Shown here: in pieces, positions 1-64,000 of the stretch
Layout: every line of letters starts with the position of its first letter
Numbering within the stretch: position 1 is the stretch's first letter
DNA from: Eukaryota sp. GEM-RC1
Taxonomy: Eukaryota
Direction of reading: 5' to 3'
Assembly: GCA_040285855.1 (NCBI GenBank)
Contig: JAUFOQ010000010.1
Location: 1,426,001 to 1,490,000 of the forward strand
Length of the DNA: 64,000 nucleotides
Program-made: the position numbers and the translations under genes
The notes under the pieces: generated by a model
What the model was told of the DNA's origin: nothing
The model's input: the letters and a program-made list of their open reading frames with translations, nothing else
Databases searched by the model: none

Positions 1-108
1 TCCTTTCTCCAAGGTTTAGACGAAGAAGCTCCTTTCAGTGAGTCTGCTGAGAACAATGAGCTCTTATCCTCCGATTCTGAAGCTTTATTGGACTCTGATG
101 AAAATTAA
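1..108 (+). CDS. 3' end of an ORF entering the window (acidic tail), product unknown
   Basis: Open frame SFLQGLDEEAPFSESAENNELLSSDSEALLDSDEN ending in TAA at 106-108. Confidence 0.25.
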   Translation, partial: SFLQGLDEEAPFSESAENNELLSSDSEALLDSDEN

Positions 109-1504
109 CCTAGATTCTATTAAGTTAGTTTCTTTGCGTTGTTCATTGTTCCTTAGACTGTTTTTGTCTTGCTGTAGTACGTGAGCTACTAATCACTGTT
201 TTGATTGAAATTCTTGGGGGTGTGTTATTGAACACTGCTTCCGTTGTATTACATTAACTCTATGAAGTTATCTTGGTCACGTGATCATGAACCTCAATAA
301 ATGTTGTATTTACTCATGCAAGTCAGGTCAATTATCTCATATGATTGCTGAGAAAAGCCATAAAATCCAAGGTTGTATTATAACAATCATAACTTAATTA
401 GTCTTACTGAGACTATTTAAAACATATTCAAACTTTCTTTGTATAGTTTAATCGAGAAAACACTATTGATCGTTGGGAAATACAGTCTTATGAAGACAAT
501 CACCATGTCCTTTTTCAATTTCTCGAAAGTACAATTGGCTATTTTTTCGTTGTAAATGAAAGTCTACAGAGAATTCAAGTCTAACCAGGGCTGTCCAAGA
601 ATTAATTTTTTCCATAAGATTAGTCTTTAATTTGGGTTACATACAATACCCTAAAATGAGAATTACGGAAATTGATTTATTGGTACTCAAATAATACAGA
701 AATTACTTGACGAACAAGTGTGTCCCATAAAATCAAAAGACAGTTGTAAATCTCAAATATTCAATAATGTAATTAAATATATACTCCGGTTTCTCTCTCA
801 CTTTTTTCACAAACAGAACAAAATGTCAACATGTACGATTGACTACTCTTTAAGAACAGGTGATAATAGCAAATTTGTTTATTCTTCCTTCACGACTGGT
901 GCACACTGCCTTAGCTCACTTCAACACTCAAAATGATAGTTCTGATATACTTGCTTCGGGAAATCATGAACTTTTTACACAGGTAAAATCTGTGTATTTC
1001 CTTAGGTCGAGCCGTTCAATAGCTCCTTCTAAAACTGAAATACCAATATCATAGTATCTGACTAATAAACATGTTAGACTAATAAACACAATATAGATAT
1101 CACAACATTTATTCGCTTTCATGACGTAAATTAATTTCGTAACAAAATTTCGGAAATTAATTAACGGACATGATCTAATACAAATAATATTCTGTGGTTC
1201 AGTCTCGTTGCAAAATAGAACAGTACTACACTTTTTCACTAGAACTAGTGACTTCACTAGTGCCAACCAGTGCTGATTGACGCATTGTTTATCATTCAAC
1301 AACTCCAACACATCAGCAATACATCATGTGATACATCAGTTCTTTTCTAGCTTTACAATCAATTCAACTATTGATAGTAATTGATGTTCAGTGTTCTTAG
1401 TAACATTCAAGATGAAGCAGATTTTATAGTCTAACAATTTCTAATTATCCATTGTACTCAATGCAAAAATATCAGGGTGATTGGAATTTCTGACTAGCAT
1501 TGAT

Positions 1505-3546
1505 TTAAACCATTTTATTAACCCAAATAATAGAATTAGCAAACAACTTGTGTCCTTCAGTTGAACTTGACCAATTCCATCCACCAGAATTAGCATCACT
1601 AGACCCACAAAAGAACCCAAACTCTACAAGTCTACCTCCACCAACTTCTTTCTTTGCAATTAAAGGAATTCCAGAATTAACAGTAGCTAATAGAGTTCCA
1701 TTAACAGACTTTTGAGTTTGAAAACCACAGTTAGTAGAAAAACTGTTTACATTAAGAAAAATAGGATCATTTGATAGAGTTTTTACCATGTCAAGTTGAG
1801 TTTGTCCGTTAAGATAGTTACCATCACCACCACCATTGAAACAAGAATTACTAAATCCTCCTTGGATATTACTTGGCCAACAATTAAACAAAACAAAACC
1901 CTTGCCTTGGTTTAAAAACTGGTCAAGAAATTGACCTGGACAAGGACAACAATGACTTTCAACAACTAAAACATCATAGTTTTCAAGTTCTTCAAAGCTT
2001 TGAACTTTACTGGTGAATGAATTAATTGAAAGATTAACAGTTTTCCAATTTCCAGCAAAACCTTTTTTAATTTTTTCAGTGAGATCCTGAATATGATAAG
2101 TCGAAAAAACTCCAACATTAATTCTTAAAGAAATCTCTCTACCCAAGAATTTTCTACCAATTACTTGAATTTCATCTCCAATAAGATTTTTAAGAATAAC
2201 TTTTTCCAACCAAATTTCTCTGTTTTGATTTGAAGCATTATCTAAATTGATTCTTGATAATAAATTACCAGGAATAACTGGAATTTCAGGAACACTTTCG
2301 AAAGAGAAATTATTGATAACATTTGACAACAATTCTACATTGGAATGTTCAATAAAAGTACCAACAAGAGCAAGAAATTCTTCTTCAGTTGGTGAATTAA
2401 ACTCTAGTTTTTCAAACATTAAATTGGTTAATTCAGAGTTAAGTTCTTTAATCCAATTAAATTGAGATATTGAAATAGGTTGAGAGTTATTGATGAAATT
2501 ATTGAATAAATTGAGTTTCAATTCATGAGGAATTTCAATTACCACGAGTTCTTGTAATTCTGAGAAATTGATAGAAAAATCATCAGAAATTTGAGCAATT
2601 GTTAATATTTCCTTGGATTTTGAAGACACATCAAACATATCAACATCAACGAAATCTTTCTTCACCAATCTGGACAACAATTTCAAATGAAAAGACTTTG
2701 CATTTTCTTCAATGAATTCAAAGCTTTCATTAAATGATTGTTGAAAGCTTTTAAAACCTCTACAACATTTTCAATAAACTCATTGCCTTTTTCTCTCAAC
2801 TCTTTGTCAAAAGCTAGAGCACAACTCACGGTATTTCCAGTACCAAGATCAACAATCTTTTGAGATGATTCTCTAACCAAGTTGTTGATCAAATCATAAA
2901 GAATTGTCTGAGTATTGACAAGAACTTCAGCAACAACCTTTTCTACTTCTTCTTTATTTCCAGAGACTTTCGAAGTTGCGTTGGACAAAGAGAGGTGGAG
3001 CTCTTTGACTTGGAGTTCAAAGTCCTCTTTGGCTTGTGAAAGAGGAATTAATTCCTCACAGTGTTTAGCGTGACCCATTAAAAGTCCACATGAGTCACAT
3101 ATGGATACCAAACACTTGGTACAGAAGTGTTCGAGAGGTTTAGAGGGGTGGCGAGGGCATTTGGAAGAAGAGATGTTGGGTTTTTGGTTGAGAGGAACAA
3201 CTGAGTGGGATCGGAATAGCTTAGGTTTATGAGCAGCGGTTGAACAATCACTACAAAGGACGGCGTCACAGTCACCACAGAAAAGAGTGGCGGGAGCTTC
3301 TTCACATTCAAAACAGATGGGCGCATCTTGCTTTGAGTTTTTAGCAATTTCAATAGCTTCTCGCAAAGCGATGTTTACACGGAGAGGAGATGAAGGTATT
3401 GGTTCCCGGCAAACGGGACAAGAAGCCACTTCTTTCTGTTTTAACCATTGCACAAGACATTTGTCACGGCAAAAGCTGTGACCACATAGAAGCGTTGTGG
3501 GATTCTCCATTAGTTCTTCACAAACAGAACATTCAAGATGAGACAT
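1505..3546 (-). CDS. TRIM-like E3 ligase: RING + two B-boxes + coiled coil + C-terminal alpha/beta domain (one frameshift at ~2690)
   Basis: C3HC4 RING (CSVC...CGHSFC...CPVC), B-box1 (CFECEEAPATLFCGDCDAVLCSDC...H), B-box2 (CPRH...FCTKC...CDSC...H..H), then a helical segment. ORFs 2683-3546 and 1505-2686 fuse if one T is added to the CTTTTCA run (QSLF-HLKLL). Confidence 0.85.
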
Positions 3547-3612
3547 TTAAGGAGGTTAATAAAAGAAATTTTTGAGCTCCTCTTAATCCAATTAAGAGTC
3601 AAATACATGTAG

Positions 3613-4552
3613 TAGAGCTGTCAACGACTTGAGCCGAATGGTTTGGCTTGTAAAATTCCAAACTGGTTCGGCTTTGGCTTGAGCCATTTGAGTAAGCCGA
3701 ACCAAAGACAAGTCGACTTGAAGCCGAGCCAAACCAATATTTTTTCGGCTTGAATTAACAAATATTTTGTAATTGTTTCTATTGATGAAACTCATCACAA
3801 ACTACTTTCGTTTTAGTACAAAGGTGGATGAATACCTTGATGTCTTGTGAATCTAAAGAATGAGCAGATTCATCGTTTTCGTCATCACTACAATAAACTA
3901 ATGCATAGCCATAATTGAGCCAATCCTTCAAGCATTAATGAAGTTAAAGATTCGTGGTCAAGTGATGATCTTTTTTTGTACTTGATATGGTCAGCAAGGG
4001 AAAAAACCCTTTCACAGGGAACTGAGATTACAGGAATGATCAGGAAATCTCTGCCAAAGTAGGATACTCTTTACTGTACAATTTCCACTATACAAGCGGA
4101 CATGATTTAATATCGTTTGGATATAAACTCTTGTACCTTTGAAATTGATCTTCTTCCACTATAACCTCATGACTATCAGGGGGAAATTCATTGGTGATTT
4201 TTCAGTCATGAGAGAGAAGCAGTAAATCTACAATAGTAGAGGTTAGGTTTGAGGAATTTCATCAGTAATGATCACAGTTATGAGTGCGCTAGCGGTTTTT
4301 CTATAACTTTTTGTATTTGTTTGTACGTCTTATGAATCGATGTATGTACTGAACTTGGTCAACTTGTTCATTTACTTTTTCTATTGTTCGAAGTAAGTTC
4401 AAGCCGCGGTTTGAGCCGAATGGTTTGGCTTGGAGAAATCCAAACTGGTTCGGCTTTGGCTTGAGCCATTTGAGTAAGCCAAGCCAAATTTCGATATGTC
4501 TTGGCTCAAGTCGTTCGGTTTACGGCTTGAGCCGAACCGTTTGACACCTCTA
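3613..4552 (-). mobile_element. Non-autonomous hAT element
   Basis: TIRs TAGAGCTGTCAA / TTGACACCTCTA and subterminal GAGCCGAA/TTTGGCTT repeats. Minus-strand remnant of the hAT dimerisation domain (WKLYSKEYPTL..DFLIIPVISVPCERVFS...KKRSSL). Right flank TCAAATAG; left flank TCAAATA[CATGTA]G. Confidence 0.85.
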
Positions 4553-4722
4553 TCAAATAGTAAACATACTTTGTGACAAATTATTTGCTCAAACTGGAAA
4601 AAGATTTACAATACCGTACGTTCAGAGTGTCAATAGTTTCTTGGTCTCATACAGAATCTGATTTTGAATTGTCACAAGATTTGGCCTTTGAGCGTTCTGA
4701 TTCAAATACTTTGGTTCAGAAC

Positions 4723-5328
4723 TAGGGTTGTTAATCAGTTCAGTTCAGTTCAGCCCACTAGCTCTATGAACTGAACTGAAAGTTCACTACCATTGGACTG
4801 AACTGTAAACTGAACTGAAAACTGAACCAAATGAACTGGCATATGATGATTAATGTTAATCATACAACAATTCCTATATTTGAATAGATGTTGCTATTTC
4901 TTGGTTGACCAGATAGTCACTTCAAAGCAGATTGTCACTCACACTATGTCAATTATAGTATAGTTTCGCTAATATGATCGTCATGTTTAGGTTTTGGACT
5001 ATGTGGACGTGTTGCTTTTAAACTCAGATTGTACTGTTTCTCTTTAACGGTTGTTTTGCCGAATTAATTTGTGTGTATGAAGTCATATTGTAATGATTTG
5101 ATTGATGTCTCCGCTTTTGATGAAAATACTGTAAATGTATTGTCAGATGTTCACAAGTGTTAGTGTTTTATTATGTATTGCTGTCCGTAAAACGGTCATG
5201 TAAACGGACGATTATCTATATTGATGGTTTTTAAACACACAAAATTGGTGAGTCCCCAGGTGATCAGTTCACTCAGTTCAGTTCAGTTCATCGAGGTTTG
5301 AACTGAACTGAACTGATTAACAACCCTA
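4723..5328. mobile_element. hAT-type MITE (606 bp)
   Basis: Perfect TIR TAGGGTTGTTAATCAGTTCAGTTCAGTTCA, perfect 8-bp TSD TTCAGAAC (4715-4722, 5329-5336), subterminal GAACT repeats. Confidence 0.95.
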
Positions 5329-6853
5329 TTCAGAACCATGGTTGAGAATTAAAAACATTCACTTTGTGATTTTGTGAGTCAAAACAATCACATCACAACA
5401 TCACAATGATTGAACATAATATATTCTGGAAAGTTAATGAAATGTAACAACTGAAGTAAGCGTCTTGTTCTTACGCTTGATTTCACGCCGTGTAAGACCT
5501 TTGGGGTTTTTATTATTAAGGTCCAATACTATAACAAATCCGACCTTTGAGTAATAATATCAAAGTGATTCACATTGTTAACTGTCCAAATGGGCTATCA
5601 GATTTCGTAACTCTACAATCGTATCCCACAGGATGTTTCTCAAGGCAGTTTGCAAACAGGATGTAAGCTAGTTATATTTCTTCATATAGGTCTTTGATAG
5701 ATGGGGAGTATTGAAACATTTGTTTAGAAAAACAGACATTAATTGCTTCTTCAGTTCCTATGTTAAATTTACTTCTATCTCATAAGTTGGCGAACCGAAT
5801 TCTTGTACTTAACATTGTCTATCATAGTTACCGCCAATACGTACGATTACAGAAAATCAAACAGTACATATTCATCAAAAGATAATTCTGGTACCGTTTA
5901 ATTCATAAAAATACAAAAGTACAGTTTTCATTCGGTAAAAACCAATACAACAAATAGATGATTTTTTCAGTATGAGAAACACAGGATTTGTATTTTCCAA
6001 GTACAATGTTCTGAACCATAGCTTGAAATTATGAACTGGAAAAATTATTATTATTATTATTATTATGATTATTATTATTACAAGCATAATTCCATAATAT
6101 TGATAATTATAGCAATGACAAACCAAACAGAATTTTGGAATGGAAAACAATCGAAACTCATCTACATGTACGGTTACTGCTGGTAATAATGAGGCTTTTC
6201 TTCTTCGTTGAGATCAGAATGCTCTGAAACGTTCTAACTTGCAATATATAGCAAGACACAAGACAATAGTAGGTATGTATTTTCGACAAGTATGATGAAA
6301 AAAGATTATTATTATTATTATAGAAATTATTATTATTATTATATCAAATTATTATGGAAGAATTTTATAATTTCAAGCTATGTTCTGAACCATCTGCGAT
6401 AATAAGTGTTCTATGTTCCAATGATGTGTATTATCATTGACAAACCCGTTAAACACTCTATTTTGATATCACAACATTTATTCGCTTTCATGACGTAAAT
6501 TACGGAACTACAGTAAATTACTGAAATTATTTAACGGATCTGATTTATTACAAGGTACACACTTGTCCGACACAGTTCCAAAACTGGGTTCAACTTGGTT
6601 CCAGAACTGATAACTTGTGCTTTTCAGAAGCTAAAGATCGTTCTTTGACACAAATTCACTGGTCACTCCTGGAACTCTAAGAATTTGAGGAATGTATGCC
6701 ACACCAACCCAGTAATTGAAAAGTAATGGTTAAATTATTGGTCACAGTTTATAGCTTTAAACTTTTCCTTTTGAAAACAATTCATCCTGTGTTTTAAGAG
6801 AAATTGAAAAGAGACTTTTACTTACAAAACAGATGACTACTAACCATAACTAC

Positions 6854-7402
6854 CTAGTAACGTCTACAGACAATGCTAGCAGGCTTCATGAAATGATTAC
6901 GGTCAAACACACGTTTTTCAAAACCGGTAACATCAACCATGAAGTGGGATTGATCATCTTCGTCTATATCACCAAAAGCGACAAGGGCATCGTCTTTGGC
7001 ATAGAATACCTGAGCTCCGGAGGGTCCTTTCTTGTTTACCCAGACTTCAACTTGAAAATCTTTGTACTTGATGGTGCCGTTCAGAGTCATGGTGGAGACG
7101 TAGAGGTTGGAGAGGGGGAACAGATCTTCTGTCTCAATGCACATCTTCTTACCTTCATAATCAAAAACTGACTGCATGATACCATTAGGGACTCCAAGCT
7201 TATGGATGTAGGAAACGGATTCCATACCCCCGCCAATGACAGCGTTCATTTTCGCACGACCGAATCCGTCTAGTTTTTGATCCACATCAATGGTAGCAAA
7301 CAGATCGTCGTCGTCGCCATGGAACTTGAAAGTAAAACTGTCAGGGAGCTTAAAGGCTTGGGTGCATAACACCACGGTAAAACATATGAGAAGCAGTTTC
7401 AT
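6854..7402 (-). CDS. Small secreted protein (182 aa), function unknown
   Basis: Intact ORF from MKLLLICFTVVLCTQA (signal-peptide-like), GC-richer than flanks, conserved paralog at 9725-10119. Confidence 0.75.
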   Translation of the reverse strand: MKLLLICFTVVLCTQAFKLPDSFTFKFHGDDDDLFATIDVDQKLDGFGRAKMNAVIGGGMESVSYIHKLGVPNGIMQSVFDYEGKKMCIETEDLFPLSNLYVSTMTLNGTIKYKDFQVEVWVNKKGPSGAQVFYAKDDALVAFGDIDEDDQSHFMVDVTGFEKRVFDRNHFMKPASIVCRRY

Positions 7403-7450
7403 GTGGATGTGGAGGAAATGAAATGGACAACTTTCAGGTCGACTCACATC

Positions 7451-8387
7451 TAGGATTGTAATTTTGAGTCAAGCTGACTCACTGAGATTTGAGTCAGTCA
7501 GCTCGAGTCAGGCTTATTTGACTTATGAGTCGAGTCAAGCCTGTATCTTTGTTTGTGAGTCAGCTCGAGTCAGGCTTATTTGACTTATGAGTCGAGTCAA
7601 GCCTGTATCTTTGTTTGTGAGTCAGCTCCACTCAAGTTTACTCTAATGAATATAATTTAGTACAATTTAAACGTACTCTATTACAATCACGTGGACATGG
7701 AATTAGTAGCTGTTCTCTGTATAAATTAATTTGCTTGTTAATGTGCGGGATGAGATGAGAGCTTACTTATCAACAGGCATAGTCGATGCTGCGGTGGATC
7801 CCCTAGATTGGTCGAAACGCTCACTAACCCAATCTGTAATAGATTCTATCACTACATCATGACCATTCGAAAGAAGTAGAGTTTCAAAAGCATCAGTGGG
7901 TGTGAAGTTTTCGACAGTTTCTTTAGTATAGATTCCAATCAGATTATCATAGCTTAGTTCACGACTACTTCAGCATTCAGCCAAGTTCAGCAGCAATTGA
8001 ACGTTTGTTCTCTGCTGCAAACCAAATTGTAACAAAGAAAAGGGCTAGACTATCTGCAACACTGCAATGAGTTTATTGTGTCTAGTAGTGTAGACACTGT
8101 CTACACTCGTGGTACGGAATAGGTGTATTAAATTCAGATCAGTAGAAAACAGTACATGTACTACAAATGCTACATGTCATGTAGCATTTGTGTTATGTTA
8201 TAGTAAAATAGAAAAGAGCAGTCAAAACGAGTCAGCTCGAGTCAGGCTTGGTTGACTCATGAGTCAAGTCAAGTCAAAGGTAGTCAAAATAAGTTAGCTC
8301 GAGTCAGGTTTTGTTGACTCATGAGTCAAGTCAAGCTTCAAATTGTACGCTTGACTCGACTTGACTCGGCTCATTTTAACAACCCTA
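7451..8387 (+). mobile_element. Non-autonomous hAT element
   Basis: Termini TAGGATTGT / ACAACCCTA, perfect 8-bp TSD CTCACATC (7443-7450, 8388-8395), subterminal GAGTCA repeats. Internal hAT dimerisation remnant DYFSIQPSSAAIERLFSAANQIVTKKRARLS. Confidence 0.92.
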
Positions 8388-8859
8388 CTCACATCATTTC
8401 CATCAGATAGTCATTACTAGTCTTGTCTCTGCCAATTATTTAATCAAATGAGATTTGTGTTCCTGGTGAAATCTACATCAATATGACTAACACTGTTGTT
8501 ATATGTATGTTGAAACATCTCATCGTTGATAATCCTAGTTAGGGTCTGACTATAATAAAAAAGATACAATTATCCTCGAACATGAGTTTTTGTTAAGAAA
8601 TTACACATGTAAATCAATCAGAAATCGTCTTGAGAAAGTGTATGAAAATTGTGTTCTTCTACCTAGACTCTAGTTTACTTCTCTTCAAAATCTTTTCATA
8701 ACATGAATGCTTTAACTGAACCCAATAGTGTTGCTTTTTGTTTACTTTCACTTGCTGGACATATTGTGAATAAAAAGAGTCTGTCCAATCTATTGTATGT
8801 CTTCACTTATAACTAACGTCAAACCTAGATTAGTAGAGAAGTCCTTTTCACACAACTAA

Positions 8860-9210
8860 ACTACTCTTCCAAATACTTATTGCTTCCCTTCCGATTGTTT
8901 CTGCAACAACCTCCATTCTCTGCAAAGAGACAACCTTCTTACTGATACTGTCATCACTTACGATGGCAACTCTTTCCACTGTCATTCCTTCGTCGTCAGT
9001 GCTTTCAGTCCTGTTCTTAAGGAGAAGTGTCTGGAATCTACCACAATAGAGTTCCATGTACTTCCTTTTCTTACAGATCCTGAAATCTTCTTCTGAGTTC
9101 TGTCCACTCTCTATGGTCAATCTCTTACTGTTACTCCAGAAAATGTTACATGTGTCTCTGTCATTGCTTTTCTTCTTCAGTTTCAAGAGTTAACTGAGTT
9201 TGTTGTATAG
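8860..9210 (+). pseudogene. 5' fragment (first BTB region) of the BTB-SEL1 family
   Basis: Matches the reverse complement of ~43300-43650 (LPNTYCFPSDCFCNNLHSLQRDNLLTDT...YGQSLTVTPENV...LLQFQEL); truncated at both ends. Confidence 0.85.
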
Positions 9211-9724
9211 AAATATGTTCTCACATTGATCAGAAGCACGGGTTTTCTGTGTGTTTCTTGAACGTGCCAGGTCATTTCCATTAGAAGTGAACAATCGGTC
9301 TGGTTATAATTGAATGATCATGTTTCCCAAGGATTTGAAGTAAGAATAGCATTTCAAAGTGAGTTTCATCTCTTAGTTTTGTTTGTGCCGTTTTCTGTCA
9401 TCGATCTATGAGAGATATGATGCATCTGTGTATAATACACTAAATATATATACACTGTATATATTTTAATTGATGACTTTTAGGATAGTGTGTTTTACGG
9501 TAATGTAATACTAGTATTTCCAGCCCCTGGTTTTACCACACTTTTTAGGATCATCAACGATATCATCTTCAAGACACATAAACAACAATAATTGTTCTTC
9601 ATATGGTGTAGTTTTCAACAGGAATACGAATCTTATTAATTAGATCAATAGAATCACTGTCCTTAAAGACGTAATGTTGTCAATCAATGTAATCCAGATC
9701 CAGATTCATTTCCTCCACATCCAC

Positions 9725-10119
9725 ATGAAACTGCTTCTCATATGTTTTACCGTGGTGTTATGCACTCAAGCCTTTAAGCTCCCTGACAGTTTTACTTTCA
9801 GTCTCTTTTTGATGTTGAAGGGAAGAAAATGTGTGTTGAGACCGCTGACGTTATGTTCCCCCTCTCCAACCTCTACGTCTCCACCATGAAGCTGAACGGC
9901 ACCATCAAGTACAAAGAAGTGGAAGTTGAAGTCTGGGTAAACAAGAAAGGACCCCCCGGAGCTCAGGTATTCTATACCAAAGACAATGGCCTTGTTGCTT
10001 TTGGTGATGTAGAAGAAGGCGAAGCTCATGCTATGGTTGATGTTTCCGGTTTTGAAACACGTGTGTTTGAGCGCAAACATTTTATCAAGCCTGATGGCAT
10101 TATATGTAGACGTTACTAG
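9725..10119 (+). pseudogene. Inverted paralog of the secreted protein with a 154-nt internal deletion
   Basis: First 25 aa identical to the 6854-7402 gene, then a frameshifting jump to SLFDVEGKKMC; same C-terminus ending CRRY. Confidence 0.85.
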
Positions 10120-11039
10120 TTTGGTTTGAATAATAGTGATTATGTAAATGTCTTTTTTAATTTTTCTGTAAATTTCACATCAATGTCAGCTCTTGGAATA
10201 GCAACACGACTTCTCTTGACTTCACATTGTGTTTAGAACTGTGACTGTGCTTTCTCTATAAACAAGCCTATCAATAACATTGTTTCTGACCAAAAATCAC
10301 AGTAGATATAGAGGTCACTGCATTCATTCATTTCGATGACGTTCTTTTTGGTATCATTGTAAATTGCAGAAAATATCGTATGGTTCTAGTAAGTTCCAGT
10401 ATAACATGACAATTGATATATGACGTTGTTTTACTTCTGAATGACTTTAAAAATTAGTCATAATGTAACACTAATTTATGGTTCGTCTTTAACACACCCT
10501 GTAGAATATCACCCCACTAGAAATACCAGCCTTCGTGACTAGTACAATTATAGGGCTAGAAGCATATATAGTGGATAACAGAACTAAGTTCCGGAGCATA
10601 GCTTCTTCATATATTTCCGTACATAAAAAACACGTTGCTACAAACAAATTTTAAAATTCAAAAACTTTAATCAAATGACCAGGTCTCACGAAATTTTTGA
10701 GATACGAACCATAAGCACATTCCTTCTAGTGATCCTTCTGCTTGTACAAATACTACCACAAACAGCTCAGGTATATTGGTCAATCTGAGTAAAATGTTAA
10801 GTGGGTAATTCAATAACATATTTGGTAAAAGTATGACAACAAATGCACTGGTTTATTAATTGACTGAAATACAGTATAGAAACAAAATCCAGTTCTATAT
10901 GGTCAAAATGGATCACATAAATATAACAAAATTGAGCATGTACAAGAGAAATAATTTTGATCAGCATCATTCAAACGCAACTAAATTTCTAAAATTTGTT
11001 TCCAGTAAGAGCATTTAATTCTATGTTTTGAAAGTGTAT

Positions 11040-13634
11040 CTAAATGTTGCTCTGTTTTAAAAGAACAGAATTTCCTCGTAAATCACTCTCAGAAACAGAT
11101 GAGTTATGTAACAAGGCTTCACCTAAAGCAATTGCTCCGTTGTCAGTAATAAAATTAGACTCAAGAATAATCTTGGTAACTGAAGAATTGACTTTAAACG
11201 CATCAGCCAAAGCTACTGCTCCTTCATTATCAATAGAATTGCACCGTAAAGCAATCGTAGTTAGGGGAGGAATTCTGCTTTAACGCCTCACTCAAAGCCA
11301 ATGTACTCTTAACTCCCATAGAATTGCTACCAAAATTAATTGATGAAAGGGCTGATGATCCTATATTCAAGGCTTGTATGATCTGTGACAAGGCTACGTC
11401 AGACAGTCCACACTCACTGAAGTCAACAGAAGTCAAGGAAGTATTGGTCTTGATCAAATCACATAAGGAAGTGATTGTATCATTAGAAAATCGAAATCGG
11501 GTAAGTGTTAGTGCTTTCATTATGAAACACTGGAAAAAACACTTCAATGCTGAAACAGTAGTAGTATTCATTTGAATTATTTTATAAGGACGAAACAAAA
11601 GCACTCCTTTGTCGACGTCAACTTGATGTGGATGAAGGTCAGTAAAGATCACTGATTTGCTCACAGAAATGATCTGTAATAAACGAATAATGTCATCATT
11701 ACTGTCAAGACTTGATCCTCGACATTCTACACGTTTTATAGGGATCTTTGATTGTAAGGCAGTTAAAAGTGATGATACATCATTGCTTTGAATCATGTCA
11801 ATATAAGAAATTGATCGAGTAATTAGGTCAATTGAATATGGGGGAATTCTAACAGATATTAAGGAACTGCTGGTTGATAAAATTTCAAACAATGTAATAA
11901 GGTCTTGTAAACAACTACAACTACAATCACGACATTCTACACGTTTAATAGGAGTGTTTGATTGAGAAGCTCTAACAAGTAAAGAAGAAACAGTGGAAAT
12001 ACAATTGCGATCTTCATGACAAATAACTCCAAGAGAAACATCAATCGAATGAGGAGAAAGATTAATGTTTGTAGTTAATTTACCAGCTGAAACTAGTTCA
12101 AAAATGGTGAACATAACATTAAGTGTAATACTAGTAGAACAATTACTTAAGTTGATCTTTTTTAAATTTGTGTTGAACTGTAGAGCACTGAGTAAGTTCG
12201 AGAATTGATGATATAGTGAACAGGACGAATATTGGTTGTAAGTAATGAAATCGTCATCAGAAGAGCTTTGGTAATTGCTACACCAATAATCATCAAAGGA
12301 TCTTCACGATCAAGGTGATCGTAACAATGACAGATAACAGGAGATGATTCATTGTCAGTCAAGTAATCATAACAATTACAGAGAACACTTTCAAAATCGT
12401 AATTAGGTATATACAGTCTGGTAGTTTCAATGTAACTGAAGTCAACAGAAGTCAAAGTATCATTGTTCTTAATTAACTCACACAAAAGAATGAATGCATC
12501 ATGGGCAAACCCACAGTCTTTAAGTGTAAGGTCTTTGATACATACAGAGTCCAAAAAGGACTGTAGAAACGTCACGTCTTTAGCTTCAATCTGACTGCAC
12601 GATTGTGGATCACCAGCGAATGACAGCACACCATTTTTAAAATCAAAGATATGAGGATCAAAATCAATAGAGCATGTTATATTGCTATTACATACAGTTT
12701 CACAGTCACGTACGAAAGAACGCAAACGTTTACGACTAGAGGGCAAAATGACTTTCCGGAGTGTTGAACTCTTTTCCAGAGCTTCAACTAATTTTTTAAA
12801 TTGTGATGGCCTAATCTCGAATCCATCCAATTTTAGAATCACTAATGATGTATTATTCCGCAAAATGTTCCCTAACGCCTCGATTTCTTCGTCGTTATAA
12901 GATTGATTACCAACGAGATGTAGTTCTGCTAAAAACCTGTTGGACTCAAGAGATTTAAAAATTGATGAAGACGATAATGGGGATAAACTTCTACTGAAAA
13001 CGTCACAATTGCGAAACGAATAATTGTACGGTAGAATTGAAATTTTAATAATATTGTTGTTTAATAGCGGAACCACTGTATTATGATCACGAAGACGCAC
13101 ATCTGATAAATCAACTTCTTGAATGGAGTTACAGTTAGCAAGTGCATTTATCATTTGAATCCACGATTGATCTTCGAAGGAGGAATCTGATCCAGCAATG
13201 GAAACCTTCCTTAAATGACATTTACTTGAGGAAAAAATTTCAGTGATTAGATTCACTTGTTTGTTTGAACATGCATAAACATTGAGATCGTGCAAAGTTG
13301 GGCTTTCAAGTACATATCTGGCAGTGACCTCGTTAAAGTTTGGATTGGTACCACTGTAACTGTAACTCATAGGTCTAATAGAGAGTGTTCGAAGATCGGG
13401 TAAGAAAAGAGGATCAGAAGGATTGAAGAAGTTATGAGAATATAGGCATTCACTGTCAAGACTAATTGCACGGATAATTGGGGTGAATGGAACAAGATCA
13501 GAACAATTGAACCGGTTAATGACATTTAACTCAATGGAATATAAACGAGTATTGAAAAAAGAAGCAATGTCGGAAAGTTTGAGAACGTTGTCTGGGTAAA
13601 CTTTGAATGTTTTGCTCTCAAAATAGGTTTGAAT
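11040..13634 (-). pseudogene. 3' part of an RI-like LRR gene interrupted by the retrotransposon
   Basis: LRR motifs (LTSVDFSECGLSD, INFGSNSMGVKSTLALSEALKQNSS, VTKIILESNFITDNGAIALGEAL). The frame stays open upstream of 13370 up to the TSD. Homopolymer frameshifts near 12297 and 11265; 3' end approximate. Confidence 0.85.
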
Positions 13635-13700
13635 TGTTGTCTGTAGACATGGAAGAAGGTAAAGTAAATTTATTTTAAGGGTACTGTACCAGTACTAACA
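13635..13700 (-). repeat. 3' LTR (66 bp)
   Basis: TGTTAGTACTGG...CAGACAACA on the minus strand; contains AATAAA; flanked by TSD GAAT at 13631-13634. Confidence 0.95.
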
Positions 13701-13719
13701 CTACTTTTTCCCCTTTCTC
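13701..13719 (-). other. Polypurine tract overlapping the end of the integrase ORF
   Basis: GAGAAAGGGGAAAAAGTAG immediately 5' of the 3' LTR; encodes RKGKK-stop. Confidence 0.85.
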
Positions 13720-16700
13720 GAGGACCTGGTCCTCTTGGCAGGTGGAGAGGCACGACTGGTACTACCCTGAACACTTCGTTTCTTTCTAGTAGACGGTTTA
13801 TATGAGGGATTAGATTTAATAAACTCAGAATAGGCTTTCGTATTCTTTATTTGATCTAAAGGTACCTCGGTGGTGTCGCCATCGAACCAGACGACTGAAC
13901 AAACAGGTCCGGAGGGTGAGTCGGATTGGGACAGTACCTTAATCACGATCATTTCCTCAGAGTCACAGGATGCTACTGCTTTGTGGAACTCATCAGACGA
14001 GGGTTTGTCAGTGAGGTATTTCTTACATTGGTGAACACTAGATTTGAACTGATGTCCAGTGATAATGTTCTGTAAGGTAAGAGAGCTGGCAGTGGGAGTG
14101 TCGATGACCAGGAATGGACCTTCGAGCTTGCCGTGAAGCTTCTTAGTTTTGGAGTTAGTCTTGAGGACTAAGTCTCCACTCGAGTACAGGGACGACGAGG
14201 TTGGTTCGGCAGTTATCACGGGTTGGGTGGAAGATTGGTTGATCTCTGCCTCTTCCCGGTTTTTCAAAATTCTTTGAATTTTTGATTGATAATCTGCCAG
14301 GAAGAAATCTTCTGATTGGCTTTCCCGCGAGAGACAAGCTAGGATCTTGCTAGGGTCGCTACCAGGGCTGGTGGCTGATCCGAACATGAGTTGGTATGGG
14401 GTGAAACCTGTCACTCTGCTCTTAGTTGTGTTAACTAACAGTTGTACAATTGGAATGTACTTGGACCAGTTGTCGTAATCATTAAAATCGATAAGCATCT
14501 TTCTTAATGACTGCAGGGTGTCTCTGTGGCGACGTTCCACTAATCCGTTGCTTTGCGAAAAACTGGGGATGGATTTCTCCGTATCAATATCAAAAGCCTG
14601 ACACACGCCATTAAAGACATGGTTGGCAAACTCCTTACCATTATCGCTATGAATCAGATGGGGTATACCAAAGATGGCACATACATTACACACTAGTGCA
14701 TGAGCGGTTTCTTGGGCATTGAGCTCCTTCAGGGGACATAAGACTGTATAACGGGTAAACGAGTCTATGAAAACGAGAAGGTGACAGTTCCCGGAGGTAT
14801 CTGTCGGCAAAGGTCCGATGGTGTCGGCATTCATTTTGGCAAATGGTTTGTCAGCCCAAAGGTTACCTGATGGTTTGATTTTGAGTTTTGCAAGGGGGAG
14901 CTGTCTTTTGACAAGCTGGACATTGCATGCAGTGTTTCTTCATATCTTTGGCCATCTTAGGCCAGAAATAGTCACTAGAGTTTAGCCGATCAATGCTGAC
15001 TCTTAGGCTGGGGTGGCCTGCGTGAGGAAAACCGTGGATGTGGTTCATCGTGGTGTTCCGAAGACTCATAGGTATGAGTATCTTACCATCGCTATTTAGG
15101 AATAGCTGGAGCTCGTCGTTGTATACAGCAGTGGGATGCTGGAACAGTACGTCGTTGTTGTTCTTGGCTTCTACTTGTGTGGAGCGTATCTTCGATAGCC
15201 AAGCGTCAAAAATTTTTGACTTGTTGATTAATGGTTCACTAATTGATGGTTCACTAATCATGTTGATTGACTCGGAGGTCAGTGATTGATATTCCATGTC
15301 GTCATCAGTACGACATAGTCCATCGATTCTAGAGAGCATCGGCTCGGGGCAAGATGTGACTAGGTTTATGTTTTCGGGTTGAGAGGTTTCAATGTTTCGA
15401 GATAACATGTCTGCCCAGTAGTTGTCTGCTCCAACAGTGTGGATCACTGAGAATTGGAATTCGCTTAGGATAGGTATCCAACGCTTGACTACTCTGTTTT
15501 TCTCAGGTGCTGAGATGAGGAAAGCTAGGTTTCTATGATCTGTGAAGATGGTTAAATCCCTACTTAGGAGAAATGATGACATGGGGGATTCCGTTAGGAT
15601 CAGGACAATAGCGTACAACTCTTTCTGAATTGTTGCCCAGTTTTGTTGAGATTCCGTTAGGAGTTTGCTGTAGAAAGCTAGTGGAATAACTTTCCTGTTG
15701 TTCAATGGGGTTCCATCTTGTGCGTTAGGAGGTATTTCCTGCCAAATGACACCACCTACGGCGATATCACTGGCGTCTGCACTAATCAGCACGCGTTGGT
15801 CCCTGTCTGGTAGACTGAGAGGCATGTGATTGATGATCTTATTTCTGATTGTCTCAAAATTAGATTGATGGAGAGGTGTCCATTTTACTGAACGAGCGTT
15901 GTTCTTGACTAAGTTTATGATTGGAGCCAGAAGGTCTGACGCACCTGGAATAAAAGTCTTTTATGTAGTTAATCGAACCCACGAAGCTACGAACTTCTTT
16001 GATTGTGGTTGGTATGGGCAACTCTAGGAGAGCTGTGATACGCGATGGGTCAATACTGCGTGTATTGTTAACGAACTTACTGCCCAAGATCTTTAGTGGG
16101 TGTTTCTTTGTCACAACGTGGCATTTTGGTAGGCCAAGGTTGACTCTACGTGTTAATGCTTTAGTCAGAACGAATCGGATTCGGCTCATGAATTCTTCGA
16201 ATGTACGGCCTACTATGATGATGTCATCGATGTAGATGAATATGCCCTCATGGTCGAATATTTCATACATCAAATTTTGAAATATCGCAGGGACGTTCTT
16301 GAGTCCAAAACAAGCTCTTTTAAATCGGATGGCTTTGCCAGGGATTACTAGAGTTGTCTTGTCTCTGTCCTTTTCTGCGAGGTTCAATTGCCAGAAGGCT
16401 TTCGGAAGATCTAAGGTCGCTATGAAGTTAGCTTCACTCAGAAATTCCAAGATGTCGATGATCTTTGGAAGATTCGGTTCGACAACTCGGGTCAATGCGT
16501 TGATTCCATCGGAACCACTGAAGTCTCCCGTAAGGCGGGGCTTACGTTGATCGGGATAGACCACCAGTACTACCGGTGAACTGAACTGTCCGTTGGGAGT
16601 TGTTAACTCAGCAAAGTCCTGTCGGACGAGTTCATCAAAAATCTCTTCGGCAATCCGTTGTTTCATTGGATTGAGCCGTCGAGGTTTCCGTCTCACAGTG

Positions 16701-19700
16701 GACTCTTCATTGTAGAAGTCGATCGCCATGGGAGGACAATCGATGCCGTCTTTGTGAGGAGCTGTTGAAAATATTGAGGAAAACTCCTGAAGCAGGCTCA
16801 ATAGGCTCTTAGTTCTGTTATCATCATCTAGTTTGATTGTGCAACCTGAATCGAATACATGTTTATTAAAGTCTACAATGTTATCAATAGAATGGCTACG
16901 GGGAGGTTGTATGATACGTGAGTCGAACTCAGACTCATCGTTCACGGTGGCCAGGATGGCCTTGTCAATCCGGATGACTAGTCCGTCTTCGGTCAGTAGT
17001 CCTAACTGTTTCATCAGATCGATTCCCAATAATAGTTTGTTGGATCCGGGTATTATTGGTAACGTCTTATCCACGTGTGTCAGGTACGCGATACTACTGG
17101 TATCGAAGGTCAAGATGCCCTGGGCGCTACCCAAGGACCGGGACTCGACATTGTTAGCGGAGGTGAAGCGAACATTTTTGTTGACAGGCGTCATGTTACC
17201 AGGTCTTGTGTGATGACGGACATGGTTGCTCCACTGTCCCAAAAACCTTGAACCGGAATTCCGTTAATCATCAGTTTGCAGCTGAGAAGAGGGAGTGGGT
17301 TCTGACTACTTATGCTGAATATGGAATTCAGGCTTTGTGAGTTCGTATTACCATTGGCGGAACTGATGTTGCTCAATGGGTTTAAGAATTGATTGGATTC
17401 AATCAAAATGGGATTTGATTGATTAGATGTGATGTTGTCAGATATATCTACAAGGCTGTTAATATGTACTGAATTTGCATTGAAATATTTAGATTTTTTA
17501 TTAGACGAGTGTTTCTTGCTATGACTACGAGATGGTTTTAAGGCGGTACTCTTTGCATTGCGTTGTTCTAAAGGAAGTTCACTACGTTTACATTCGGGAT
17601 CCGGGCATTGGAGGATGGAATGGCCCTTTTCGCCACAAAATCTACAGGCGTCAGGGTCTTTCTCTGCAGATCGAGGCTTCTTCGAGGGTGGCTTGGAGCT
17701 GGATGCCGATCTACGAGATCTACCGGGTTCACTAGACTGAACCGGGATGAGGGGACGAGAAGTCCATGATTTGGGGAGGTCTTCCCAAGTAGCTGTATCT
17801 CTAAGATGAGCTATCTCGGCAATTCGTTGTTCGTTCTGCACGTTGGCTGGAGCAGATTTCCATCTCTCGCACCAAGTGTCATAACGTTCTTTGACTTCGA
17901 AGATTAATCCTTGGATATCCGGAGAATCTTGGTAGAGAGGCCAACATTCAATCCAGATGGATACGATGCCTAAGTTTGACAGAATAGCTTTAACAATGGC
18001 TTTGTCTGGTAACGCAGTCATTGGCTTATTCTTCGGCTTTATGGCCTGGGTTCTTTGTAGAACGCGGTGCAACCGTGATATGAAATCACTCCATCGCTCT
18101 TCAGGGTCTGTGATGGACCACTTCATCTTGATCTTGTTCAGCTCATTCAAGGCAGTGGTCTCGTCTGGGAACTGAGTACGCTTGAGGAGAGCTAACCATA
18201 GGGTGAGAGGGTTCTTACCATCCCACTCCTTTGCATAGACAGCTGGGTCTGTAAGTCGAACTTCACAAAGCGTTGGATGTAAGAAGGATCAGCGTGTGCT
18301 GCAGCCGTTCGACAGAAGTCGAAAAAATGTCTTGGCCATCCGAATGGAGCCCCTACCGGTGTTTTGTGGTTAGGGTCCATCACGCTCCATTGAAGAAAGT
18401 CTTGAGCAAATTCAATGATGTCGTGTGGTTTCAAACTCGAAAGCATCTTTGGTTGAAGCTTGGAGTTCTTCATAGAGTCGAGGGGGACTTTCTGTTGGAA
18501 AGTGACAACACTATGGGACATTGGGGAACGTTGTTCCACAACCGAATTGGAAGCTGACGGAGCCAGGGGGGGGAAGGAGGTCAGTTGAAGGGGAGGTTGA
18601 TGTCGTGCTAAGATCACTCAAGGAGAGACCAAGCTGGTGGACATCAGATGGTGGATTTGATTGATCGGAAGGTGATTGATAAAATTCGGAAATTTCTTTC
18701 ACTTTAGACTTCGGATTTGCATTTGCTCTACGAGCGAGTTCTTCTTCATATTCCACTCGAGCTCGGTATTTCAATGCTGTGGGTTGGATAACCACTTCAT
18801 CAGTCGTGGTTATGGTGCTCTGGATAGCTTCGGGGAGCGGAGAGGAGTTGTGATCTGATGGGCGAATTCTTTTGTCCAAATTCGACTTTTCAAAAGTTCG
18901 ACCTGTCAATACTTCCTGGACCTTTTCCCAGCAATCTTTCACGGGAATCATGGTTTCCGGTATACTAGGGTCCATCAGGATAGTATGGGGTTTTCCTCGG
19001 TCGTCAAGGATGGTGTAAGTTCCTTCAAGGGGGAGAACTTCGTCGTTAAATTGTCTCCTGATCAGTCTTATGGCTGCCTGAGCTGGTCTAGGATAGCGGT
19101 TTCTTAGGTAGTCCGTTCTATCTTTGGCTCCATGAAGAAAATCATGTACCATTTGGCGATCTGATGGGAACATACGATGTTCTACTCGTTTTAGTTCCTC
19201 TTCTGTTAACCCTTGTTGAAAAGGTCCAGGAGGGGCCTGGAATAACTCTGAGGAACCCGTCTTAGTGGACCTGACAGGATAAAACCCTTGGACGGGAATA
19301 ATGGGATGGGGTTGGAACCCTCTCGTATCTGTGACAGGCCTTGACGGCGGAGGTTGAGACGGGTTAGATGGGCCTTTAGCGGGCGTCTGACCAGACTCTT
19401 CATCATCAGATTCGTCGTATTCGCATAGATCTTCTAAGTCAGGGTCCGCGGTGGGAGTGACGTGAGATACTATGGGTGTTTCACCAACATGAGGAACGGT
19501 GTCCTGGGCACGTGGAGTCGACGAGGCATCAACTATGGGAAGTGATGAGGGAACGGTACCCTTCTGAGATTTTTTTAATAGGGGCACTTTTGGAAGTGGC
19601 TTTAGGCAAAGGCTTGGATGGATGGAGACCTAGGTCTCGTTCCGAGGCAAACTTGAACCCCTCTAGTTGCGACGTGGGAGTTGCAAAAGAGGAGAATTGG

Positions 19701-20245
19701 AGAGTAGGAAAAGGCTTGTTCGGAGTTGGAGCTCCGCTGAACATAGCTCTAATCCTCTCGAAGGAAGGATTCGGTGGAGACGAAGTGTCTTTCGGAGGGA
19801 CCATATCTCTCGGAGGAGATAAATCCTGGTAATTAATCTGGACAGTGGAATCTTCCAGGGAGGAGGGGCTCTGAAGAGTGGTACCTTCTGGAGGGCTATC
19901 CTCTTGAATGGTGATTACTTCCTCTTGGGGTTGGGAAGGAAGGGTGGAACCTTCAACCACAGGAATCCTTTGAAGGGCGGGACCTTCTGAGGGAGTTTGC
20001 TGGGTTTGAGGAGTAGGGACGGAACCTGCAACCTCGGAAGTTGCTGGAAGGGCGGAACCTTCAACAGAAGAGGGACTTTGAAGGGCGGAACCTTCTAAAA
20101 GGGATGTAGTTGTTCCTTGGAGGGCGGGACCATCCGAGAAGAAACGACTCATTGTGGGGTCCTGGGACCTTGGTGAGTGCGGGGGCACTCTTTCACAAGG
20201 CGCAGCACCACATGGGACACAATAATTATTGTTGTCTGTAGACAT
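13701..20245 (-). CDS. Gag-Pol polyprotein, probably one ORF split by six single-base indels
   Basis: Zn knuckle CRFCGEKGHSILQC; protease WDSGA; RT LDLPKAFWQL, FGLKNVP, YIDDII; RNase H DASD, KELYAI, TDHRNL, ADMLSR; integrase HHCC (HGFPHAGH..CPAC), DTIGP, SDNGKEF, SNGLVER, GPF motif. Confidence 0.9.
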
Positions 20246-20295
20246 GGGAGAAGGTAAAGTAAATTTATTTTAAGGGTACTGTACCAGTACTAACA
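20230..20295 (-). repeat. 5' LTR (66 bp), containing the polyprotein ATG (20245)
   Basis: Same as the 3' LTR except 20248 G versus 13653 A; flanked by TSD GAAT at 20296-20299. Confidence 0.95.
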
Positions 20296-20593
20296 GAATT
20301 GAGACAAACGCGCATTCAAAGAAGAACTTGTTGACGTAACCGATTCTATGAATGAATTTGACCAATTCATCGAAGACAGTGGAAGGACGAATAGTATCTG
20401 ATCCCAATCAACCATGAGTAAGTAAGTGGACATTGAAAGACAATAATAGAGGTCCTTGTATGAAGATGGTAGAAGAAAGATGAGATGAATCTGATTGAAG
20501 AGAAGATATTGGTGTTGAAACAGCATTTAGATGAGTAGCATAAGTGATTTCAGAGTAGCGATTCTTCTTGAGTGGAGGTTCACTGTGAGACAT
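20296..20593 (-). pseudogene. 5' part of the interrupted LRR gene
   Basis: MSHSEPPLKK...LLTHG*LGSDTIRPSTVFDELVKFIHRIGYVNKFFFECAFVSI joins in frame to QTYFESK beyond 13634. It aligns with the paralog motif SFFKKVGYVSHHFFES. One in-frame TGA at 20408-20410. Confidence 0.85.
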
Positions 20594-23162
20594 TGTTTGG
20601 AGAATTTGTTTATGTGAAACTACAGTAGAACAAAAAGTGAGAAAATTCTACATTGTAGACAGATGAAAGGTATCAGGTCACACTACATTGTAGCTGGTCA
20701 GGTCAAAGTCTTGACCCCATCTTGACCTGACCTTTGATCCGATGGAAGGTATCTTGATCTGACCTGTTGCTTGATGTCTTGATCAACTACATTGAGTGTA
20801 TAATCTGTTGTGTTTCATAGCTGAATTAGTTGATATGATGTTGTTTCATATAATTGAACTCAAACAAGGTCCAACAATTACTTTATAAATCCACTTCAAA
20901 ACCAGAGTCTAACCACGCATTCAGACATACAAGAGCTTCGTTTTCGTTTTTGTATATTATTATTAATCGTCTACACTGACAGCTTATTACACAATAATAG
21001 TTTTGTACTACTTTATGTGTGATTTTGAATTAAAGAACATAATCAATGAACATCGAAGACTAGAAGGCAGATATCTTGACCTGACCCAAGTTCTGATGAT
21101 CTTATCTTAACTTTTTAACAGCCTTACAAAAGACATATAATCACGACCATAGGGTTACTGAAAATGAAATTTTGCATTCGATTATGGAAGAAGAATTGGG
21201 ATTGGTATAACCCTACAGCAATTGGTTTAATTAGTGTGGATTACACTAATTTTCATTACTTTTTCAGCTCGTAGAAATTATTATTGAAAAGTGAGAAAAT
21301 TGCTTGGTATCTATTATTGCCATTAATTAAAGGTTTTTAAAAATTTGTTACACATAACCATGGCTATGAAAACTCTATTGCTTTTCCAATATTGCAATCA
21401 TCAATATTTATAACCGTAATCTACATCATTTTCTGGTTCTTCCTTTCGGTTTGTTGGGACACTTCTTCTTCTTGTGACCTTCAATAATACATCCTCCACA
21501 TGGTGGATTGAACACCAAGATTGGGTGTAAGTGGTAGAACAATAGACTTTGTCAATAGTTTTAGATTATGTACATCTGGTAGTCCTTTCACTCTCCTTGT
21601 TTCACCAGTGCAATAAATCTAAACGCTCTTTGTTAGTTGTAACAAATCGGAAGGAATGACATAGTGTAAATTAAGGTATTTTGTTGATCACTTGTTTGAA
21701 CATGGAATGAACAAAACGATCTTTCAGAATCTTACACAACAAGAGATTCCAATTCTATGGATAGAAAGATGAAAACTAAACTCTTTTGCAGCAGAGCAAA
21801 TTTCCATTGGGACAATAATTCATCACAGTTAAGGAACTTTCTTAAAGCTGAAGAGGAACATCCTCAATGTCAGACATGAATAGTACAAAGAAAGGCAATT
21901 TTGCGGTACAAAGATAGCCACATCCCCATTTTCGGTAGTTTTGGTGAAATGAAATTTCAGTTTTCATCTACTAGTAGTGTTTCATAGCCTTTATTTTGAT
22001 ATGTATTGTGGTCCCCTTCATCTGTAAAGTTTGTTCTTAATTGATTTTTTTTTCATACATGGGCATGACATCATGACGCCATTGTGTTTTTTTTGTGAAG
22101 TTTTATGACACATCATCTAATGCTAATTAATGTGCGACTACACCTGAAACAAATGAATCTTTTGTCGCCCGTCATTTTCCAAACAAACTCTCATCCTCAA
22201 TACAGTTCCATTCTGACATTATCTGATATTCCTGGTTTATATGCAAAATCTTTAGTTTAAGTGACATATAAAATGTTGATGATGTAATTGTATCACAACA
22301 AACGAACCAAAAACTCGTGCTGGTGCAAAAGATTATTCCATGAAGTCCTTATCGGTATAAGAAGTGAAAAAATTGTGGAAATGAAGAAGAAAAAGAATAT
22401 TCATTCATGTAGACTATTGTTGAATAACTATCAATAAATATTGGAAATAGTGTTGTTTGTCATACTGACACGTCATGACATGGAGTGTCATGACAGAATT
22501 CAATTTGTTGTCAGGTATGATTTTTTTGATGAAATTCAGACACATATTGTGAAGAAATACTGAAATTGATTTAGAAATAATGTAACTTTTAGAAAGTTAA
22601 AAAGTAAAATTAGAAACCGAAATGAATGAATGTTTTTGACCATAGACATGGGCTTTGTCAGACAGGAAGAAAGTGAAGACGATTAATATTTTGAAGAATC
22701 CTAGTACTAGGTATTTAGGGTATTCAGGTAGGTATTGGTTATTGTTATTCATAAAATCAGGTATCCACAACTATGATTGCTATCAATCAACATAGCGAAA
22801 TCAGCATACTGGTATCAATACACTGACTCAAATAGCAATAATTTGAGTTATTAAACATAGTTATATATATAGACCTATAAGCCGGCTGGCCAGAGGTGGA
22901 TGGCTGGGATGAGATTAAAAAGTGGACCGACTGCCAACCCTACTTGTATTGGGGTCCTTTAAATCTCTCTTTGTATAATTAAAGAATATTCCATCTTTTT
23001 GTTCAAAGCTAAGAGTATAGCATAACTATATGTTGTAACTAAAGAAGAAATGACCTCATAACAATGGATAAATGTTAATTCAATGTTTCAATTTGGTATT
23101 GGTTAACCAGTGATATTGGGTTTTGTTTCAATGAGAGAGTATAACTTACTGATTAAGTTTAT

Positions 23163-24677
23163 CTAATAATAGTGTATTTGGACAATGGTATTGCATTTCA
23201 ACGTCTTTGCCAAAGCACTGCGACCGTTTGTCCCAATAAAGTCGATCTTTAGATCAATATTTGTAACTGTAGTGTTAACTTTTAACGCATCTGCCAATGC
23301 TCTAATACCTTCATTTCCAATCCAATTGCTGTCTAGATTAATACTTGTAATTGTGGTATTAACTTTTAACACATCTGCCAAAGCTCTGGCGCCTTCATCT
23401 CCAATAGAGTTGTGGCCCAGATTAACACTTAATAATGTAGTATTAACTTTTAACGCCTTTGACAATGCTCTAATACCATCATTTCCAATACAATTGTGAT
23501 TCAGATCAATACTTGTAACTGTAGTGTTAACTTTTAACGCATCTGCCAAAGCTCTAGCACCTGTATTTACAATAGAGTTGTGTCCCAGATTAACACTTGT
23601 TACTGTAGTATTAACTTTTAACGTCTTTGACAATGCTCTAATACCTTCATTTCCAATACAATTGCTGTCTAGATTAATACTTGTAATTGTGGTATTAACT
23701 TTCAATAGTTCTATAAATGTCATAGAGATAGAACTATGAACATACACGTGAAGCTTCTTAAGACGTGGAAACATCAACGAAGACTTGTTAAGAAACTCCA
23801 AGTCATTGCAATTTGATAATTTCAATTCCAAACCTGAAATTATATTAGAATAATTGAGAAATTCTTCAACTTTAAAGGTCGCGGAATCGTGCAAGAAAAC
23901 AGACTGTATCTTTGCTCCAAAGAAAGAAGCAAATGAACAGAGTTGAGGAAGGAGATTAAAACAAATATGAAACGTGTTTGTACTAAGAAACACATTGGTT
24001 GCTAGTAGAGCTGATTCAAAGAAATGATGGCTTACATAGCCAACTTTCTTGAAGAATGAATGAAGTTCGTTCTTTAAACAAAGGAATCCATGACGAGGTT
24101 CCTCACGATCCCATTCAAGGGAAGACTCACAAAGACTTCTCAACAAGTGAACACTGATGAGAATCAACAAAGACTGTTGGAAGTGTAGGGATCTTAAAGG
24201 AGACTGTAATGAATATGTCAAAGGGAGAAGTTCAAGTGGTTTAGGTTCAGCATTAGGTTTAGAAGAGAAGGTACTAGTATTCAATGGTTTAACAGAAGAC
24301 CGAGGAGTAGAGGCTACATAGGTACGGATAGGGCGGCCATGGATCTTAAACATCCAGTACTTATCTAAACATTGCTTGAGTCCTTGAACATCAAGAAATT
24401 CGACAAAGAACGTACCCGGCATATTACTAGGAGATCGAACTTCTTTAACGGGAAGAGAGGAGAAAGCTTGCCGAATGTCAGCTTCTGTTGCACTGTATGC
24501 AACGTTCACGATTTTGGCAGTGAAGGGGGCTTCAGAGGGAAGTTCATATTCTTGGTGGGATGGACGTAGAGTGAAAATGAGTGGTTCTTCACAAGCTATT
24601 GGATTACAAGAAGATCGAGTAGGTTCACTGTGGAAGGAGGATGTTTCATCAGTTCTTGTTTGAGTATTATGCTTCAT
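23163..24677 (-). CDS. RRM (eIF4B/eIF4H-like) fused to an RI/NLRC3-like LRR protein
   Basis: Intact ORF. RRM PSEAPFTAKIVNVAYSATEADIRQAF...FFVEFLD...IHGRPIRTYVA, family linker FFKKVGYVSHHFFE, then about six 28-aa repeats KVNTTVTSINLxxNxIGNEGxRALxxAL. Confidence 0.88.
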   Translation of the reverse strand: MKHNTQTRTDETSSFHSEPTRSSCNPIACEEPLIFTLRPSHQEYELPSEAPFTAKIVNVAYSATEADIRQAFSSLPVKEVRSPSNMPGTFFVEFLDVQGLKQCLDKYWMFKIHGRPIRTYVASTPRSSVKPLNTSTFSSKPNAEPKPLELLPLTYSLQSPLRSLHFQQSLLILISVHLLRSLCESSLEWDREEPRHGFLCLKNELHSFFKKVGYVSHHFFESALLATNVFLSTNTFHICFNLLPQLCSFASFFGAKIQSVFLHDSATFKVEEFLNYSNIISGLELKLSNCNDLEFLNKSSLMFPRLKKLHVYVHSSISMTFIELLKVNTTITSINLDSNCIGNEGIRALSKTLKVNTTVTSVNLGHNSIVNTGARALADALKVNTTVTSIDLNHNCIGNDGIRALSKALKVNTTLLSVNLGHNSIGDEGARALADVLKVNTTITSINLDSNWIGNEGIRALADALKVNTTVTNIDLKIDFIGTNGRSALAKTLKCNTIVQIHYY

Positions 24678-26480
24678 CAAAGCAACTCAAAACAGGACCA
24701 TTGACAAACCTCAAAGATGGAGATTCCCTTCTTCTGTTGCCTTCAACATCTTATGATGACTCCTCCCCTTTTCATCTATCCTTCACATAACGTCTTGTTA
24801 CACAGATAACGTCATAAGATAGGTCATCACGCTTAAGAACTCTTCAATACCATGATATTCTCTCGCTTAAGTGGTGATTTCGCCCCATCTTCTCTTCAAA
24901 CACGTCTGGAAACCCGTCTGTCCTAGTGTCCTCTGGAATCCATGTATACTTTTCTTTGTTGGGCATCATTTCTATGTAAGTATCTCACTCTCACGTTGTT
25001 TAATTCAATTACTATTACTTTTTTAGTTGTGAATCCACTGATTGTCTCTTTTTCTCTTTCTGTACTCTTACTCCACAGCAACTACTTAGACTTCGGTATC
25101 ACTTCAAATTTACAAATCTTAATTAGACTCTAGTATCTTCTCGGATGTTACTCTTTGAAGGGTTGATGACGTCATCATTAAACAAAGTGGAATGATTTAT
25201 ACTGAAAGTCTCACCATATGTTACAGCAGATGATCTTTTGATCTCTGGTTCTCTTTTTCAAACGTTTGAAATCTTTTGCTCTTCAGTAATCTACTTTAAA
25301 TGTTGGACAAGGTTATTATTTTTTCAGTTTTTTTTTAATAATTTGTAGTAGTTCTATACAGAGATTGAAGAAGCTTCGTCCACTCCGAATTTTCCTTATT
25401 TCAAAAAAAAAAGACCAACCGTCACGTCATTATCTAGTGTGTAGGTAGAATCAGTTGATTTCTTGTCACTTTACTTAGATTCATGGCCATGAAGAATAGT
25501 TAATTATTTTCAAAAAAAACCAAGTTCTTCAATTCAATTAAGGAAATCGAAACGACTATTTTCTGGGCCAGAAAGTAAAGTTTTAGATATTACCTTTCCG
25601 TATCTCATTCAATTGTTTATTGTGGCTGACATTGGGACACTATCCAAAGATAACAAAAGATAATTCAATCCATCTTACATCAAAATAACTTTATGTCTGG
25701 AACTCCTTTGGTAGAATAGCCATTCACAAACCCATACTTGAAAATATTGTTTGCTAACTCACCTTAAATCAAATCATTGATCCGATTTTTGAATCATCCT
25801 AAGATATCTCGGAATCCTCTCTCTCTTAAACGAATTTCTTAATCAACACGTACCGACAAAGACCGTAAGCAACCAATGAGTAATTGGTTTTTGTCAAACA
25901 AGATAGGTACTGGTTCTTTTCTAAAGGAAATGCGGAATAGAACACCTATTGTGCGCTTAGTATAATTATCCCCAGGGAAGACTGTTACTGTCCTTGAAGT
26001 AGGAGCTATGGAGAAGTCATTTTGACGACGTGTTGCAGATCTCACAGAGACGTCAGACGATGTGGAAGTGATAAAAGACATCAAGAGATGATGTATTAGT
26101 TTATGAATAAGGGCTTCGATATTCTGTGAAATATAAATTTCAGTGAAATCATCTGGAATTTTACACAATTGCCTTTTTGCCCCATATGATTCCATTCTAT
26201 TGGACCTTTTTTATACTTTAATTTTTAGTGATTCTATTTGGTAGAAGAAGGAACTTCTTCTACTCCGAATCTCCTTTTTCTTCTATCTTCTTGATTTCAA
26301 ACACTACTTTTGAATTTCTTTATTGTATCATGTTGGAGATTTCGAGTTGAATCTAGGTGGAGTACGTGATAAACACATACAAAGTTTAAAGACCAACCGA
26401 GAATACTTCCACCATTTCATACTTCTCTTCTTGGTATTATTCTTGAAAATATTTAAATAACAATGGATTATGATATGATA

Positions 26481-27078
26481 TGTTAATAATCTATTTCTTT
26501 CTCTGGTTTTTACCTTTCTTGGTACGTTTCTTTGGGAGTCATTGATCCTCTAAGAGCTGGCATTCAACGGAATGAGCAGTGGTGCCAACTTCCTAACTAA
26601 CTTCTCTGATGGTTTGGAGACTATATTAGACTCATCTTTCAGGAGAATCCTCATACCTTCACATAAGATGCATTCAGGGTGAGGAACAAAAGAGGATTTA
26701 TAAGAAGGATCACCAGAGGTTGGGTGAGTGTTAACAGGAAGGAGGCTCTGTTCTTCTGTCAGAGGGAGGTGCTGTCAGAGGCCTGTAGAAAGTACGAAAC
26801 TTCCTGTACGAAGCGGGTAACGGCGTTCATAGATAGTGAGGAGAGCTTCGGCGCCACGAAGCGGACTTGGTCAGCGCGGGTTGAAGATGCTGGAAATGAA
26901 GTACGTGAATTAGACATGCAGAATTAGTTGAGGTCTGGTAATTCGGCCAATAGCTTTTGATGCCGGTTCTAGGCTTGGAAGTAAAAGGGACGGTACCTTT
27001 AAAGAAGAGGGAATAATCTATGAAGTAAAATATTACAGTTCAGTAATGGAACACGTGTTAACACTTGCTGTGCTAACA
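26481..27078 (-). mobile_element. Possible degraded relative of the short-LTR retrotransposon
   Basis: GC-richer patch. Translates as VAPKLSSLSMNAVTRFVQEV, similar to Gag LQPKMLSSLKPHDIIEFAQDF. Ends in purine-rich LPKKRTKKGKNQRKK*; begins TGTTAG and ends TAACA. Confidence 0.35.
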
Positions 27079-27675
27079 GTTGTTCCTAATAAATGACACC
27101 GATATTACGTCTGAGACTAGATTCAAAGGCCATTATCAGTCGAGCTTTGGCTTTTCGTAGAACATTAGTTATTGTCTTTCGTGTATACTTGTACTTCAGA
27201 AATATATTATGGATAGACGAAGTACAAATGCTACGCATATGTATGCATTTCAAATGTAACATCTCTGACAGCATTATAAAGAACAGAATGAAATTTGATA
27301 AATTTGGGAGAATTAATTACATGACTAAAAGTTGCATTACGATGGCTACATATACATTTAGAAAATTTCAAGCAATTTAGTAGGATAAATTTTGTTGTGT
27401 ACTTTCAATTTCAATTTGTTCAACCTCCAGTTCATTATAGAAAACATCAACCAGATTGGAAAATTACAACATTTTCTAGAGAGATTTAAAAGTGTTTCTC
27501 TAGAAATGATGAAAAGTATAACCAAATTCAAAAATTTATGAGACTTCGCCCAAATCCACCTTCTAGACATTATAAATTTCCATTTCCACATCGCCTCCCA
27601 AAATCACACCGACTCTCATTATCGTCATGCCATTAAATTTTATATGATCACAAACTAACATAAACACAATTACTG

Positions 27676-27860
27676 TTACTTCTTAAGACATGTAGCTTTG
27701 TTGTGTCCGGGGATTCCACAGATACTACACTTTCTTGATTCTTTAGGCTTTGGTTCTTGTTGTTGAACTTCACTCGTCCTTCTTTTTAGAGCAGCTGTAG
27801 GCCTTCTACCTTTCTGTCCTCTCACCTTTGCTGGTCTTCCAGGTGGTGGTTTGTTCAAGG
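27676..27860 (-). mobile_element. MULE-like transposase C-terminal remnant (basic region + CCHC knuckle)
   Basis: PPGRPAKVRG...RKCSICGIPGHNKATC, typical of MuDR-type C-termini; abuts a hAT remnant. Confidence 0.55.
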
Positions 27861-27861
27861 G

Positions 27862-29150
27862 AGGATACTCTTTACTGTGCAATTTCCACTATACAAGCGG
27901 ACATGATTTAATATCGTTTGGATATAAGCTCCTGTACTTTTATAATTGATCTTCTTCCACTATAACCTCATGATTATCTGGGGAATTGGTGGGAAACGTA
28001 AGAATCCTTGGTGATTTTTCAGTCATGAGAGAGAGAAGTACAGGGCTCCTCATAAATATATATAAATTCTATTTATTTCTATTTATTTCTATTTCTATTT
28101 ATTTTTGAGCCTTTTTGGCGATCATGCAAATAAAACAAAATATAAATAAATATAAATAAATATAAATAAAATGTATCAAAGTAAACTTCATTGATCTATA
28201 TAATACATGAGTTAATTTAGTGCTCAAGGTTGTTGATTGACTTGAAACATGATGTTTGAAATACTCAAGCTCAGACAAAAATTAGGGTTGAGACATTTCA
28301 TCTCATACTTTGTAATTTCAGTATCGAACCTAACCAATACAGACGAGCCTTTATCTGTGTTCTAAGCCAATCCAACGACTATACCCTGGCATATCATCAT
28401 TGAACGCTTCTCATGATCGTTTACGATGCTGAACATTGAACTAATATTGAAGATCCACAGATGTCTATGGAATGATGACACAGTTAGAGCAATTGTACGA
28501 AAGTCAACTAACCTATTTCGACACGAAAGCGATGATCAAATGGATTGTGTATTCATCGATAGTGACTCACATTAGATGTATAATATAATATTTTGTTTTT
28601 ATTTTGTTTTAATTGTATTTATTTCACATTTATTTTTGGCACTTTTGGATGTTCAAATTATTTTAAATTATCTTATGAGAGGGCTTGGGGAAGTAGTAAA
28701 TCTACAATAACAAGATTTTTATCAGTAATGATCACAATTATGAGTGCGCTAGTGGTACTTCTATAACCTTTTGTATTTGTTTGTACGTCTTAAAAAACGC
28801 CTTTTATTTACTATTACAAATACAAACTATCATCAATATTGACATATGAGATGCAAATACATCTACATCATCTCAAATCCGTGTCTCAATGCAAAGAGAC
28901 GGTTCAAAAAAATCGAATCAAAATAGCTAAGCAGTGCTTTGAAAAGGGAAAACGACAACCTTCCTCTCTAGAACGTCTTATGAATCAATGTATGTAATGA
29001 ACTTGGTCAACTTGTTCATATACTATTTATATTGTTCGAAGTAAGTTCAAGCCGCGGCTTGAGCCATTTGAGTAAGCCAAGCCAAATTTGGATATGAATT
29101 CCCTCAAGTCGTTCGGTTTACGGCTTGAGCCGAACCGTTTGACAGCTCTA
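27862..29150 (-). mobile_element. Partial second copy of the 3613-4552 hAT element, with nested insertions
   Basis: Collinear with ~4063-4552 and ends in TIR GTTTGACAGCTCTA; interrupted at 28041-28687 and 28793-28972. Confidence 0.85.
28041..28687. mobile_element. Nested hAT-type MITE
   Basis: Imperfect TIR CAGGGCTCCTCATAA / TTATGAGAGGGCTTG; 8-bp TSD GAGAAGTA / GGGAAGTA; the empty site is visible at ~4215-4225. Confidence 0.75.
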
Positions 29151-29848
29151 GTATTTCCCATCTATGTTTATGAACGTAACAAGAATCAAACAAAATTGTT
29201 GTAAATCCCTAAAAAAGTACCAAATTACTAAAAATATGAATACTTCTTGATTTGGAAATCATTTGTTTTAGAACTACAGTTTACACTCTGAATAGTGACA
29301 CCCCAGCGGCTGTCACTATATAGAGGGAAAGAAATCGTGCGTCCACTATACGAATGTATGAGCTTTACTGCTGATAGTATAAAATTGCTGATACTATTGT
29401 ACCAACTGTGGGCCTTTTGATCCTATCAGTAGTATTACAACTGGAAAGGAGGACGAGAAATATATTAAAGAGATCTCGGAGGGTGGTAGAATGAGGATGA
29501 TACCGAAGGGGAAGGCATACATGGACATAATGAGAAGACAAACATTAAAATGATGGGTAGAGAACACAATGAGGACTGTAGGACATCCAACACGTCGCAA
29601 ATCAGAAAAGCTGATGTGAGCTTTTGATGGGAAACAACGAGCAAACACAGCATTCTTCAATCCCTTTTAGTTATGGAGTATATCGTATGGATTGATTTGG
29701 GTCTTCTCCTCACCTTTCTAGTTTGTTTGAATTAGTACAAACATCAGTTGAAGAGACATCTATAATCACATGGTAGAAAGGAAACATCACACCATCACAT
29801 GTCTCGTGTGAGGTTCTTTTGTAATAAGAAGTAACTCAGTGAAAGAAC

Positions 29849-32800
29849 ATGTTCATTCCATTTCCTTTGTCTATGGATGAACTTCTACTCAAATCGTTTT
29901 CAAGGCAGTTTTACAGTGGTACTAGTATTATATCGACGAGCCCTTCCCCCTTTATAAGAATCCCATCACTCCTTCAATGTTCTTCTTCCAAACACATCCT
30001 TCTCCAACATTCCTTGTTGCTATCGATAAAGACTCATTACTTCAGACGTCTTTTACAACCTTCCTTTAAAGTCTCACTGTCTATTTCGAACTCTGATGAT
30101 TATGATGATGATTCAAATCTTCAAGAGGATCTCCTCTCATTCTTTAGAAAAGTTGGCTTTGTGAGCCATCGCTTCTTTGAAATAGCCACTGTCGCAGTCA
30201 CAGTCTTTTCGAGAATAACACATTTGATGTTGATTTCAACAATCTTCCACAACTCTCTTCAACCGCTTCCTTATTTGGAGCTAAGCTTCGATATGTTTCT
30301 TTGACAATGACAGGGTATCTTAAAGCAACAGACATTCTTGAGTTTAGTTCAGTTATTACTCATTTAAAAACTGCAGATTGCTACTTCGTACACCTACTGA
30401 ATCAGTCTGTTTTGTTGCCATGTCTGCGAGTTCTTGATATTTCCTTTTATGAATCTAGGTTCTCGAGAACCCCTCCCTCTAATGAATCATTTACTTCCTT
30501 TTGTGAATATCTAATGGTTAACACTACTGTTAAAGAATTAAATATTGATTTCGGCCTTCTCAGTAGACCGAAAGCTAGTGTATTTGCAGCAGTGTTTCAT
30601 TCAAATCGCTCACTACAGAAATTGTCTTTGTGTGCTGGAGAATATGAAAATCACGAATGTCTGTTGTTGATCACTACATCTGCAAAAAATGCTGGAATTG
30701 CAGAAATTGATCTGTCTAAACTTTTGGTAACATCTCCAAATTGTATTCTTCCACTTCTGCAGAGCTCTAGTCTCAGAAGTATTGCTCTAACACGCTACTG
30801 TGATTTTAGCCCTATAGTTTTTAATGCTTTTAAGTTCAATGCATCTCTTAGAGAGGTTTCGTTTTTTCATCTTCAACGTCTGATCCAGTACGTTATAGCG
30901 AAGATCTTGCTGATTTCTTCAAATCTAACACTGCGTTAAAGAAAATAACAATATGCGAACATGTGGAGTCTGGGTCTAATTTATTTTCACTGATTTTCAA
31001 CTCTCTTGATTCTGATAGTTCTCTATTAGAATTAATAATTAAGACGACACAATCATTCACAGATCAAGATGTTCAAGCATTATGCAACATGTTACAGATG
31101 AATACCAGACTACGTGTTTTGAGCTTTACTGGTAAACAAGTTTCTTTTTCGCAGTTTAACAGCTTGTTGAAAGCACTTGTATACAACAGAAATTTGAACA
31201 GAGTCATTTGTAATTTCCTAGACATTAGTTGTTTAATTTCGCTTTACAAAGCAGTGGTCGTGAACAACTATTGTTTTTCATTTGATGTTTCACCTCATTA
31301 TATTAACACCAATACTGTTGTGTTTACATGTGACGGTTTTGATGAATTTGAAGTTCTTATATCAGTAACATTGACTGATGTATTGTTTTTACAGTCTTTT
31401 TGCAGTGTCACAATATCAATGAGCTTACTCTTAAAGGATACCGTTTTGGAGCTAAAGAAATAGCTGCATTATGTGACTTATTGAGATCCAACAAGTGTTT
31501 GACTTCAGTTGACTTCAGTTATTGTCAGTTTTCTGATGAAGATTTGTTTGATTCATATGAACGATATAGATCGTCCTTCATTCATGACGACTCATTGAAT
31601 TTAGTTAATGCATTTCAGTTCAGTTGTTTAGAAAAGATCAATCTCAGTCATAGTTCAATTGGATTCAAAAGTCTTTTGACAATCATGGAACTGGTTACAG
31701 CTCATAAGTTATCACAAAATATTGATGTTTGTCCACATTCCATCGATTTTACTCTTGGTACTATTCACTATGACAATTTGATCGACAATGATGATTTAGT
31801 ATCACTCTTGAACGCTTTACAGTTAAGTGTTTTTGTAACACGTGTGGAATGTCATGGTTGGGAAAATCCAAGTTTAGAAGATCTTACTCTTTATTTGGAA
31901 ATTCGATCTATTAACAAATCAGTGATAGATCTTGATGTTTCTAATGATATAATTGACTTAGAGAAGGGTGTGTTTTGTCCCCGTCTTATTGAACATTTTT
32001 ATTTCTTCATCCTTTGTTGAATTATTGTCAGATCAAAATACTTAAGGTAAATTGTTGTTTTACAGATGAAACATTCTGTATTTTATGTGATTTAATTAGA
32101 GATAGTAAACTTCTGAATTCTGTTGACTTGTCCAGGTGTGTGCTATCTGATAACAACTTCTCAAAAGTAATATCATTACTACAATTCAACTCTTGTTTAA
32201 GTAAAATCGACCTTAGCGATAGTATGATTGGATTCAAAAGTATATTAAGCATTTACGTACTAATTTCTGGTGGTAGGTTGACTCCAAATATTCAAATTTC
32301 TCCTCATTGTGTTGACATTGAAAATGGTTTGTTTTGTTTTTCACCAAAACAATCAATTCACATATGCACTGAAGCAGTTTCATATCTCGAGGTTTTTCTC
32401 AATTCTTTCAGTATCAAAGATCTTACTCTTAGAAAATGTTGTTTCACTGACAAAGCGACCACTGCTTTGTGCAGTTTAATCAGTAACAACAGTACTTTAA
32501 CATCGATTGAATTCAGTGAATGGAATATGTCTGGGAAAAAATTCCAGAAAATAATCAATTGCTTACAATTCATTTCTAACTTAACAAGTATCAATCTCAG
32601 TAATAATGGCATTGTGCTCCAAAATCTTTTAAATATCCTGGAATTGGTTTCAACCCATATGTTACCGCCAAACATTGACGTTTCTCCGCATTCCATCGAC
32701 TTTTCCATTGGTTCTATTTACTATGATAATGAGATTTTTAGTGATGATTTATCCGCAGTTCTATTTGCTTTGAAATCAAATATTCCTATTAACCGTGTGG

Positions 32801-35800
32801 AATCTCATGGGTTGAGTAGTTTAAATCTACAAGGCCTTATTACATTGTTTGAAATTCTTTCAATTAACAAATCAGTAATCGATTTGTATAGTTCGTATAA
32901 TTCTTATCTCCTTGAAAAGGTAAGCTTACTACCTGGTTTCCCGATACATATCCTATAACATTAGATACATTTTCTCCACATTCTATTAACATTGTAGATG
33001 GTGTTCTTTGTTTTTCACCAAAAAAATCTGTCCGAGTAACTACTGAAGAAATGTCTTCATTACGATCACTTTTGATTTGTTCTAGTATCACAGAGCTTAC
33101 TCTGAGTCGGTGTCGTTTTTCTGATGAATTATTTAATATTTTGTGTGATTCAATCATGGTAAATAATTCATTGACTTTTATTGACTTCAGTTACATTGGA
33201 CTTGTCAACGTTTTTCATTTAGAACTTATAATTCTACACAACTATCCGATCAACAACTTTCGAAATTAATCAATGCACTTAGTTCCAAGTCTCATCTAAG
33301 AAGCGTTGATCTCAGTCATTCCCTAGGTTCAATTGGATTTAATATTGTTTTGACTTTCTTTGAACTTATTTCAGCTGCAAAATTAACACCAAATTTTAAA
33401 ATTGCTCCTCATTTCATCGATGTTTTTCTTGGTACTGTTCGTTATGAAAATTTTATAGGTAATAATGATTTAGTCTCACTTTTAACTGCGTTAAAGTCAG
33501 ATGTTCCTATCAAAAGTGTAAAATGTCATGGATTTAGAAGTTTAACTCTTAAAGGACTTGTTACTCTATTTGAAATTCGTTCTATCAACCAGTCGGTGAT
33601 AGATGTTGATGTGTTTCCTCATTCTATTGATCTTGAAAACGATGTATTTTCTTTTGTCCAGAAAGACCTACTGCGGTAGCTGTTGATGAAATATTATCTC
33701 TAAAGCGTCTATTGAAGAGTTTTAGTATTAAAAACCTTACTCTGAATCGGTGTTGTTTTTCTGATGAATCATTTTATGTTTTGTGTGATTTACTTAGTGT
33801 AAATAGTTCACTGACTTCTTTAGACTTCAGTGACTGTGGTTTAAGTGACCCTTATTTTTTGGATATTATTTCTGTAATTCAACCCCATTGTTGTCTAAAG
33901 AAACTCAATTTCAGTTGTAATTTTATAGGACTGGACGGTTTTGTGACTGTTTCTAAACTTGTCGTAGCAGGAAAGATTTCAAATAATCTTCAAATTTCCC
34001 CACATTTTTTAGATGTTAAAGATGGTGTGTTTTCATTTTCACCCGAAACTTTAACTGAAATATGTGGTCAAGACGTATCATCTTTGTGTTCCTTGTTTAA
34101 GCATCTAAGTGTCAAAAATCTTGTTCTTAAACGGTGTCTTTTTTCTGAAGAAGTCATCGTCGTTTTGTGTGATTTAATCAGGGAGTGTATTTCCTTGACT
34201 TCTATTGACTTCAGTTTCAGTGATTTTTGTGATGATCAGTTTTCGCAATTAGTCAGCTCACTTCAGTTTCAATCTGGTTTAACACAAGTTAATCTCAGTA
34301 GTTCCTCAATTAGATTCAATTCTCTTCTGACCGTCTTTGAATTGGTTTCAGCGAGAAAATTAACACCAAATGTTAGAGTTTTTCCACATTCTATTGATAT
34401 CTCCCTTGGTTCTGTGAGTTACAAACATGTGTTTGAACAGAGTGATTCTATTTCATTGTTAAATGCTTTAAAGTCAAATATCCTTATTAAACGTGTTGAA
34501 TGTCGTGGATTGAGAAGTTTACGGTTACGGAGATTTATTGATTTGTTTGAACTTTTTTCCATCAGTAAGTCAGTGTTAGATCTTGATATTTCTCCTCATT
34601 CGATTGACGTTGAAAGTGGTGTGTTCTGTTTTAATCCTGTTAATTCCGTACAATTAACAGGTGAAGAATTTCTTTCTGTCCAGTCTTTCTGGAAAAGTTA
34701 TACCATCAAACAGCTTACTCTCAAGAATTGCGATTTTACTAAGGACGCGTTCACTGGTTTGTGTGATTTACTCAACGTCACTACTTCTTTGACTCTTATA
34801 GACATCAGTAATTGTGATTTGACATGTGAACAAATCTCTCAAGTAATTTGTTTGATGCACTTGAGTTTTCGGTTGGAAGCAGTCAATTTAAGCAATAATT
34901 TCATTACACTTCAAAATCTGTTACACATTTTTGAACTGTTTACGTCTGCTGAAAAAATACCAAATTTTACTGTTTATCCTCATGATATTGATTTTTCTAC
35001 AGCTTCGATTCTTTATAGCTGTGAAGTTGACAATTATGATTTAATTTCACTTTTAAATGCAATGAAGTCTAATATCCCAATTAACCGTGTTTTCTGTCAT
35101 CCATTAAGCCGTCCAAGTCTCCAAGAACTTATTACTTTATTTGAAGTTCTTTCCGTTAACAAATTTGTGTTAGTTCTTCCTCATTCTTCTCGTCGTAGAC
35201 TTAGCGACTATGAGTTTTATGAGGATTTTATAGATATCGACTACGGGACAATTCATTGTGATAATATGATTGAAAACAGTGATTTAAGTGCACTTTTGAA
35301 AGCCTTAAAATCAAGTGTCCCTATTAAACATGTTGAATGTCGTGGATTGAAAAGACCAAGTCTGGAAGGACTTATTGCTTTGAATGAAATTCTTTCCATC
35401 AACAAATCAGTAATAGGTAAAAAAATTTCAAAAATCAGATATAACCTCGATGTTGAAAATGGTGTGTTCTGTTTCTCACCAAAATTCATAAATTATAGAA
35501 TCAACCATGGGATATTGCATGGAATAGGGCATGGATTTTGTAGGTCGATCACTAGAAGTGGCCTGACAGCGGACACTGTCTCGTTTTTCTCTCAGTTTTT
35601 GGAGTTGTATCGTATGAAAACATTTATTCTTAAGAAATGTCGTTTAAATTTTAAAACAATAACTGCTTTATGTGATTTGCTCAAGGAAAATCACTGGTTG
35701 ACCTCTATTGATTTCAGCAGTTGTAATCTATCAGGTTATGATGCAGTAAGATTAGCTACTGCTGTTCAGTCTAACCTTCATCTAAAACTTTCAATGATTA

Positions 35801-35961
35801 ATCTACAGAATAATTCTATTGGTAACATGGACGCTTTCACAGTGGTTGATACTTTGAAATTCTGTACTAGTGTTACTAACATTGATCTGCGATATAACTT
35901 TATTGATTCAAACACCAAACAGCTCATTAAAAGAATCTTAAATAATCGTGTCACATGTTGA
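29849..35961 (+). CDS. Large (~2000 aa) RI-like LRR protein with composite tandem modules; several frameshifts
   Basis: Consecutive ORFs share motifs LTLxxCxF, LCDLIxxNxxLTSxDFS, SPHxID, ALKSNIPIKRVEC, GVFCFSP, plus the family motif FFRKVGFVSHRFFE. Breaks at ~30206, ~30865, ~31398 and ~33655 are repaired by adding one T. Confidence 0.85.
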
Positions 35962-36924
35962 TCCGATTAATAGATGACACTAATGTGAAGGGTAGTTCAT
36001 GAACAGTCTTTACAATTCGGAATTTCAACCACCAAACATTTTTAAATTGTTATTTTTGATTCATTCATTAGATCGCGTTATAATTCACAACAATAAACCT
36101 CAGTTTTAGTAAACTTTATTGACGTGACTTCTTATTGTAGCTATTCACAAAACGTTTGTGTGGTTTTTTCAGAAATTTGATCATGGAGTATGATTGTGCT
36201 GAGTTCAGAAATTTGGACTGTTTTTACATATTTATGATAGTATTATATTCAGCGATCTTCAAAAAGATACAATTGTCAATTAGAAACGCATATGATCCAT
36301 TCGAGAACGTGGTCATTCAGAAAACAGTCACCTTCCTCATACACCTTTATATTATTAAACTTCCAATACAACGTCACCCCTAAACCAGGGAGGACTATTA
36401 AATATATATTGCAATATTTACATAAATATGATTGAAGTCAAACATTTAAAGGTGAGCACAATACATACACATTTGAACTGAAATGCCGTTGTTCAGCGAC
36501 ATTAGTCTGTTCCTCATTTATCACCTGTTTCAATATCACATTGCTGTCAACCAAAACAACAAGAAGTAAGGTAAAATAACAAGTATGTGGACTTTATTTC
36601 CATAAATCTTACCATGAAAATGTGACAGCCACATGACTGTTTAGTAAAGCTGAACTAAAGCTAAAAATCCGTCGTCGTCCTTTTTTTAAGCCAGACAGTC
36701 TTCATACACAGCTGTTCCTCCATGAAAACCATGAGGATTGGAACTATATCTTTACAATACATTGCTATCACAAGAAGAGTAAATTTGAATCAATTAGGAT
36801 TTTTGTCTTACTAAATGGCTTCACACCTAAGACTCATGTGACATGGAGTCTGAATAAATATATATTTACATCGAATCGCAATATCATACTTATTTAAATG
36901 ATTCTTAAAAGAATTCAAAAAAAA

Positions 36925-37085
36925 GAAAATCTTGACAAGCCAATTTCAACCGGAAATAAACTGATAATTGGAAAATTAAAATATTTGAAATACTTAATTT
37001 AACGGAATATTGTGACGAAAAAGACCGAAAACATGTTCGGATACTCCCAAAAATTCAGGTACCATCTTCATTTTTGAAAATAACA
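36925..37085 (-). pseudogene. Degenerate fragment of the second BTB region of the BTB-SEL1 family
   Basis: TCTTGACAAGCCAATTTCAAC...AAATATTTGAAATACT matches ~42920-43070. Confidence 0.6.
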
Positions 37086-37159
37086 TACGAGTGTTCAGTA
37101 CAAGAAAATAGAAAGATTCCAGTCATTAAAGTCTTAATTACAAGTACCATCGGGCATAC

Positions 37160-37630
37160 TGAGCCGTTGACGAGCTATTTTTTTCTAGAGTTAGTAGTAA
37201 AGAGAGAAAACAAATAGGGGACGGTAATATCATCAATCGACGAATACAAGAGGTCCTCCGATGTGGACAGAAAACTTTGTTCACCTTTAAAGAAGTAGTA
37301 GGAGGCGTCAACACGATTCCGTCAGTCTATTGAATACTAAACTAAAATGAATTTTGGTACACTAAACCAAAAGTTGATTTTGGGTAAACTATACATTGAG
37401 AGACAGTTTTACATCACAAATTTTACAAGTGTGCTTTCCGTCGTTTTGTAAGACCAACTTGTGTCCAATATCAGGCTCAGTGTCAGATTCAACCTCAGTG
37501 TTACTAGGCTTATTAGATGATGGTGAATTCATTAAACTAGTTGTTATGAGTTAAAGAGGTTGTCAGTACTTGAATTTAGAAGCTCAAAATTGATATTGGT
37601 GTTGTTTTAGTTAAGATCCAGACAATTGAT
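37160..37630. repeat. Dispersed direct repeat, partner at ~45115-45570
   Basis: Collinear high identity, e.g. GTTAGTAGTAAAGAGAG and GTCCAATATCAGGCTCAGTG. Confidence 0.85.
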
Positions 37631-38173
37631 CATGAAAGAAAGTATTTGTCCTCCTAACTTAAAACTTCTTCACAAAAACTCATCTTTTTCAGGGCAGTCA
37701 TATTCATCTTGTGGAAAGCACCTCTGGACCCAGTTCTTCCCTCTTTTCGCACCTTAATAACATTAAACATTCACCAGTCTCTAGGACTATGGTATAACTT
37801 TGAGTCAACATGACGAATTTGGTAACATATCACGTTTTTTTCGAATTCATCTGTTAGGAGCAGGTAGTCTAAAACCTGATTCTCACCTGTATGTGCTTCT
37901 TTTTCTCTCAGGGTGGATGTACTCTCTTGACCCAGTCACCAGGTCTATTGCTTCGAGAACCAGTTTTCAACAGTATCTGTGTTGTTGTCCAATTGCTGAT
38001 TGTAAGTAGACAAGTTCGTTTGGGCAACTGCAAAGGCTCCAGACACCATTAATTATGTAAATTATGTAGAATAAAGTGATCAGGCAAAATATGTTGGGAA
38101 GTACACAACAACAACAAAAAGCAAAAACCTACAAAGAAGGCAAAAAAGTGTATTTATCAACTATGATTGAAAG

Positions 38174-38694
38174 AAAAGGCACGAAGTACATCAAAGATCC
38201 TCAAGAACTAGAAGCTTTCAATGAATTGATTTCTGGCTCTTGTAGACACCCGAGCTAAAATTCTTGAGTCACAGGTCCTAAATGTTATTGTTTCTTATAT
38301 CAGAGACAACTGGATTAACCAGTCCAAGGTTTGTAAGGTTTTGTAGTATAAAATTAATACTAGTGATATTTGTTCCTTAAGTGAAAAGACAACGTCTTGA
38401 ATTGCATCTCAACACTCTGCCCTGTAGAGCTTATTGAAAGCTTCTACTTCATGATTGTTACATGTAGTACGTGATATGGGCAAATTTTTGGTAAATCAGT
38501 GGACGTTGAACTGTCTTTGGCATCAGAGTACTTGAAAGTGCATCAGTTTCCATCTAATACGTCATCGAATGTTTGCTACAGTATCTTTAAAAATTGTTCC
38601 AAGAAGAAGAGACTTATAGACCAAAATTTATAAAACAAAAGAATGACAACGTTATCACTAAAGACCTTCCATCTCTCACTAAACTTTTGAACCA
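38174..38694 (+). mobile_element. MULE transposase remnant, duplicate of 48601-49168
   Basis: AAAAGGCACGAAGTACATCAAAGATCC onward is collinear; includes the TTSxxESxHS-equivalent motif. Confidence 0.75.
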
Positions 38695-39029
38695 GGAATC
38701 ACTGTTAATCGATTTAGCCAGTCTGCATTGTAAACGTTTCCGCATTCTAACTCATTGATTTGACTGATAGGGAAGAAGAGAGGTTCAGTGCACACGTGGC
38801 AGTTTTTTTCTGAAAGTCATGGGAGTTTAAGCAAAAATGCATAAATGAATAAGGTCATTTCTCTGGTGTTGAATTTGCATCAATACCTTCATATCCTCAG
38901 TGAATTCAAAAAAACTATAAAAAACATGTGTTTATTTAACATGGAGAATTATGTCCTTAAAGTGGGTATCCTTAGAAGAGGGAATCTAGATCTATATATG
39001 CCATCATTGCCGAAAACCAATTGAGATAT

Positions 39030-39885
39030 TCGGGGGCAGACGTATCGCAATAAGCATCCTCAGTCTGAGGTCTTCTACTATTTTAAATGTTAGAATGTAA
39101 CTATTGATTCAGAAAGTACGGATCTAGAATTTACAGGTGTGTCGCGGTATTGTAATACCAACCACAAGTGCAATTTAAAGATCCGTTCTTCTGGAAAGCG
39201 ATGTTTTTTTGTCACTACAAAATTCATTGGTGCCAAGACTGAATTCTATGTCAGTTACGGTAATTCTTATTTCAACTTTATGGGTGGCATTGGACTTCCG
39301 GACCTTGGAGCACATGATAACTGGGAACTGTCAGCCGATCGAAGTAGACGGAAAGTTCGCCGAGATCTTAAGAAGATGAAGAGACGGAGCAGTCAATTAT
39401 GTGATGATGACTCAAATTACAGTCCGTCCAAATAAACCATTGTACAAGCCCAATTTATTTTCAGATTATTGGCCCATAATCATAAATATCAAAATTTAAA
39501 AGAATTTATGTCAGGTGCTTTTGTTCCTGTTGAACTCAAACCATCATTCATATCAGGCGCTGGTATAGGAGTGTTCTCGTCAAACGAACTTCCATGCAAC
39601 ATTATTGTCATGGAATATCTTGGCGAAAAACTTACCAAAAAGCAGAGCAAAGTCCGAGAACAAGCTTGGTTAGTCAATAATCCAGAGTCGAGAGTTTCAT
39701 ATATCTTCGAATATGGCGATACAATTATTGATTCAGCATCCATTTATCTTGGTTATACTGGTGTGGCTTGCGACACCAATACAAGTAAGTTCTGCAATCT
39801 ACATGGAAAAAAAAGTGAATGGACGTTTTTTTATTCATCAGTTGATCTAATCATCTTCATCTGTGAGCTCAAGTCAAGACAGTAA
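39030..39885 (+). pseudogene. Two tandem degenerate SET-domain segments
   Basis: Copy 1: TIDS..TGVSRYCNTNHKCN...FIGAKTEFYVSYGNSYF. Copy 2: SFISGAGIGVFS...MEYLGE...SYIF...IIDS...TGVA..TNTSKFCNL. Confidence 0.7.
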
Positions 39886-41310
39886 GGGGGGTGTTGCCTT
39901 CCCTAAGAACATGCGGTGGCCCTTCACGAGGCTTTCCCCGGCTCTATGATGTACCACTTGTTCAATACATTTATTTTTTGACTGAATGGTTCTTGAAAGA
40001 AGTTTATGCATTTATGCATATTTGCATAAATTTGGTTTCCAGAAAGTTGGAAGACGCAAATTATCAAAATAACAGGTATAAAAGAAATTCTGAGTAGATG
40101 AAATTCCTTCATCCACCGAAAAGAACTACAATTTGAAAATAGAGGCGAAAAATTGAAAGAAGCAAAACAGTTCTCAATTTGAAGCCGTGGAAGGAAATAT
40201 TCATTTAAGACTCTGCGTGTCAAGTTCTCAATTTTTCCCACAACTTCCATTGTTCAACACTGACGGTTCATTATCAATTAGTTTGAGCAATTACTTTACT
40301 TTGAGCTGATGTTAATTAGAATGTGATTGACTGTGTACTCAATGTTGACTTGGTGTGGATGACTTCAATAAATATATGATGTAATTTTGTCTACTAAATT
40401 CTGCTATTGTTGCGTCCGTAAGGCCACCTAGCGCAAACAGACGATTATATGGAAACAAACACATTGTTAAGATTGATGCCCAACTTTCTTCCTCTTATAG
40501 GTCAAAATCGAGGCCACTGTGTACCAACACTATGAACTATATGGAAGCAAACAGAGGTGTTCAGCGATGTTCTTTCCTTATATCAACTTGCTGTTGTTGA
40601 AGAGAAATGCTTAGACCCGAACTTATCCATATATGCATATATGGATAAATTGCTCCACTCATTCATTTTTGCATACAATTGGGTAATACTTTAAATTTGA
40701 TAATGTTGACAATTTGTTTAAGGATAACTTAATGAAGGTTTTAATGAAATAACGAACAAAATTGTATCTAAAGGTGAAAACTAAAATCGGAAAAAGAAAA
40801 GAATGAATTAAAGATGTTTACCAAACTGTTCTGAACGTCTGACAATCTAGGAAATCAAAGCAATTCGATAGTTGAGATAGTTTCGCTGGTTGTTGCCAGA
40901 CGCTAATCAATAGTCAAATATTACTTCTTCACACGGATTCCTTACAAGAAAGATGTAAGTGTTTAAATAGTACAACTACAACTTAGAAATTGATGAAACA
41001 ACTCTCACCACAGTCTTTGGACAAAAACGAAAAGAAAAACACAAGAATCATTGGTAAAATTAATAATTTTCACTGTGTAAAAAGGTGCAGTACTTATCGA
41101 TATTTAGAAACATAGTTCAGATCTGAATATGCACATAAGATACTGTATATACAGATTTTGTGTATTTACAGTGATTCTTATTTTGAAATTAAAATAAAGA
41201 AAACATAATGAAGTGTCTTGCTGTGATTCCAGATACAGCCCAAGAATAAATTAGAAACATTGGAATCATCATATTAGAAAAATCATTGAATTCTAGTACA
41301 ATTTGATATA

Positions 41311-43757
41311 CTACAACAACCCTCTTCTTTTCAAAATATCAGTAGGATCACAACCTTTTAATTCTACTTTCTTCTTCTCCCAATAACTTAGTAAATCTGG
41401 ATCCAGTACAGCACATTCCTCGTAGAAAGTGATTAAACTATCAATTCCGGAAGTATTGTTTAAGTTTGCAGATTGTATAAACAATTCAAGTGCCTTTTGC
41501 CGGTTCCTTGGTACCATAAGACCGGAACGATACTTTTCACCTAAGTTTCTTATGGCATAAGAGCAACCCCCATCAGCTGCCAATTTAAAATATTTAATTG
41601 CATCATTTAAATTCTGTTCCAAAGCAGTACCAGTCCTTAACAATCCTGCCATAGTATTCATAGCTTCAGGATCGCCCTCAGAAACAGCAACTTCCAGGTA
41701 ACCAAGTCCTTCTTGTACATTCTTTTCAACTCCTAATCCCTCAAAGTAACAGCGATGTAATCCATAAAATCCTTGAGGATTTCCTAATTCTGCCGCCTTT
41801 TTGAACCACTGAAGAGCTTCACTTTTATTTTTGTCAACTCCTTTACCAGAGAAAAAGCACCAGCCAACATTAACCACTCCAAAAACATTTTTCAATTCAG
41901 CAGACGTTTTAAAACATTCAAAGGCTTTGAAGAGATTCTTTTCAACACCAAAACCGGAGTAATAACAACCGCCTAATTTGAAAATGCAATCAACATGATT
42001 GTGATTAGCACCTTCATTAAACAAGGTAAAAGCCTTTTCATAATTCTGAGGCACACAATTTCCATAAACAAACTGCAATCCATCTGAATACAGTTGATTA
42101 CCAGCTTTTTCACGTGATGACAACAAATCCAGAGAAGTCTTTGCAATGAAAGTTGTGATAGCTGGTCCAAGTTTACTATCGTTGTTGATTTCCATCAGAG
42201 AATTTAAAAATCTAACCACATTCAAATCTGTTTTGTCCATAATTAATGACACACATTTTGAAAATGAGTCATTTGTCCAAGAAAAATTGAATTGCTCGGA
42301 ATTTTTCCAAGACTTCACGAGGCATTTTCCAAGCCATACACCGAAATCACCAGGAAGTATTGAACAAAGAAGTTCAAGATAGTTCTTTGGTAAACATAAA
42401 TTAGGATAATTTTCTAAAGACTCTAATGTAACAATAGAAAGAAAACAGTGACCAAATAGATTTAAATCAGTAAAATAATTGGAATTATTTTGTAAGGTCC
42501 ATAGAAACCAATCTGGAGGAACATTTGTAAAACTTTTAACGTTTTCAAAAACATCAATTGACCACTCCAACAACGTAGATATTAAGTGATCATCACCAAT
42601 GGAATCTATCAGTTCGAAAATCTTGATAAACTCATCTCGAAACTCCTCAGGAAATTTTAAAAGTTCATTGGTTTTTGGATCTAAAGAATATTCATTTTTG
42701 TATAGCTCAATTAAACATTTAAACAACCAAAAAGGATCAACAACAGGCAACAAGGAAGTAATAAAAGAAACTCTTAGGGGGTAAGATGGACTGTCAATAT
42801 TTGAAAAAATTAAAAAAATCTGGGTATTTTGATCAATGAAATAGAATTGATTTTTGTCGTTACAAGTTTTCAAAAGATGAAAAAGTTCTTCTTGTGAGAA
42901 AGAATTCGAAACCAGAAAGTCTTGACAAGCCAATTTCAACTGATCTACTTGGAAATAAACAGATAACTGAAAAAACTCCAAAATATTTGAAATACTGAAT
43001 TCAACAGAATTCTCATAGTGAATAAGTCCGAAAAACAAACCAAAAACATCTTCAGATACACCTGGAAATTCATCAGAATATTCAAAATTTCTAACAGCTG
43101 AATCTTTAAATTCACATGTAATTAAATTCTGAAACATTTTCGAAAATGAAATCAATAAGACAGAGTTTAATGTAATAGACGTGTTTTTGTAAGAAACACG
43201 TACGTCTTTAGGGCAAGATTCTACCATTTTTAAAATTAACTTTTTGAATCCAATTTAAAATTGTTATCCTCAAAATTAACCAACCCTTTTGTCATTCTCT
43301 CAGTAACAAACTGACTTAACTCCTGGAACTGAAGAAGAGAAGCAATGACGGAGATAGATGTAAGATTTTCAGGAGTAACAGTAAGAGATTGGCCATAGAG
43401 AGTTGACAGGACTGAGAAGAAGACATCAGAATCTGTAAGAAAAGGAAGTAGAGGGAACTCTATTGTGGTAGATTCCAGACCATTCACCTTAAGAACAGGA
43501 CTGAAAGCACTGACGACGAAGGAATGACAGGGGAAAGAGTTACCATCGTAGGTAATGACAGTATCAGTAAGAAGGTTGTCTCTTTGTAGAGAATAGAGGT
43601 TGTTGCAGAAACAATCCGAAGGGAAGCGATAAGTATTTGGAAGAGAAAGACTATCAAGAACTCGAGGGCGTTTAGAAGGAGGACTTTTGACGTCAGTGGT
43701 GTTGGAAGTTCTAGAAGAGAGTCGAGAGTTACTTGAATTGGACATGAGATTGGGCAT
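41311..43757 (-). CDS. BTB-BTB-helical-SEL1 repeat protein, copy 1
   Basis: BTB motifs (LTDTVITYDGNSFPCHSFVVSAFSPVL; DVRVSY...LISFSKMFQNL...YFQVDQLKLAC) and about six SEL1 repeats (LGGCYYSGFGVEKNLFKAFECFKTSAE). ORFs join with one extra A at ~43243. Confidence 0.88.
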
Positions 43758-43759
43758 TC

Positions 43760-44931
43760 ATCAAGTTCATATCAAAGATATACACCAACCTGCCTCCTTA
43801 GAATGTCCTAGTCAATGATTCTTGTCCACTCTTTCCCAGAGTTTCTTCTATATATCATTAGTTCTTTTATCAGTAGTTCAAGGCGACTCTGACTTTCGTC
43901 TATCTCTCTACGCTGTGTACGTACATTTTTCAACATTAGGGAAGTTGATGTCAGATAAGTCGTCTTTAACAAAGGTCAAAATTACGACAAAGAGACGTGC
44001 TTATGGACCTAACATGATTCTTACTCTGTTTCCTCACTCATTAGTTAAACCTTTTCTTTCCACTACTTCAGTAATCGATAGTTGATCTTACTACCATTTC
44101 TAATGTTATTGAGTCCTTTTACATCTACTGGACAACCTAAGTAAGGGAAGACAATGTCATTTGTTTCCAGCTATTCAGGAAGGTTCAAGTCTACTTAGTT
44201 GTTATAAGAAAACTTATTTAATGACAATATTCATTCTTTATAATCATTTAAATAGAATGTGTCAACTACTATTCTTTTGGTCTTAATTTGTATGGTGCTC
44301 CTTTTCCTACTTACTTTGATGCATCATGTTTCTCTATATCTACTTTTTGCAAACATTGTATGAGAATAGTGAGAACAAATGTTTACACATTAAGTCAAAA
44401 ATATTTTTAGTATATGATATGATCAATTCAATTGGAGAACTTTAAAGGTTCATTTTTCGATGTTGAAAGAAAATGTTCATCATCTATGATTTTTTGAACA
44501 ATTGTAACAATTAACTTGCTTATCAATAACTGAGAACATTATTGTAGGATAATATTATTTTCCACAAATTGATTCAAACTGTTACCAGATTCACAAATTT
44601 TGCTTCCTAACATTTCGAGATCTGCAACAAGTCTGAATGATAGTGGCATGATCTCGAAATTGATTGATCTTGCTTCTTTTCGTCTGGTAAACCCACTATC
44701 TAACCAACAAGGATCGAATGAATTCGAGCGATATGTAATTGATCAGTCTGGGTTATACATGCATTGATACACTCCACAGTGTAGATGGTAACATGGCCAC
44801 ATCTGATTCTGTGAAACATGAATTCCAGTCAGTATTCCGGCTCCTCTGTTTTACAGATATATTCAGCTGCAGATTTGATTACTAAAGTCATTGCTTTCTA
44901 TAACCGCTGATACTCAGACAAGGATTTTGCC
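43760..44931. repeat. Upstream block co-duplicated with the BTB-SEL1 gene (partner ~56565-57749)
   Basis: Collinear near-identity ending at CAAGGATTT(T/A)GCCGA in both copies. Confidence 0.9.
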
Positions 44932-45577
44932 GAAATGTTACTGTTTGATTTGAACGTACAACTAAGTGTTTTATCTGGCGGTAAGACCTTTCGTTGGAGC
45001 TTGAGCTGTTGGGGGTAGTGTTGTAGAAAGACATTAGTCACTGCCATTACGGTAAGGGAACTTGCTTCATCAAAAAAGACACGGATCTTTTCAGATGAAG
45101 GAGACTGAAACGTTGTCGAGCTATTTCTTATCTAAAGTTAGTAGTAAAGAGAGAGAACAAATTGGGGACGGTAATGTCATCTATTGACGAATAGACGAGG
45201 TCTATCCCTGTGGACAGAAAACTTTATTCACCCTTAAAGAAGTATTACGAGGCGTCAACACGATTCCTTCAGTCTATTTACTAAACTAAAATGAATTTTG
45301 GTATACTAAACCAAAAGTAAATTTTGGGTAAACTATACTTTGCGAGACACTTTTGCATCACAGATTCTACAAGTGTGTTTTCCGTCGTTTTTTTAGGACC
45401 AAATTGTGTCCAATATCAGGCTCAGTGTTAGACTCAACCTCAATGATACTAGGCTTATTAGATGATGGTGAATTTATTAAACTAGTTGTTAATAGTAATT
45501 TGATTTAGAAGCTCAACATCGATGTTGTTGTTGTTTTAGTTAAGATCTAGACATTTGACTTTGAATGACAGTATTAT

Positions 45578-46875
45578 TAGACTCTGGGTAAATGCACCAC
45601 ATTATGCACTACATATTCTATTATTTTTGTAAAATGCACCACTTAACATAATATTTGTCACATAAAATATTTTTGATTTTCTAGAAAGCAACAGCAGACA
45701 TAATTTGTAGATCAAAAGTACAAAACACTATTTTTTCGCTTTTGAAGGTCGACCTCTTGTACGTCTAACAGGTAGTTCAAAAGATGACGGATCTCTAAGA
45801 GTAGACTTAGACGGATTGTTATTGCGAGCTTCAGGAGGTCTTCCCCGAGGTCTACGTACACAGGTGGCTGAGGTACTGTAGGAAGCTCACCCAGGAGAGA
45901 AGATAATTGTTGCTTTAGGTAATCTTGTTGTTCGGCAGAGATGGCCATGGACTGTTTTACAGTTGTTGTCAATCTTTCCACAAGGTTATTGTTGTTTCCG
46001 GAGACATCTTGGTCCTGACTTGGTACTTCTAAGTGTTCTTGAAGGTTGGGTTGCCAATGAGGATGAAAGTGCTGCAATGACAGAGGTTCGCCGCTGTTTA
46101 TTAGGGATAAAAGTTGCTCAGAAGATAGTAGTCCAAAGGAGGGTCCTAGCGCATTTGTAGGAAAATCGTCTGCATGATTTTGATGTCTCAAAATTTCACT
46201 TATGATTATTGTGAGAGCTGTGTTTGGCACAAGTCCTTGCACTGGTGCAATAAAACGCTTTAATTGTTCATTCACTACAAGTTGTATGTCAGCGTTTCTG
46301 GCTTTCTCAATACGATGCTCAGACAAAATGTGTTTCCATATAAGCATCAGTTTTTGAACGATTTTAGCCAAATTCAATACAGAAATTTTGAAGTAAGATT
46401 TCAACACACTGTGAGCAGACTCAACACGTGAGGTAGCTCTCTGCCCTAAGTTAAAAATTGGACCTAGTTGGACTGCCATGAATTTAGGTCCAGCTGAAGC
46501 AATAAGTTCTTGTAGGTATGTAACAAATCGAGGAAATGATGAGTATTCTTCGAATAACTGATTTAAATGATTGAAATAAGCCGAAAAGGGCAACAGATTT
46601 TACGGCTTCGTGCAACGTCATTAGTAGAACGGGGAAAGCCGTCTTTTCACACACACAAACAGATAGGTACGGTTGGGGGAAGAATGAGACACCACAAGGC
46701 TATAGTTGCATGCAAAAGAACGCTCAAGGACAGATAGTTTAAGATTGTCGAAGTTGACATCAGAAAGACACAAGAATGTCATGAATCAAGTGTGTGGTGC
46801 ATATTATATTATGTGGTGCATTTTACAAAAAATAGAATATGTGGTGCATAATGTGGTGCATTTACCCAGAGTCTA
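45578..46875 (-). mobile_element. Non-autonomous TIR element carrying a MULE transposase fragment
   Basis: TIRs of roughly 70-80 bp (TAGACTCTGGGTAAATGCACCACATTATGCAC...); internal ORF with NLGQRATSRVESAHSVLK. TSD not resolved. Confidence 0.85.
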
Positions 46876-47599
46876 CACTTATGTTATGTGTGTTGACTGT
46901 AACTACAAAACCAATCGTTTTTCAATGCATGTATATCATATACAGTCACGTGTTCCGAAAAATGTTGGACCGAATAAATCGTTTTTCTGGCGCAAATCTC
47001 AGTTAAAACAGCAACTTTATTTTCCACCATCTTTTTTTGGAGAATGTTGACATTATTTTTGGTGAAATACGATTCTGCTATACGAGACCAGACGTGTGGA
47101 AATCTTTAAGTTTGAGATACTATTACGATCAATTATCAACTCGAAGTTTATATGAAAATATCCAACATAATTTAACGAATTTAATTAATTCAGTATATTA
47201 ATAATTGATTATGTTCTAAAAAACTTCTTCTTAGTCTTCATCAGATTCTTCTACGTCATCATCAGTGAAAAATGGTTCTACGGAAATTTCCTGAGCTACT
47301 TCCAGATTGAGACATACTTCAAGACTTGTCATGATTCTATCCCACCCGTGTTCGTTCAACGTCCAGTGTTTTGCATAATAAATGCATATTAATTTCATTT
47401 CCCAATCCACCATTCTATGCCTACTCGTGAATCTGGCAAAAACTTCAATCTTTTCTTACAATTGAACTTCCTGTTACACCTGTACTTATTACACCGTCTT
47501 CAGCAGCTCTTCAGCAACCTAGTTCACCTGTACTTGAACAGCCCCGACTTCTCTTCACCAGAAGTTTGGTCTTGGGAAGAATATGACGTTGAGATTCAT

Positions 47600-49170
47600 T
47601 TGCGCTACAATCAGTTCCTTTCATCTTCCAAGTTTTTCTACAGCAACTCACACAGTATCTTTCTCTCCATTACCGACGCTACTCCGGAGAACCTTCATAC
47701 TTTTTGAGAAGCCCATTTTCGTGCCAAAGCAACAGAGGAGAAGCTGATTATTCCTGAGTCCGATTTGGAGATTTCGGCAAAATGAAGTGATGCAACAGGA
47801 GTGTCATGGCAAAAAGGCAAAGCCCTAGCCCACAGTGTGTTGATAAAATGGTTAAAAGAATGCAAACAGCTTTATAAACGTATCGGACCAGTGGTGGAAT
47901 GTGGTGGTGCCTGTTGTTTGGACTTCAAAGCATACCAAGCGGACTTTATCCATTCTTCTGCAAGTGGCTTAATAATTGAAGCTATGATGTTGAACTTTAC
48001 ATCTTCAGACGAGTTCATCCATTTAAAACATCCACTACATGCTCCGAACACCAGGTGCCAAAGCCATTTTTTATAAGCGAGTGGTGGTGAATAACAAAAC
48101 CGTTACCATTTCATATGTTTTAATATATGGTGAGACCTAAGAGAACACTTGTGCGTTGAGTATTATCTAGTTTTATACCAGGAGTCTCTGTCACTGACAG
48201 GAAACTTGCGCTTATGAACGCCCTGAATAAAGTGTGTCCAGAAATCAAACACCTGTCAAGTTTGTTTGTGGCATATCAAAAAGAACATTGGAACTAGAAC
48301 CATAGTTGAGAAATACATCACTTCTGACAATGAAATACACAAAAATACAAAATACACATAACAAAGCTGGATCCAAAACAGGAGCACCAAAATCAGATGA
48401 TTGTTTGAAGAACAACTATTCAACTTGTGACGCTCAGTGAGTGACAAACTTTATAAGAACACGATTGTGAATCTTTGGTGTAAAACAAAGAAATAAAATA
48501 CGCTGGATAAAGTTGGGCAAAATGGGTTGTGAAATACACAACTCCAACAAAAGAATAAAAAGAATGCAAAAAAGTGTATGAACCAACTATAAATAAATAC
48601 AAAAGGCACGAAGTACATCAAAGATCCTCAAGAACTAGAAGCTTTTAAATGCTCTTGTAGACATCCGAGCTAACACTGATTTTGAAGCGATATTGTGCAA
48701 TTCTTGAGTCACACGTCTTAAATGTTGTTGTTTTAAGGGAATGTTCTTATATCAAAGACAACTGGATTAAACATACCAAGGTTTGTAAGGTTTTATGGTA
48801 CAAAATATATACTAGTGAGATTTGTTCCTGAAGTAAAAAGACAACGTCTGGAATCGAATCTCAACACTCTGCCTTGTAGAGCTTATTGAAATCTTCTACT
48901 TCAGGTATGTTATAGGTGTATGATTATATGAACAAATTTTGGGAAAATCAGTATACATCGAATTGTCATATACATATAGTACTTGAATGTGCATCAGTTT
49001 CCATCTAACTCTGTGGTTGCTGAATTGACTAGATGTATTTCAAAATACGCAATCGAATGTTTGCTAAAAATTGTTTCAAGAAGAAGAAGAGACTCCAAAC
49101 TTTATAGACCAAAATAACGATAAGGTGATAACTAAAGAGCTACCATCTCTCAGTAAACTGTTGAACCATA
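47600..49170 (+). mobile_element. Decayed MULE transposase
   Basis: VTDRKLALMNALNKVCPEIKH..CLWHIKKNI at ~48190-48290 and KTTSGIESQHSAL at ~48835-48875; many stops; boundaries approximate. Confidence 0.8.
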
Positions 49171-49554
49171 AATAACGGTTAATAGGAGTCTCTCAGTGGT
49201 AACTAAAATTAGAGTAGAAATTGAAATGGCAAAGACCAAGAAGGGGTCAAAAGTAGTCCAGAAAGCAGAAGACCAATCAATGTATACTGAACTGTTACAT
49301 CAAACAAAACCACGATGTAGATCAAAATCGTGAAAATCATTTATGTACCCAAATTTCTAGTACTTACTAGTCGATATAAAATTTGAGATCGTGAAAATTA
49401 TAAGTAGACGAAATTTCTTCGACCACTGGATAGAACTACTTGAAATTAATGGAGATTAATGTTGTACAAAAGATCCAAAACATTTGAGATCAAAAAGTGA
49501 TTTGCTGTAGTATATGGTGATATTGGTGATATTGTCCTGAAAAATCATTCCTCT

Positions 49555-50092
49555 AAGATTTATGATGACGTCATCAATCCCTCTAAAAAGTAATATCCTG
49601 GACATAGATGATACTAGAGTTTAATTTAGGTTTGTTAATTAGTAGTAATACAAAAGTCTAAGTAGTTGCTGTGGAGTAAGCGTATAAAAAGAGAAGAGAC
49701 ATTCAGTGGATTCACAACTAAAAAAGTAATAGTAATCAAAAAACGACGTGATATTGAAATACATATATAGAAATGATGCCCAGCAAAATGAATTAGACAT
49801 ATTCAGGGATATATGAGGGTGTTTAAGTTAGATGTGTTTAAGTGAAACTGACGAAAAATGATAGGGAAATCAGCCAATATCTTGGTCTTGAACAGTTCTT
49901 ATGAGTGATGACGTATCTGATCACGTCATCTATGTTACAAGATTTTACGTGAAGAGTTGATGAAAAGAGGAGGATGTATCATATGATGTTGAACTAGAAG
50001 GAAACAGAAGAACTTCACTATCTTTGTGATTTGTTCTGTTTTGATTTCCCTTGATGACGAGTAATACTCAAACAAGTACTTATGTTACATCC
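49555..50092 (+). repeat. Inverted diverged copy of 24639-25180 (upstream region and first codons of the RRM-LRR gene)
   Basis: E.g. GTCTAAGTAGTTGCTGTGGAGTAAG and CAGTGGATTCACAACTAAAAAAGTAATAGTAAT are reverse complements of sequence at 25010-25095. Confidence 0.85.
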
Positions 50093-50094
50093 AT

Positions 50095-50702
50095 GAAATC
50101 AATAAGACTGAGTTCAGAAGTAGCGGACGTGTTTTTGTAAGAAACACGTACATCTTTAGGATAAGATTCTACAATTTATAAAATTTACTTTTTGAATTCA
50201 ATTTAAAATTGTTATCCTCAAAATTAACCAACTCCTTTGTCATTCTCTCAGTAACAAACTGACTTAACTCCTGGAACTGAAGAAGAGAAGCAGTGAGGAG
50301 ATATTGGTAAAATTCTCAGGAGTAACAGTAAGAGATTGTCCATAGAGAGTTGTCAGGACTGAGAAGAAGATATCATAATCTGTAAGAAAAGGAAGATGTG
50401 AGAACTCTATTGTGGTAGATTCCAGACCCTTCTCCTTAAGAACAGGACTGAAAGCACTGACGACGAAGGAATGACAGTGGAAAGAGTTGCCATCGTATGC
50501 AATGACAGCGTCAGCAAGAAGGTTGACACTTTGTAGGGAATAGAGGTTGTTGCAGAAGCAATCTGAGGGGAAGCAATACGCATTTGGAATAGAAAGACTA
50601 TCTAGAACTCGAGGGCGTTTAGAAGGAGGACTTTTGACGTCAGTAGTGTTGGAAGTTCTAGAAGAGGGTCGAGAGTCATGAATTGGGCATGAGATTGACC
50701 AT
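50095..50702 (-). pseudogene. 3'-truncated BTB-SEL1 family copy 2
   Basis: Collinear with ~43150-43757 and breaks off early in the second BTB. Confidence 0.88.
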
Positions 50703-51149
50703 TCTGCAAGTTCACCAATATAAAGGCAATCTGCATCGTTCCATCTTCTTAGAATGTTCTAGTCAATGAGTCTTGTTCAGTTACTCCCACAGTTATTACT
50801 TCTATTTCTCAGTAGTTCGTCCATTCGTCATTCAAGCCGAATCACTTTAAGCCCTGAAGTTCCGTGGTTCTCTTTTCTTGTGGACTTCACTGTATTCTTT
50901 TCCGTGGGATACTTCTGGTGATTTAGTCACTTCATGAGTTTTTCCTTCTGGACTACTAGTATCTATCTATATCTTGCTTCACGGTGCACAGTTTCATTCA
51001 ATAATGAAAGACAATTTTCACCATTAAGTATTTCTGTAAAACACTTCATTCTAATTATTTAAACAAACCTAGAACTTAACGTTCAGGCATCTGATTTGAA
51101 ATATCGCTAAGAATCTTATTATGTTTACCATATGAGAGTTCTCACAATA

Positions 51150-52500
51150 AGCTGTGTAACAGTAAAACAAAAAGTACCATCAGTATGGGTGGACAAAAGT
51201 TAACACATCAAAGTCAAACAATCATTAGTTGCACTAACACTAATTCAACCAATACTTCGTCTAGTGAAAACAATAGTCAGTTCCTTTAGTCGGGTGAATT
51301 CACCTTGGATATGTATTTTTTCAGTGTATGCGTCTATAACCAAAAGGTCAATGTACTGAGATGGAGAAGATTTCGTAGACGCAGCTTGGTGTTTTGCAGA
51401 CTAACATGAATCAGATGATGCTGGTGGTTTTTCGCGGTGACACAGAATATGGAACTTCTTTTAAGAAACACTTCACAGTATCATTCTTTTGTCGACGAAA
51501 GAATCGTCCAAAATAGTGGTATACCTGAATATCACGTCATTGCTGACGTGGACGGATCATTCCAACAGTTGACGACCAGCGGGATACGTTACTTTTCAGA
51601 GGAAGCAAAGCAGCCAGGTTAGGCAAAACCAAAGAGTTCTTTACATGTCCCAATTCAGTGGAGAGTTTGTCCAATTTGAGCACATCATCGTCCGCTTTAT
51701 CAGAGAATTGTAACACGTCTAAGGCGAAAAGATGTGAGGTTGCAATAAATGGAACATTTAAAATGTACAGAGGAACTTTTGACATGAATATATTTTTCAC
51801 CATCTGATGATTCATTACAAAATGGAAAATTTTCAGTTTCATTAATAGTTAATATACCAACACTCAGATTGCTGGTCCAAAAGAGAATCAAGAACTTTTG
51901 ACATGAATATATTTTTCACCATCTGATGATTCATTACAAAATGGAAAATTTTCAGTTTCATTAATAGTTAATATACCAACACTCAGATTGCTGGTCCAAA
52001 AGAGAATCAAGTCAATTGAATGTGATGTTCATCCTGTGAAAAATTATAGCATTCGATTTTCTAAAATCTTACCAGCACTGACACAATTGGGTGCATTGTC
52101 CATGATTAACTCAACAATATTAATTGTCAATTCTCTGATTCGAATAAGACTCTATAGTATCTACTATAAAAAGTACTTTCTTTTCCTTATCGGATGTATC
52201 GATAGCTGCTAAGAATGGTGAAGATTGATTGTAAAAGTGGTCTTCAAAGTATAGACTCTCAGCCCTTTAATCTGGGCTCAGAAATCTCCAAGGAAGTAAG
52301 CAGATATCTATCCAGGCATTTAGAAAGAGGAAATGTACCAGTGACGGACTGATACGTTTAAAATTCTTGCAGAAACACTGTCAACTCGTGAGAGCCCAGT
52401 GATATCAGGATTGGACGGTTGACATGCACCGTCATACTAGGATAAGACTAATAATGATTGTTACATATAGGCACCATTAAAAACAACACACGGGGAAGAA
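51150..52500 (-). mobile_element. Possible decayed hAT transposase
   Basis: LKSNVSRWSSTVGMIR resembles the hAT TRWNST motif; boundaries uncertain. Confidence 0.4.
51773..52010. repeat. Near-perfect 119-bp tandem duplication
   Basis: GAACTTTTGACATG...AGAGAATCA starts at 51773 and again at 51892. Confidence 0.9.
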
Positions 52501-54111
52501 AACCTGTAGTATTTAAATCAAACTACAAACAACAATTGAGGAGGAGGACATTTTTAAAATAGTTTGAGTACTTGTATTTCATCTTCAGACAATGAAGAAG
52601 TTTAATTGGATGTAATCAAGTTTTGAATTTCCAGATGAGCACTAGCTTTGAGCTTTTTTTCACGTGATGACCATAAGTCAAGAGAATTCTTGATTAAAAT
52701 TGTATTGAAATAAAAGAAAAACTGTATAAATTAGCATCAATTGAACAAGGTGAAGAAAAAAACAGATTAAGGATATGATGTGATGTAGAATCTATTTTTG
52801 ACGTTTTTACATTATAGATACGACAAAATTAAGAAACAATTAATCCAGATAAATACTCTAATTGAAATGAACCAATGAGTATAACTAATTCTCATAGTGA
52901 TATAGTCCCACACCTCGAAAAATTCAGGAATCTACATCTACACGCCGATAATTTTGAAACTATTTTTGATCACGTAAACAGCGCAACACTGCAATTATCG
53001 TTGATGCAATGTTACCAAAAATAGTTTACGTAATTAATCCCACACAAACGGATTAAAGCTTGTATGTAAGTTTTCATCAATTACTAATTATTCATAAAAA
53101 CAAAAGTATAGTTGTAGCAAGACACAAGACAAGGAGTGGAAACAAAACAATGACTGATAGTCACATCGAACTTGTCGGTCAATCTTTGAGACACTTCTGA
53201 GAACAATAAATATCGGTCACAATAGACAGTGATACATTCAGCAATTTTAAGTTTGCAAACGGGGCCAAACTGAGTTTGAGTCGAGAGAAAATATGATATA
53301 ATGATTGTATTTATGTTGTGTTATACATATAAGAAGTAATGAGAGTGTTAATTCAGTAAATCCGTACTGGATTTGTTGTGCACCAGATTACTTTGTCATT
53401 CACGCAATTTTGCGATTTCAGTGGCAGAAAGATTAGCTTGAGGTCTAAACAAAGAACACATAGACTTTACTTGTTTACATAGTCTTGAGTTATGATCATA
53501 GAGCATAAGAAAAGTTTATTGTGGACCCAAAAAGGTAACCTTCATACAACAATACGATTATTTACAAACAAACAGGTAAAATAAATGAACAAAAACTGTT
53601 GCGATGGAGTGTTGTGCTGTGACACTAGACACCACCAAAGATACAATAAGTCTAAACTATTAGATCATTACAGAAAGTTAGCATGGCGTGTTGCTTAAAG
53701 TGTAACATACATTTGGAAAATCTCACACATTTGGTATTATCAACATCACAAAGCCACAGATCTGTTGTTGAAATATGTCTGGATTAAAATTAATCTACTA
53801 CATGCTATTGACGGCTTTTGAAGTCAGAAATGGCTTTTTGACACAAGTCAAATTTGGACAAGCAATCAGGTCTATCTGAATACTGATGTATGATAAATGA
53901 CAATTTATACTATATGAAATTAACATAAAAGTACTTCAGTAAATACACAAAAATTTCATGAAATCTGTGACAAGGTCAATATTGACGTAGACTACTTTGT
54001 AACTTCAGAAATGGTTATGAAACTTGAATGAAAACAGTTAATAACATGTTTTTCAATATACTAAAAAATGTAGCCAACAAATTTGGAAATCATTGCATCA
54101 ATAAACATTTA

Positions 54112-56550
54112 CTACAACCATCCTCTTCTTTTCAAAACGTCAGTAGGAATACAATCACCTAATTCTACTTTCTTTTCCCCCCAAAAACTTAGTAAATCTG
54201 GATCCGGTAGACTATCCTGGTAAAAAGTGATTAAGCTTTGAATGCCGATAGTATTATTTAGGTTTGCGGACTTTAAGAACAATTCGAGGGCCTTTTGCCG
54301 GTTCCTTGGTACCATAATACCGGAGCGATACTTTTCGCCTAAATTTCTCATTGCATTCGAATTCCCTCGGTCAGCTGCCAATTTGAAATATTTAATTGCA
54401 TCATTTAAATTTAGCTCCACATCAGTACCATCAGATAACAAGCATCCCATAGTATTCAGAGTGCCAGGATTTCCCATATCAATAGCATGTTTTAAATATC
54501 TCAGACTTTCTTGAACATTCTTTTCAACTCCTAATCCATTAGAATAACAATGATGTATTGCAGAAAATGCTTCTGAATATCCTAATTGTGCCGCCTTTTT
54601 GAACAACTGAAGAGCTTCACTTTCATTCTTGTCAAGTCCTTGACCATTTAAAAAACAATATCCCAAATTAAGAATTCCAAAAACATTTCCCAACTCAGCA
54701 GATTTTTGAAAATATTCAGCAGCTTTCGCATGATTCTTTTCTACACCTAAGCCTAAAATATAACAACTTCCTAATTTGAAAATGCAATCACCGTGGTTGT
54801 GATTAGCACCTTCATTAAACAAAGTAAAAGCCTTTTCATAATTCTGAGTTACAAAATGTCCATTGAAGAAATTCATTGCATCGGAGTACAATTGATTTCC
54901 AGCTTTGAGCTCTTTTTCACGTGATGACCAGAAGTCAAGCGAAGTCTTTGCAATGAAGGATGTGATAGATGACCCAAGCTTACTATCGTTGCTCATCTCC
55001 ATTAAAAAATGTAAAAACTTCATCACGTTCAAATCTGTTTTGTTCATAATTAATGACACACATTTTGAAAAGGAGTCATTTGTCCAAGAAAAATTGAATT
55101 GCTCGGAATTTTTCCAGGATTTCACCAGACATTTTCCAAGCCATACACCAAAATCCCCAGGAATTATTGAGCAAAGAAGTTCAAGATAGTTTTTGGCAAA
55201 CATAAATTAGGATAGTTTTCTAAAGACTCTAAAGTAACAATAGAAAGAAAACAGTCAGCAAAAAGATTCAAATCAGTGAAATAATTAGAATTCTTTTGTA
55301 AGGTCCATAGAAACCAATCTGGAGGAATATTTGTAAAACGTTTGACATTTTGAAAAATATACATTGACCAGTCCAACAACGTGGAATTTAAGTGATCATC
55401 ACCAAGGGAATCTAAAAGCTCGAAAATCTTGAAAAACTCAACTCGAAACTCCGCTGGCAATTTTAAAAGTTCATTGGTTTTTGGATCTACAAAATATTCA
55501 TTCTTGTATAACTCAATTAAACATTTAAACAACCAAAAAGGAGCAACAATAGGCAATAAGGTAGTAATAAAAGAAACTCTTAGGGGGAAAGATGGACTGT
55601 CAATATTTGAAAAAGTTGAAAAAATCTGGGTATTTTGATCAATGAAGTAAAATTGATTCTTGTCATTACAAGTTTTCAATAGAGAAAAAAGCTCTTCTCT
55701 TGAAAAGAACTCGAAACAAGGAAGTTTTTACAATCCAATATCAACTGATCCACTTGAAAATAAACTGATAATTGAAAAAACTCCAAAATATTTGAAATAC
55801 TGAATTCAACAGAATTCTCATAGTGAATAAGTCCGAAAAACAAACCAAAAACATCTTCAGATACACCTGGAAATTCATCAGAATATTCAAAATTTCTAAC
55901 AGCTGAATCTTTAAATTCACATGTAATTAAATTCTGAAACATTTTTGAAAATGAAATCAATAAGATAGAGTTCAATGTAGCAGATGTGTTTTTGTAAGAA
56001 ACACGGACGTCTTTAGGGCAAGATTCTACCATTTTTAAAATTAACTTTTTGAATCCAATTTAAAATTGTTATCCTCAAAGTTTCCCAACCCTTTTGTCAT
56101 TCTCTCAGTAACAAACTGACTTAACTCCTGGAACTGAAGAAGAGAAGCAATGACAGAAATAGATGTAACATTTTCAGGAGTAACAGTAAGAGATTGACCA
56201 TAGAGAGTTGACAGTACTGAGAAGAAGATATCAGAATCTGTAAGAAAAGGAAGTAGAGGGAACTCTATTGTGGTAGATTCCAGACCCTTCTCCTTAAGAA
56301 CAGGACTGAAAGCACTGACAACGGAAGAATGACAGTGGAAAGAGTTGCCATTGTAGGTAATGACAGCGTCAGTAAGAAGGTTGTCGCTTTGCAGAGAATA
56401 GAGATTGTTGCAGAAGCAATCCGAAGGGAAGCAATAAGTATTTGGAAGAGCAAGACTATCTAGAACTCGAGGGCGTTTAGAAGGAGGACTTTTGACGTCA
56501 GTGGTGTTGGAAGTTCTAGAAGAGGGTCGAGAGTCACTTGAATTGGTCAT
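54112..56550 (-). CDS. BTB-BTB-helical-SEL1 repeat protein, copy 3
   Basis: Four ORFs collinear with copy 1; each of the three breaks is one base short in an A or T run. Confidence 0.85.
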
Positions 56551-57769
56551 GAGATTGGGTATTCTTCAAGTTCATATCAAAGATATACACCAATATAAAG
56601 GCAATTTGCCTCAACCTCCCTCCTTAGAATGTTCTAGTCAATGATTCTTGCCCACTCTTTCCCAGAGTTTCTTCTATATATCAGTAGTTCTTTTATTGGT
56701 AGTTCAAAGCGACTCTCACTTTTGTCTATCCCTCTACGCTGTGTACGTACATTGTTCAACATTAAGGAAGTTGATGTCAGATAAGTCGTCTTTAACAAAG
56801 TTCAACATTACGAAGGAGACGTGCTTGTTGACCTAACATGATTCTCTGTTTCCTCACTCATTAGTTAAATCTTTTCTTTCCACTACTTCAGTAATCGATA
56901 GTTGATCTTACTACCATTTCTAATGTTATTGAGTCCTTGTACGTCTACTGGACAACCTAAATAAGTAAGGCAATGTCTCTTTTTCAGCTACTTAGTAAGG
57001 TTCAAGTCAACTCAGTTATTATAAGAACACTTATTTAATGACAATAATCGTTCGGAATATCCATTTAATAGAATGTCTCAATGACTATTCTTTTGGTCTT
57101 AATTTGTATAGAGTCTCTTTTCCCACATACTTTGATGCATCATGTTTCTCTATATCTAGTTTTTGCAAACAATGTATGATAATTTCGAATACCAATGTTT
57201 GAACATTAGGTCAAAAGATTTTTAGTTTCTGATATCATCAATTTAATAGGAGAACTTTAAAGGTGATTTTTTGATGTTGAAAGAAAATGTTCATCATCTA
57301 TGATTTTTTTTAAACAATTGTAACAATTAATCTGCTTATCAATAACTGACAACATTGTTGTAGGATAAAATTGTTTTCTACAAATTGATTCAAACTGTTA
57401 CCAGATTCACAAATTTTCATTCATATCATTTCGAGATCTGTAACAAGTCTGATTATCGTGGCACGATCTCGAAATTGATTGATCTTGCTACTGTTCGTCT
57501 GGTAAACCCACTATCTAACCAACAAGGATCGAATGGATTCGAGCTATATGTAATTGACCAGTCTGGGTTTTACATGCATTGATACACTCCACAATGATAC
57601 TGGTAACATGGCCACATCTGCTTCTGGGAAACATGAATTCCAGTCAGTATTCCGGATCTGCTGTTTTACAGATATATTCAGCTGCAGATTTGATTACTAA
57701 AGTCATTTCTTTAAAGAACTGCTGATACTCATCCAAGGATTTAGCCGAGTAAGATTAAATAAGTTCTAG

Positions 57770-59250
57770 GAAATCGTCATAAATACCAATTTTCTTCAAC
57801 ACATATTTCGTAAATACCAACTACTTCAATGACAAACATAGACATCTTCAGAATGAAAGACATGTATGATACAATGACACAACGACTTGAAAGAGTAGTA
57901 CTCTACGGAAGCATCACAAAAGAGCCCTTCTCTAAGAAGTGAACAAGCATGCCGTGTGATCTCTGCTGTTCTATACAAGGCTGTGACTGTGTCCTTTATG
58001 TCTCTAGAAACAAAAGATCGGACATTGTTATTGTTAGACGCTTTGCTGAGCACCTCCTGCATAAATGATTTGTACATCAAACCTGCCTATAAGGTTCGTC
58101 AATATGAAGTTATTCGCCACAACTCCAATCTTCAAGAGCTGGTCTGTGAATACCCGTTGGTGTCTGCCAAAAAGGTGGCTGATATTTTAGAAAAAACTTA
58201 CTACGTTCCGACTGGTTCTGTCTCAAAACCAAAAGCTTTACGTGCTAGAAATCTTGCGAGAATACAGGTCCATGGCACTTGTGAACAGGGGTATGGTGAC
58301 TTGCCGCAATATTGTCAAGAGATTATGTCGTCTAATCCCGGAAGCCACACTGTTGTTGAAGTTGACAGTAAGAATAGATTTTTGAGGGTGTTTGTGGCAC
58401 TTGAAGCTTGTATAAAAGCTGCCCAAGTACTGCAAGAATCTGATAGCCTTTGATGGAACTCATTTGCATGGAAAGTATAAGAGCATTTTATTAGCAGCCA
58501 CTACTATTGATGGTGAGGAACATCTTCTCCCAATCGAAATTGCTGTAGTCAATCAGGAAAACAAAGAAAACTGGTTGTGGTTGTGGTTTATGAGCATGTT
58601 TGAACAAGCGGTAACAATGGAAAACATTCCTACATTTATCAGTGATCGAAAGAAAGGTTTGCTAGATGACTTCAGATTCTCCTCATGCTTTTTGCGTAAG
58701 ACATTTAACTGAAAACTTGGCCAAAAAATGTGGAAAACAGGAAGTTATTGCAGAGGTTTGGATATCAGCGAAGGCAACAAAAGAAAAACAAGTAATCGCC
58801 TCTTTGAACAGAGTATGAGCGAATTCAGAGAAGGCTTATCAGTTTCTAATAGATGTTGGTCTTGAACATTGGACTACTGTGTACTTTCCGGCAAAACATT
58901 ACGGTCATGTAACTTGTCACGTAACTGAGAGTTTGAATTCCTGGATGAGTTCATTGAGAGAATTACCAGTAACTTCTCTGTTAGAAAACTACAGAATGAA
59001 ACTAATGGACTGGTTCACCTCAAGATTGAATGACTGAAGACATTGGGAGAAAAAGAAACAAGAAAAGACTGTTATGAAGGCCATTCGACAACAACTTTGT
59101 GAAAACCAGACCAAATCGATTTGTATGAATGTAAGTTTGAGTACATGACAAGAGTTTATCATTGGAGAGATTTGTGATGGAACCTACCGATATATTACTT
59201 AAGTTTCTTCTTCCAAATATGACAAAAAATAAGAGAAATTGCTGAACTTA
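57770..59250 (+). mobile_element. Decayed MuDR-type MULE transposase
   Basis: YGDLPQYCQEIMSSNPGS, RFLRVFVA, FDGTHLHGKYKSILLAA, ENKENW, FISDRKKGL, HAFCVRH, TESLNS. Confidence 0.88.
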
Positions 59251-60362
59251 ACTCGTCTACGAACAGTTCATGGACTGCTACTGAGTTGTGAATGAAGTAA
59301 AGACGAAGTTAATGTACGTTAATTTTACCGGAGACCAATACCCTCGTATAGTGATCAGTATATTCTCTTAAAATACCGATCATTACATAAGTAAATGTAT
59401 TAAAAATACAATCAAATTCGATTATAACAAGCAGTGACATATTAATGGGATTACTGTTGTAATGGGAATCAAATAAAATCATAATATGAAAGCATCTGAC
59501 GATAATGACGTCCTTCCTACCGTTAAGACTTTATCAAACATCACAAAGCAATAATAGCCAATTGTTTGGTACAAAAATAGCCATATCTAGATGTAAAAAA
59601 ATTATTCGGCAATCATAGATTAACATCACTATAAAACTATGAATTTGGAAAAACAAGTAGAAATACTATGATTATCTCTAAAAAAACGGCAATGTTTTTC
59701 AGCAATAGATTACGTTTTCGAAGTGAAACTTGTGTATTTCTTTTCATATTTATATTTTGATAACTGGAGCATACAGTGACAGCTCTGCATTGAAATCTAA
59801 AAGTACGATGCTTCTTCTTGTACAGCTCTTAAAAGTCATTACGAAATTGTTCAACTGCAGGACTAATCGATCTGAAATGAGAAGCATCAAAATGATGACA
59901 ATTAGATATGGAATATGATTTGTCATTAAATTTCCATTTAAAATTTTCCCTTTGGGAGTCATTCTTACAATGTTTTTTTGTTTTTGTGATTGTCTTGTTA
60001 CAAACATCAGTACTGTATCATATGTCCACGACAATGTAAGAAGATTGGTTTATGTGAAGGCAAATAGTGGTAATTGACGGAAATCTTGGGTTAACTGGAT
60101 GTTATGTGAAATCGTGAATTAAGATTTATTTCATTCAGAGTATATTTGAGAATTCTTCATTCATTAGTCTAATTCAGATTAATGTAAACCTGACACATAA
60201 ACGTGTACCTCATAATGTAGGAGAGAAAGTTAAACAAGATGCAATTTGAACATCATCAAGTATAGTCCACCATACGAAACAGTGCCCTCCAATGGCCTTC
60301 TGTCGATAAAAAACTTGTAGACAACACGTGCATCAAACGCCGAATATATACAGCTTCATATA

Positions 60363-62808
60363 CTAGAATAATCCCATTCTTTTCAAATCGTCAGTGGGTA
60401 GACAATCATCTAATTCTACTTTCTTTTGTTCCCAGTAACTTACTTGTTCTGGTACAGAACTGCCTTTGTAGAAAGTGATCAGTCTATCAATTCCAGTATT
60501 ATTATTTAGGTTTGCTGATTGTAGAAACAATTCCAGTGCTTTTTGGGTGTTCTTTGGAACAAAAACACCTGATTCGTGCTCTTCGCCTAAGTGTGTCATT
60601 CCTGTAGATGATCCTCCTTCAGCTGCCAATTTAAAATAATTAAATGCCTCATGGTAATTCTGCTCGACATCATCCCCATTCCAAAGCAAACATCCCATCT
60701 CATTCAGAGCTTCAGCATTTCCCATATCAATTGCAACTTGTAAATGTTGAAGAGCTTCTGGAACATTCTTTTCATCTCCTAATCCCTCATAATAACAGAG
60801 AAATAGTCCATAAAATGCTTGAGAATATCCTAAATCTGCCGCCTTTTTAAACCGCAACAGAGCTTCATTGATGTTCTTGTCAAGTCCTTTGCCATATAAA
60901 AAACAATATCCCAGATTTAGCATTCCAAAAAGATTTCCCAATTCTGCAGATTTTTTAAAATATTCAGCAGCTTTCGCCCTATTCTTTTGGATACCTAAGC
61001 CTAAATAATAATAACTTCCTAATTTGAGGATCGAATCAACGTGATTGTGACTATCACCTTCATTAAACAAGGTAAAAGCTTTTTCATAGTTCTGAGTTAC
61101 AAGATGTCCATAGAAGTAATTCAATCCATCTGAATACATTTGATTGATATTATTGAGCTGCTCGCTACGTGAATAGAAGTCAAGAGAAGTCTTGGCAATG
61201 AAGGTTGTGATAGAGGATCCAAGTTTACTATCGTTGCTGATCTCCATTAACTCATATAAAAACTGGACTACGTTCAAATCAGTTTTTGCATAATTAAGGA
61301 AATACATTTGAAAAAACAATCATTTGTCCAAGAAAAATTGAAATTGTTAGAATTCTTCCAAGAATTCACAAGAAATTTTCCAAGCCACACGCCGAAATCA
61401 CCAGGAAGCAACGAACAAAGAAGTTCAAGACACTTCTGTGGCAAACATAAATTGGCATAATTCTCTAAAGACTCTAATGTAACAATTGAAAGAAAACAGT
61501 CACCAAAAAGATGTAAATCAGTGAAATAATTAGAATTCTTTTGTAAGGTCCATAGAAACCATTCGGGAGGAATACTTTTAAAACTTTTCACATTTTGAAA
61601 AATATAAGTTGACCACTCCAACAACGTGGAATTTAAGTGATCATCACTAGAGGAATCTATTAGTTCGAAAATTTTGAAGAAATGAGCTAGAACCTGCTCT
61701 GGAAAATTTAATAGTTCATTGGTTTTTGGATCTAAAGAATATTCATTCTTGTATAGCTCAATTAAGCATTTAAACAACCAAAAAGGATCAACAACAGGCA
61801 ATAATAAAGTAATAAAAGTAACTCTTAGGGGGAAAGGTGGACTGTCAATATTTGAAAAAATTGAAAAAATCTCGGTATTTTGATCAATGAAGTAGAATTA
61901 ATTCTTGTCGTTACAAGTTTTCAAAAGATAAAAAAGTTCTTCTCTTGAAAAGAATTCGAAACGAGAAAGTTTTTACAATCCAATTTCAACTGATCTACTT
62001 GGAAATAAACAGATAATTGAAAAAACTCCAAAATATTTGAAATACTAAATTCAACAGAATTCTCATAGTGAATAAGTCCGAAAAACAAACCAAAAAGATC
62101 TTCAGAAACACCCGGAAATTCATCAGAATATTCAAAATTTCTCACAGCTGAATCTTTAAATTCACATGTAATTAAATTCTGAAACATTTTTGAAAATGAT
62201 ATCAATAAGACAGAGTTCAAAGTGATATACGTGTTATTATAAGAAACACGTATGTCTTTAGGGCAAGATTCTACAATTTTTAAAATTAACTGTTTTAAAT
62301 CCAATTTAAAACTGTTATCCTCAAAGTTGACAAGCCCGTTTGTCATTCTCTCAAAAACAAACTCACTTAACTCCTGGAACTGAAGAAGAGAAGCAATAAA
62401 AGACACATAATTAACATTTTCAGGAGTAACAGTAAGAGATTGGCCATAGAGAGTTGACAAGACTGAGAAGAAGATATCAGAATTTGTAAGGAAAGGAAGT
62501 AAAGGGAAGTCTATTGTGGTAGATTCCAGAACCTTCTCCCTAAGAACAGGACTGAAAGCACTGACAACGAAGGAATGACAGGGGAAAGAGTTGCCATCAT
62601 AGGTAATGACAGTATCAGTAAGAATGTTGTCTATTTACAGGGAATAGAGGTTGTTGCAGAAGCAATCTGAAGGGAAGCAATAAGTATTTGGAAGAGCAAG
62701 ACTATCTAGAACTCGAGGGCGTTTAGAAGGAGGACTTTTGACGTCAGTGGTGTTGGAAGTTCTAGAAGAGGGTCGAGAGTCACTTGAATTGGACATGAGA
62801 TTGGGCAT
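60363..62808 (-). pseudogene. BTB-BTB-helical-SEL1 repeat protein, copy 4
   Basis: Collinear with copy 1 and reads through the KLDLKQLILK junction. In-frame TAA at 62635-62637 (CAA in paralogs) plus two homopolymer frameshifts. Confidence 0.8.
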
Positions 62809-63296
62809 TCTTCAAGTTCATATCAAAGACATACACCAATGTAAAGGCATTCTGCCTCGTTCCCTCTCCTTAGAATGTTCTAGCCAATGATTCTGGTTCA
62901 GTCACTTCCACCGTCAATTCTTCCATTTAAGTCCTTTTGCTAATTCAAGCTGAATTGCTTTTTGCATTGATGTTATTTCCTTCTATTTCCTTCTCTTAAC
63001 TGTCCTTATGGAACTTATCGGACAGTTTCCGTCTTCTTTTGACTTCTTTTGGTGATGTGATGATCCATGAGTCCTTAGCTTTTACATTCACTTTGAACTG
63101 TTTCTCTATTTGTGACTTGCTTTGGGTCCATACTTTGAAAAAAAATTTCTGATTTTTGTTGGTGAAAGCAAATTTCAGCACTCAAATTCGTGAATCTACC
63201 CGTGTGACAGAATTTGAATTTGGAATTTCAGATTTCGTATGTATGTGACAGAATTTGAATTCCCAATTTGGAAATGTGAAGATGAATTAAAACTCT

Positions 63297-64000
63297 TTAT
63301 AGATATAAAAAAACTAGAATACAGATTAGGGATGGAACATAAAAGTGGAGGAAAAGGTGGGTTAGGTTGAGGTGCAGACTCATCCGAGAGATTCGAAGAT
63401 GGATTTCTAGAGTGTTGGATAACCGCCGCCTTAGGATACTTGTTTTGTGCTGTCTGATTTGTTTCAAACGAGAGCGAGTTGCATTTTCTGCTGTTGTCAA
63501 CATTGAAGCCATTTGTTCAAGTGGGTTCAATAAAGAAGGAGCAGAGAGATTTAACCACCATTGACGACCGAAGTCTTCCAATGTTAGAGCAGAGTCGTTG
63601 GAGATAAGTTTTGCAAGGGAGTCCATTCACAGTTCTATTCCAATGGGAGCATTGTGGAGTCCTTTGGTCTAAAGATTCAAGACAGGATAGGACATTGTTA
63701 AGAGCGTAAGAAGAGATTATCCTAACAACATGTTTGAAGAAGTCATTGTTAACAAGTCTTCTGTCAACTGTTGATTTATCATCAGCTACAGTTCTTCTAT
63801 AATCTGCTAACTGTTGAACAATGTACTCGTGAATTTGATGCATTGCCCCCATAACATTCCTTGAGGTCATTCGAGAAGTTGCTTTCAGTGAATTGTGTGC
63901 ACTTTCTGCTCTGCCCATAGTGCTCGTATTGAAGTGCTTCAGTTTGTCGACATGGCAATGCAAGAAGTTCTTCGACACTTTCATTGAGTGATCAGTTAGA
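63297..64000 (-). mobile_element. MULE transposase 3' portion, running off the window
   Basis: HFNTSTMGRAESAHNSLK and SWIM-like CSHWNRTVNGLPCK; repeated TGACAGAATTTGAATT at ~63205-63260 may be subterminal. Confidence 0.75.

Follow-up and report, generated by a model that had tools for sequence, protein, structure and literature searches.

A Ty3/gypsy-type retrotransposon with 66-bp LTRs and a palindrome where a primer site is expected, in the protist Skoliomonas sp. GEMRC

On the minus strand of a 64-kb stretch of DNA from Skoliomonas sp. GEMRC (hereafter the window, all of which was analyzed), we found a retrotransposon with LTRs of 66 bp. On balance, we think that it is one copy, its frame broken, of a Ty3/gypsy-type element that this organism has in multiple copies, in which one gag-pol frame runs from LTR to LTR and in which priming would rely on a palindrome, likely without any tRNA. 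The host, which is also listed as "Eukaryota sp. GEM-RC1," is a free-living, culturable protist from the BaSk clade of metamonads. The positions of all features are given in Table 1.

Table 1. Features of the element and of the interrupted host gene, by position in the window.
Feature	Position	Strand	Comment
Target-site duplication, copy adjoining 3' LTR	13631..13634		GAAT on + strand
3' LTR	13635..13700	-	66 bp
AATAAA, candidate poly(A) signal	13669..13674	-	AT-rich center of 3' LTR, LTR positions 27-32
Stop codon of polyprotein (TAG)	13701..13703	-	directly abuts 3' LTR
Polypurine tract	13704..13719	-	16-nt all-purine run, 3 nt from 3' LTR; encodes last residues of polyprotein
ORF piece: IN core (rve, D-D-E) and C-terminal region (two small beta domains)	13701..14939	-
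ORF piece: RNase H (RT_RNaseH) and IN zinc domain (Integrase_H2C2, HHCC)	14863..15960	-
ORF piece: remainder of PR and RT (RVT_1, YIDD)	15860..17263	-
ORF piece: C-terminal part of gag (CCHC knuckle) and start of PR (DSGA)	17191..18288	-
ORF piece: gag middle part	18192..18617	-
ORF piece: gag N-terminal half	18511..19629	-
ORF piece: N-terminal region	19529..20269	-	open frame begins within 5' LTR
Degenerate 33-39-nt repeats in N-terminal region	19871-20138	-
Frame break 1: A7 run	19570..19576	-
Frame break 2: C8 run	18566..18573	-
Frame break 3: A3 run	18230..18232	-	intact relatives read as with A4
Frame break 4: 10-nt deletion	17197..17200	-	just past DSGA of PR; four codons there in other copies
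Frame break 5: T4 run	15952..15955	-	reading of intact relatives fits T3
Frame break 6: C5 run	14894..14898	-	intact relatives read as with C4
Palindrome, perfect, 14 nt, at position of primer-binding site	20219..20232	-	last 3 nt of 5' LTR and first 11 internal nt
5' LTR	20230..20295	-	66 bp
First ATG of long frame	20243..20245	-	LTR positions 51-53; gene models of other copies begin here
Target-site duplication, copy adjoining 5' LTR	20296..20299		GAAT
Interrupted host ORF, downstream part	12162..13634	-	LRR-type paralogue family
Interrupted host ORF, upstream 36 codons	20300..20407	-

The two LTRs are direct repeats that differ by one mismatch, at LTR position 48 in the sense of the element, and on the plus strand they have TG...CA ends. 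In a BLAST comparison within the window, the second LTR matched the first with E = 2.5e-31, and no further copy or fragment of over 12 nt was found elsewhere in the 64 kb. The rest of the window also has no solo LTRs, no further copies of the element, and no other RT genes. An automated repeat search reported a repeat of 68 nt (the 66-bp repeat plus 2 nt), which is due to a chance match of the first two internal bases with the first two bases of the GAAT duplication. A 66-bp LTR with a 4-bp duplication is the canonical reading. The initial annotation, which was made from the window's sequence, had described 66-bp direct repeats, a GAAT duplication, and a complete domain set between the repeats, and all three were borne out. 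It had not noted the element's strand, the start codon in the LTR, the stop codon that abuts the 3' LTR, or the palindrome. The length of 66 bp is that of the window's copy, the one copy from which it is known. Rfam reported no family for positions 13000-21000, and scans of metagenomes with a 22-nt word from the LTR or with the RT protein gave no match.

The element lies within a host ORF and on the same strand. Excising the element and one GAAT in silico leaves a minus-strand frame that continues over 36 codons across the junction, and that has 526 amino acids from stop to stop. Two paralogues in the window align across this junction (24071-23250, in which Pfam identifies LRR_6, and 30125-30208). 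The host ORF can be restored, as the initial annotation had claimed. It had also argued that the short-LTR form itself was what integrated, and the equal LTRs, the perfect duplication, and the continuous host frame across the empty site support this. According to the available part of the genome paper, the assembly was built from Nanopore R9.4 reads and polished with Illumina reads (PMC11316075). A Nanopore-based assembly might contain misassembled repeats or junctions, or an unrelated pair of repeats might happen to surround a remnant of pol, but this is very improbable: besides the duplication, the TG...CA ends, the equal lengths of the LTRs, and the continuation of the host frame and its two paralogues across the empty site, the polypurine tract and the ATG are correctly placed and oriented, and intact relatives of the element start and stop exactly at its boundaries.

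The element encodes gag (with a CCHC knuckle), PR, RT, RNase H, and IN, in that order. Pfam finds RVT_1, RT_RNaseH, Integrase_H2C2, and rve in the gypsy order, and the DSGA, YIDD, HHCC, and D-D-E motifs are present. The best match in PDB for P0156, an intact member of the family, is Ty3-G Gag-Pol (E = 1.5e-51), followed by Ty3 RT (E = 2e-34). With its closest solved relative being the Gag-Pol of Ty3, the element's assignment to the Ty3/gypsy type stands. It shares with Ty3, and with the Ty3/gypsy elements (Metaviridae) in general, the CCHC gag, the order PR-RT-RNase H-IN, LTRs with TG...CA ends, a 4-bp duplication, and a polypurine tract by the 3' LTR. It differs in that a textbook Ty3/gypsy LTR is hundreds of bp long, instead of 66 bp, and in that it apparently has no primer site of the tRNA type. 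Also unlike Ty3, a single frame starts within the 5' LTR and stops at the edge of the 3' LTR, there is no non-coding internal DNA, and the polyprotein is very long (about 2,150 amino acids).

The degenerate repeats in the N-terminal region were seen by a repeat search and were not reported by Tandem Repeats Finder. At the C-terminus, an AlphaFold2 model of the last 160 amino acids (pLDDT 72) has two small beta domains. Foldseek found no match for this model at E ≤ 0.001; the best hit was the IN of Ty3 (E = 3.5e-3), and the matches to Tudor and chromo folds were weak. With a cutoff of E = 1, Pfam's Chromo family matched none of 8 proteins from skoliomonads; the nearest relative from outside the group (P0121) does have a match to Chromo. 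These results do not confirm a C-terminal chromodomain of IN, as in the chromoviruses.

In the window's copy, the domain set is complete, yet it is divided among seven ORF pieces that overlap and lie in three frames. Compared to the intact relatives, the frame is broken six times: by five changes in the length of homopolymers, and by a 10-nt deletion in PR, just after its active site. The initial annotation had called the element autonomous, which does not hold for this copy. Because five of the six breaks are changes in homopolymer length in an assembly from Nanopore R9.4 reads, errors in the assembly may account for some of them, and the copy may be closer to intact than it appears. The shifted reading at the fifth break also ends four gene models elsewhere, each on a different contig. 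The public annotation divides the window's copy into several "hypothetical proteins." The window encodes P0159, an NCBI protein of Eukaryota sp. GEM-RC1, without a single difference, in line with the identity of the host.

For the family, the picture is different. Three clusters at 90% identity include 26 gene models, which come from at least 8 contigs. Two members of the family, P0153 and P0156, are at other loci and are intact single ORFs of 2,153 and 2,151 amino acids. Both of them read through all six breaks in one frame, and both extend from the ATG within the LTR to the stop codon that adjoins the 3' LTR, with the same first and last residues. Because these ORFs are intact, it is plausible that the family is autonomous. 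The window's copy would have been made from a functional master, or would have decayed from one, and would be mobile only if proteins were supplied in trans. More broadly, in related families from three species of Skoliomonas, the N- and C-terminal peptides fit the same layout (at the peptide level only).

This layout is compact: the amount of non-coding DNA between the LTRs is zero. Even the polypurine tract is within the coding sequence. The minus strand of the window has 8 purine runs of at least 14 nt, and the tract is one of these. At the peptide level, the polyproteins of the relatives end similarly, with a run of K/R/E/G followed by 0-5 codons.

If the LTR is only 66 bp, then what could it contain? 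The AATAAA that the initial annotation had noted in the LTR is indeed on the element's strand. It lies within an AT-rich center (LTR positions 23-36) that might act as a compact promoter or initiator in the 5' LTR and as a poly(A) signal in the 3' LTR. If the AT-rich center is taken to be both promoter and poly(A) signal, then about 30 nt would be left for U3, some 15-25 nt for R, and about 10 nt for U5, and gag would start from the ATG at LTR position 51. Alternatively, the LTR might contain just the integrase-binding ends, R, and the poly(A) signal, with transcription from a promoter of the host (by read-through) or from a promoter inside the element. There is little room for a promoter in 66 bp, the element is co-oriented with the interrupted host ORF, and internal promoters are documented, for env, in the Tor elements of Oikopleura (PMC4402516, in the text available). 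But an RNA made by read-through would lack the R-to-R structure that is required for strand transfer, and the long frame begins in the LTR, just downstream of the AT-rich block. Also, a four-copy family of host genes in the window has an AT-rich stretch immediately before the ATG, which suggests, anecdotally, that promoters and leaders are normally very short in this host, and so counts against a promoter outside the LTR. Overall, we consider transcription from a host or internal promoter to be quite unlikely. (A separate attempt to derive the host's promoter or poly(A) motifs from the window's genes was dropped, as it would have been based on just 12 ORFs of at least 200 amino acids, most of which are fragments.)

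The next question is how reverse transcription begins. Because the expected site for a tRNA primer is occupied by a small palindrome, the family likely starts reverse transcription without a tRNA. The palindrome would replace the primer site: two packaged RNAs would pair with each other, or one RNA would fold back, followed by cleavage by RNase H. Perfect palindromes of at least 14 nt are more common in the window than in shuffled sequences (17 vs. 6.2 in 64 kb), and the chance expectation for having one at a given junction is about 0.4%. The leader is predicted to fold with a z score of -3.16, and none of 200 shuffled sequences folds equally well. The right half of the palindrome has a possible partner about 60 nt downstream, with which it pairs in the minimum-energy fold but not in the centroid.

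We also asked whether other skoliomonad proteins might encode such a palindrome near their N-termini. In 19 of 114 gene models, a 5-mer within the first 25 residues is compatible with a 12-nt palindrome of this form, compared to 2.4 expected, with the pattern having been defined after inspecting these same proteins. Of these 5-mers, 16 are NNNYC, TVITV, TVRTV, TVITG, TVRTG, SIRIG, or TIIIG. The motif is found in two reading frames, and the swap between Ile and Arg at its center corresponds to a change of the central pair from AT to CG. One exception is P0153, which has Thr where others have Asn within the motif; with this residue, the palindrome would lose its central pair. A generic test for any 14-nt palindrome that could be encoded by the N-terminal peptides showed no enrichment (67 of 114, vs. 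about 60 expected), and it has no power, given that 10% of 5-mers can encode a 12-nt palindrome and 3.5% can encode a 14-nt palindrome by chance.

Could this instead be an ordinary Ty3/gypsy element with short LTRs that is primed by a tRNA or a tRNA fragment? The primer would then be a host RNA, and the palindrome would be a by-product of coding or a site for dimerization. As shown above, long palindromes are not rare in the window, and the generic test of the peptides was negative. Furthermore, primers need not be the ends of tRNAs: internal regions of tRNAs serve as primers for copia and Ty5. FunCo1 has a match to an internal part of tRNA-Lys (PMC5445492, in the text available). On the other hand, the 19 nt that follow the LTR contain no TGG (the first is 20 nt beyond it), and the first 11 internal nt are palindromic and almost pure A/T, unlike a tRNA. 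Also, the same motif is found near the N-terminus of diverged families, and in both of those reading frames. We therefore view priming by a tRNA as unlikely. The window itself contains no tRNA genes.

Parts of the arrangement that we propose, with a palindrome instead of a tRNA, have precedents. Mag of Bombyx mori has a very short LTR, of about 77 bp, and in Ty1 of yeast, the start codon of gag lies within the 5' LTR and the primer-binding site lies within gag. Both Mag and Ty1 are primed by tRNAs, which is likely not so for the element described here. The Tf1/sushi elements are similar in having a single gag-pol ORF, and they have no primer site for a tRNA, as is likely here. According to the available part of Donnart et al. 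2017 (PMC5445492), the primer site of Tf1/sushi must complement the first bases of the element's own RNA and is not palindromic, while the site here is. We rejected self-priming of the Tf1 type, as the 66-nt LTR and the 40 nt that follow it have no stretch of perfect complementarity that reaches 6 nt.

The closest parallel for the palindrome is in the fungal GalEa elements, which are Ty1/copia elements. As described in the same portion of that paper (PMC5445492), they have no classical primer-binding site, and a short palindrome at its position takes in the last base of the 5' LTR, much as here. Their Conserved Hairpin Site has a 10-nt palindrome, instead of 14 nt, and a second complementary box that is 12-41 bp downstream, instead of a stretch about 60 nt away that pairs in the minimum-energy fold only. 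In GalEa, IN precedes RT, as in the copia superfamily, while the order here is of the gypsy type. The text available states nothing unusual about the length of GalEa's LTRs. As for the shortest LTRs that are known, the accessible text of three other papers (PMC3286476, PMC11117352, and PMC3601003), like that on the Tor elements of Oikopleura, contained no usable statement, and we found no LTR lengths in that of Parisot 2014 (PMC4202319). Our search of the literature turned up no report of LTR retrotransposons in fornicates or skoliomonads, and the available part of the Skoliomonas genome paper mentions homologues of transposons merely in passing (PMC11316075).

The element gives a measure of how far LTR retrotransposons can shrink: all of the cis functions of the LTR would fit within 66 bp, and no internal base is non-coding. 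The common tools for detecting LTRs require, by default, that LTRs be at least 100 bp, so elements like this one would be missed or annotated incorrectly. A broader idea, which we hold only tentatively and rate as somewhat short of an even bet, is that the skoliomonads, and perhaps metamonads or other protists with compact genomes, host a clade of fully coding, minimal-LTR Ty3/gypsy elements. In these elements, about 66 bp would suffice for the integrase sites, an initiator-type promoter, a poly(A) signal, and the start of gag, and a covarying palindrome at the edge of U5 would replace the tRNA primer. This would be an undescribed way of priming, via paired packaged RNAs or a fold-back. Priming by a palindrome has so far merely been suspected, in the fungal GalEa elements (PMC5445492, in the text available). 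If the palindrome truly replaces the tRNA primer, then the intact copies in a culturable, free-living protist would allow this mode of priming to be studied.

The initial annotation described 66-bp direct repeats with one mismatch and a GAAT target-site duplication, and both a repeat search and BLAST recovered them (see table). The two LTRs have TG...CA ends and differ only at LTR position 48 (in the element's sense). When we compared the LTR to the window with BLAST, the second copy had an E-value of 2.5e-31, and there were no additional copies or fragments above 12 nt in the window. The 6.5 kb between the LTRs has a G+C content of 45-49%, versus 33-37% in the surrounding host region. If the element and one GAAT are removed, the minus-strand frame stays open for 36 codons past the junction, and two paralogues in the window, one with LRR_6 repeats, align across this empty site. 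Because the host frame and both paralogues continue across it, the short-LTR form itself seems to have inserted, as originally proposed, and the evidence supports insertion into one of a family of LRR genes. The short LTR is real and was integrated as such.

Several LRR-type paralogous ORFs lie at 11200-13600, 23160-24680, and 30100-35960; LRR_6 occurs with RRM at 23163-24677, and there is an 84-nt periodic repeat among these ORFs (23188-23775). Some of them look split across frames, so frame breaks also occur outside the retrotransposon. A gene for a RING and B-box protein (2683-3546, minus strand) adjoins the LRR and BTB-Sel1 gene arrays.

Features of the element and of its assembled copy (window coordinates)
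Feature	Position	Strand	Basis or remark
3' LTR, 66 bp	13635-13700	minus	direct-repeat search
5' LTR, 66 bp	20230-20295	minus	direct-repeat search
Target-site duplication GAAT	13631-13634 and 20296-20299		immediately outside both LTRs
First ATG of long frame	20243-20245	minus	LTR positions 51-53
Perfect 14-nt palindrome	20219-20232	minus	last 3 LTR bases and first 11 internal bases
CCHC knuckle and protease DSGA	17191-18288	minus	motif
RVT_1	15860-17263	minus	Pfam
RT_RNaseH and Integrase_H2C2	14863-15960	minus	Pfam
rve	13701-14939	minus	Pfam
Polypurine tract, 16-nt all-purine run	13704-13719	minus	3 nt from 3' LTR
Stop codon of long frame	13701-13703	minus	fills the 3 nt between polypurine tract and 3' LTR
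Frame break, A7 run	19570-19576	minus	homopolymer
Frame break, C8 run	18566-18573	minus	homopolymer
Frame break, A3 run	18230-18232	minus	homopolymer
Frame break, 10-nt deletion	17197-17200	minus	four codons lost just past protease active site
Frame break, T4 run	15952-15955	minus	homopolymer
Frame break, C5 run	14894-14898	minus	homopolymer

The element is encoded on the minus strand and includes the YIDD, HHCC, and D-D-E residues. We assign it to Ty3/gypsy because its domain order and sequence, its LTR ends and duplication, and its polypurine tract all point that way. Purine runs of at least 14 nt are rare (just 8 on the minus strand in 64 kb, including the polypurine tract). As only the stop codon separates this tract from the 3' LTR, the tract codes for the last residues of the polyprotein. 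The long frame opens within the 5' LTR, and the inter-LTR DNA has zero non-coding sequence. The element departs from other Ty3/gypsy elements in its LTR length, its primer site, and this total coding compaction. The LTR of Mag is 77 bp, and the start codon of Ty1 sits within its LTR. A search for a chromodomain in the family gave no confirmation. In the literature searched, elements of this kind were not described from skoliomonads or fornicates, nor did any text state how short the shortest known LTR is. In the N-terminal part of the polyprotein, degenerate 33-39-nt repeats (19871-20138, minus strand) code for a repeated short peptide; this region is the least conserved between copies (85-91% identity, versus 94-99% in pol).

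The top protein matches come from Eukaryota sp. GEM-RC1 and are annotated as "hypothetical proteins"; more distant families are present in TZLM1-RC and TZLM3-RCL. We take these three to be Skoliomonas sp. GEMRC, S. litria, and Skoliomonas sp. RCL. According to PMC11316075, these strains are anaerobic free-living metamonads whose genomes are Nanopore R9.4/R9.5 assemblies polished with Illumina reads. The family comprises 26 gene models in three 90% clusters on at least 8 contigs. One of the gene models compared, P0159, matches the window's translation at every residue; another, P0149, is from the window itself and spans a frame break. Two relatives at other loci, P0153 (2153 aa) and P0156 (2151 aa), are uninterrupted single polyproteins that run from the LTR-internal ATG to the stop adjoining the 3' LTR. 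Among solved structures, P0156 is closest to Ty3 Gag-Pol (E = 1.5e-51).

Relative to these intact proteins, the window copy has six frame changes, and no in-frame stops lie inside its ORF pieces. As assembled, this copy is not autonomous, contrary to the initial annotation; the family probably is. The T4 reading also cuts off P0083, P0148, P0151, and P0160, four gene models that lie on four further contigs, so either a subfamily has inherited the defect or the assembly makes the same error repeatedly. Two separate groups of gene models from different contigs share identical frame-shifted protein ends: one is these four together with the window's T4 site, the other P0146, P0152, and P0155. Such shared ends could mark defective subfamilies that have spread, or homopolymer errors that the assembly repeats in repetitive DNA.

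The internal sequence next to the 5' LTR does not resemble a tRNA primer site, and its first TGG is 20 nt from the LTR. Tf1-type self-priming is argued against by the absence of complementarity of 6 nt or more between the LTR and the next 40 nt. A perfect palindrome spans the LTR end instead. Because the window holds 17 palindromes of at least 14 nt (6.2 in shuffles, a ~2.7-fold excess), the chance of one at a given junction is ~0.4%, for a palindrome noticed post hoc. The leader (LTR to second ATG) folds better than 200/200 shuffles (z = -3.16); the minimum-energy fold pairs the palindrome's right half with a stretch ~60 nt downstream, a pairing that the centroid lacks. In place of a tRNA primer, the palindrome might let two packaged RNAs pair, or fold back, with subsequent RNase H cleavage. 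Among published elements, the nearest parallel to this primer site is the Conserved Hairpin Site that fungal GalEa copia elements carry (PMC5445492). Elsewhere in the window are identical 16-nt perfect palindromes (8252-8267 and 8314-8329), identical 14-nt ones with a TGACGTCA core (25164-25177 and 49563-49576), and a 26-nt one (40623-40648).

The AT-rich LTR centre (positions 23-36) contains AATAAA (positions 27-32). In the 5' LTR it may work as an initiator or promoter, and the copy in the 3' LTR may supply the poly(A) signal. If transcription starts right after this centre, with cleavage 10-30 nt on, R would be ~15-25 nt and U5 ~10 nt. Promoter and poly(A) activity are candidate roles for the 66-bp LTR. 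Four tandem copies of a ~6-kb unit (41300-63000, 70-95% identity) encode BTB and Sel1-repeat proteins (e.g., 41311-43227, 54112-55203); a conserved AT-rich stretch immediately 5' of the ATG in this family fits, anecdotally, very short host promoters or leaders.

We compared the element to its relatives by peptides only. Many diverged skoliomonad polyproteins have a short motif 5-13 residues past the Met (NNNYC, TVITV, TVRTV, TVITG, TVRTG, SIRIG, or TIIIG), and each variant is compatible with a coding sequence that contains a 12-14-nt palindrome of a single shared form. A 5-mer capable of this form occurs in the first 25 residues of 19/114 gene models (2.4 expected; three of these resemble chance hits), but the pattern was derived from the same proteins it was counted in. 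Since a generic test for any palindrome in the N-terminal peptides of skoliomonad gene models was also negative, we consider this a lead only. The motif occurs in two reading frames, and the Ile/Arg alternative at its centre amounts to replacing the central AT pair by CG; both favour selection on the nucleotides. At the relatives' C-termini, a K/R/E/G run is followed by 0-5 codons to the end, which fits a coding polypurine tract and translation that ends at the edge of the 3' LTR or slightly within it.

Follow-up and report, generated by a model that had tools for sequence, protein, structure and literature searches.

A perfect 14-bp palindrome straddles the junction between the 5' LTR and the internal region of a Ty3/gypsy-type LTR retrotransposon of "Eukaryota sp. 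GEM-RC1", a strain described as Skoliomonas sp. GEM-RC, a metamonad from soda-lake sediment (PMC11316075). The sequence directly behind this LTR holds no site for the 3' end of a tRNA, and the only substantial complement of this region on the whole sense strand of the element is the left half of the palindrome itself. It is proposed that the palindrome may act as a self-complementary primer site that is used in trans between two RNAs of the element, a reading that, judged from the sequence, appears quite possible, if short of probable. The closest precedent is the palindromic Conserved Hairpin Site of the fungal GalEa elements, which fits none of the described priming models.

The element and the palindrome at its LTR junction

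The element lies on the minus strand of the analyzed stretch of DNA (64 kb, denoted here as the window) and is listed with its parts in Table 1. Its domain order is gag(CCHC)-PR-RT-RNaseH-IN, as in Ty3/gypsy elements: Pfam matches between the LTRs follow in the order RVT_1, RT_RNaseH, Integrase_H2C2, and rve, a CCHC knuckle is seen in the translation of the gag part, and an aspartyl protease (PR) was detected with Pfam in the full-length relative P0112. Direct LTRs with TG..CA ends, a polypurine tract (PPT), and a target-site duplication (TSD) in the range of 4-6 bp correspond to the structure of this group as well, with LTRs of only 66 bp. When positions 20101-21500 were compared with the window by BLAST, the sole repeat was 20228-20295 = 13633-13700 (68 nt, 1 mismatch). 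The two LTRs (TGTTAGTACTGGTACAGTACCCTTAAAATAAATTTACTTTACCTTCTCCCATGTCTACAGACAACA) are identical at 65/66 positions, and their TGTT...AACA ends agree with the integrase-site consensus TGTTRNR...YNYAACA (PMC3601003). As the flank repeats the LTR end, AATTC and CAATTC are further possible readings of the TSD. Within the LTR, the AT-rich box is a candidate core promoter and/or poly(A) signal, and both inverted repeats that the original prediction had placed in the LTR are present, GTACTG-GTA-CAGTAC at 20276-20290 and TGTCT-AC-AGACA at 20233-20244. Coding sequence extends over both the PBS position and the PPT, which makes the family extremely compact.

Table 1. Features of the element and of its 5' LTR junction (positions in the window; +1 denotes the first nucleotide behind the 5' LTR)
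Feature	Position	Strand	Basis or remark
Whole Ty3/gypsy-type LTR retrotransposon, 6661 bp	13635..20295	-	Pfam domains and LTR pair
5' LTR, 66 bp, TGTT...AACA	20295->20230	-	only repeat shared with 13635-13700
3' LTR, 66 bp	13700->13635	-	begins right after the pol stop codon TAG
Polypurine tract AGAAAGGGGAAAAAG	13704..13718	-	inside the last pol codons; 3 nt (TAG) before the 3' LTR
Target-site duplication ATTC, 5' copy	20296..20299	-	sequence
Target-site duplication ATTC, 3' copy	13631..13634	-	sequence
gag-pol coding region	13701..20245	-	split in this copy over at least six frame segments
ATG inside the 5' LTR (LTR nt 51-53), in frame with gag	20243..20245	-	16 NCBI gene models begin here
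AT-rich LTR box TTAAAATAAATTTA with AATAAA at 20264-20269	20260..20273	-	sequence only
Perfect 14-bp palindrome ACAATAATTATTGT, proposed self-complementary primer-binding site	20219..20232	.	sequence
Imperfect 21-nt extension GACAACAATAATTATTGTGTC, one bulged A	20216..20236	-	sequence
First TGG after the LTR, +20 to +22, TGGTGCTGCGCC; poor tRNA-PBS candidate	20208..20210	-	sequence

The palindrome ACAATAATTATTGT takes in LTR nt 64-66 and the 11 internal nt from +1 to +11; it is centred between +4 and +5. Behind the terminal CA of the LTR, the sense strand reads ATAATTATTGTGTCCC (as a longer stretch, ATAATTATTGTGTCCCATGTGGTGC). Both the perfect palindrome across the LTR junction and its imperfect extension, as put forward in the original prediction, were confirmed. 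The codons covering the palindrome are GAC AAC AAT AAT TAT TGT, and its share of the gag N-terminus is (N)NNYC. Since the AACA ends, the PPT, and the TSD fix the LTR boundaries, the 3' end of a primer must anneal within a few nt past 20230, on the right arm of the palindrome.

Perfect palindromes whose arms measure 7 nt or more number 17 in the window, compared with 5.46 +/- 2.33 expected from 200 first-order Markov simulations of the window. By arithmetic from these window counts, the odds of such a palindrome spanning a given junction amount to ~0.1-0.4% for a single DNA copy. A chance origin of the junction palindrome is unlikely given these low odds on one DNA copy, and protein-level conservation among 16 gene models, described below, adds weight.

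In database comparisons of the RT region, the best relatives were proteins of "Eukaryota sp. GEM-RC1" (up to 97% identity), followed by proteins of two other "Eukaryota sp." strains with about 40-68% identity over most of the query, and by all others with at most 35%. Neither a second copy nor a related RT/IN was found in the 64-kb window. A metagenome scan with the RT protein gave 104 pattern matches with no relative among them, a metagenome scan with a degenerate junction pattern gave 0 matches, and scans of viral contigs yielded no relative and 0 matches. The assembly of Skoliomonas sp. GEM-RC was built from Nanopore reads polished with Illumina, poly(A) RNA-seq of the strain is mentioned as well, and the word "retrotransposon" occurs 0 times in the main text of the genome paper (PMC11316075).

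The junction in related gene models and the tRNA 3' end

Sixteen NCBI gene models of the strain start with MSTDNNNYCVPCG... (MSTDNNNYCVPCGAAPC...) at the ATG within the LTR, so that the junction of other copies can be read as protein. One of them, P0098, apparently represents the locus described here. In P0112 (2151 aa) and P0109 (2153 aa), gag-pol is one uninterrupted ORF that extends from the LTR ATG to ...SRKGKK, ends just ahead of the 3' LTR, and encodes PR, RT, RNase H, and IN. Because of such intact ORFs and the 65/66-identical LTRs, priming of the family works or recently worked, and the sequences suggest that the family has apparently been active recently.

Conservation was counted over these 16 models, comprising 10 distinct 33-aa strings, at the protein level, where third codon positions are invisible. 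The string D-N-N-N-Y-C is identical in 14/16 models. Residue by residue, the D, the first two N, the C after Y, and the C after P are kept in 16/16 each, with no changes; the third N (T in P0109), the Y (C in P0094), and the V (F in P0089) are kept in 15/16 each, the P in 14/16 (T in two models), the G in 13/16 (S in two, A in one), and the A in 13/16 (S in three). P0101 differs in the LTR interior (MSSRYL instead of MST), with DNNNYCVPC unchanged. Translated back into codons, the exchange of Y for C in P0094 corresponds to TAY to TGY, by which a U-A pair of the palindrome becomes a U.G wobble, and the exchange of N for T in P0109 corresponds to AAY to ACY at the central pair of the palindrome. 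The 21-nt extension is not strictly kept, since the V to F exchange of P0089 falls within it. Conservation is not specific to the palindrome, the whole 33-codon leader being fairly conserved. The junction lies within the ORF and coincides in part with the LTR end bound by integrase, so that its conservation could stem from protein coding or from att function. Among protein representatives, distant gag N-termini contained no similar motif, as judged from the protein sequences alone.

In Ty3/gypsy elements, a PBS complementary to the 3' end of a tRNA is usual, yet not obligatory. The usual form, a TGG-led sequence a few nt from the LTR, is missing here, with no TGG in +1 to +19 after the 5' LTR of this copy. 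The original prediction that no TGG follows the LTR holds for this interval; a TGG at +20 lies beyond the 16-nt view on which it was based. By codon logic, an adjacent TGG cannot be encoded before the Cys-Gly boundary in any of the gene models (16/16), which read DNN(N/T)(Y/C)C(V/F)(P/T)C at this place; other copies with a normal TGG PBS, named beforehand as an observation that would contradict the prediction, were not seen in 16/16 models read as protein. The sequences support the exclusion of a tRNA 3' end as the primer at a site adjoining the LTR.

The more distant candidate TGGTGCTGCGCC at +20 was rejected. With a PBS at this position, +1 to +19 would belong to U5 and therefore to the 3' LTR, where these 19 extra nt are absent; moreover, the TGG is lost in 3/16 gene models by exchange of its Gly codon (Gly to Ser twice, Gly to Ala once). 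Neither tRNA genes nor other Rfam families were found in the 64-kb window.

Pairing of two element RNAs as a candidate mode of priming

The 46-nt junction was calculated to fold with -8.3 kcal/mol (z = -0.77), and 45/200 shuffles were equally stable. For a 21-nt junction slice (one base off 20216-20236), the hairpin reaches -1.6 kcal/mol versus -15.2 kcal/mol for the homodimer, and the dimer of the 46-mer reaches -28.6 kcal/mol versus 2 x -8.3 kcal/mol for two monomers. Arm-against-arm duplexes, calculated with slices one base off register, gave -2.2 kcal/mol for 7-nt arms and -4.4 kcal/mol for 11- and 10-nt arms. A stable intramolecular hairpin was rejected as the main feature, its energy being matched by shuffles and the slice hairpin attaining only -1.6 kcal/mol; the hairpin picture drawn in the original prediction is thus energetically weak, and an intermolecular duplex fits better. 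The homodimer is far stronger than the hairpin, so the site is suited to the pairing of two RNAs and not to hairpin formation. The predicted preference for the intermolecular duplex is what is expected of a dimerisation palindrome. Fold-back priming within one RNA was rejected on geometrical grounds, as only ~2 bp are left with a cut at the LTR-boundary position.

Self-priming without a tRNA is described for Tf1, whose 11 leading bases anneal to the PBS, with RNase H cleaving after base 11 and before base 12 (PMC7175516). The element resembles the Tf1/sushi group, as described for Tf1, Tf2, Tj1, and Tcn1 (PMC7175516, PMC4600332), in combining the Ty3/gypsy order with the apparent lack of a tRNA primer. 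As in Tf1, the PBS right behind the LTR complements the element's own RNA, and an 11-nt primer:PBS duplex is possible. The Tf1 primer, however, is formed by the initial 11 nt of the transcript and lies far from the PBS, a U5 structure intervening (PMC7175516), whereas the two arms are contiguous here, with no structured U5 (U5-IR-like) between primer and PBS. When the whole 6661-nt sense strand was searched for complements (8 nt or longer) of the first 40 post-LTR nt, the left half of the palindrome, an 11-mer at element nt 64-74, was the only one. The best duplex between the LTR and the post-LTR sequence has -9.7 kcal/mol, a value equalled by 25-41% of shuffles. A remote self-primer of the Tf1 type was therefore rejected, as there is no remote complement and the duplex energy is like that of shuffles. 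For the same reason, the match of AAAATAAATTT to an LTR segment pointed out earlier is not meaningful, and the accompanying remark that the element may differ from Tf1 gains support. The broader suggestion of self-priming or another non-tRNA mechanism is partly upheld, insofar as no adjacent site for a tRNA 3' end exists; that the element itself supplies the primer is a proposal. Because the only complement abuts the PBS, intramolecular priming is impossible, and an internal cut would be needed here. A further difference from the Tf1/sushi chromoviruses is that no chromodomain was detected: Pfam gave no Chromo match at E<=1, only a sub-threshold Tudor_3 match (E 0.039).

In the proposed trans priming, two co-packaged element RNAs would pair via the palindrome. 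The element's RNase H would cut one of them in the right arm, after palindrome position p (p 7 to 11), in parallel to the Tf1 cut of an RNA-RNA duplex. The freed 5' fragment, ...ACAAUAA(UUAU), would stay paired to +1 to +11 of the partner (AUAAUUAUUGU) and prime the copying of U5-R. Extension would start at palindrome position 14-p, i.e. 0-4 nt beyond the CA of the LTR, and trimming of these 0-4 nt by the integrase would yield the observed 3' LTR boundary; an analogous spacer would be the 3 nt (stop TAG) between the PPT and the 3' LTR. With p = 11, an 11-bp primer:PBS duplex would begin directly behind the LTR. Plus-strand strong-stop DNA would copy the primer and in this way regain an 11-nt PBS, exactly +1 to +11, and such copying would explain why perfect complementarity ends at 14 nt. 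Should translation truly start at the LTR ATG, the left arm would not be the 5' end of the RNA, and the internal cut would sever one genome RNA, unlike in Tf1. Haag et al. reportedly described trans priming in Tf1 in 2000.

Trans priming is supported by the LTR geometry, the missing site for a tRNA 3' end, the left half of the palindrome as the sole complement, the homodimer energy, the recent family with intact members, the conservation of the junction, and the precedents of Tf1 and GalEa. Against it speak the A/U-rich, short duplex with its low arm-against-arm energies, the change at the centre of the palindrome in the intact copy P0109, the coding and att functions that could account for the conservation, and the internal cut that might be required.

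Priming by a host RNA is considered unlikely, yet deserves comparison. The right arm onward (TTATTGTGTCCC from +5, or ATAATTATTGTG from +1) would then be the PBS for a 3'-truncated tRNA or a small RNA, e.g. a 5' half of tRNA-Ile(AAU) ending in the anticodon loop, and the agreement with the LTR end would be a coincidence or a mimic of the primer. Priming by half tRNAs has been established or predicted for copia, Ty5, and the plant elements Osser and Bianca, the latter with half tRNA-Ile (PMC6317226), and is reported for fungal Copia and Helenus families with tRNA-Tyr, -Ile, -Asp, and -iMet (PMC10886601); as in these elements, the site described here has no TGG and an A/T-rich start beside the LTR. 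In these surveys, the plant one (PMC6317226) included, such priming is confined to lineages of the Copia superfamily, whereas the element described here has the gypsy order, and the PBSs of the half-tRNA-primed elements are not described as palindromic with the LTR end (PMC6317226, PMC10886601). The reverse complement of +5 to +16 might be read as a 5-nt stem followed by ..AAUAA, a loose likeness to the Ile anticodon loop. This reading needs A32-C33, however, while pyrimidine-32 and U33 are near-universal in anticodon loops, and a run of nine A/T bases is atypical of cytosolic tRNA stems. A host primer would also leave unexplained that a perfect palindrome reaches into the LTR.

The palindrome might instead serve as a signal for RNA dimerisation or packaging, or as a recognition site of integrase or RT at the U5 end, the primer being something else; this we regard as quite unlikely. 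It would agree with the computed preference of the homodimer over the hairpin, with the dimerisation of Ty1 RNA via the palindromes PAL1 and PAL2 near the PBS (PMC8396678), with palindromes overlapping the PBS, which are present in MMTV and under discussion for HIV-2 (PMC8096270), and with the role of LTR termini as integrase sites (PMC3601003). The self-complementary, dimer-favouring 5' leader near the PBS is shared with Ty1 and these retroviral DIS/PBS palindromes; those elements, however, possess a separate tRNA PBS, whereas here the palindrome fills the PBS position. Dimerisation alone would leave the element without a candidate PBS, the palindrome occupying the sole place at which a primer could anneal, and the PBS palindromes of MMTV are reported to be dispensable for dimerisation (PMC8096270). 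Dimerisation and trans priming are mutually compatible. Very unlikely, finally, is an origin by chance or decay, in which the palindrome would be a by-product of Asn-Asn-Asn-Tyr-Cys codons in an AT-rich stretch and a tRNA 3' end would prime at the 12-nt TGG-led string at +20. Palindromes of this size are not rare in the window, and every gene model has the site within its coding sequence. The exact position on the junction, with the low odds calculated above, argues against chance, as does the same arrangement in fungal GalEa elements (PMC5445492). A PBS at +20 conflicts with the absence of the 19 nt from the 3' LTR and with the changed Gly codon in three models.

Palindromic junctions in other elements and their significance

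Accepted starts of reverse transcription are the 3' end of a tRNA, a tRNA half, and self-priming of the Tf1 type. Fungal GalEa copia elements are described as lacking a PBS and as carrying a palindromic "Conserved Hairpin Site", to which the 5' LTR contributes its last A (PMC5445492). It consists of a 9-bp sequence, CTGATCAGT or CTAATTAGT, which is palindromic together with the final LTR A (A-CTAATTAGT or A-CTGATCAGT), and is followed 12-41 bp downstream by the complementary CHSeq2; according to its authors in 2017, no described priming model fits (PMC5445492). The metamonad element shares with GalEa the lack of a tRNA-type PBS, a palindrome that takes the place of the PBS and reaches into the LTR end by one or more bases, an AT-rich TAATTA-like core, a single large ORF, and, by our own reading of the printed motifs, a palindrome centre 4 nt past the CA of the LTR (PMC5445492).

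The two systems differ in that GalEa is of the copia order, occurs in Pezizomycotina, and has LTRs of 138-311 bp and a palindrome of 10 nt, 1 nt of it from the LTR (PMC5445492), whereas the element described here is a gypsy-order element of a metamonad with 66-bp LTRs and a palindrome of 14 nt, 3 of them from the LTR and the site lying inside the gag ORF. It does not belong to the GalEa clade (IN before RT), as IN follows RT-RNaseH. A downstream complement resembling CHSeq2 is absent: neither inside the first 40 post-LTR nt nor past them does any such complement attain 8 nt. A mark of the GalEa site is a conservation of the palindrome across families that exceeds that of the LTRs; for the metamonad family, the reading at the protein level gives an identical DNNNYC in 14/16 models, with P0101 keeping it despite a different LTR interior. 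In the open-access literature, no description of a palindromic site of this kind in gypsy elements or metamonads was found.

It is conceivable, though on the doubtful side, that a palindromic PBS represents a general, hitherto undescribed start of reverse transcription, common to a gypsy lineage of deep-branching metamonads and the fungal GalEa copia elements, in which two co-packaged RNAs would pair, one would be cut, and each could prime the other. As a second case from an unrelated superfamily and a very distant host, the junction described here gives the palindrome the look of a mechanism and not of a curiosity, and it reduces the arrangement to a bare 14-nt palindrome with no downstream partner sequence. 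The element further illustrates that LTRs as short as 66 bp exist. This length is below the usual minimum-length settings of LTR finders, so that short-LTR families can escape annotation. With its compact organization and intact ORFs of 2151-2153 aa, the family is a suitable test system for the mechanism. If the proposal is true, no host tRNA would be needed for the start of reverse transcription in this family, and the puzzle posed by the GalEa hairpin site since 2017 would be explained.

Gag-pol frame of the element and its relatives

In the intact relatives P0112 (2151 aa) and P0109 (2153 aa), both gene models of the same strain, gag and pol form a single ORF that begins at an ATG within the 5' LTR and ends at a stop codon immediately 5' of the 3' LTR. 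The primer-binding site position and the polypurine tract each lie within coding sequence. Compared with these intact models, the coding region of the window copy is broken into at least six frame segments, and the NCBI model P0098, apparently this copy itself, spans one of the breaks as though it were an intron. Despite the broken frame, the LTRs are nonetheless identical at 65 of 66 positions. The breaks reflect either decay of the copy or indels left uncorrected in the Nanopore-based assembly.

The leader harbors a G+C-rich hairpin, located about 20 nt upstream of the second in-frame ATG (20150-20152). Since the residues it encodes, VPPH, are altered to AQ(L/P)PH in two gene models, the hairpin is not strictly conserved. 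In P0119, a further gene model of the strain from outside the window, an integrase C-terminus is fused directly to gag-like EGSALQ repeats; this could represent tandem elements with an LTR in common or a wrongly joined gene model.

Features of the retrotransposon and of other repeats in the window
Feature	Position	Strand	Details
LTR pair	13635-13700 and 20230-20295		66 bp each
Gag-pol coding region	13701-20245	minus	
Hairpin GAGTGC-CCCC-GCACTC	about 20172-20190	minus	G+C-rich; leader
Flanks of the element	11230-13634 and 20296-20410	minus	
Palindrome TTGACTCATGAGTCAA	8252-8267 and 8314-8329		16 bp; two identical copies, 62 bp apart
Palindrome TTATCCATATATGCATATATGGATAA	40623-40648		26 bp; perfect
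84-bp unit	23188-23775		five copies head-to-tail, inside a 504-aa ORF
Repeated units	41300-62700		spacing about 5.9-6.9 kb; likeness 66-95%

Insertion site and surrounding repeats

When the empty site is reconstructed by deleting the element and one ATTC, the target-site duplication, one frame remains open across it, with 37 aa lying upstream and 489 aa downstream, 526 aa in all. The next downstream ORF shows a weak LRR_6 match, and the element may have landed inside, or just ahead of, a leucine-rich-repeat gene. Elsewhere in the window, the 84-bp units are 28-aa leucine-rich repeats, the surrounding ORF combining LRR_6 repeats with an RRM domain. The larger repeated units include a 638-aa ORF (41311-43227, minus strand) with BTB and Sel1 repeats, which suggests a tandem gene family. 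Perfect palindromes are about threefold in excess over the whole 64 kb, with 17 found and 5.5 expected.

The short LTRs

The LTRs are complete, with TGTT..AACA ends, an AT-rich box holding AATAAA, and a start codon at LTR nucleotide 51; U3, R, and U5 must all be accommodated within 66 nt. The minimum-length settings usual in LTR finders exceed 66 bp, so annotation may miss families with LTRs of this size.

What the first reader, a model, noticed from the sequence alone, without database searches (positions are those of the whole stretch)
23163..24677. LRR receptor-like protein with an integrated eIF4B/4H-like RRM
Seen: an intact ORF with an RRM at ~24312-24539 placed before the family linker. 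The two paralogs here have no such domain at that position. Known: the pattern P..PP(Y/F)TA...N..Y..TE..I..F..L....VR...F.(A/V)EF.D...L...GR.IR..VA typifies eIF4B/eIF4H RRMs, and plant NLRs acquire integrated decoy copies of pathogen-targeted host proteins. Inference: a captured translation-factor domain acting as bait or RNA sensor. No NTPase domain is visible, so this is not a canonical NLR.
Basis: partly seen in the sequence, partly recalled or inferred. Interest (0 to 1): 0.7.

Follow-up and report, generated by a model that had tools for sequence, protein, structure and literature searches.

The report
Translation-factor domain captured by LRR family
An intact gene, likely from a free-living protist, carries a domain copied from the cell's own likely translation factor eIF4B in front of leucine-rich repeats; at least twelve complete gene copies share this fusion, and the borrowed domain likely acts as protein-binding bait on an adaptor that would tag its catch for destruction.

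Summary
ORF 24677-23163 (-) is intact (504 aa): an eIF4B/4H-type RRM (24548-24312), a conserved helical linker, and ribonuclease-inhibitor-type LRRs. All named relatives come from Eukaryota sp. GEM-RC1 (Skoliomonas, a free-living metamonad). The donor is visible: the genome's likely eIF4B (P0019, 57% identical over the RRM) and three stray duplicates. One fusion still keeps the first eIF4B repeat at the junction. The fusion founded a subfamily of at least 12 complete and 7 truncated or partial RRM+linker genes on 5 contigs, so it is no misassembly. The RRM fold is conserved beyond neutral expectation, but most RNA-stacking residues are absent and the helix-2 face is nearly invariant, which favours protein bait over RNA sensor. 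There is no transmembrane helix or NTPase, so 'receptor-like' and NLR fail. The linker resembles a degenerate F-box with a 25-residue insertion, but this is a lead only: profile tests were not significant. Other members carry RING, Cys-rich or SWIM modules instead. Best reading: a ubiquitin-ligase-type adaptor with captured bait (0.4). Transcription, dN/dS and immune function are untested.

The parts
23163..24677 (-). Intact, intronless ORF, 504 aa (P0001): RRM - helical linker - RI-type LRR
24549..24650 (-). Disordered N-terminal flank (aa ~10-43); its last part aligns with the stretch of host eIF4B just before the RRM; fast-evolving among paralogs
   Evidence: tblastn of P0019 aa 78-192 to 24596-24249, 51% identity, E 1e-31; tree length 3.96 against 1.43 for the RRM
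24312..24548 (-). eIF4B/4H-type RRM (aa 44-122) captured from the host eIF4B lineage
24201..24311 (-). Ser/Pro-rich spacer (aa 123-159) containing the fusion junction (about aa 130-133, inferred): eIF4B-derived up to there, then like the Ser-rich leaders of RRM-less paralogs
   Evidence: P0013 keeps the first eIF4B repeat at this point
23982..24200 (-). Conserved three-helix family linker (aa 160-232) with a hypervariable loop at aa 188-203; possible degenerate F-box with an insertion (lead only)
23703..23981 (-). Irregular beta-alpha repeats continuing the LRR solenoid (aa 233-325)
23166..23702 (-). About six 28-residue ribonuclease-inhibitor/NOD2-type LRRs (84-nt period)
   Evidence: Z 26.2, rmsd 4.7, 266 aligned to ribonuclease inhibitor
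24639..25245 (.). Upstream region plus the first 13 codons; a 74% identical copy lies inverted at 49486-50092 (likely promoter/5' stub of the subfamily)
29843..35961 (+). Paralog with linker and long LRR array, in several frames, no RRM
11064..20461 (-). Paralog without RRM whose linker is split by an LTR retroelement at 13633-20294

Best explanation
The gene is a fusion of an RRM copied from the host's likely eIF4B onto a member of a large lineage-specific LRR family, amplified to at least 12 complete copies; the protein likely works as a cytosolic ubiquitin-ligase-type adaptor in which the RRM would act as protein-binding bait. Shown: the anatomy, the donor lineage, the amplification and the constraint on the fold. 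Inferred step 1: eIF4B sheds partial duplicates, and one landed at the 5' end of an LRR gene. It lost the eIF4B N-terminal domain and repeats, which are the ribosome-binding parts in yeast, and kept the RRM. Inferred step 2: the RRM's invariant helix-2 face binds whatever binds eIF4B there, either an initiation-factor partner or a parasite protein that hijacks it. Inferred step 3: the helical linker is a degenerate F-box (about 0.45) that recruits Skp1-cullin, so the bound protein is ubiquitinated, while the variable LRRs supply a second, diversifying binding surface.
For: Donor: P0019 has the eIF4B layout (basic N-terminus, RRM, W-R-G repeats, charged tail). Its top Atlas structure hit and third feature hit are eIF4B clusters (lead level). 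Profiles of the family rank eIF4H/eIF4B first in the PDB (E 5e-7; E 1e-6 with the top four rows all eIF4H/4B). The only non-family protein seen among the 150 listed hits from 1.84 billion is an eIF4B/4H-type protein (P0167). Fused and free host RRMs group together against it at 100/100. One fusion event is not rejected (AU p 0.28 on the RRM; 0.68 on the linker). Constraint: sites invariant in three free copies vary less in fused copies (p 0.001), and at most 1 of 400 neutral simulations matched this at any of four scales. Protein face over RNA face: K101, Q102, D105 and W108 are kept in 16, 16, 17 and 17 of 17 copies. Adaptor: the linker is conserved in 169 proteins and sits directly before the LRRs. 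The two halves of an F-box profile score best as an ordered pair at aa 166 and 215, the register noted beforehand. F-box clusters fill 6 of 10 Atlas feature rows and 3 of 10 structure rows (TM 0.50-0.53). Three members carry a Sina-type RING at the same N-terminal position. BTB-Sel1 and RING-B-box genes share the window.
Against: F-box membership is not established. There was no Pfam F-box match in 126 proteins at E 0.02 or 16 at E 10, and none among the 25 families shown for 40 members. hhalign was not significant (probability under 1%), and 38 of 300 column shuffles reached the pair score. Pro occurs at the second motif position in only 20 of 153 members, and the L-to-V spacing is 49 against 23-29 in the reference F-boxes. 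The Atlas feature hits to F-box clusters score under 0.9. Giardia, in the sister group, lacks Skp1 and Cullin1 (PMC7029713, passage), and I could not look for them in this genome. The disordered spacer is nearly as conserved as the RRM (tree length 1.68 against 1.43), so recent spread or gene conversion explains part of the RRM's high identity. The conservative-substitution test is borderline for the RRM (p 0.059). Nine of 21 fused-type copies are truncated or partial. No partner, parasite or transcript was seen.
Confidence: 0.4

Rival explanations
1. Passenger of a birth-death family: an eIF4B fragment fell into a rapidly duplicating LRR array and spread with it. The fold is kept mainly because a misfolded N-terminus would destabilise the protein, and it has no binding job.
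For: The genome sheds eIF4B fragments (P0002, P0020, P0053). A transposase-type SWIM also sits in front of one member. 9 of 21 fused-type copies are partial or truncated, and P0015 and P0027 keep linker and LRRs with the RRM half or mostly lost. The spacer is as conserved as the RRM. Plant lineage-specific F-box genes are often weakly selected and unexpressed (PMC3030570, abstract).
Against: Surface residues on helix 2 are nearly invariant, not only the core. The N-terminal flank captured with the RRM diverged about three times faster. Twelve complete copies keep the whole domain.
Confidence: 0.25
2. Targeting module: the RRM takes the LRR protein to mRNA, 40S ribosomes or stress granules, where the LRR acts on translation components or foreign RNA-protein complexes.
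For: The RNP1 position-5 aromatic is kept in 17 of 17 fused copies, while the free copies vary there. The human eIF4B RRM organises initiation machinery in stress granules (bioRxiv 10.64898/2026.08.26.747272, abstract).
Against: RNP2-2 and RNP1-3 aromatics are absent; position 55 is Glu in 6 of 17 copies and Arg115 varies in 5 of 17. In yeast, 40S binding rests on the N-terminal domain and repeats (PMC8762332, passages), which the fusion lost.
Confidence: 0.2
3. NTPase-less integrated-decoy sensor: the RRM is hit by a parasite factor, the LRR senses the change, and the linker signals to a separate executioner rather than to a ligase.
For: The LRRs are of the RI/NOD type. The genes are clustered and diverse, with swapped N-terminal modules. 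A viral shut-off nuclease binds eIF4H directly (PMC6070287, passages), so this protein class is a known viral target.
Against: There is no Walker A in the 169 linker-bearing proteins and no death-fold domain in Pfam. One member of 40 had a weak TIR hit (E 0.003), not followed up. No head-to-head helper gene is visible next to the ORF.
Confidence: 0.15

Closest known systems
eIF4B / eIF4H RRM
   Same: Sequence signature, fold and best PDB matches (2dng, 2j76, 1wi8); 57% identical to the host's likely eIF4B over the RRM
   Different: Lacks the eIF4B N-terminal domain, repeats and tail; two of three RNA-stacking aromatics are missing; fused to LRRs in many copies
F-box/LRR proteins (FBXL, SCF substrate adaptors), including the expanded families of nematodes and plants
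   Same: Low-complexity leader, short three-helix module, then LRRs; lineage-specific birth-death expansion; motif-like hydrophobic spacing
   Different: No profile match; Gln for Pro in most members; about 25 extra residues inside the module; 28-residue RI-type repeats; an extra captured RRM in front
Plant NLRs with integrated domains (integrated decoy model)
   Same: A copy of a host housekeeping domain fused into a diversifying, clustered LRR family
   Different: No NB-ARC/NACHT NTPase, no coiled-coil or TIR output domain, unicellular host, no known pathogen
Ribonuclease inhibitor / NOD2 / NLRP LRR solenoids
   Same: Fold of aa 230-504 (Z 24-26)
   Different: Only the solenoid is shared; a shared fold shows no function

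Membership tests
eIF4B/4H-type RRM | RRM fold and Pfam RRM_1 above cut-off | tested here: met
   22.8 bits against 20.7; beta-alpha-beta-beta-alpha-beta topology in the model
eIF4B/4H-type RRM | eIF4H/4B are the nearest known RRMs | tested here: met
   Profiles rank eIF4H/4B first. With the single sequence a four-RRM nucleolin chain ranks first by summed score, but eIF4H has the best single-domain score (28.2 against 19.3 bits)
eIF4B/4H-type RRM | Descent from the host's own eIF4B lineage | tested here: met
   Fused and free host RRMs group 100/100 against P0167; junction intermediate P0013. Only one outgroup protein, so the root inside the clade is unreliable
eIF4B/4H-type RRM | Canonical RNP2/RNP1 RNA-stacking aromatics (positions recalled) | tested here: not met
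   1 of 3 kept in the fused copies, 0 of 3 in P0019, 3 of 3 in P0167
eIF4B (full factor) | N-terminal domain, repeat region and C-terminal domain around the RRM | tested here: not met
   Absent from P0001; present in P0019 (layout from PMC8762332)
NLR | STAND NTPase (NB-ARC/NACHT) | tested here: not met
   No Pfam hit; no Walker A in 169 linker-bearing proteins
NLR | C-terminal LRR solenoid | tested here: met
LRR receptor-like protein | Signal peptide and transmembrane helix | tested here: not met
   Maximum 19-residue hydropathy 1.43, polar N-terminus; no dedicated signal-peptide predictor was run
F-box/LRR protein | Profile match to an F-box family | tested here: not met
   No Pfam F-box hit; hhalign against 30 viral F-box segments not significant
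F-box/LRR protein | F-box motif pattern and register ahead of the LRRs | tested here: inconclusive
   Best ordered placement at the predicted positions 166 and 215, and half 1 ranks first of 489 windows; but 38 of 300 shuffles score as high and the spacing is 49 against 23-29
F-box/LRR protein | Three-helix F-box fold | tested here: inconclusive
   Three helices predicted, the first two at pLDDT about 63-69; Atlas TM 0.50-0.53 to F-box clusters
F-box/LRR protein | Binds the host's Skp1; host has Skp1 and Cullin1 | not testable with these tools
   No genome held; host Skp1 not retrieved
Integrated decoy | The domain is bound or modified by a pathogen factor, and this triggers defence | not testable with these tools
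   No pathogen of this organism was identified; needs experiments

The most novel reading that the evidence does not exclude
Integrated-decoy immunity in a free-living single-celled eukaryote, built without an NLR: cryptic F-box/LRR adaptors carry a captured eIF4B RRM as bait, so viral or endosymbiont proteins that grab the translation-initiation machinery are caught and ubiquitinated; the RING and Cys-rich modules on sister subfamilies are further captured parts.
Probability: 0.2. Interest if true: 0.8.

Novelty: new variant of a known kind. Interest (0 to 1): 0.52.

Why it matters
Little is known about how free-living protists recognise intracellular parasites. Here the capture of a housekeeping domain by a diversifying LRR family can be followed step by step in one genome: donor, stray duplicates, a junction intermediate and an amplified subfamily. 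If the RRM is bait, integrated decoys reach beyond plant NLRs into an anaerobic metamonad, and the bait names the host process under attack, translation initiation. If the linker is a cryptic F-box, a family of at least 169 'hypothetical' proteins becomes a ubiquitin-adaptor expansion in a group whose best-studied relative lacks SCF. If it is drift, it remains a clean example of domain capture in a gene-family nursery.

Tried and rejected
Sequencing runs: none was listed, which says nothing about expression. Complex prediction of the linker with a stand-in Skp1 from a giant-virus contig: no verdict (scores 0.35, 0.05, 0.02; alignments not used, controls not folded). Fold searches of the linker model: Foldseek found no match at E 0.001; VIA-align gave a best Z of 6.6 to TIM-barrel enolases and generic helical hairpins, with no F-box chain among the 50 rows shown; both are inconclusive. 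hhalign after removing the variable loop, done post hoc, was still not significant. Swapping of the RRM among distant paralogs, suggested by the scattered quick tree, was not needed: one clade was not rejected. Misassembly was rejected (many divergent copies, five contigs). Earlier scan notes: three look-ups, nothing. Literature: ten searches; none of the listed titles or abstract openings describes this family. The genome paper's preprint text has no 'leucine-rich', 'LRR', 'Skp1' or 'ubiquitin'. Five of its six listed supplements were searched with no hit for F-box, eIF4B, Skp1, cullin or leucine-rich; one scanned file and one oversized PDF were not seen. A review that I wanted for the F-box consensus was not held, so the motif is recalled plus the 30 segments.

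Full report
Observation. The frame 24677-23163 (-) is open for 504 residues. Pfam gives RRM_1 at aa 58-118 above its cut-off and five LRR_6 stretches. The LRRs repeat every 84 nt and fold like ribonuclease inhibitor and NOD2. The AlphaFold model shows an RRM at aa 52-121, a disordered spacer, three helices at about 160-233 and a solenoid to the end. An RRM profile over six frames finds only this RRM in the window; the two paralogs have the linker alone. There is no transmembrane segment.

Organism. All 14 hits of the RRM search (of 40 candidates) and all 37 hits of the linker search (of 502) are named Eukaryota sp. GEM-RC1. Of 15 further representatives whose names I looked up, 14 are too. The genome paper treats this organism as Skoliomonas sp. 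GEM-RC, a free-living anaerobic metamonad assembled from long reads (bioRxiv 10.1101/2023.05.03.539051; passages and section 5). That the window comes from this organism is inferred from these relatives. I could not check whether other skoliomonad proteomes are in the collections, so restriction to this species is not shown.

Identity and donor of the RRM. Profiles place eIF4H and eIF4B first in the PDB. The single sequence gives eIF4H the best single-domain score, though a four-RRM nucleolin chain ranks first overall. P0019 has the eIF4B layout: a basic N-terminus, the RRM, three W-R-G repeats and a charged tail. It matches the yeast four-domain scheme (PMC8762332, passages), and the Atlas points to eIF4B at lead level. 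It aligns to window 24596-24249 at 51% identity, E 1e-31. Three further free copies exist: P0002, a tandem chimera; P0020, two locus numbers from the fused gene P0018; and P0053. P0013 is a fusion that still carries the first eIF4B repeat before the linker, an apparent intermediate. In a tree of 24 RRMs, the 17 fused and 5 free host sequences group 100/100 against the two RRMs of P0167, a metagenome eIF4B/4H-type protein. One origin of the fusion is not rejected (AU p 0.28). With one outgroup protein the direction inside the clade is not shown by the tree; it rests on the full-length layout of P0019 and on P0013.

Size of the subfamily. Of 176 fetched proteins, 150 have the linker only, 19 have RRM plus linker and 7 have the RRM only. 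By architecture: 12 complete RRM-linker-LRR, 5 with a whole RRM but truncated before the LRRs, 2 with a partial RRM plus linker and LRRs, 2 fused-type fragments, 4 free eIF4B-like, and P0167. RRM+linker genes lie on five contigs, most on one. These are cluster representatives, and only 150 of 219 hits were listed, so the counts are lower bounds. Truncations may be decay or long-read indels; I cannot tell which. On the linker tree the RRM-bearing genes are clustered (5 changes against 11 in shuffles) and one clade is not rejected (p 0.68; 38 of 40 rows, P0009 and P0013 dropped as short).

Is the RRM constrained? It is the slowest region: tree length 1.36 against 2.3-3.3 for linker, cap and LRR in 10 full-length genes (P0010, P0015, P0018 left out). 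In a second set of 10, the N-terminal flank captured with it is about three times faster (3.96 against 1.43), but the disordered spacer is almost as slow (1.68), so overall identity alone does not prove selection. Site patterns do better. The 41 sites invariant in three free copies vary less among fused copies than the other 38 (p 0.001). Neutral codon simulation on the RRM tree reproduced this contrast in at most 1 of 400 runs per scale (13 fused rows). The core-versus-surface contrast in the same call used positions I chose after seeing the alignment. The conservative-substitution test was borderline (p 0.059). The fold is therefore constrained, moderately.

Which face matters? Two of three canonical RNA-stacking aromatics (positions recalled) are absent, and P0019 itself lacks all three. 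Position 55 is Lys in 10, Glu in 6 and Gln in 1 of 17 fused copies; Arg115 varies in 5 of 17. Helix-2 surface residues K101, Q102, D105 and the following W108 are shared with all free copies and kept in 16-17 of 17. The RNP1-5 aromatic is kept in all 17. This favours a protein-binding surface but leaves some RNA contact possible. eIF4H is bound directly by a herpesviral shut-off nuclease (PMC6070287, passages), which shows that this class can be a viral target; nothing ties that to this organism.

The linker. Across 153 members it reads as helix, hypervariable loop, helix, then a conserved V-G-Y-V-S-x-x-F-F turn. The hydrophobic spacing of the first helix and the V-S-x-x-F end resemble the two ends of an F-box (recalled; noted). 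The Atlas returns F-box clusters below its thresholds. Against a profile of 30 viral F-box segments, which were themselves selected by motif, the best ordered pair of half-matches falls at the predicted positions 166 and 215, and half 1 ranks first of 489 windows. However, 38 of 300 shuffles score as high, half 2 alone ranks third, and hhalign finds nothing. Pro is present in 20 of 153 and the spacing needs 25 extra residues. Pfam gives no F-box hit. Giardia lacks Skp1 and Cullin1 (PMC7029713, passage). I put the F-box reading at about 0.45 and do not file the protein as a member.

Other N-terminal modules. Among 141 RRM-less members with a complete linker start, the median leader is 45 residues, mostly Ser/Pro-rich. 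Three carry a weak Sina-type RING match (P0036, P0037, P0135), ten carry a Cys-rich module with no significant Pfam match that looks MYND/HIT-like by eye (recalled), and one carries a SWIM finger. The N-terminus is thus a slot that takes up modules, and the RRM is the one with an identified host donor. No Walker A motif occurs in any of the 169 linker-bearing proteins.

Mechanism. Shown: anatomy, donor lineage, amplification, fold constraint, and the absence of membrane and NTPase parts. Inferred: a cytosolic adaptor in which the RRM's helical face baits an eIF4B-binding protein, the linker recruits a ubiquitin ligase and the LRRs diversify (0.40). Rivals: passenger of a birth-death family (0.25), RNA or ribosome targeting (0.20), NTPase-less decoy sensor (0.15). 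Expanded F-box families are read as adaptive in nematodes (PMC8120010, abstract) and partly as drift in plants (PMC3030570, abstract); both readings apply here. The integrated-domain idea for plant NLRs was seen in passages of PMC7145615.

Verdict. This is a real, lineage-specific domain capture with a traceable history. None of my ten literature searches listed a description of it, and supplements that I could not read may bear on that. It is a new variant of a known kind, with its function unproven. Interest 0.52.

Noticed in passing
window 13633-20294: Ty3/gypsy-type retroelement (gag, protease, RT, RNase H, integrase; minus strand, many frame breaks) bounded by direct repeats of only 66-68 bp (98.5% identical, TG...CA ends, GAAT target duplication, purine tract beside one repeat). 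These are unusually short LTRs. It splits the linker of an LRR paralog.
   Followed up: partly
window 49486-50092: Inverted 74% copy of the RRM gene's upstream region and first 13 codons, abutting a BTB-gene fragment: an orphan 5' stub.
   Followed up: partly
window 41300-62900: Three tandem BTB...Sel1-repeat genes at 83-87% identity plus fragments at 8864-9204 and 50093-50848; likely cullin-3-type adaptors.
   Followed up: no
window 1505-3546: RING-B-box-coiled-coil (TRIM-like) gene followed by an ORF with no Pfam match above cut-off.
   Followed up: no
P0019 and P0002, P0020, P0053 (not in the window): The likely host eIF4B has lost all three canonical RNA-stacking aromatics and sheds partial duplicates; the fused copies are slightly closer to an outside eIF4B/4H RRM (P0001 34-35%, P0019 29-31%).
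   Followed up: partly
P0089, P0097, P0100, P0102, P0105, P0118, P0124, P0140, P0155, P0162: A second subfamily with an unnamed N-terminal Cys-rich module before the same linker.
   Followed up: partly
window 45712-46599 and 57899-58453: ORF remnants that look like Mutator-type transposase pieces by eye; no Pfam match.
   Followed up: no
alignment A3 (one of 40 members): One weak TIR match (E 0.003); member and position not determined.
   Followed up: no
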